The notes below the pieces were generated by a model. That model saw nothing but the letters and a program-made list of their open reading frames with translations, did not search any database and was not told the origin of the DNA. The position numbers and the translations under genes were made by a program. 46,348 nt of DNA from Selaginella moellendorffii (taxonomy: Eukaryota; Plantae; Lycopodiophyta), in assembly GCF_000143415.4 (NCBI RefSeq), contig NW_003314414.1:1-46348 (forward strand), written 5' to 3'. Shown piece after piece: positions 1-46,348 of the stretch. Numbering within the stretch: the stretch's first letter is position 1; each line of letters starts with the position of its first letter.

Positions 1-345
1 TGCCACGATTGTGAAACAAGAGGTTCGTTCGTAGTCAGATGAATCAATCAGACACAGAATGCGAGACTCAAATTTCGGTTGTTGCAGGGAAATGTTTCGG
101 AGCCGGAAGCTTTTGTAAAGCAACTTCAGAACGATGGTCGATATTTGAGAGACGTGTGGTGACTCCAGACAGTGCCAAATGGACCTTTGGAGCGCTTGTA
201 AAGAGCGGGATATCAATCAGTCGGTCAGTCGGTCAGTCAGAGGCAAGACTAGATTTTTGTAGATCAGCGTAACCATTTATTCCAGAAGATTTTCGAAGAA
301 ATCCTCTGATTCTGTGATACATAAAATTCAGCATTCGATTGGTTC

Positions 346-890
346 TCAGCCCACTCGAAACGAGTCTTGAATCCTTCGAAGTACCGGCGCATGTTTTCGC
401 CACTGCAGTCCTGCAACCAGGAAATCATCTCACAAACTTATCGAATCGGAATTTACGAAGATCTCACCATTTGCATTGACGGACATGAGGTAAAGCCTGT
501 TCCCAGCAGCAGTCGCAGTGATGAGTATGTGCGGCTCAACTTCGTATTGATAGTAAGTTCTTCCTTCGTATTTCTTCACCTCCATATCTTTGACAGCCCC
601 TTCAACGTTTTTGCCTGTGATTTCCGGCCCAAATGCATAGATCACCTTGTCAGGCGCGCCGATCTCTTCAATCGTCGCATTATCAGCAATTGCTAGATCA
701 TATACAAAAAAATATTTAAAAATGCATGGTAATAAATTTTAAAAAAACTTTAAAAGAAAGAAAAAGAAACCGACTTACTGTCTGAAAATCGCTTCACTGG
801 AGCAACAACTATAGCGATATTCCCTTCTTCAGTGCTTGAAAATCTGAGGTCAATCTCCGTTCCACCCAAATCAGCAATGGAAACTGGAAC
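346..890 (-). pseudogene. PPD5: 3' part (3 exons: 890-779, 692-468, 410-346) of a PsbP-domain thylakoid lumen protein gene (PPD5-like); 5' exons absent from the window, replaced by a Penelope-like element
   Basis: Splicing at GT..AG gives VPVSIADLGGTEIDLRFSS..VVAPVKRFSD-TIADNATIEEIGAPDKVIYAFGPEITG..YYQYEVEPHILITATAAGNRLYL..G-LQWRKH..SFRVG*, recognised as the plant PPD5 C-terminal half. Intron phases are consistent. Confidence 0.8.
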
Positions 891-893
891 CTG

Positions 894-1837
894 CGAACAA
901 CTACGCCAAGGTTTTTGTCGGCTGGTTTAATCACAATACTATGATCGTGTCGCAGCGCAAGGACTGCATCACGTCTCCATCCTCTTAGAAAAGATCGAGG
1001 TCTTTTACAACAGGAAAGACGTTGGAGAAGGTGCTCTCGAATGCGGGCAACTCGTGACTCCATGTGCCAGGAAGCAGGGGGAGGATCAAAGTTTGGGTTG
1101 GGAACCCGAAACTCTGGTATAAGACTGTTGCTGTCCTTAAACGAATGACGAAGACGGACTGAGCGTTGAAAGTCATCTAAGCATTCCATAATCTTTTTGG
1201 CCGTGAGAGGCACTGGATTAGGAATGAATGAGAGCCCAAGAGCAAGGAGGCCCTTTTCAGCGGCACTCAACATGCGAGAAGACAAATTGTGAACAGCACC
1301 AATCTCCACTCTATTTTCTAGCTGGGAAACTTTTTGATTGCCGGCAAAATGAAGTAAAGCTTCATGCGGGGCAATCAAAGGTAGCCAGAAACTTTTGCCT
1401 TGCCTTTTCTGTCCACAGGCACTGCCGTAACTGGAGAGTGCGGGCGTTGCTGTGGAGGCGAGTTTCTTCCCAAGCCATAGCGTTGGGTTCGTTCGTGGAG
1501 TGGGGTGTTGTTGTGGTGCTGTGAGGGCTGCATCCCTTGTCCTCTGGGAGGTGAAGGTGGTTTCTGGTTCTGAGTTGGCTGGCGTTGTTGGGCTGCTGGA
1601 GGAGGTCGTGGTGTAGTCTGGCGCCCTCGGCCGCTTGGCCAGTTCGGTTGGGACCGTGGGGGTCGACCGTTTCCTCGAGACTGGCGTTGGCCACCTCTGC
1701 CAGTCATGGCTGGCTGGGAACCAAGCACGGTTGGAGATTGCCGGTGCAAGGGACCCCTTGAAGAAAAACCCGGGGCATCGGAATGGGTGGGAGGAGTCCC
1801 AGTAACCACATTCCGCCCCTGCTCGTTTCCCTGCCAT
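894..1837 (-). pseudogene. N-terminal fragment of the Penelope-like reverse transcriptase ORF, truncated just after the DKG/DKN motif
   Basis: VHNLSSRMLSAAEKGLLALGLSFIP..FQRSVRLRHSF..IVIKPADKNLGVVV is the PLE pre-RT region. The frame then runs into PPD5 sequence. Confidence 0.8.
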
Positions 1838-3768
1838 CCATGGGTAACGTCACGTTCACCACTGGGGAGAGAAACCTTGCGTGTCTTTGAAGAGCCTGCT
1901 TCACGTATGTGGAGTGAGGTATCCGTCCTTTGCTGTCGTTTGCCTTGTGATCTGGTGCCTCTGCCAGCATCTTCGTGGTGTTGTCTCGGAATTCCACGCT
2001 CCCTCTCCTTCCACATCTTGTCAAAGCAGCTCTGGACAAGCATCTTAACAGTGTCTTCCTTGGGCAGTGTCTCCGCCTTGGCTCGTGCAGCATCCTCTGC
2101 AGCTTCCCTTTGCTTGCGAGCATTTTCCTTTTTGCTCTCCTCAACTCCATATGCCACTGCTCCAATTGCAGTCGCACGTTGGTATTCAGCTATCAACTGA
2201 TGCTTGCGGGCATTGAGAGTATGTGTGACAGCCTCTCGTTGTGCATTGCCACAAGCCTGCAAAGCACAGTGAACAAAATCATCCATTCGATCATTAAAAC
2301 GTTGAGAGAGTCCATGGTTGATGAGATCCGCAAGGGTAGCAGCCTCAGCCTCTCGTGCCTTGAGCAGAGAATCAAGAAGGTCCTTCAAGTATTGTTCGTG
2401 GATTGCTTTGATGCTGGTATCAAGAAGTTCCTGACCGTGAGAGGTCACCTCAAGCTTTGGCATACGAATGCGAAGGTCTTGAGGGAACTGCTTTTTATCA
2501 CGGAGCTGAGTCAATCTCTTCACAGCCTTGTGAGCTTGATTTAGAGACTTGAGCTCGTTCATGAATTCCTTGATCGAGCATTCAAGGATGGCAGAAAGAG
2601 CCTCATCAAGCCTACCAAGTCCCTCAGTCGAGGAGCTAGTGAGGGCATTGCCAGGGGCAAGGAAAGGTGGCAACTGCTGTGGAAGAGTGTTTCCAGTAGC
2701 AGAAATGCCAGCACTATTCTGCAACACTGTGAAGAGGTCTACCAATCCAGAGAATGGAGTAGATGATGGCACAGCTGGGGATGAAAAAGGTGGTGGGATT
2801 GAAGTTGTTGATGAAAAGAGTGTTGGTAAAGTTGAGGCCATGGAGAAAGGTGGTGTGGTGGAGAAGGTTAATGGAACAGGAGGCGAGATGGAGAAAGTTG
2901 GTGGAGTATGAGGTGTTGTAGCAAAGAGAGGAGGGCTAGTTGTCGATGGAGTAGGTGTATGGATGGTTGTAGTTGTGAGCACAGAGGTACATGCAAGCGT
3001 AGACATGGGTGTATATGCTGGTGCATGTGGTGAGAGTGAGTTTGTTGTAGGCACAGCCATAGGGGATGTAGAGGTGGTCACAGGTGGCACAACGGATCTC
3101 CTAGGCGGCATAGTTGCTACTGGGGCAGTTGCTGGAGACAGAGTGGGCTGCATATCTGTCACTGATGCTACAGTGGACCATGTAGCCGTTGACAGTGGTG
3201 CTGAGACAGGTCGTGAAGCCAAGTGTCGTTCAGCCAAGTGTCGTTCCTCTGTAAGTGCCAGTTCCCTCAAGAATTCAGGAGAAGCTGGAGGAGACTCGGT
3301 CGTGAGTGCATATACTGACGTTTGAGGTGGTAGAGTGCGTGGTAGTGGTGTTGGAACTGACGTTTGAGGTGGTAGAGTGCGTGGTAGTGGTGTTGGAACT
3401 GACGTTTGAGGTGGTAGAGTGCGTGGTAGTGGTGTTGGAACTGACGTTTGAACTGGTAGAGTGCGTGGTAGTGGTGTTGGAACTGACGTTTGAGGTGGTA
3501 GAGTGCGTGGTAGTGGTGTTGGAACTGGTGCAGAGCAGGACGTTTGTATGGTAGTAAGCATTGTAATTGGTATGGAAGACAGCGTTGTATTTGGTGTGGA
3601 GGAAGAAGATGGTATGATACGAGATGAAAGTGTAAATCCGTGAATAGGGGCTGATCCATGAATGGAATTGGATGGTGGAGGATTTGGTGTTTGACGAGAT
3701 GATGAAGCGATGTGAGGAGGTGATGGAGGAGCATTTGCCATAAGAGGAAGAGAACACTGGTCATGCAT
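1375..3768 (-). CDS. PLE ORF1-like protein, 797 aa (S/T/P-rich N-terminus with 14-aa repeats, central coiled-coil, basic C-terminus)
   Basis: Long ATG-initiated ORF upstream of and overlapping the RT ORF; coiled-coil ORF1s are typical of EN-deficient PLEs. Confidence 0.65.
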   Translation of the reverse strand: MHDQCSLPLMANAPPSPPHIASSSRQTPNPPPSNSIHGSAPIHGFTLSSRIIPSSSSTPNTTLSSIPITMLTTIQTSCSAPVPTPLPRTLPPQTSVPTPLPRTLPVQTSVPTPLPRTLPPQTSVPTPLPRTLPPQTSVPTPLPRTLPPQTSVYALTTESPPASPEFLRELALTEERHLAERHLASRPVSAPLSTATWSTVASVTDMQPTLSPATAPVATMPPRRSVVPPVTTSTSPMAVPTTNSLSPHAPAYTPMSTLACTSVLTTTTIHTPTPSTTSPPLFATTPHTPPTFSISPPVPLTFSTTPPFSMASTLPTLFSSTTSIPPPFSSPAVPSSTPFSGLVDLFTVLQNSAGISATGNTLPQQLPPFLAPGNALTSSSTEGLGRLDEALSAILECSIKEFMNELKSLNQAHKAVKRLTQLRDKKQFPQDLRIRMPKLEVTSHGQELLDTSIKAIHEQYLKDLLDSLLKAREAEAATLADLINHGLSQRFNDRMDDFVHCALQACGNAQREAVTHTLNARKHQLIAEYQRATAIGAVAYGVEESKKENARKQREAAEDAARAKAETLPKEDTVKMLVQSCFDKMWKERERGIPRQHHEDAGRGTRSQGKRQQRTDTSLHIREAGSSKTRKVSLPSGERDVTHGWQGNEQGRNVVTGTPPTHSDAPGFSSRGPLHRQSPTVLGSQPAMTGRGGQRQSRGNGRPPRSQPNWPSGRGRQTTPRPPPAAQQRQPTQNQKPPSPPRGQGMQPSQHHNNTPLHERTQRYGLGRNSPPQQRPHSPVTAVPVDRKGKAKVSGYL
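3315..3524. repeat. 5 x 42-bp tandem repeat encoding TSVPTPLPRTLPPQ
   Basis: Unit ctgacgtttgaggtggtagagtgcgtggtagtggtgttggaa starts at 3315, 3357, 3399, 3441 and 3483. Confidence 0.95.
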
Positions 3769-3881
3769 TACTCCAGAAGTTGCAGCTGTGTCTTCAATCT
3801 CAATCGGTCCTGGACCAGAGTCCCGGATGAAGTATGAGCGAACGTCCCGGTGAGAGAAATTCGGCCACAGTCCACGATGAA

Positions 3882-3910
3882 CCTAAACCCTAAACCCTAA
3901 ACCCTAAACC
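3882..3910 (+). repeat. Short (CCCTAAA)n telomeric tract
   Basis: About 4 units seen directly. Confidence 0.9.
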
Positions 3911-4260
3911 GGTGGAGTCACCTTGGAGGCGAGTGACCCATGAGCGACGCCGGGTCATCGTGCTCGAGTTGGACCGCTTGGCTGCGACGACGTCGAGCTA
4001 GATCGACATGGTGTTCGTCTGGCTTGGCATCATTGTGATCGAGTGGAGGAGTGGCGAGGCGAAGCAGGTGGCTTCAAGCTCCGCGGTGGAGTCACCTAGG
4101 AGGCGGACGGCCCAAGAGCAGCGCCGGGCGTTCGCGCTCATAGTTTCACGAGTTTCTTCGAGAGTGCGCTCTCAATGTAGTTTTGATCCCTTTGGGATTG
4201 GGGTAATGTACATATATGTTTAGCGATCTCGCCGGATTGCAACACCACGGGGTGTCTTTG

Positions 4261-4358
4261 ACCCTAAACGCCTAAACGCGCCTAAACCCTAAACCCTAAA
4301 ACCCTAAACCCTAAACCCTAAACCTAAACCCCTAAACCCTAAACCCTAAACCCTAAAC
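4261..4358 (+). repeat. Degenerate (CCCTAAA)n telomeric tract
   Basis: Seen directly; it is the end of the first copy of the direct repeat starting gcgatctcgccggattgcaac. Confidence 0.95.
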
Positions 4359-4370
4359 AGGGTAGACACT

Positions 4371-4428
4371 AGACGACTACACCCGGCTGATGAGTCCCAA
4401 AAAGGACGAAACCGGTCTCGGGTTGTCT
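4371..4428 (+). ncRNA. Minimal type I hammerhead ribozyme
   Basis: Core CTGATGA (4387-4393), stem II GTCC-caaaaa-GGAC, GAAA, palindromic mini stem III ACCGGT, cleavage triplet GTC (after 4417). Stem I is CCCGG/TCGGG, extended by AGACGAC/GTTGTCT. Confidence 0.9.
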
Positions 4429-4586
4429 CTTGTCCTCTCCCTCGCTCACGAATGAATGAAAATTCATTCCCTCGCCTCCTCTACTTGCTCTCGATCACGC
4501 CGTTTCGACAACGGCACACAGAGAATGTGGATTGCACAAAGTGGTGCCGCGATCTCGCCGGATTGCAACACCACGGGGTGTCTTTG

Positions 4587-4675
4587 ACCCTAAACGCCTA
4601 AACGCGCCTAAATCCTAAACCCTAAACCCTAAACCCTAAACCCTAACCCCTAAACCCTAAACCCTAAACCCTAAA
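4587..4675 (+). repeat. (CCCTAAA)n telomeric tract abutting the 26S target-site repeat
   Basis: Seen directly; joins ctagtccgac at 4676. Confidence 0.95.
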
Positions 4676-4762
4676 CTAGTCCGACTTTGTGAAATGACTT
4701 GAGAGGTGTAGTCTAGTCCGACTTTGTGAAATGACTTGAGAGGTGTTCTAGTCCGACTTTGT
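4676..4762 (+). repeat. Reiterated 26S rDNA target sequence (36+35+16 bp)
   Basis: (t)ctagtccgactttgtgaaatgacttgagaggtgt(ag) x2 plus tctagtccgactttgt; same arrangement as 37770-37857. Confidence 0.95.
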
Positions 4763-5477
4763 TAAACGGGGCTTTTTATTTTCCAGCAAAAAACCAAAAA
4801 ACTGGGCATGGTTTCGTTTGGCACAAAACCAGCAAAGAGCCTTTATCTAGAGGAGCCTACAATGGAAGTACCTACAGAAAGGGGGGTTGCTCGTGAACTG
4901 GCGCCCGAAGGTCTTCCTAGATGCGTCACCTGGAACCATTCATCCGGCGGTGTCCACATCGATTCCCGAGTACCTGCCTCCCCTTGCTTCCACAAGAAAT
5001 GCCAGATCTGCGCTTCTTTTTTTGCTCTTTCTGGGCCATTTCTCCCTCCTCTTTTTTCCAGTTGTAGGACACGGGCTGCTGCTGCAGTTATCATTCTAGT
5101 CCACACCCGTGACGCCACCACCCTTGGTCCTTCTTCCCTGTCATTAAAGATTCTGTTGCACCGGGCTTTCCATACTTCCCACATTGTAATTCCTCGCAGT
5201 AGGTCCACTATCTCTGTTGGGATTCCTTCTATGTCTGTTCGAGTTGTGTTAAGCTGGTCAAACCGCGGTGCCCCTTCTTCTCTTGATGTCCATTTCCAAG
5301 AGTCTGTTCCATTTCGCATTCCTGCGGCAGCTTCGCCCCATACTACCGCTTCATACGTGAGGCACACTTGTCTCTGGGAGTGTTGTTGCAGCAACCAGCA
5401 CGTGCTTCTCCACACGTCTTGTGCGCTTTCACATTCCCATAATATATGCCTTTGTGTCTCCCTCGCTCCACATTTGT
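4763..5477 (-). mobile_element. LINE copy A: 3'-terminal fragment of the 26S-specific L1/Tx1-like element
   Basis: Near-identical to 37858-~38570 (ORF2 C-terminus and 3' UTR). Confidence 0.95.
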
Positions 5478-5514
5478 GCTCTCTACCTCCTCAGCTGTTA
5501 CCTGATTAAGGTTA

Positions 5515-5735
5515 GGGGGGCCCCGTGCTCCCCCGAGAACACATGACGCAAGTGCCGTCCCCCGGGGCCGATGCTGCCCCGGGGGCGCGGTTTGGAAATC
5601 CAATTTCGAACGGTCGAGGAGATAAATCCTTTGCAGATGACTTAAATAGGGGATGGGGTACTGTAAGTGGCAGAGTAGCCTTGCTGCTACGATCCGCTGA
5701 GGTTCATCCCTCTGTCCCACCGATTTGTCCCACCC
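5515..5735 (+). rRNA. 26S (LSU) rRNA 3'-terminal fragment (boundaries approximate)
   Basis: AAATCCTTTGCAGAtGACTTAAATA..TGTAAGTGGCAGAGTAGCCTTGCTGCTACGATCC is the conserved LSU 3' end. Confidence 0.85.
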
Positions 5736-5819
5736 ACCGAAGGAATAAAACCGAGGGGTACGGCTTTTCCTAGCCCGACAGACCTGGGCAACACGGGCTT
5801 GGGCTCAGGCTCGAGCGCG

Positions 5820-6690
5820 TGGGGTGAAGTGCTTGACTCCCTGGGGTGAAGTGCTTGTCTCCCTGGGGTGTGGTAGGCCGCAAGCACTGGAAGGATGCGA
5901 GTGGGGGATGCGAGTGTTGGGCAGCCGAGGCTAGACCTTGGGTGCCCAGCTCCACACCCCCAGCTGGACTTCCAGTGCATGTGCGGGCTGCTGCTGGGCT
6001 CCTCCCCGCGTGCACCATGTCGGGGTCGGACTCGGGCTCCATCTCGGACTCGGGTTCCGGCTCGGACATGGACACGTGGGGGTGAAAGCCCAAAGCGCTT
6101 GTCTCCCTGGGGCGTGGTAGGCCGCGAGCACCGGAAGGATAGTGGGGGATGCGAGTGTTGGGCAGCTGAGGTCAGACCTCGGGTGCCCGGCTCCACACCC
6201 CCAGCTGGACTTCCAGTGCATGTGTGGGCTGCTGCTGGGCTCCTCCCCGCGTGCACCATGTCGGGGTCGGACTCGGGTTCCGGCTCGGACATGGACACGT
6301 GGGGGTGAAAGCCCAAAGCGCTTGTCTCCCTGGGGCGTGGTAGGCCGCGAGCACCGGAAGGATAGTGGGGGATGCGAGTGTTGGGCAGCCGAGGTCAGAC
6401 CTCGGGTGCCCGGCTCCACACCCCCTGCTGGACTTCCAGTGCATGTGCGGGCTGCTGCTGGGCTCCTCCCCGCGTGCACCATGTCGGGGTCGGACTCGGG
6501 CTCCATCTCGGACTCGGGTTCCGGCTCGGACATGGACACGTGGGGGTGAAAGCCCAAAGCGCTTGTCTCCCTGGGGCGTGGTAGGCTGCGAGCTCTGGAA
6601 GGATAGTGGGGGATGGGAGTGTGGGCAGCCGAGGTCAGACCTCGGGTGCGCGGCTCCACACCCCCTGCTGGACTTCCAGGGCATGCGCAG
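5820..6690 (+). repeat. IGS subrepeats (~4 x 223-241 bp), each with a promoter-like (spacer promoter) copy
   Basis: gggggtgaaagcccaaagcgcttgtctccc at ~6078, 6301 and 6542 resembles the 9361-9437 promoter region; an 18-bp indel distinguishes the units. Confidence 0.85.
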
Positions 6691-7075
6691 GCTCCTGCCT
6701 GCTTGGACTTGGGCTTGAAGTCAGGCTCGAGCACGTACTCGGGCTTTTGCTTGGGCTTGCGTTTGGACTTGGCTCCTGCTCACGCTCAAGCTTGAACGCG
6801 GACTGGGACAAATAGCCAAAAGCTGTTGTCCCAGAAAGAGGAGGGACTTTCTTACCTGTAGGATGATGGGTGGGGAGTGGAGGCTGTGTACCCCACATTT
6901 CGCAGCGCGCGTTTTGGGCCCCAAAACGCGGTCTTCGTGAATTGTTGGGGAGGTACCACATGTCCCGCGGGCGTGCTTTTTGGCGCCCAAAAAGAACACG
7001 GGATTGTGGAGGTACGCTGCAGCTTTGGATCAGCTGCCCCACACTATAAGAGTAGGGGGAGTGTGAAATATTTTA

Positions 7076-7193
7076 GAGTGGGTTCAAACCGTGACTATGG
7101 CACTGGATCCCATCAGACCTCCAAAGTTAAGCGTCCTTGGGCTTGAATAGTACTGGGCTGGGTGACCACCCGGGAAGTCCAAGTGACCCCCTC
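7076..7193 (+). rRNA. 5S rRNA gene linked inside the 35S IGS
   Basis: GGATCCCATCAGA..AGTTAAGCGT..AGTACTGGGCTGGGTGACCACCCGGGAAGTCC; helix I pairs (GAGTGGGTTC/GACCCCCTC); TATAAG about 30 bp upstream; oligo-T downstream. Confidence 0.9.
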
Positions 7194-7204
7194 TTTTTTT
7201 TTTT
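7194..7204 (+). terminator. Pol III oligo-T terminator of 5S
   Basis: T run immediately after the 5S 3' end. Confidence 0.8.
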
Positions 7205-7684
7205 CCTTACAAGTCATTTATTTTTGTAAGATCGCTGTTTTAATATATAAACTTTGAGTATTTTTCCATAGCATATAAGTGTATGGTCCTTAAATACTAC
7301 TTACAATTGTCAATGTAAGGTGTATTTGCCAAATTGTGCCATTAGTTAGTTATTAACTAGGATATAAGTCACAAAGAATGTGTTGTGACTGTCACCACGT
7401 GGCATGGCAAGCAAGTCCAAACATATGTATTTCACATGGCATACAAGGACACTAAACTCCAACTATGAGAACAAGCCAAAGGGCATGCCACGTGTCAATG
7501 TGACACATTGAAAACCATAAAACTCACCAAAGCAAATGCCACGTGTCAATGTGGCACACATTGAAAACCATAAAACTCTGAGCATAAACCAAAGTGCATG
7601 CCATGTGTCCATGTGGCAAACATTGAAAACCATAAAACTCTATGAGATCAAACCAAAGGCCATGCCACGTGTCAAAAAAAAACT

Positions 7685-8412
7685 CGGATATATCCAGGGC
7701 CAGACACATCCGGGGCCCGGCATATCGGGTGCCTGACATGTCCGGGGCCGGACATATCGGGTGCCGGACATGTCCGGGGCCGGACATGTCCAGGTGCCCG
7801 ACATGTCCGGGGCCGGACATGTCCAGGTGCCCGACATGTCCGGGGCCGGACATGTCCAGGTGCCCGACATGTCCGGGGCCCGATATATCTGGGGCCGGAC
7901 ATATCGGGTGCCCGACATGTCCAGGGGCCCGAGATGTCCAGGGCCGGACATGTCTGGGGCCCGATATATCTCGGGCCGGACATATCGGGTGCCCTGACAT
8001 ATCCGGGGCCCGACATATCGGGTGCCCGACATGTCCGGTGCCCGACATATCGGGGCCGGACATGTCCGGGGCCCGACATGTCCGGGGCCCGACATATCGG
8101 GTGCCCGAGATGTCCGGGGCCCGAGATGTCCAGGGCCGGACATGTCTGGGGCCCGATATATCTCGGGCCGGACATATCGGGTGCCCTGACATATTCGGGG
8201 CCCGACATATCGGGTGCCCGACATGTCTGGGGCCCGACATATCGGGTGCCCGACATGTCCGGGGCTGGACATGTCCGAGGCCCAACATATCGGGTGCCCG
8301 ACATGTCCAGGGCCCGAGATGTCCGGGGCCGGACATCTCGGGTGCCCGACATGTCCGGGGCCCGACATATCGGGGCCCAGACATGTCCGGGGCCCGACAT
8401 ATCCAGGGCCTG
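7685..8412. repeat. GC-rich IGS minisatellite of ~16-bp quasi-palindromic units (ggggcccgacatgtcc / gggtgcccgacatatc)
   Basis: Seen directly; it produces spurious ORFs in all frames. Confidence 0.9.
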
Positions 8413-8459
8413 AGGTATGCCACATGGCATACAAGTGCAGAAGAGGTACCTTCCAATGT

Positions 8460-8890
8460 TATGTCACGTGGCATGCAACCTCAAAGATGCCACCTCTCCA
8501 AGGGTTTGTCACATGGCATGCAACCTCCAAGATGCCACCTTTCCAAGGGTTTGCCACGTGGCATCCATAGGTACCACCTCTCCAAGGGTTTGCCACGTGG
8601 CATCCATAGGTACCACTCTCCAAGGGTTTGTCACGTGGCATGCAACCTCCAAGATGCACCTTTCCAAGGGTTTGCCACGTGGCATCCATAGGTACCCCCT
8701 CTCCAAGGGTTTGTCATGTGGCATGCAACCTCCAAGATGCTACCTTTCCAAGGGTTTGCCACGTGGCATCCATAGGTACCACCTCTCCAAGGATTTGTCA
8801 CGTGGCATGCAACCTCCAAGATGCCACCTCTCCAAGGGTTTGCCACGTGGCATGCTATAAGTACATAAAAGTATGCCACGTGGCATGCCA
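8460..8890. repeat. IGS repeat of alternating ~37/46-bp units with the TGCCACGTGGCA palindrome
   Basis: ctccaagggtttgccacgtggcatccataggtacc alternates with tttgtcacgtggcatgcaacctccaagatgccac. Confidence 0.9.
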
Positions 8891-9360
8891 CCTCATCCAA
8901 ACCATCCGTCTGAATGCCACCTTCTAAAAGGTATAGCTCATGGCATATAAATTGCTCAAAATGTATGCCACATGGCAAACCCTACCCTACCCTAAACCCT
9001 AAACCCTACGCTTGCAGTGTGCCATCTTTAGAGCACGTGGAATAACACGTGGCGATATAAGTTACTACGAAAAAAAACAACTCAAAAACATCCAACTTTA
9101 GCCGAAATATGAGTTGGCAACACTACATTTACTTCCATGACACCAAGCTCGAAATATGTCACGTGACTCTTACCTTGAAAAACCACTAAAAACGGCACAT
9201 GTTACATGGCATGAACAGTGTGCCACGTGTCATCCGCTCCTAGGAGTCGTCTCATGACACTCAAAAAAAAAAAGTAAGAAAAAATGACCACTTTTTCATT
9301 GTTGATGTTGCAGAAGTCGCAGCACTTCTAGATTCTAAGCCTGAACACTAATACATGTTG

Positions 9361-9437
9361 TGGGGTGAAAGCCCAAAGCGTGTGTCTCCCAGGGGGGGGG
9401 GGCTGTGGGGGGTTCCAAAAGTATAGTAGGGATAGTG
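9361..9437 (+). promoter_or_regulatory. Putative RNA polymerase I promoter / transcription initiation site (TATAGTAGGG, +1 near 9428)
   Basis: Resembles the plant TIS consensus TATATAGGG; lies downstream of an AT-rich tract and IGS repeats and upstream of the ETS; duplicated in the IGS subrepeats. Confidence 0.65.
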
Positions 9438-9959
9438 TGGGTGTTGGAGGTCGGGTAGCCGAGGTGGAGTCCGAGTTGAACTCGGAGTCCGAGTCCGGGT
9501 CCGAATCCGGGCGAGCGAGTGCTCTTCACGTGGTATACTGCGTGCGGGGCGAGCTCAAAGTGGGCTTTGGCTTCTGGCTTTGGCTCGTGGCTCTGCTTTT
9601 GCTACCTGCAACATCACACTCCCTGCTCGCCACCACAATGCGCATTGGGACGGGTCCTGGTGAAAGCCGGGAGACTCGGATCTTTGCGTGCGGTGGTGGT
9701 GGGCTGGCTGGCAGTTAATCCTCCTGATGTGGGGTGGTGTGTGCCTTTGGTAGAGGGCTGCACACCTATTGCTGTGGTGCAACACATGTGCTTGTGACGG
9801 GTCCTGGCCAATGCTCCGGCAGAACCGGGAGACTCGGACGACCAACATGTGTGGTGCGCCACAGCTCGGGCTAGCCTCTCGCTTTTGTGTGTGTTTTGGG
9901 GCAGTGGGGTGTTCGCACCCCCTCCCAAGCACACACCCCTTGCTGTGCTGTAACCGTTG

Positions 9960-10765
9960 AGTCCGGATCCGGGCGGGCAAAATTCCCTCGTGTTTGAACG
10001 TGGGTGAGCTCAGTCGCATGGGGGCTTAGCTGGTGCTTCACAACCGGGGAAGTGACGCTCTAGGCATCTACCCTTTTGTTAAAAATGCATGTGATGGGGG
10101 AGCAAGAAGTCACATGCTCTGTGCTATTGAGCGACCTTTTGGAATCTCGGGCAAGGGATGTATTTCTACCTGGCGAAAGGATCGGTCGCTCCATAGCACA
10201 AGAGCATGTAACTTCTTGCTCCCTCCGCCATGTGCATTTTTAACAAAGGTTTTCTCCTTGTGTTGTCCCTCATGGGTGATGGCTCCAAGTGGGATCACCA
10301 AGTCCGGATCCGGGCGGGCAATTCCCTTGTTTTGAACTTGGGTGAGCTCAATCGCATGGGGGCTTGGTGGGGAGCTGGGTTCTGAGGTGACTGATGCAAA
10401 ACATGTACGTGCCTGCATGCCCTTTGCGCATGTACTAAGTAAGCATGTGGTGGAGGACATATGCTCCGTGCTATTCAGCGGCCTTTTGGAATCTCGGGCA
10501 GGGGATACATTTCCACCTGGCGAAAGGATTGGTCGCTGAATAGCATGGCAAAGTTTTCTCCCTGTGTGTGACTGATGGGTGATGGCTGCACTCACTTGTG
10601 ATGCTGAGGGAACTGATGTTCCTAGTGTAACCACTAAGTCTGGATCCGGGCGGGCAATTCCCTTGTCTTGAACTTGGGTGAGAGCTCAGTCGCATGGGGG
10701 CTTTAGTGTGGGAGCTGGGTTCTGAGGTGACCGAAGCGGAGCATGTATGTGCCTGCATGCCCTTC
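9960..10765 (+). repeat. 5'ETS repeats (~3 x 340 bp)
   Basis: tc(c/t)ggatccgggcgggcaa..ttccc at ~9962, 10303 and 10639. Confidence 0.75.
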
Positions 10766-12095
10766 AAGTGCACACTGTCCCTGTCCCGTCGCTCCTTGGG
10801 GGTGCTCCTAGACCTCCTTGGTGGTGAGTAGCAAGTATGGGTGACGGCATCCACTGGCTTGGTGTGATGCCGATCCAGGAACTTCTGTTAAGCTCTATTT
10901 CGTTAAAGTGGGATTTATTCAGTAAAATGGGACTAGGTACAAATTTTCAAGTATTTGAAAATGACGTGAAATTATATGTTTTTTGTCCAGGGGCTAGACA
11001 TATCTGGGGCATGGTGACTAGCGCAGTGATTTTATGTCCAGACTGAGTCCATCTAGTTGTATAATAAATCTCATTGTCAAGGTGAACAAGCCGAATCTGA
11101 AGCTAAAGAAGAGCGATGGCATGCGCGCACACACTATTTGTTTGTTCATTGAGCGTGTGGTGAGCTTTCCAAGATGAACATCATTCCTATTAGCCAGACA
11201 TATAACTTAATGGTGAGAACATTTAGATATTATTCAATGTTATCTTTTTCTAACGAATCTAATTGTGAAGGTGTAGCAAGAGGCATTGCTAGTCTGGAGA
11301 AGTCATTTAACTCATTTGACCCTTAGTGTATTTTCATGAAACTAAATAACATTCATATTATTAAGGAATTTCTCTAGTACCTTTTTTTTACGACATAGAG
11401 GCTTGCATTTCTTTCAAAGGTGATTTAGTAAAAGGCCTGAGGGCACATGCCATTCTATTTCTCAGACCGGTATTAAGATATACTAGTGCAAAGGGAAAAA
11501 GGTATTTGGTGATCAAGTAAATGGCATGAGGGCACACGCCATTATAAGCCTAAGCGCTAGTGGACACCTCCTTTTTGGTACTCTCAGCGGTACTATCATC
11601 CTTCTCCGGGTCAGTTGTTTTGCTTTGGATTGTTGTCTCTGACGTTACTGGGGCGTTCTCGATAGTTGTTAATGTTGCCGTTTGTTCAGAAAAATGATCA
11701 CCTGGAGTATAGTACGGGGAGTTTGGAAGACTTATATATTCTACATCTTCACCTATCTCCTTCTCCGTCTCCTTTTCTGCCTCACTTACAGATTTTGTGC
11801 TTGCCATGAGAACGCTCTTCACCCTAAAATATGGAGTTCGTTGTGTTATAAAAGGAAACCAACACACACGCTGCAAGGGAATGATGGTACATAAAGCACG
11901 TAAGCCCACAATATGGGTTTATGTGCCATTAATATGGGCCACACGCCATATTATTAGATTTATGCACGTGTGATTGGTAAATGCATATGTCACATCATCT
12001 TTGTTTTACCTCACACACTATATCAAGCCTCCTCTGATTCAGATTCGGATTGTTCACCTTGAAATAAAATACATTAGAAACTTTGTAAAGGAATA

Positions 12096-15000
12096 TTAAT
12101 GAATCTCACCTTGAACCCGAGTTATGAATGCTCTTGCTGCATCTCTTGCATGGTCTGGCAAGGTGATGGTGGCACTCTGCTTCCGCATCCAACCATGCAC
12201 AACATTATCCACCGATATGCTCATGCTGGGATCCCTTGGATTCAGCACCCATCTCTTTTCTAGGCAATCCTTCGTATATCCGGAACTTGGCTTGAACCAC
12301 TCCACAGTTACATTGAAGGAGTTAGTTTCCGCATCCTCCTCTGCATCAGTGATGCAGCGCCCCACCCATATCATTTGTTTTTTATTACTGGGTCTGACAA
12401 GCACGACCATTCCTTTGCAGACCTGTACTGGATTGAATGCTGAATCCGGCTTCTTGTTCCTCGGCCCACAATAGTGATCCTCAACATCGTTATCTGTCAC
12501 TGCATTTCCAGAGGACATTGTTCCGCTACTATCTGGTGCTCTGGGTTCTGGCCAAAAGGACTCTTCCAATTCTTCATATACAACCGGCCCATTTTGGATA
12601 GCAGATATAATCTTCTCCCAGTATTCGAGCAAAGGCTTGCACCTCTGAAAATAGGATTCTCCACCAAACACCAACCCCCTCTTCCAGAAGGCAATATGCT
12701 GTCTAATCCCGGCCACTATACTTTCCTGGTCTTTGAGTCCATCCGGGTGCATCGGCCGTGGGGAACCCTGAGGAATCATAGGTTCCCCAGTTATGGGATC
12801 TCTCTTGAAGAGTTCAATGCCGTCCACTGGCAGCCACACTGTGTCCCATTCTCTCATCTTGTACCTCATCACTGGAGCACCGTCACACATGCTGAAATGA
12901 AACTGAAGAGGCTTGGAGTGGCCAATCAGCGTTTCGGATCCATCCCTGATGTAGCCTCTTACAAACCCCTTAAAGTCTGGAACCTCTGTCAGAAGTGCAG
13001 CTTCAACAGTGCCTTTGATGCAATTTTGGAATTCATCGTAGAGTTGTGGGAGGGTGAGGACATTGGATCGCCGGAGGGACTCTGCCAGGTGACTGAACAT
13101 GGCATCGACGTCTTCATGAGTGTGCCCAACCATGAGAAAGCCAAGTGTAACCGTTTCAAATATGCCTTTGGCAACAAGCATCGCCAAGTACGCGAAGACG
13201 TACATGTTTTTGTTCTCACTGCCAGCATTGTCTGTTTGGAGCAGAAGATGGGGTGGAAGGCCACATCGGCCGCAAGAACTTCCTTGAGATTCTGCTTCGT
13301 TTGGATGAGGCTGTGCATTCACCGGGCGACCAGCCTCGTCGGAATGGCATGAGGCCTCACGTGATAACCCTACAATCTGACGGCCAACATATTCACTGGG
13401 ATGGCATGGGGCCCCACGCGATACTGCAAGCCTTTGCTCCTCCTCCAGCTGAACCCTGTATGGGGTTTGATCGACAAGGGCCTTATGCAAGGGTTGGCCG
13501 TTCAGCTCAGTCTGCGCACTTTGCAGAGACCTTAAGTGTTTTGCTAGGGACGCAATCATCATGTTTGCACCCCCGCCACCCCATAGAGGTACAAAGAAGT
13601 TCCCATAGTTCTGGGCACCATGCCCATGAGCGATTATGCCAAACAGAGACACAGGCAGCTGCATGGATGAAGAGATTGCCTTGGGGGCAGGATTGAGTCG
13701 AGGTAAGCACGTCTTTTTCTGGTCCATTTTGTCGTGGATGATGCAGAGGTAAGAGTCAGGTCTCTCCATGGAGAGAATCCTGTTATGATAATATGCAGTC
13801 CTGCAGCTTCTCTGCTCGATGTTGTGGTCGAGCCGCCTTCTAACCAACGTCTCTCGCTCTTGAGCGCTGCAAGAATTCTTCGACAAAGCCATTTTGATAG
13901 CAGTGCACTCGTCACACTTTGAAAAGCTGGAGTACTTTCCTATACTCACATCCCTGAACCTGTTGCTCCACAATCTACTAAATCTAGATTGGCTCAGCTT
14001 CCTGTAGCCATTACTCTGGAGTTCCCGATTCACATCTTCCAATATGGCCCCCTTGGTATACATGGAAGGGAGAACTCGTTGGGTGTCTCGTGTTCCATCT
14101 TCCAAGAGGCGGGTTTTATGTGGTTGCTGCTCGCTACATGTCTCGACAAACCTCTTGAAGATTGCCTCTCCATATACAACATGACCCCTGGTTTTGTGCG
14201 TACCGTCGTTCCCATGGACTGCCTGTTGAACCCTTTGTTCCTCGAACTCAGTTTTGATTCTGTAGAATGTGCTTCGAGGGACTCCATAAATGATTCTCCA
14301 TGCCTTCATGCAGACCAAACCCCTCTGGAAGACCATGCCCCCCACCTGATGTTCTGAAGCATCAACAGATGACCGTAATGCCTCATACACAAAATTGCGA
14401 GCTGCCTTCCAGGACAATGTCTTGTATCTTGCTCTCTCCTCTTCAATAGCATCCCAATCAACATGTTGATAGCACCTCCTCTTGCAACAAGCAACTGTCG
14501 AGACCATTCGAACCTCCATCGCCATTTTCTGCCTTTTCGGTTCGTTGCTCAGATCCCTTTGGCTGCGCTTTAGGAAGGTGTACTTTCTTTTCCCATGAAG
14601 AGATGTTCTGTCATCAGTTGTAGTGGTGTTTGATTGTGAATCCTTCACATTCTCAAACACTAAGTGCCTCAATTTCCACCGCACAATGCTTCCAATAGTC
14701 AGACTGTTTTCTTCTGTGTCAACAACCTCTAAAATCGCAACTCCAATATCATCCCAGCCCAATTCTTGATTAGCAACCGCATCTCTTGGATCGACAACTG
14801 TGGCTAAGCCCTCAGCTACCACCTCCCCCTCGGGGTTGTTTAGAAACACTTTTGCCTGAATCCATGTAGCACGGTTCTTAAGATCCACGGAGGGAACATG
14901 CGTCGCACTTGCGCTGTCCCCAACATCTGCTTTCTTCTGAAGATTTTTCAAGGCAACAACAACATTTACCCCGACGACCATCTCTCCTCGTTCAATAGCG

Positions 15001-15164
15001 ACCACATTCCCATCGAAGACAGTCTCTACTGATATAGCAGCATTGCCTTCCCCAAGCCTTTCACAGTGTATAACAAAGTTCCGATCCATAGACACAAGGG
15101 TCCCTTTTGCAACTCTCTTCCCACCATTCAAAATGTAAACCTTTTCCCCAACCCTGAAGGCCAT
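12096..15164 (-). CDS. DDD transposase, Sola-like, 1022 aa, uninterrupted
   Basis: CCKRRC..CMKAW..YGV; FSKCDEC; IIHDKMDQ; LQTDNAGSENKN..FLMVGHTHEDVDAMFS, a catalytic pattern typical of Sola transposases. Confidence 0.85.
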   Translation of the reverse strand: MAFRVGEKVYILNGGKRVAKGTLVSMDRNFVIHCERLGEGNAAISVETVFDGNVVAIERGEMVVGVNVVVALKNLQKKADVGDSASATHVPSVDLKNRATWIQAKVFLNNPEGEVVAEGLATVVDPRDAVANQELGWDDIGVAILEVVDTEENSLTIGSIVRWKLRHLVFENVKDSQSNTTTTDDRTSLHGKRKYTFLKRSQRDLSNEPKRQKMAMEVRMVSTVACCKRRCYQHVDWDAIEEERARYKTLSWKAARNFVYEALRSSVDASEHQVGGMVFQRGLVCMKAWRIIYGVPRSTFYRIKTEFEEQRVQQAVHGNDGTHKTRGHVVYGEAIFKRFVETCSEQQPHKTRLLEDGTRDTQRVLPSMYTKGAILEDVNRELQSNGYRKLSQSRFSRLWSNRFRDVSIGKYSSFSKCDECTAIKMALSKNSCSAQERETLVRRRLDHNIEQRSCRTAYYHNRILSMERPDSYLCIIHDKMDQKKTCLPRLNPAPKAISSSMQLPVSLFGIIAHGHGAQNYGNFFVPLWGGGGANMMIASLAKHLRSLQSAQTELNGQPLHKALVDQTPYRVQLEEEQRLAVSRGAPCHPSEYVGRQIVGLSREASCHSDEAGRPVNAQPHPNEAESQGSSCGRCGLPPHLLLQTDNAGSENKNMYVFAYLAMLVAKGIFETVTLGFLMVGHTHEDVDAMFSHLAESLRRSNVLTLPQLYDEFQNCIKGTVEAALLTEVPDFKGFVRGYIRDGSETLIGHSKPLQFHFSMCDGAPVMRYKMREWDTVWLPVDGIELFKRDPITGEPMIPQGSPRPMHPDGLKDQESIVAGIRQHIAFWKRGLVFGGESYFQRCKPLLEYWEKIISAIQNGPVVYEELEESFWPEPRAPDSSGTMSSGNAVTDNDVEDHYCGPRNKKPDSAFNPVQVCKGMVVLVRPSNKKQMIWVGRCITDAEEDAETNSFNVTVEWFKPSSGYTKDCLEKRWVLNPRDPSMSISVDNVVHGWMRKQSATITLPDHARDAARAFITRVQGEIH

Positions 15165-15528
15165 TCTGAAAGTGCAGAAAAGAAGTTAAGACCATACAAA
15201 AAATGATTGGAGAATGGCCTAAATCATAACATACCAAACAACCTCAATAGCATGAGGCCACATGCCATTATTCAAACATGCTATTGACACCCACGTGAAA
15301 TTTCGCATTCACAAAATTGGCATGAGGCCTCATGCCATCTTGATATACACACAGCTGCAGGCAAGTAAAAACATACATGACAATACGCTAGCCATGAAAT
15401 TGCAAGGGCCCAAGATGGCATGTGGCCTCATGCCATTTCTAAATGTGGTCCTAAGCCATTCCATGGTGAACATACCAGGAAGCACAAGTGCCGAATATCA
15501 AGAGGAAGCGGTAGCCACACCAAAGACA

Positions 15529-15660
15529 GTGCCGCTCGCAACACCGCAACTACTCGTAGCGCCGCTCGCAACACCGCAACTGCTCGTAGCGCCGCTCGCA
15601 CAAACTGCCACTCGCATAAACTGCCGCTCGCAATGGCGCTCGCAATGCCGCAACCGCTCG
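15529..15660. repeat. 30-bp tandem repeat (gccgctcgcaacaccgcaactactcgtagc) upstream of the transposase
   Basis: Seen directly. Confidence 0.8.
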
Positions 15661-17732
15661 TAGACGCATAAACCACAGCCCACAACGCCGCTTACACAAG
15701 CAGCGCTCACTGCGCTCAGCGGAACCAAGAACACGGCGCACAAAAATGATAGACCTAGGAATGAGTTCGAGAATTCAAAAATAACACACGCTTGAACGTC
15801 ACATCAAATCCTCTGACAAACCAGATCTTATGATTCCTCTGACAAATTTCAAACTGAGTAGCTTCTAGACTTTGCTGTCGGAGGTTGAACTTTGTCACAT
15901 CATGTCCTTGCCTCGATCCAGCTGTGCCATGTCAGTGATTCGAACTTTGCCATGCCATGTCAGCGATCCGCGCCAAGATTATTCGCCGTGTAAAGGAATA
16001 ATTACGCTGTGTGTGTACGTCCATTTATGGCAATATAAGGCCACACGCCATTCAAAGAATAATGCTCGACATAAGGCCACACGCCATTCAAAGAATAATG
16101 CTAGTCGAGCATTTTTTGGTGCATTTTTGGGTTCAAAATTGCATGAGCCCACACGCTATAAAGTTTACCTGTACCAAAAATAGAAACAGCTTTATTTACT
16201 TGGGAATTTAAGTGGTTGAGGCATTTTTAAACTTACAAACACATGCCCTACTTACATTCCTTTGGTTGCCTAAAATTCAAAAATATTATAAACCTTTCTT
16301 TTTGCATTTTCAATGTTTTCAATTATGGTTTTTGATTTTCGTAGGACCAGCCTAGTAATCTATTTGCATCCCGTCATGTTTATAGCTAGCTTTCGCTCGT
16401 CCCCTTCGCTAGCCTGAGATACATCTGCTCGGCATCTGCCTCTTACAGCATTTGCCCAGAAAGGGCATCTTTCTTCACGCAGCATTTGCCACATGTTTAG
16501 GGTTTAGGGTTTAGCAATTCAGTAGCTTGATAAACATGCAAATACAGAACTTGATGCAAAATCCTTTGATATGTCACAATGCCCCTAGGACCATAAACAC
16601 ATTTCAATAGAGAGGGTCCTTTCATTTCATAACTCCTTACGTAGATCTTGGTGAAACCAGAGTTAGTGAAGTTAGTTTCTTGTGATCCCGCATCTGATTG
16701 TGATGTCCCTTTGCAGTTTCGATGGAAAGGTCAATGCACACCAAACTGTAAAATCTTGGAGCAAAATAACAGTCGGATCTATGGCAAATGCCCCTGAAAC
16801 ATTGTAAGGCTCGTGTGGTCTCATGTGGTGTCCGATTGAGATGCTTCTTTGCAGGGTCATCAAGAAAGACATTGTATACCATTCTGTAAAATCTAGTTGC
16901 GATCTAACGGTTGGATCTCCAGAAAACTCAAAAAAATCTCGCGCATGTCAGAATATCCTAGGAATATACTCCTATGTGCCCCTGAAAATGGCATGCGGCC
17001 CCACGCCATTCAAGAGATAATGCCAGATGACGCCGAGAATTTTTTGGTGCATTTTTTGGGTTCAAAATTGCATGAGCCCACACGCTATAAAGTTTATCTT
17101 TGCCAAATAGAGAAAAGTTTATCTGTGTCATGTGAGGTAGTTACAGTCCTTTGTGCTCGGCATCTGCCTCTTGCAGCATTTGCACTGAAAGGGAATTTTT
17201 CTCCATTCAGCATTTGGCCCTGAAAATGGCATGCGCCCACACGCCATTCAAGGAATAACGCCACAGGACGCCTGGATTTTTGGGTTTAAAATGTTTAGGG
17301 TTTTTTGGGTTTTTTCAAAATATTTTGGGTCCAACGTTTTTTGGGTTTCTTTGGTTCAAAATTGCATGAGCCCACACGCTATAATATTGATTTGAGAGAA
17401 AAATAGAAACAGATAGAATTTCTTTATTTAGCTGAACATCTGCCATTTTTGGAAATACAAGATGCTTTGGAATATCCAATCATGCATGGTATAAATATAG
17501 CGAGGGTATTAAATGATATCCCAATCATGATCTTTCTTTTGGATTTCGCGTGCATGCAGTCCGAGGAATGATGACGTTGCGGATTTCTTTTGGATTTTGC
17601 GTGCTTGCATGCGCGCGGCAATCCAGAAATTAATGGTGGCGCCCAAGTCCGAGGAATGATGACGTGGCGGGATTACCAACCGTTGTGACATTTCGCGCGT
17701 GTGAGGTTAGGTTTTGCATTTTGCTTTGTACT

Positions 17733-17905
17733 CGCGCTCGCACACTCGCGCTCGCGCTCGCATCACACTCGCGCTCCCGCTCGCATCGCGCTCCCACTCG
17801 CGATCACGCTCACTTCTCTACAGGTTTCTCGTGTGCATCGGCGTCCACTCGCGCTTGCATCACACTCGCGCTCGCATCGCGCTCGTGTGCATCGGCGTCC
17901 ACTTC
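17733..17905. repeat. CTCGCG/CACTCGCG-rich low-complexity repeat upstream of the cargo gene
   Basis: Seen directly. Confidence 0.75.
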
Positions 17906-18353
17906 AAGACACACCCAGTTTGTAACTTCGCCGCCAACTCCGCCGCCCACTCCACCACCCACACGCAGCCCACTTGGCGTCCCGGGAGATTTCAGCACCA
18001 CTCTCCAACTGTAAGTGGCAGAGTAGCCTTGCTGCTACGATCCGCTGCACACACAGTGCACATTCGCCAGCGAGTCCGGCCTCGATTGTCACGGCCTCCA
18101 TTCGGCTTCAAATGGTAAGTCTTTTAGACCAAGTAGAAAATGGCATGAGGCCACATGCCATTCAGTAGCAACATTGGCATGCACCGATTGGGCTCTCGAG
18201 TGCAGTCCGGTTACAGATGGCGTGTAGCCTCACGCCATCTTAGGATGCAGCCTCAAGACATCTGATGCAGTGGTGAATGGCGTGTGGCCTCACGTTATTT
18301 CCAGCTGCTAGCTTTTCATCTGTCAGCTCTAATTGTTGTGCATTTTTGAACAG

Positions 18354-20895
18354 GCGAGGAATTGCGTTCTTCTTCCAGCCACTGTCAATGTGGATGCAGA
18401 GAAGGGGGAGGAGCTCACCAGTTGGACTTTCGGGATGGAAGGCGAGGATCTGATGCTGTACAACACAGATGGTGGGAGAAAAGAATGCATGGGGATCCTC
18501 ATCCAAGTGACAAACACTCCATGCAGTTCCATGCAAAAATATGGACTGGCACTTGTGGTAGAGACAGCGTCCGCCTTCAAGATCCACCTTGCACATCCTA
18601 GCGGCTTCCCGGAGGGGGGCAGCGGCTATGAGGAATTCCTAGAGGGAGCTAGGGAGAGGTTGTCCAGGAGGCCCACAATTTCAAAGACGCTGCGGGTCTA
18701 TGAAGATCACATGGAATCCACGGACCTCACCTACGGCGATGTTCAAAAACTATATTCCAACATTGAGCCGTTGAGAGTGCCTCCAGTTTGCGAAGCGAAG
18801 GGGAAGGGGGTCGATCTGGAAACTACCCCGAAGCAGAAAAGGGTGGTCAAGCTCAAGCCGACGTCCGACTCTGCTGCTCCAAAAAAGAAGCTACTCGGTG
18901 ATGCCATTGCCTCGGGTTCGAACACTACACCCACCAAAAAGAAGAGCCGCAAAGAGCAGAAAGAGCAAGAAGAGGCAGCAAAAATCGTCGCAGATAATAG
19001 TACTTGTTACTATTCCAACAAAGTATATACAATCGACGTGAGCCGTATCGAGATCCAAAGCAAATACAACCACAGGCTAGTATCTGATGAGTGGGTGGAG
19101 AAACTGAAGCAGAAGATGCTGGCAAGTCCAGTAACACCCGACATCGCAGACGTGATCCCCTACTACCGAACAATGAAGGGCGAGACGAGGTTTCCAGACT
19201 TGATCAATAGGAAGGTGTTGGACGATCAGAACATCCGGTTCTATGCCGTCTCCGGGCAGCATTCTAGCTTGGCGATGCAACAGATAGTTGTGGATATTAT
19301 GGTGGGCGAGGAGGTGAAGAAAGTCTTCAAGACAAGAGTTGTCCGCCTGATAAAAGGCAACTCGCCCCTCCGATCTATCATATACATCTCCCACGCGCAG
19401 AATGTCAAGCAAGAAACGTGCTACAAATCGGGTCTGCACGAGACATTGGCACGAACACGGAAGCTCTGGGTTCAACTAAAGAAGCCACAAAAACCAGGAC
19501 AAGGACGTGCACTAGCAACTAGCGCCTGGCAGGTAAGCCTCGTTGCATGTGGCATAGCATGTGGCCTCACGCCATTTCCATTGCAGGAATTCTCGAGTCT
19601 TCTCTCGAAAACACTGGGGGTCAATGACACACTCAGCATCCATAACATTCTACTCGCGACAAAAGTTGTTTTTGACAAATGGGTAGATGTGCTAAGGAGG
19701 TACCATGACGGGGAGTTGCTAAACTCAATGGGTGTGGAGGACGGCCGGAAGCCCAATGATTTGAAGCTCAACGCCTTGCGTTTCTCGCGGTCTCTAGACG
19801 ACGACGACCTTCTGACAGTGGCTAATGCTCTTCTACGTGGTGAGGTAGTCTTCAACAAGCCCAAAATGACTCCCGGCCATATTGTGACATACGAGGACTT
19901 GTGCACGACTCTGAGAGCTCGTGCGCTATTGAAGGATTGGATCTTCGAGCAAGTGGCCGTGGCGAGGGTGAGCATCGACACCACGCAAGAGATGATGGAA
20001 GAGCTGGACTTGTCAAATGAAGACATCGACGAGTACGTGAAGGGGGCCCCCAAGTTCATCGATCTGCTGCGGGATGCCACGAAAAGTAAAGCTGAGAAGT
20101 TGGATCAGTATCCAAATTTCATTAAGAGGGATGTCGACCGCCGGCTTCAGAAACAACTCGACCCCGCAGCAGAGGCCTATCGAGAACCTTACCGGGTATA
20201 CGTGAATTCGGATGAGGATCAAAGGTGGAGGAGCATCGTTTCCCGCGGAGATGAGCAGGTCAAGAACATCTTTTGTGTGATGGACTTCACAAACGAGGAG
20301 ATCACTCATGCAGACGAAGTCAGCTCCATCATTGACTTAATGGTGGGACTTGCGGAGGTGGAATCTTCAGTCCACTATATGATCTACGACTCCGAATCCT
20401 ATCACAAGTTCTGGAAGGCCTTGAACGAGGTGAAGGCTCGGTTGAAAGGCAAGGAGATGCGGGAGATCCATGGGATAATGGCTAAGAAGAAGATACCGAC
20501 GAATGTCCGCATCTTCACAGTCGCCCTTGTTATTGGTCCTGCAGCAGAGTGGGACTGGAGTGACTTCCCAGCTTCGTTCAACAAAGCCGATCGAATTGAT
20601 CTGAGGGAGGTCAATTTACCCGTGCCTGAGGAACTGAAGACGGCTATGGAGCTTTCGAATCCAAAGAAAGCTCCAGGTGCAGCATGGGAAATGCTCAGCT
20701 GGGTCTTCAACGCAATAGCGGGTGACTCCAAGGGCAAATGCGTTGTCGAGTACAACTGCGGCGGACTATTCTTTCGAGCCGCACTACTCAAGGGTGTCCC
20801 GTGTGTTGCGGTGACAAACTCCATTGAAGAGGTGACTTCAATGGAGCATATAATTACAGTTGCCAAAGAAAAACAGTATCTTCTCTACGAACCTG
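18354..20895 (+). CDS. Main exons of the transposon cargo gene: ParB/Srx-like domain and a degenerate DNA-methyltransferase-like C-terminal region (true start uncertain; probable 54-nt intron at 19533-19586; continues through short exons)
   Basis: YNHRLVSDEWVEKLKQKM..FYAVSGQHSSLA resembles ParB Box I/II; CVVEYNCGGLFFRAALLKGVPCVAV resembles MTase motif I (VLDxFxGSG..AA..G). GT/AG sites are visible. Confidence 0.55.
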
Positions 20896-21388
20896 GTGAG
20901 TACGCACTTTAAGTTTAAATGTTATCTCACAAGCTCTGTATGCAGGAGCGTGGCCACCCCCAGATGCTGAAACGGCGTTAACAGCTACTGATGTTAGGCC
21001 GAGGTCACAACCTGCACAAGGTAAGGTCACGTGAGGCCTCACGCCATTTTGATTATAGATCGTTGTGAATATTCAGACACGAGGACTGAAAAGCGCACTG
21101 GTGGCACGTCGAAGAAGGACAAACAGACAAGCAATAGGAAAAAAGGAGGTACAAATTATATTTGCAATGGCGTGTGGTCTCATGCCATTCCTTGCAGGAG
21201 ACACTTCTTCAAAGGCAAAACAGGCAAGCACCAGCCAAGCTCAAACTGACAGTGGTCATAAAAAGCGAAAGCACGTTGGACAGTCGTCGGGATCAGAGGC
21301 GTTTGATTCGAAAAGGAAGAAGGGCAACGAAAAGATGATAGGTAATGCCTCGCGGTTATGGCGTGTGTGCTCATGCCATTCATTGCAG

Positions 21389-22793
21389 ATCAAGGGCTGA
21401 GTGAAAGGAGCCAGTCACCACCTTCTGACTCAGATTCCTATGGCAGACTCCCCTTCCCCAATCTCAATGGAGAGGTACAATGGATGAGGGATGCTTTTCA
21501 AGTCAGGGCCACGTTTTTCTCATCTCGTCGTCTTCGAAGGGTGCAAGAACGTGCAGAAACCATGTTAAGACAGTCGGGTGAGGATACGGTCCTAGGTCAC
21601 GCACTAAAATAGGCTATGGATGTCTTGTATTTTGAGATGGAGACTCGGCCAGATGATTTTTCCAAGATGGTCCTGGAAAAACAAGCAATCCAGCCTGAGC
21701 AGCCTATGGAAGAAATGCAAGAGGGGGATGAGGAGCCAGAGAAAGATAATGAGCAGGAAGAGCAGAAGGACGAAGAGGAGGACGAAGAAGAGGAGGACGA
21801 AGAAGAGGAGGACGAAGAGGACTTGGATGGTCCTCACAATGGTGACGATCACAATAACGACGATGACGATGATGACGATGATGGCCAGCCTGAGGTGGCC
21901 AAAGAGCAGCGGAGGAAGGTCATACAAGACAAACCATCAGGTAAATAATAGTACATCCATTCCTAACCTTTTACCATTTCTAACATTGTCCATGTAGGTC
22001 GCAGAAGAAATGGTAAGTAGAGATTATTCAGTTGAATTAAGATACAAACTCTAGCCTTTAGTGTCGAGGAAGGATAGTGCCAAGCAAGGGTCGAAACGTA
22101 TGTCCAATCCTTCAGAATCAGCAGTGCGCCCAAGTGATATCGGTCCTAGTTCCTCAATAGCAGTTGATGGTAAATACAGTATAGTCGATTCAATGTGCTA
22201 ATGAGTTTGTTTTTAGTAGCACGGGAGGATACCATCTCAATCGAAGGGAGATATTTGGACATGCATATGGATCCGCCAGTGGACTCTACTTGCCTGCAAG
22301 AGTCATCAGAGCTGGTGGAGGCTACTATCCATATCAACGCCAAGCAAGCTGACCACGCTCCACTTGATGCTGCCCATACCACTGAGTCAATCTTGTCCAC
22401 GTATCCAACTGACGGTGACCAGGCGCCATTGGACCCGCATGAGGCCGCCCCAGCCGCCGAGCCGGTCGTATCCTCATTTCCAACGTGTGCCCAATCGTCT
22501 GACTACGCGCCGTTGGAACCTCCCTACACCGCCCCTGCTGCCTGTTCGGTCATGTCCACTTTGCCAACGGAGGCACCAGCTGAAATGGCGTGTGATCACA
22601 CGCCATCGGAACCACCCCATGCCACTGTTGAGCCAGTTGTACCAGAGTCTACAGCTGAAATGGCATGTGCCCACACGCCATCGGATGCGATTGACCCCAC
22701 ATTGCAGAGGAGAGTATTTCCGCCCTTCACGTTTCCTCGACCAAAACCCTCTGAACGACCATCGGGAGCACCATTCGCTAATATTGTAGATGG
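21389..22793 (+). CDS. Downstream low-complexity exons (acidic E/D tract, Pro-rich exon), probably of the same cargo gene; exon structure uncertain, in-frame stop near 21610
   Basis: Plus-strand ORFs 21358-21612, 21616-21948 and 22195-22824 separated by short GT..AG introns. Confidence 0.4.
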
Positions 22794-22838
22794 TAAAATT
22801 GACTTGTACCATGTTTTATGCTGACGCATTTCATTTCA

Positions 22839-33735: not shown

Positions 33736-36700
33736 TTCTGAATCCTCGGGCGCTGCCAAGACGCTGTCTCTCCACCCAATGGTATGGGCCCATTGGTCGG
33801 AGTGGCCATGCAAACGGGATTCTCGCCGTTCCTCGGAACCTGAACAAGTTCGGCGCTTGCTCCACAAAATTGTCTTCTCGAATGGAGAACCTCTGCGGGT
33901 TCCAGTTGAAGTTGTAGGCCAGGATGTCCTCCAGGGTCCGGCCTATGTCTTGTCCGGGCGTGATCAAAATTGCCGGCGGAGCGTATCCAACTCTGTTGTC
34001 AATCCATTCCCCCAGGAGCTTGGGAGGGTTCGTTCCACTGACATAGAGCTCTACTTCACATACTGCTCTTCTCGGTGGGGTGAACCCTGGCGGGCAGTTT
34101 CCTCTTGGCAAGGCAATGCAAAGTCTTCCGTTCTTCCTGATCTTGAACGTGATTGTTGTTGTTCTTGTTCTACTGGCCCCGGCGCCCTCTGTGTTGCCTG
34201 CTGAGGTGGTAGTTCTCCTTTATCCTGGACAGTCTCTACTTCAGTGTCAGGTCCCTTTGCCTCCCCCACGGCTTGTCCTTCAAAAAGTCTTCCTGTTGGC
34301 CTCCATTCTTTTCCTCGTGATGTCCCTGACTGTCCTTTTTCCTGCTTGGCTGCTGTTGATTGCTCCCCTTGTCCCTCCTCCTTCTGTCCTTTTGTTCGAG
34401 GCTTCTTGCTTTCTCCACTGGAGGCCGCTTTCTCTATTGTTTCCCTTTCCCCTCTTGCTCCTCGTTTCTTGCCTTCCGAGCCACTGTTTGCTTTTTGTCG
34501 GTCTTCCCCTGTTTCCGGCATTCCCCCCATGCTTGCTCCTCTGGCCAAACAGTGTTTCCCAATGTGTCCTGTTTGCCGGCAGATGATGCACACGCTCGGG
34601 TTCGGTAGCAGCATAACCCGAATCCTTCTTGGCACTTCCCCCTTCCCTGGCTTGAGTTCTATCTCGAAGGGGATGTGTACTTCTTTCGGAATCCTGACTT
34701 TGACCGTGACTCTGTCTCCCACTGGCATTCCTTCCATCCTTATGAACGTAGCAAACTGCCTCAGTATTGCTGCCAGAATCTTGTCTTCTGCCAGTGCCAC
34801 GTCCATTCCCTGTAGCTCAAAGTTCACGATCACGGATGGCGGGAGTAGCATCCTTTTTTTCTGGGGCGTGAAGTTGTTGTGGTATGCTCTGAAGAAGAGC
34901 TGGAAGTCCAACTGTGCATACGCATCCACTCGCAATAGCTTGTGCCGAGCTCTCTCATCCTTGATGACTACATTATAGCACTTTTCCCCCAGGTCCTTCA
35001 CATCTTCTGCTAAAACCGTGACCAACATGTCATGGTACGCCAACGCTGCGCACACCCAATCTGACACTACAAAACCTGCCGGGACTGCTCCCTCCACTAT
35101 CACGTGCACGGTTTCTTCCGCTCATCTGGCTTGCAGCTTGTTTAACTCCTCCATGAATTCTTCCGGGTCAACCTCTAGCACATCGCTTGCTGGCCCATGT
35201 GGCATTCTCATGGGCTTCCTTGGTGGCATTATCTCCTCGATCTTCATGGGTGGTGGCCCAAACGGGACTATGGGAGCATCCGGGCAGACAGACATTTTCG
35301 AGTACTGCGGTAGTACCTTTGGGTACCCTGTTCCCGGCTCTTGTTTCCCGTCCGGGGATATCACCACTTCTGGCGTGAGCTCTTCCCGGTTCCCTCTGGA
35401 TGACGATGCTTCCCATTGTCTCGCTTCTTCCCACTTCCCCTTGCCCTTGTCATCCCTCATTCTGCCATTGAATTCCTGTCCGACCGGTTCTTCATATATT
35501 CGCGCCATTTGTTCCATTTCAATCGGTCTTTCTTGTCTGGCTTCCTGTTCCTGCCTTTCTTTGGTAGCCTTTTCCCTTTCAGCTTCTTCTTCCAGTACCC
35601 GCTTTGCTTCCTCTTCTGCCAGACGTCTAGCTTCTTGCTTTTTACGCACGTTGGCTTCCCGGATTGCCTTGAAACACGGGGGGCCCTTGTCCAGCGGGCA
35701 GCACGTTTTGACCCTTCGCTTGATCCCGGACGGGGACCCTACCCCTGCTTCCTTCCCGCTGGCTTCTTTCTCCGTCCTTCCCGGTGCATTTTCCTCCCCC
35801 GTCCCCGGTGACTCGTTGGTGGTGTTTCTTCTAGGAGCTCTCGTGAGGGGTGCTCCCTCTTCCTCGCTTGAGTCCTCTTTTCCTTTGCTTTCCGTATTGA
35901 CTACCGGCACTTCTCCTGTCAGCGCCTCTTCTAGATCCAGTACCTCCGGCAGCTGCACACCTCTGGCTCTTCCGCCTGCCGTACTCATCCTCGCTGTTGT
36001 CCTTGCTCGCGGCATACTTCCTCCGGTGTCTTCCTCTTTTTTCCGTTGTTCCCCCTCTGATTCTTGCGATCCTCTTCTCCTCTCTCCCTCTTTTTCCCCC
36101 TTTTCCTTCCCTTCCGTTCCCTCCACTTCGTCTACGACCCTCTTTCCTTTCGGAGATTTTTCCCCCTTGTCTTTCCCTCTCCTCTTGCTTACCGCCTTGC
36201 CTTTGTCTTCGCGCTGCCCTTCGTCGTTTACCGAAAATAAAGCCCTCCGAATTGACAAGTCCCCTTTAAATAGCGCTGACCCTGGTTGCCACTTGTCGTT
36301 CCGCCATTTGCTGCCCACTCCTCCACATTTTTCTTCCCGTTTCCCTGTCCATGTTGATATCGGACATGATTGTTTCCTTGGATTCTTCGGCTTCTCCTCG
36401 GACATTACCCCGCCACGCGTCCCTTCCCTGTATTTCATGCTTAGATTTTCCCCCCATGCATCTCCACGTGTCACCTTGTCCTTCTTCCCCTCCCCTCCGA
36501 CAGTGACTTGCTCAGTCGCTTTTATTCCCACTTGCTGCGTGTTGATGACGTTGTTACTGTCCTCGTTTTTCTCCCGATTTGCTACGATCTTGACAGTTAT
36601 TCCGCCGTTCTCCCCTCTTAACTCCTTCCTTGGATTTCCCGCACCCACATTCATTCGCCGTCTAGCCGTTGTCCCGGGATTCCCACCACTCCCGATTCCT

Positions 36701-36804
36701 CCCATCTTGTTCTGCCGCGTGTCCACCATCTCTTCCGTCCCTTCTTCTCCTCTCAGTCGCATCCTAGCCGTCCAGAGCAGCGGTTTTTTGCCTTTGAACA
36801 TCAT
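33728..36804 (-). pseudogene. Copy B ORF1 (H3-tail-like motif, coiled coil, CCHC knuckle); stop at 35122, frameshift near 34110; likely true start 36015
   Basis: CIICRQTGHIGKHC; collinear with copy C ORF1. Confidence 0.85.
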
Positions 36805-37769
36805 GATCTTGCTTCAAGCTTTGCACTTCCTTTCTTGGGCGTGTCTCTGGCCAGTGAGCTTGGTCTTCCAACTAAAGCGGAGCTTCCCTCTTGCCCAGTT
36901 ACTTCTGCTCAAGATCTCGGTTGCTTAGAGTTTTTGAACCTTCAGACAAAAGTTCCGGGTCCCAAGCTGATTTCATCCGGCCAGCCCAGTTTTGCTGTGC
37001 CTAAAGGTCTCCCTGACCAGTACTCCAGATCCTTGCCTTATTGCGACCATTCCTCTTATCCTCCCAGCGCGCGCTCTTTCTTTTTTAGTGCATGCATCGA
37101 GGAGTGTTTGGGGGACTTTTAAGACTTTTCACTCAGCTTTTCATGACCCGGCGATCTTACTCCTCTCTGGCCTGTTCCCCCGAGGACCGAAAGGACTTTC
37201 TTACAAGCCAATACTGTCAGCCGAGGGGGGGCCAGAAAGGATGTCCTTCAGAGCCATTCCAAAACTTGAGCTACGAGCCAAAAAATGCACGGCGGGGGTG
37301 ATTCAGTGGGATGCTTTCGATTCTTTTCTTTTTTTCTTGCGCTTTGCAGCTGGAGGAGAGGCTTCGCTTCTAGCTCAGATCTTTAGCCTTTGTCTGGTGA
37401 TGGCTCGCGGAAGAAACCGGGCCACCGACTTGAAACCAGCTTGGACCACACTATTAGCTCTATCCACCCAATCTTTTGCTGTAACTTGCGCGAGTCACTC
37501 ACACCCAGAGAAGGAACAAACTCACTGCCTGGCCACACTCAGAGCAGTCGTGCTTTCGCCTGGCGCTTCCAGATCTATTCTACCAGATAGTGCAAAAAGC
37601 CCGCTCGGATCTGTCTACCGCCAAAAACTTCGATCCGCTTGCCTCACTGCTGTTCAGCGCCACCGCCGCCCCCAAGCGTCCACTCCACTCTCTCCCTACG
37701 GCCTCTCTGCTCTCCTCTTGCCTTAGCGCCTTCCCTCTCCTCTCCGCCTTCACTCGCCATTCTCTTCTT

Positions 37770-37857
37770 TCTAGTCCGACTTTGTGAAATGACTTGAGAG
37801 GTGTAGTCTAGTCCGACTTTGTGAAATGACTTGAGAGGTGTTCTAGTCCGACTTTGT
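37770..37857 (+). repeat. Reiterated 26S target sequence between LINE copies B and C (37+35+16 bp)
   Basis: Seen directly. Confidence 0.95.
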
Positions 37858-37937
37858 TAAACGGGGCCTTTTATTTTCCAGCAAAAAACCAAAAAACTGG
37901 GCATGGTTTTGTTGGGCACAAAACCAGCAAAGAGCCT

Positions 37938-40900
37938 TTATCTAGAGGAGCCTACAATGGAAGTACCTACAGAAAGGGGGGTTGCTCGTGAACTGGCGCC
38001 CGAAGGTCTTCCTAGATGCGTCACCTGGAACCATTCGTCCGGTGGTGTCCACATCCATTCCCGAGTACCTGCCTCCCCTTGCTTCCACAAGAAATGCCAG
38101 ATCTGCGCTTCTTTTTTTGCTTTTTCTGGGCCATTTCTCCCTCCTCTTTTTTCCAGTTGTAGAACACGGGCTGCTGCTGCAGTTATCATTCTAGTCCACA
38201 CCCGTGACGCCACCACCCTTGGTCCTTCTTCCCTGTCATTAAAGATTCTGTTGCACCGGGCTTTCCATACTTCCCACATTGTAATTCCTCGCAGTAGGTC
38301 CACTATCTCTGTTGGGATTCCTTCTATGTCTGTTTGAGTTGTGTTGAGTTGATCAAACCTTGGTGCCCCTTCTTCTCTTGATGTCCATTTCCAAGAGTCT
38401 GTTCCATTTCGCATTCCTGCGGCAGCTTCGCCCCATACTGCCGCTTCATACGTGAGGCACACTTGTCTCTGGGAGTGTTGTTGCAGCAACCAGCACGTGC
38501 TTCTCCCCACGTCTTGTGCGCTTTCACATTCCCATAATATGTGCCTTTGTGTCTCCCTCGCTCCACATTTGTCACATGCTTGGTCCACGAGGTGTATGTT
38601 CCTTTTTGATGGTAGCCTGTCTTGCATTGTCAACCACATGAAGTATCTTGTTTTTGCTGCCCAACGTCCTTTCCATAACTCTTTCAATATCTCCTGCTGT
38701 GTCTTGTCCTGTATGTTGGCTCGTTTCATCCTTGATACCAGTAGTGAGTCACTGCGCGGCCGAATGAGCTTTCTCCCCAATCTTGTTTCGTAGGCAAAGA
38801 ATTCTTCCTTTTTCCTTCCCCGCCAATTCCATTCCGTTGGATCCCAGGCCAGCTCGCTTAATTTTTGTTGTCTGAACCAGTACATCCTAGCTACCTGGCC
38901 TTCCGTTATCTTCGGGTCCATTGATGCTGTTTTCTTATCTATCTGTATAACACGTATCGGCTCTGTTCGTGACATGTCCGGTCGTAGGCTCTCCTTGGGC
39001 ACTTTGTATGGTAATAGTCTCCCAGCCACCCCGACTTCGAACACATAACATTTCGTCTGGTCTTGAGTTGCCGTGTATATCACCTTTTCCTCGGCTATCC
39101 ACCAGGCTGGTGTCGTTTCTCTGACTTCCTTAATGCTCTGTTTGCATTTCCCTTGTGCTTCTTCAAAGGCTGTTTCGAACTTTTTCAGCCTGTGTGCCGA
39201 GATTTCCAGCCCATAGAAAACCTTTAGTCTATCTCTGTTCATTTCTGTTTCCCCCGCTTTTATCATTGAGTCAGCTTCTGCAAATGTTCTCATCCCAGCA
39301 CTGTGAAGGTCCCGGCATACTTTGTCTATTCCTCTGTCCGCAGTTTCCCCCAAACATTTCCCCTTATATTGAAATAGCTTATTAAGAAATATTGGTTGTC
39401 GATCCAACTCATAAGTGTTTGTCGGTTTTCTTTTTTCCAACTTGCTCTTGAATTCCTTCCACAATCTGAACAGTTTCCCAGAGAACGTATTTGGTTTTGG
39501 CATTTTCAGTGCGCCTTCCATGAACAGCCACCTTTCATCTTTTTCCCAGTTTTGCCTCGTGTGTTCTAGTCTGTCCGGAATGACTTTAAGCAGTTGATGG
39601 CGTAGTAGGAGTTTCCATGGTTGGTTTCCGGGCATGTTCATTCGGTGAAAGATTTTGAATAGCAGCGCCTTGCATTGTTCCTCTATATCTATAATGTTTA
39701 TCCCCCCATCCTGTTTTGCTCTTGTGACCGAGCTCCATCCAACCTTTGCCCCTCCTCTTGATACTGTTGCTTGGCCCTTCCATACATATGTCCTGATGAG
39801 CTTGTTCATTTCTTTTAGTGTTTTCTTGTCCAAGTTCCATGATGCCGCCAGGAACCAGATTGCTCCTAGCACTATATTATTCGCCACTACACATCTTGCC
39901 GAGAAGGACAGCTTCCGTGATGCCCAAAATTTCAGTTGATCTCGAAGCTTTTCGACCGCCTTCTGATTCTGCGGGAGGGGGTCGTATGCCCGGCCTATTT
40001 GGAACCCCAAGTATCTTGTTGTTTCTCCTTGTTTCAGCCACTTAAAATCCCACTCTCTCCCCCAATTTGGCGGGTCAGAGCTTGGCAGCCATATTCCCAC
40101 CGATTTTCCCCAGTTTATTCGTGAGCCAGCTGCCAGGTTGAAGAAGTCCAAGTCCTTCTTGACCTTGCTCATGTTTTCCGGGGAGCCTGTCGTGATGATT
40201 CCTGTGTCATCCGCGAAGGCACTGGATTTCAACTGCCTTTCCTCTGTCCCTGCCAGGTCTTGTAGTGAGTCTCTGCACCCAGGCAATACCAGCCCTTCCG
40301 GTCCGTCCATCCTTGCCAGATAATGTGCTAAAGCATCGGCCACGAACAGGAACAAAAACGGGGCTAATGGACACCCTTGTCTTACTGACCGTTGGAGCTT
40401 GATCGTGTTCCCTACTGTCCCGTTTATTGTGACCTTGCTTGATGCGCCTTGGTATAAGGTGGCCGTCCATCCTATAAACTCTTCAGGGATGCCGATCTTC
40501 CTCATTGTCGTTTGCAGGAATTCCCAGTCTACTCTATCATATGCCTTCTCGTAATCCAGGAGTATTATGGCCATCTCTAATCCTTGGTCTTTGACTTGTT
40601 CTTGTGTGAGCAACACTGTCAATATGTTGTCTACCAGTTGTCTTCCTTCCACAAACCCATTCTGGGTGTCATGTATCGTTTCTGGCAATAACGGCCTTAA
40701 TCTCTTGGCTAGCGCCTTGGCTACTATCTTGTATAGTGTATTTAGCATCGATATCGGTCTCCAGTTCTTGAGTAGAGATGCATCCCCTCCTTTTTTGGGA
40801 ATGAGCGCAATTATTCCATCTATGGCTCCTGGGGGCCATTGTCCTGTTCTCATCACCTCCTTCCATGTGTCCAACACTACTGGCCCCAACCATTCCCAGT

Positions 40901-42371
40901 TTGCTTTATAATATGCTGGTGGCATCCCATCTTCCCCCGGCATCTTGTCATCGTTCAAGTCTCTAACTGCATCCTCTAGCTCTTCCAGTGTAAAGTTTCT
41001 GCACAGGGTCCGTGCTAAGGCTTCATCTACTTTCTGGGGCACCGACTGAAGAACTTCCTCCATGGCCGTTTTCCTTTCTTCTGTCCACGGTTCTGCTCTA
41101 AACAGTCCTTGGTAGTATGTCTCAGCCATCCTGTGCATCTCCTGTAGGCTCGTATGCATCTCACCTTGATCATCCTTGAGCCTGAACATTGGCGGGGACG
41201 TAACTCTTGCTTTTATGGACTTGTAAAACTCTTTGTTTAGCGCATTCTCACTAATATGCCATTTGAGGTGCCCCGACCTTATAAACGCCTCCATTTTTTC
41301 CGCTTCCAGGGTGAAAAGTTGGGCTTTGGTTCTTGCTAGCTGAGTTCTCAGTGACGTATCCAGCGGGTCCAACCTGATCAATCTCTTAATGGCTTCAATA
41401 TTTCTTCTTATTGCTTGCACTTTTTTGAAAACTTTTCTTCGCTTGTTCTGTGTCTTTTTCCAGATTTCATTGGCTATCTCAATTGTGAACTTGTGCAGAT
41501 CTCCTCCTTCTTGCTGATTCCATCTTTCTTTTATATGGTCATTCATTTTCCCGTCCTCAAAGTTTTTCCGCGATATTGGTGCAGGCCTCTTTGTTCCCCA
41601 CCTCTTTAAGATGGGAAGCGTCAAAGCCACCGAATTATGATCTGAGAAGTCTCTGTATCCCGTTGTTATATCTAATTTTCCACTATTCCGACACAGTTCG
41701 GGTGATATATAAAACCGGTCCAGTCTTCGTTGAATTCCCCGTTGTTGGTGCTCTTGCCATGTGAACCTTGGCTCGTGTTGTACAAACCCTGGGATGTTGT
41801 ATGTATCTTCTAGCCCCATCGCTAGCACTAGTTGTGCCCACATTGCTCTTTCCCTGCTTGTCCTTTTGTCTCTCATTTCTCCCCCATCTTTGTCTAGCTC
41901 CTCTTCCACAAAGTTGAAGTCTCCCGTGACCATCCATGTTGAGGGTTGTGGAGGTATTCGGTGTACCAATTCATTCCAGAAATCTGCTCTTTCAGAGGAG
42001 CTTCCTGCTGGTGCATACACATTCAGGAGGCCTACTAGCATGTCTCCTATCTTGAACTGGACACACTGTGCTCTACCTGGTACCAGTATTGCATGATCTT
42101 CAACCAAAGATTCCCACGTGCCTTTTACCACTATTAATGTGCCTCCACTGCATGATACTGCCGGATTCCAAAAATATTTCCCTTTCGTAAACTTATAAAC
42201 TTGATCCATTCTTGAGAGCCTATGCTCTTGCACACACAAGAAATCAAAACATTGCGTCACACCTTCTACCTGTCTAAGGTACTGTCTAAACTTCGTCTTT
42301 TTGTTATTCAGTGCTGATCTCTCCTTCTTCAGGCCTCCCACGTTCCACGTTCTCACGTTGATGTTAACCAT
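37938..42371 (-). CDS. Intact LINE ORF2: APE endonuclease, reverse transcriptase, C-terminal zinc finger
   Basis: TWNVGG, QEH, NVYAP, GDFN, RRLDRFY, SDH; NWRPISMLN, DYEKAYDRV, QGCPLAP, FADD, YLG; CDKC..ETQRHILWEC. Open frame begins at 42449; likely ATG at 42371. Confidence 0.95.
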   Translation of the reverse strand: MVNINVRTWNVGGLKKERSALNNKKTKFRQYLRQVEGVTQCFDFLCVQEHRLSRMDQVYKFTKGKYFWNPAVSCSGGTLIVVKGTWESLVEDHAILVPGRAQCVQFKIGDMLVGLLNVYAPAGSSSERADFWNELVHRIPPQPSTWMVTGDFNFVEEELDKDGGEMRDKRTSRERAMWAQLVLAMGLEDTYNIPGFVQHEPRFTWQEHQQRGIQRRLDRFYISPELCRNSGKLDITTGYRDFSDHNSVALTLPILKRWGTKRPAPISRKNFEDGKMNDHIKERWNQQEGGDLHKFTIEIANEIWKKTQNKRRKVFKKVQAIRRNIEAIKRLIRLDPLDTSLRTQLARTKAQLFTLEAEKMEAFIRSGHLKWHISENALNKEFYKSIKARVTSPPMFRLKDDQGEMHTSLQEMHRMAETYYQGLFRAEPWTEERKTAMEEVLQSVPQKVDEALARTLCRNFTLEELEDAVRDLNDDKMPGEDGMPPAYYKANWEWLGPVVLDTWKEVMRTGQWPPGAIDGIIALIPKKGGDASLLKNWRPISMLNTLYKIVAKALAKRLRPLLPETIHDTQNGFVEGRQLVDNILTVLLTQEQVKDQGLEMAIILLDYEKAYDRVDWEFLQTTMRKIGIPEEFIGWTATLYQGASSKVTINGTVGNTIKLQRSVRQGCPLAPFLFLFVADALAHYLARMDGPEGLVLPGCRDSLQDLAGTEERQLKSSAFADDTGIITTGSPENMSKVKKDLDFFNLAAGSRINWGKSVGIWLPSSDPPNWGREWDFKWLKQGETTRYLGFQIGRAYDPLPQNQKAVEKLRDQLKFWASRKLSFSARCVVANNIVLGAIWFLAASWNLDKKTLKEMNKLIRTYVWKGQATVSRGGAKVGWSSVTRAKQDGGINIIDIEEQCKALLFKIFHRMNMPGNQPWKLLLRHQLLKVIPDRLEHTRQNWEKDERWLFMEGALKMPKPNTFSGKLFRLWKEFKSKLEKRKPTNTYELDRQPIFLNKLFQYKGKCLGETADRGIDKVCRDLHSAGMRTFAEADSMIKAGETEMNRDRLKVFYGLEISAHRLKKFETAFEEAQGKCKQSIKEVRETTPAWWIAEEKVIYTATQDQTKCYVFEVGVAGRLLPYKVPKESLRPDMSRTEPIRVIQIDKKTASMDPKITEGQVARMYWFRQQKLSELAWDPTEWNWRGRKKEEFFAYETRLGRKLIRPRSDSLLVSRMKRANIQDKTQQEILKELWKGRWAAKTRYFMWLTMQDRLPSKRNIHLVDQACDKCGARETQRHILWECESAQDVGRSTCWLLQQHSQRQVCLTYEAAVWGEAAAGMRNGTDSWKWTSREEGAPRFDQLNTTQTDIEGIPTEIVDLLRGITMWEVWKARCNRIFNDREEGPRVVASRVWTRMITAAAARVLQLEKRGGRNGPEKAKKEAQIWHFLWKQGEAGTREWMWTPPDEWFQVTHLGRPSGASSRATPLSVGTSIVGSSR

Positions 42372-45300
42372 TTCTGAATCCTCGGGCGCTGCCAAGACGC
42401 TGTCTCTCCACCCAATGGTATGGTCCCATTGGTCGAAGTGGCCATGCAAACGGGATTCTCACCGTTCCTCGGAACCTGAACGAGTTCGGCGCTTGTTCCA
42501 CGAAATTATCTTCTCGAATCGAAAACCTCTGCGGGTTCCAGTTGAAGTTGTAGGCCAGAATATCCTCCAGAGTCCGGCCTATGTCTTGTCCAGGCGAGAT
42601 CAGAATTGCCGGTGGGGCGTATCCAACTCTGTTGTCGATCCATTCCCCCAGGAACTTGGGAGGGTTCGTTCCACTGACGTATAGCTCAATTTTGCAAACT
42701 GCTCTTCTCGGGGGGGTGAATCCTGGCGGACAGTTTCCTCTTGCAAAGTCCTCCGTTCTGCCTGATCTTGAGCGTGACTGTTGTTGTTGTTCCACTGGCC
42801 CCGGTACCCTCTGTGTAGCCTGCTGTGGTGGCATTTCACCTTTATCTTGGACCATCTCTACTTCTGTGTCAGGTTCCTTTGCCTCCCCCACGGCTTGTCC
42901 TTCGAACCGTCTTCCTGTCGGCCTCCATTCTTTCCCTCGCGAAGCCCCCGACTGTGCTTTTTCCTGCTTGGCTGCTGTTGATTGCTCCCCTTGTCCCTCC
43001 TCCTTCTGTCCTTTGGTTCGAGGCTTCTTGCTTTCGCCACTGGAGGCTGCTTTCTCTGTTGTTTCCCTTTCCCCTCTGGCTCCACGTTTCGTGCCTTCCG
43101 ATCCACTGTTTGCTTTCTGTCGGTCCTCTCCTGTTTCCTGCATTCCCCCCACACTTGCTCCTCTGGCCAAACAGTGTTTTCCAATGTGTCCCGTGTGCCG
43201 GCAAATAATGCATACACTCAGGTTTGGTAGCAGCATAACCCGAATCCTTCTTGGCCCTTGCCCCTTCCCTGGCTTGAGTTCTATCTCGAAGGGGATGTGA
43301 ACTTCTTTCGGAATCCTGACTTTGACCGTGACTCTGTCTCCCACTGGCATTCCTTCCATCCTTATGAACGTAGCAAACTGCCTCAGTATTGTCGCCAGGA
43401 TCTTGTCTTCGGCCAGTGCCACGTCCATACCTTGTAGCTCAAAGTTCACAATCACAGATGGGGGGAGTAACATCCTTTTTTTCTGGGGCGTGAAATTGTT
43501 GTGATATGATCTGAAGAAGAGCTGAAAGTCTAACTGTGCGTACGCATCCACTCGCAGCAACTTGTGCCGAGCTCTCTCGTCCTTGATGACCACATTATAG
43601 CACTTTTCTCCCAGGTCCTTCACATCTTCTGCTAAAACCGTGACCAACATGTCGTGATATGCCAGCGCTGCNNNNNNNNNNNNNNNNNNNNNNNNNNNNN
43701 NNNNNNNNNNNNNNNNNNNNNNNNNNNNNNNNNNNNNNNNNNNNNNNNNNNNNNNNNNNNNNNNNNNNNNNNNNNNNNNNNNNNNNNNNNNNNNNNNNNN
43801 NNNNNNNNNNNNNNNNNNNNNNNNNNNNNNNNNNNNNNNNNNNNNNNNNNNNNNNNNNNNNNNNNNNNNNNNNNNNNNNNNNNNNNNNNNNNNNNNNNNN
43901 NNNNNNNNNNNNNNNNNNNNNNNNNNNNNNNNNNNNNNNNNNNNNNNNNNNNNNNNNNNNNNNNNNNNNNNNNNNNNNNNNNNNNNNNNNNNNNNNNNNN
44001 NNNNNNNNNNNNNNNNNNNNNNNNNNNNNNNNNNNNNNNNNNNNNNNNNNNNNNNNNNNNNNNNNNNNNNNNNNNNNNNNNNNNNNNNNNNNNNNNNNNN
44101 NNNNNNNNNNNNNNNNNNNNNNNNNNNNNNNNNNNNNNNNNNNNNNNNNNNNNNNNNNNNNNNNNNNNNNNNNNNNNNNNNNNNNNNNNNNNNNNNNNNN
44201 NNNNNNNNNNNNNNNNNNNNNNNNNNNNNNNNNNNNNNCTCTTCTGCCAAGCGTCTAGCTTCTTGCTCTTTTCGCGCGTTGGCTTCCCTGATTGCCTTGA
44301 AGCAGGGGGGGCCCTTCTCCAGCGGGCAGCACGTCTTGATTCTTCGCTTAATCCCGGTCGGGGATCCTACCGCCGCTTCCTTCCCACTGGCTTCCTTTTC
44401 TGCCCTTGCCCCTGCGTTTTCCTCCCCGACTCCTGGCGATTCGTTGGTGGGGTTTCTTCTAGGCGCTCTCGTGAGTGGGGTTTCCTCTTCCTCACTTGCA
44501 TCCTCTTTTCCTTTGTTTTCCACATTGGCTGGCGAGACTTCTCCTACCAGCGTTTCTTCTGGATCTAGTACCTCTGGGAGCTGCACACCCCTGGCTCTCC
44601 CTCCTGCAGTGCTCATCCTCGCCGTTGTCCTTGCTCGTGGCATTTTTCCCCCAGTGTCTTCCTCTCTTTTTTTTCCCTCTGATTCTAGCGTTCCTTTCTT
44701 TCCCTCCCTCTCCTTTTCCCCCTTTTCCCACCCTTCCGTTCCCTCCCCTTCTTCCACTTCCCACTTTCCTTTCGGAGATTTTTCCCCCTTGCCTTTCCTT
44801 TCCCTTTCGCTTACCGCTTTGCTTTTGTCTTCACGCTGGCCCTCGTCTTTTACCGAAAACAATGCCCTCCGGATTGACAAGTCCCCTTTAAATAGTGCTG
44901 ACCCTGGCTGCCACATGTCATTCCGCCATTTGCTGCCCGCTCCTCCACGTTTTTCTTCCCCCTTTCCTGTCCACGTTGATAGCGCACACGATTGCTTTCT
45001 TGGATTCTTCGGCTTCTCCTCGGACATGACCCTGCCACGCGTCTCTTCCTTGGATTTTCTGCATGGATTTTCGCCCCATGCATCTCCACGTGTCGCCTTG
45101 TCCTTCATCCCCTCCTTTCCGACCGTGACCTGCTCGGTCTCTTTAATTCCCACTGGCTGCGTGGTGATGACGTTGTTACTGTCCTCGTTTTTCTCCCGAT
45201 TTGCTACGATCTTGACAGTTATTCCGCCTTTCCCCCATATTAACTCCTCCCTTGGTTTCCCCGCACCCGCATTCATTCGCCGTCTAGCCGTTGTCTCGGG

Positions 45301-45423
45301 ATTCCGGCCGCTCCCAATTCCCCCCATCTTGGTCCGCCGCGTGTCCACCATCTCCTCCGTCCCTTCTTCTCCTCTCGGTCGCATCCTAGCCGTCCAGAGC
45401 AGCGGCTTTTTGCCTTTGAACAT
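42364..45423 (-). CDS. Copy C ORF1 (spans the assembly gap); likely true start 44643 (MPRARTTARMSTAGG)
   Basis: CIICRHTGHIGKHC knuckle; collinear with B. Continuity across the Ns cannot be verified. Confidence 0.75.
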   Translation of the reverse strand: MFKGKKPLLWTARMRPRGEEGTEEMVDTRRTKMGGIGSGRNPETTARRRMNAGAGKPREELIWGKGGITVKIVANREKNEDSNNVITTQPVGIKETEQVTVGKEGMKDKATRGDAWGENPCRKSKEETRGRVMSEEKPKNPRKQSCALSTWTGKGEEKRGGAGSKWRNDMWQPGSALFKGDLSIRRALFSVKDEGQREDKSKAVSERERKGKGEKSPKGKWEVEEGEGTEGWEKGEKEREGKKGTLESEGKKREEDTGGKMPRARTTARMSTAGGRARGVQLPEVLDPEETLVGEVSPANVENKGKEDASEEEETPLTRAPRRNPTNESPGVGEENAGARAEKEASGKEAAVGSPTGIKRRIKTCCPLEKGPPCFKAIREANARKEQEARRLAEEXXXXXXXXXXXXXXXXXXXXXXXXXXXXXXXXXXXXXXXXXXXXXXXXXXXXXXXXXXXXXXXXXXXXXXXXXXXXXXXXXXXXXXXXXXXXXXXXXXXXXXXXXXXXXXXXXXXXXXXXXXXXXXXXXXXXXXXXXXXXXXXXXXXXXXXXXXXXXXXXXXXXXXXXXXXXXXXXXXXXXXXXXXXXXAALAYHDMLVTVLAEDVKDLGEKCYNVVIKDERARHKLLRVDAYAQLDFQLFFRSYHNNFTPQKKRMLLPPSVIVNFELQGMDVALAEDKILATILRQFATFIRMEGMPVGDRVTVKVRIPKEVHIPFEIELKPGKGQGPRRIRVMLLPNLSVCIICRHTGHIGKHCLARGASVGGMQETGEDRQKANSGSEGTKRGARGERETTEKAASSGESKKPRTKGQKEEGQGEQSTAAKQEKAQSGASRGKEWRPTGRRFEGQAVGEAKEPDTEVEMVQDKGEMPPQQATQRVPGPVEQQQQSRSRSGRTEDFARGNCPPGFTPPRRAVCKIELYVSGTNPPKFLGEWIDNRVGYAPPAILISPGQDIGRTLEDILAYNFNWNPQRFSIREDNFVEQAPNSFRFRGTVRIPFAWPLRPMGPYHWVERQRLGSARGFRNG
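43672..44238. other. Assembly gap (Ns)
   Basis: Run of n. Confidence 1.
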
Positions 45424-46348
45424 CGTGATCTTTGCTTCAAGCTTTGCACTTCCTTTCTTGGGCGTTGCTCTGGCCAGCGAGCTTGGTTTTCCAACTCAAG
45501 TGGAGCTTCCCTCTTGCCCAGTTACTTCTGCTCAAGATCTCGGTTGCTTAGAGCTTTTGAACTTCCAGACACAAGTTCCAAGTCCAAACTGATTTCAGTC
45601 GGCTAGCCCAGTTTTGCTGTGCCCAGAATCCCCCCGACTAGTACTCCAGATCATTGCCTTATTGCGACCGTTCCTCTTATCCTCCCAGCGCGCGCTCTTT
45701 CTTTTTCAGTGCATGCAGTGGAGAGTGCTTGGGGGGTTTTTGAGACTTTTCACTTAGCTTCTTATAGCCCGGCGATCTTACTCCTCTCTGGCCTGTTCCC
45801 CCGAGGACCGAAAGGACTCTCTTACAAGCCAATACTGTCAGCCGAGGGGGGGCCAGAAAGGATGTCGTTCGGAGCCATTCCAAAACTTGAGTTACGAGCC
45901 AAAAAATGCACGACGGTGGTGATTCAGTGGGATGCTTTTGATTCTTTTTTCTTTTTTCTAGCGCTTTGCGGCTGGAGGAGAGGCTTCGCTTCCAGCTTTG
46001 ATCTTTAGCCTTTGTCTGGTGACCTCTTAGCTGAAAAAAAACCGGCCCACCGACTTGAAATCAGCTTGGACCACACTGCGAGCTCTATCCACCCAGTCTC
46101 TTGCTGTAACTTGCGCGAGTTGCTCACACCCAGCGAAGAACCAAACTCACTGCCCAGCCACACTCAGAGCCATCGTGCTTCTGCCTGGAGCTTCCAGATC
46201 TATTCTACCAGCCAATGCAAAAAACCCTCTCGAATCTGGCTGCAGCCGAGAAGACCCAACAGCGCGTCTCACTGCCGTCCAGCGCCAGCGCCACACTCAA
46301 GCGTCCACTCCACTCTCAGCCTGTGGCTGCGCTTCTCTCTTCTTGCCT

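What the first reader, a model, noticed from the sequence alone, without database searches (positions are those of the whole stretch)
44587..44643. LINE ORF1 encodes a histone H3 tail mimic with Met at the K9 position (H3K9M-like), with only synonymous changes between copies: candidate anti-silencing system
Seen: both copies (44643-44587 and 36015-35959) encode M-PRARTTARMSTAGGRARG. After Met removal this aligns in register with H3 ARTKQTARKSTGGKA (R2, T6-A7-R8, M9 for K9, S10-T11, then GG-R-A). Across these 19 codons the copies differ at 7 synonymous and 0 non-synonymous sites, while the frame upstream shows many replacements and indels. A TATTTAAA box is conserved ~250 bp upstream (44887-44894; 36265-36272), supporting this ATG as the real start. 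Known: K-to-M histone peptides (H3K9M, H3K27M, the EZHIP mimic) trap and inhibit SET-domain methyltransferases, and plant TEs and inactive rDNA are silenced by H3K9me2 (KYP/SUVH4-6 with CMT3). Inference: the rDNA-targeting LINE carries its own H3K9 methyltransferase inhibitor or decoy.
Basis: partly seen in the sequence, partly recalled or inferred. Interest (0 to 1): 0.95.

Follow-up and report, generated by a model that had tools for sequence, protein, structure and literature searches.

The report
Conserved H3-like motif inside LINE ORF1
The histone-H3-like peptide with Met at the K9 position is real and conserved in a Selaginella rDNA-specific LINE, but it lies about 260 residues inside a long disordered part of ORF1p rather than at its N-terminus, so the anti-silencing idea is untested and the resemblance is most likely coincidental.

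Summary
The peptide exists at both stated places. The two copies differ there by 7 synonymous and 0 replacement changes. The Met at the "K9" position is present in all 8 family copies I could collect, all from Selaginella moellendorffii.

The arguments for an N-terminal H3-tail mimic fail:
- The same frame stays open 260-262 codons further upstream in both copies, against 7.5-8.2 stops expected (P<0.001).
- That stretch has dN/dS 0.36, against 1.29 and 0.72 in the other two frames, and shows codon periodicity.
- All indels between lineages in it keep the frame.
- The "TATTTAAA box" encodes Leu-Phe-Lys inside another peptide island that is itself under purifying selection.

The motif therefore sits at about residues 261-279 of a roughly 1019-codon ORF1. 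AlphaFold2 predicts that region to be disordered, upstream of the coiled coil.

The H3 likeness is 8 of 17 identities, about what one 46-kb window yields by chance, and phmmer finds no H3 chain in the PDB. No ORF1 relative exists outside this species, and the nearest LINEs lack the motif. RNA evidence is almost nil.

One point favours the idea: T-A-R-(0-2 residues)-M occurs three times in the disordered region, far more than chance predicts.

Best reading: a lineage-specific short linear motif of ORF1p. The K9M-trap reading keeps about 10% probability.

The parts
44587..44643 (-). H3-like 19-codon block, copy B (MPRARTTARMSTAGGRARG). The Met at the 'K9' position is codon 44616-44614.
35959..36015 (-). 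The same 19-codon block in copy A. The 'K9' Met codon is 35988-35986.
44554..44643 (-). Full conserved island of 30 codons in copy B (the block plus VQLPEVLDPEE). Copy A equivalent: 35926-36015.
   Evidence: 11 synonymous against 1 replacement codon between A and B; invariant columns across the copies
42364..45423 (-). ORF1 of element B, 1019 codons counting a 567-N assembly gap at 43672-44238. It starts MFKGKKPLLW. The motif is at residues 261-279. The stop overlaps the ORF2 ATG (ATGGTTAA).
35122..36804 (-). N-terminal 560 codons of ORF1 in element A, ending at an in-frame premature stop (35124-35122). The conserved start ATG is at 36801.
44644..45423 (-).
   Evidence: 0 stops against 7.5-8.2 expected, P<0.001. 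dN/dS 0.36 against 1.29 and 0.72 in the other frames, Fisher P=0.003. Differences by codon position 20/30/45, P=0.007. Between-lineage indels of 48, 3, 3, 3, 9 and 6 nt.
44887..44894 (-). TATTTAAA string (36265-36272 in A). It lies in the ORF1 frame as codons for Leu-Phe-Lys, within the conserved peptide SALFKGDLSIRRALFSV.
45382..45393 (-). First T-A-R-M occurrence, ORF1 residues 11-14 (36760-36771 in A).
45274..45291 (-). Second related occurrence, T-A-R-R-R-M, residues 45-50 (36652-36669 in A).
37938..42371 (-). ORF2 of element B, intact: APE endonuclease, reverse transcriptase and zf-RVT domains.
29205..37770 (-). Element A, a degenerate full-length copy. Its 3' end abuts 26S rDNA sequence in antisense orientation.
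37842..46348 (-). Element B, cut by the window end in its 5' UTR.
37770..37841 (+). Two exact copies of a 35-nt 26S rDNA target segment between the 5' end of A and the 3' end of B.

Best explanation
The 19 codons are the first part of a conserved short linear motif of about 30 residues (MPRARTTARMSTAGGRARGVQLPEVLDPEE). It lies inside the long, intrinsically disordered N-terminal region of the ORF1 protein of an L1-type LINE. That LINE inserts antisense at one site in the 26S rDNA of Selaginella moellendorffii.

ORF1 most likely starts 260-262 codons further upstream, at ATG 45423 in copy B and 36801 in copy A (MFKGKKPLLW...). The motif is then internal, at about residues 261-290 of roughly 1019 codons. 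It sits about 100 residues before the predicted coiled coil and far before the RRM-like and CCHC zinc-knuckle part.

Shown: the position of the motif, its translation frame, purifying selection on it, the predicted disorder, and the restriction of the family to one species.

Inferred: the motif works as a docking or regulatory element of ORF1p. It could be an Arg-rich, Ser/Thr-containing segment for RNA contact, phosphorylation or binding of a host factor, and it is one of at least four such conserved islands in the disordered region. On this reading its likeness to H3 residues 2-17 with Met for K9 is coincidental.
For: - Sequence and selection. Both copies encode the motif, with 7 synonymous and 0 non-synonymous changes in 19 codons and 11 against 1 in 30 codons. 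It is a conserved island against the 74%-identical subfamily copy L001: 93% nucleotide identity in the motif against 73-77% in the flanks.
- The ORF extends upstream. There are no stops in 260-262 codons in A and B, against a mean of 7.5-8.2 in dinucleotide shuffles (P<0.001), while the other two frames hold 5-13 stops. dN/dS is 0.36 in frame against 1.29 and 0.72 out of frame, Fisher P=0.003. Differences by codon position are 20/30/45 (P=0.007), against 36/39/40 in the true 5' UTR. All six between-lineage indels in the upstream ORF keep the frame, whereas the 5' UTR indels are 1, 1, 1, 1, 3 and 5 nt.
- Other conserved peptide islands occur upstream: MFKGKKPLLWTARMR, VMSEEKPKNPRKQSC and ALFKGDLSIRRALFSV. 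The last contains the TATTTAAA string and shows 4 synonymous and 1 replacement codon.
- AlphaFold2 gives pLDDT below 50 for residues 9-370 and a confident helix at 376-436.
- The C-terminal part of ORF1 is homologous to the ORF1 of related LINEs, E=7e-11 to 9e-7. ORF2 has APE, RT and zf-RVT domains.
- The H3 likeness is weak statistically. It is 8 of 17, with three 7s and fifty-eight 6s elsewhere in the window, and phmmer finds no PDB histone chain at E<=10.
Against: - The translation start was not mapped. The ATG just before the motif is conserved in all 6 copies where it can be read, has A at -3, and no ATG in any frame lies in the roughly 270-290 nt before it. A shorter isoform starting there is therefore possible.
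- The core TARMST is an exact copy of H3 residues 6-11 with K9M. That is the segment SUV39-type SET domains grip (established knowledge; H3K9M trapping of Clr4 is described in PMC5030085).
- T-A-R-M occurs twice and T-A-R-R-R-M once in the disordered region. None of 50,000 shuffles gave two or more TARM. 'TAR' occurs nowhere else in ORF1 or ORF2.
- I cannot name the partner or the function of the motif.
Confidence: 0.6

Rival explanations
1. The TARMST segment, possibly together with the two upstream TAR(x)M sites, is a K-to-M pseudo-substrate. It lodges its Met in the lysine channel of SUVH-type H3K9 methyltransferases and blunts H3K9me2/CHG silencing of the element. It would work like H3K9M or like the internal K27M-like peptide of EZHIP.
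For: - Exact H3(6-11) with K9M, plus R2, G13 and R17 in register.
- Met present in 8 of 8 copies.
- Protein-level purifying selection on the motif.
- Location in a disordered, accessible segment.
- Three TAR(x0-2)M sites, where chance predicts fewer than one.
- K-to-M trapping of SET enzymes is an established mechanism (PMC5030085; EZHIP, bioRxiv 10.1101/585729), and EZHIP's mimic is also internal.
- The literature search found no transposon-encoded case, so it would be new.
Against: - The motif is not N-terminal, so the 'in register after Met removal' argument falls.
- 8 of 17 identity is roughly what one window gives by chance, and there is no PDB H3 hit.
- The conserved block runs on into VQLPEVLDPEE, which has no H3 counterpart.
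- The other two TAR(x)M sites lack S10-T11, and one has two residues between R and M.
- The family is limited to one species, and the nearest LINE ORF1s have no such motif.
- Most copies are decayed by C>T and G>A changes, and RNA is nearly absent. There is thus no sign of escape from silencing.
- No binding data exist.
Confidence: 0.1
2. The conserved Met codons matter as start codons. Internal initiation at the ATG at 44643/36015, or at the 'K9' ATG, would make a shorter ORF1p isoform. This could come from a sub-genomic transcript or from ribosome entry helped by the 230-nt purine-rich tract just upstream. The motif would then sit at that isoform's N-terminus.
For: - Both ATGs are conserved and have A at -3.
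- No ATG in any frame lies in the 270-290 nt upstream.
- A purine-rich leader-like tract (about 80% A+G) precedes the first ATG.
- The 5' UTR ahead of the upstream start holds 4-7 short uORFs.
Against: - The tract between TATTTAAA and the ATG is open in frame. Its four indels are all multiples of 3, and it shows an excess of third-position changes.
- An RNA-library contig spans the TATTTAAA string (44840-45059) instead of starting after it.
- Start-codon use would not explain the conservation of the 29 following residues.
Confidence: 0.15
3. The block has no function of its own. Its conservation between copies is a sampling effect in a young, shallow family, and the H3 likeness is a post-hoc pick.
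For: - The A-against-B signal alone is modest: P=0.014-0.02 for the window, before correcting for about 13 windows of that size.
- All copies come from one genome.
Against: - The island is also conserved against the 26%-diverged L001 subfamily, while the flanks are not.
- All replacements seen in it are C>T or G>A changes in copies that carry stops or frameshifts elsewhere.
Confidence: 0.1

Closest known systems
L1-clade plant LINEs with 'type I' ORF1p (RRM-like domain plus CCHC zinc knuckle), and site-specific rDNA LINEs such as R1/R2 and the Tx1 group
   Same: - Two ORFs with an overlapping stop and start (ATGGTTAA).
- ORF2 with APE endonuclease, RT and zf-RVT domains.
- ORF1 with a coiled coil and a CX2CX4HX4C knuckle.
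- ORF1 homologous to the ORF1 of related LINEs.
- Insertion at one fixed rDNA site, with 5'-truncated copies.
   Different: - ORF1 carries a lineage-specific extension of about 600 residues ahead of the RRM-like part, of which AlphaFold2 modelled the first 560 and scored about 370 as disordered. The nearest relatives have about 50 residues there.
- The element lies antisense to the rRNA, so Pol I read-through cannot supply sense RNA.
K-to-M histone pseudo-substrates: H3K9M and H3K27M oncohistones, and the EZHIP K27M-like peptide
   Same: - A stretch identical to the residues flanking the substrate lysine, with Met in place of Lys (TARMST against H3 TARKST).
- Placed in a disordered region.
- EZHIP's mimic is likewise internal.
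   Different: - No biochemical or genetic evidence here.
- The similarity is short and not significant at the scale of the window.
- The motif is not at the N-terminus, as it is in H3.
- It would target the SUV39/SUVH class rather than PRC2, and it is carried by a retrotransposon.
Transposon-encoded anti-silencing factors (VANC of Arabidopsis VANDAL elements; PMC5735166, PMC10398659)
   Same: The concept is the same: a transposon protein that counteracts the host's epigenetic silencing of its own family.
   Different: VANC is a sequence-specific DNA-binding protein of a DNA transposon and acts on DNA methylation at cognate copies. It is not a histone mimic and shares no sequence relation. Nothing comparable has been shown for this LINE.
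H3K9-like 'ARKS/T' mimic motifs in non-histone proteins (automethylation sites of G9a and SETDB1; bioRxiv 10.1101/2025.01.21.634156)
   Same: These are internal A-R-K-S/T-type motifs recognised by H3K9 methyltransferases and their readers. They show that an internal position does not prevent recognition.
   Different: Those motifs keep the Lys and are substrates. Here Met replaces Lys, so the motif could only act as a trap.

Membership tests
L1-type LINE (APE + RT, type I ORF1p) | ORF2 with an apurinic-type endonuclease and a reverse transcriptase | tested here: met
   Pfam Exo_endo_phos at 1e-15, RVT_1 at 6e-31 and zf-RVT at 1e-7 on the 1503-aa ORF
L1-type LINE (APE + RT, type I ORF1p) | ORF1p with a coiled coil, an RRM-like domain and a CCHC knuckle | tested here: met
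   - AlphaFold2 helix at 376-436.
- CIICRHTGHIGKHC in the sequence.
- BLASTP of the C-terminal part to the ORF1 of related LINEs, E=7e-11. The L005 ORF1 carries a weak zf-CCHC hit.
- Pfam itself gave no hit on this ORF1.
Site-specific rDNA LINE | Independent copies share the same rDNA junction | tested here: met
   - The 3' ends of A, B and fragment 4676-5477 share one end sequence. At A and B it abuts the 26S sequence TCTAGTCCGACTTTG.
- L003 and L004, on other scaffolds, are also flanked by antisense LSU rRNA.
K-to-M histone pseudo-substrate inhibitor (H3K9M-like) | Sequence identical to the residues flanking the target lysine, with Met at the lysine position | tested here: met
   TARMST equals H3 residues 6-11 with K9M, and the match is 8 of 17 over residues 1-17. 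At the scale of the window this is not beyond chance, and phmmer finds no H3 chain in the PDB.
K-to-M histone pseudo-substrate inhibitor (H3K9M-like) | Met invariant among functional family members | tested here: inconclusive
   The Met is present in 8 of 8 copies. All are from one species, most are decayed, and no ORF1 relative exists elsewhere.
   The ORF continues 260-262 codons upstream with coding signatures. The motif starts at residue 261 in B and 263 in A.
K-to-M histone pseudo-substrate inhibitor (H3K9M-like) | Motif lies in an accessible, extended segment | tested here: met
   AlphaFold2 gives pLDDT of about 32-35 and no secondary structure around residues 260-300. The alignment behind the model is shallow, with 6 sequences.
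K-to-M histone pseudo-substrate inhibitor (H3K9M-like) | SAM-dependent binding to and inhibition of the cognate SET-domain methyltransferase | not testable with these tools
   This needs peptide or enzyme assays, or complex modelling. The structure tool takes single unmodified chains only.
K-to-M histone pseudo-substrate inhibitor (H3K9M-like) | Protein expressed and present in the nucleus | tested here: inconclusive
   There were 0 and 2 reads in two raw RNA-seq runs. Low-depth contigs in two RNA-labelled runs do not cover the motif. Localisation cannot be tested here.

The most novel reading that the evidence does not exclude
ORF1p of this rDNA-specific LINE carries up to three T-A-R-(0-2 residues)-M sites in its disordered N-terminal region. 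The third is an exact H3(6-11) K9M copy. These sites would act as SET-domain pseudo-substrate traps for SUVH-type H3K9 methyltransferases. That would make this the first retrotransposon-encoded oncohistone-like anti-silencing device.
Probability: 0.1. Interest if true: 0.9.

Novelty: new member of a known kind. Interest (0 to 1): 0.35.

Why it matters
If the motif did trap H3K9 methyltransferases, it would be the first natural K9M-type inhibitor. It would also be the first histone-mimic counter-defence encoded by a retrotransposon, linking oncohistone biochemistry to the arms race between transposons and their hosts.

On present evidence it is instead an example of a lineage-specific conserved linear motif in the disordered N-terminal region of a LINE ORF1 protein. 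That is of interest mainly to people annotating plant LINEs. It also warns that open purine-rich 'leaders' can be coding sequence.

The peptide test is cheap: M, K and A variants against a SUVH SET domain. The idea can therefore be settled quickly.

Tried and rejected
- phmmer of the 25-residue peptide against all PDB chains, including H3 tails and K-to-M peptides: no match at E<=10.
- Pfam scan of ORF1: no family.
- HMMER search of ORF1 against 1.84 billion cluster representatives, plus two word-index searches: only Selaginella moellendorffii proteins. Deep conservation of the Met therefore could not be tested.
- ORF2-based search for relatives: the best hits are only about 42% identical in the RT. 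The three ORF1s I fetched (L005-L007) share only the RRM/knuckle part and have short N-termini without any ARKS/ARMS-like site.
- RNA reads for a transcription start: essentially no coverage in the raw RNA-seq runs. Patchy low-depth contigs do not cover the motif, and one spans the TATTTAAA string. No start site could be called.
- Internal duplication as the source of the three TAR(x)M sites: the local alignment is not significant (P=0.14). The only nucleotide repeat is 19 nt at 79% identity with 102-nt spacing. Left open.
- A nucleotide-level function for the block: rejected, because 7 of its 19 third positions differ between the copies while the peptide is identical.
- The long antisense ORFs on the + strand over this region: judged a by-product of the pyrimidine-rich antisense strand and not followed.
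- Literature: no paper on a transposon-encoded K-to-M histone mimic, and none on this Selaginella element.
Full report
**What is there.** The window holds rearranged rDNA: LSU, a partial SSU, 5.8S and a linked 5S. It also holds two tandem copies, on the minus strand, of an L1-type LINE of about 8.6 kb.
- Element A (29205 to about 37770) is degenerate. It has an in-frame stop at 35124-35122 and frameshifts in ORF1 and ORF2.
- Element B (37842 to the window end) has an intact ORF2 with APE, RT and zf-RVT domains. Its ORF1 is open from 45423 to 42364 but is interrupted by a 567-N gap.
- A and B are 87% identical in the 5' third and 92% identical elsewhere.
- Protein searches identify the genome as Selaginella moellendorffii.
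- The element abuts 26S rDNA in antisense orientation at a fixed sequence, both here and on other scaffolds.

**Check of the observation.**
- Both copies encode MPRARTTARMSTAGGRARG at the stated coordinates.
- A Nei-Gojobori count over the 19 codons gives 7 synonymous and 0 non-synonymous differences.
It covers 30 codons through VQLPEVLDPEE, with 11 synonymous and 1 replacement codon.
- The ungapped match to H3 residues 1-17 is 8 of 17, with TARMST equal to H3 residues 6-11 carrying K9M.

**Where ORF1 starts.** Several independent lines say the ORF begins 260-262 codons earlier, at ATG 45423 in B and 36801 in A (MFKGKKPLLW...).
1. The frame has no stop across 780-786 nt in either copy. Dinucleotide shuffles give 7.5-8.2 stops per frame (P<0.001), and the other two frames hold 5-13 stops.
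2. In-frame dN/dS between A and B is 0.36, against 1.29 and 0.72 in the other frames. The Fisher test gives P=0.003.
3. Differences fall 20/30/45 on codon positions 1/2/3 (P=0.007). In the real 5' UTR upstream of 36802 they fall 36/39/40.
4. All six indels between lineages in this stretch keep the frame: 48, 3, 3, 3, 9 and 6 nt. The 5' UTR indels are 1, 1, 1, 1, 3 and 5 nt.
5. The stretch contains its own conserved peptide islands. One is SALFKGDLSIRRALFSV, in which TATTTAAA encodes Leu-Phe-Lys. That island shows 4 synonymous and 1 replacement codon between A and B.

The conservation of the 'TATA box' is therefore explained by coding constraint. The stops found in the upstream frame of other copies (L002, L003, L001) are TGG>TAG or CAG>TAG-type transitions. 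Two of these three copies (L003 and L001) are also broken downstream. The motif is thus internal, starting at residue 261 in B and 263 in A of about 1019.

Internal initiation cannot be excluded. The ATG is conserved, has A at -3, and follows 270-290 nt without any ATG. RNA data could not settle this: two raw RNA-seq runs gave 0 and 2 reads. Low-depth contigs from RNA-labelled runs leave the motif uncovered, but one of them spans the TATTTAAA string rather than starting after it.

**Family conservation.**
- Eight copies were recovered: A, B, L001-L004, P0007/P0131 and P0128. All are from S. moellendorffii.
- The Met at the K9 position is present in 8 of 8 copies. The preceding ATG is present in all 6 copies where it can be read.
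- Other H3-like positions vary: R2Q, T6M (three times), A7V, T11I, G14E, G14R and R17Q. Wherever the DNA could be read, these changes are C>T or G>A transitions in decayed copies. They look like post-insertion damage rather than family variation.
- Against the 74%-identical L001 subfamily, the block is 93% identical at the nucleotide level while its flanks are 73-77% identical.
- Purifying selection on the peptide is therefore real. The depth is shallow, however. An exhaustive HMMER search of 1.84 billion cluster representatives found ORF1 relatives only in this species.
- The nearest LINEs by ORF2, about 42% identical in the RT, have ORF1s that share only the RRM/zinc-knuckle part (E=7e-11 to 9e-7). 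Their N-termini are short and hold no ARKS/ARMS-like site.
- The N-terminal extension of about 600 residues, and the motif with it, is a lineage-specific addition.

**Structure.** AlphaFold2 on the first 560 residues, with a 6-sequence alignment, gives pLDDT below 50 for residues 9-370. It gives a confident long helix at 376-436, the expected ORF1p coiled coil. The motif is thus a conserved island in a disordered region, which is the usual signature of a short linear motif. At least three other such islands exist upstream, and another (GIKRRVKTCCPLDKGPPCFKAIREAN) lies downstream.

**How strong is the H3 likeness?**
- It is the best six-frame match in the window, but the same scan gives three 7-of-17 and fifty-eight 6-of-17 matches. 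A single 8 is roughly what one window yields.
- Shuffles of the ORF reach 8 or more in 0.7% of trials, and TAR.ST appears in 0.06%.
- phmmer of the 25-mer against all PDB chains, many of them H3 tails, finds nothing at E<=10.
- With the register argument gone, the case rests on a six-residue identity that was picked after the fact.

**A point in favour of the idea.**
- T-A-R-M occurs twice in the disordered region, at residues 11-14 and 267-270 in copy B numbering (269-272 in A). T-A-R-R-R-M occurs once, at residues 45-50.
- 'TAR' occurs nowhere else in ORF1 or ORF2.
- None of 50,000 shuffles gave two TARM.
- The DNA word ACGGCNAGGATG is over-represented accordingly, and always in frame.
- This could be a repeated peptide motif, which fits multivalent traps but also any other partner. 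It could instead be a relic of duplication; a 19-nt repeat at 79% identity with 102-nt spacing is weak evidence for that.
- The two upstream sites lack S10-T11, and one has a different spacing between R and M. What the three sites share is therefore TAR...M, not the H3-specific RMST.

**Verdict.**
- The promoter and N-terminus arguments are wrong.
- The anti-silencing mechanism is untested and rests on a short resemblance.
- The most likely reading (0.6) is a lineage-specific linear motif of ORF1p whose H3 likeness is coincidental.
- The K9M-trap reading keeps about 0.1. It is biochemically plausible: K-to-M trapping of SUV39-type enzymes is described in PMC5030085, and the internal mimic of EZHIP in bioRxiv 10.1101/585729. 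It would be new, since no transposon-encoded case turned up in the literature searches. It is also cheap to test with peptides.

**Limits.**
- All comparisons are within one genome.
- The ORF1 of B cannot be called intact across its N gap.
- The AlphaFold2 alignment is shallow.
- The contigs of the RNA runs may include DNA.

Noticed in passing
window 45382-45393, 45274-45291 and 44614-44625 (copy A: 36760-36771, 36652-36669, 35986-35997): T-A-R-M occurs twice and T-A-R-R-R-M once in the disordered N-terminal region of ORF1p, and 'TAR' occurs nowhere else in ORF1 or ORF2. Two or more TARM appeared in 0 of 50,000 shuffles. The cause (repeated linear motif or old duplication) is unresolved.
   Followed up: partly
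window 37770-37841: Between the 5' end of element A and the 3' end of element B lie two exact 35-nt copies of the 26S rDNA target segment (TCTAGTCCGACTTTGTGAAATGACTTGAGAGGTGT). They are followed by a third partial copy. This suggests repeated insertion into the same site.
   Followed up: partly
window 4676-5477 and 5482-5726: A third, 5'-truncated copy of the LINE 3' end, 98% identical to B, lies directly beside a 245-nt fragment of the LSU rRNA 3' end.
   Followed up: no
window 4381-4423: Rfam hit to the type I hammerhead ribozyme (40.5 bits, E=6e-7). It lies between direct repeats at 4223-4351 and 4549-4676, which may indicate a retrozyme-like or Penelope-like element.
   Followed up: no
window 24658-25545 and 26662-29166: The rDNA unit is rearranged. 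Only the first 600 nt or so of the SSU rRNA are present, followed 145 nt later by 5.8S. The 2.5-kb LSU match spans model positions 24-3399, so it has large internal losses. A 5S gene lies at 7076-7194 in the spacer.
   Followed up: no
L004:5000-5003: A 5'-truncated copy on another scaffold begins exactly at the 'K9' Met codon, so the gene model P0003 starts MSTAGG. This looks like a coincidence of truncation, but it produces an annotated protein that starts inside the motif.
   Followed up: partly
window 42364-42371: The ORF1 stop and the ORF2 start overlap as ATGGTTAA. This arrangement fits termination-reinitiation coupling.
   Followed up: no
window 35018-36928 (+) and 44279-45592 (+): Long open frames of 437-636 codons lie antisense to the purine-rich ORF1 5' part. 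They are most likely a compositional by-product of the pyrimidine-rich strand.
   Followed up: no
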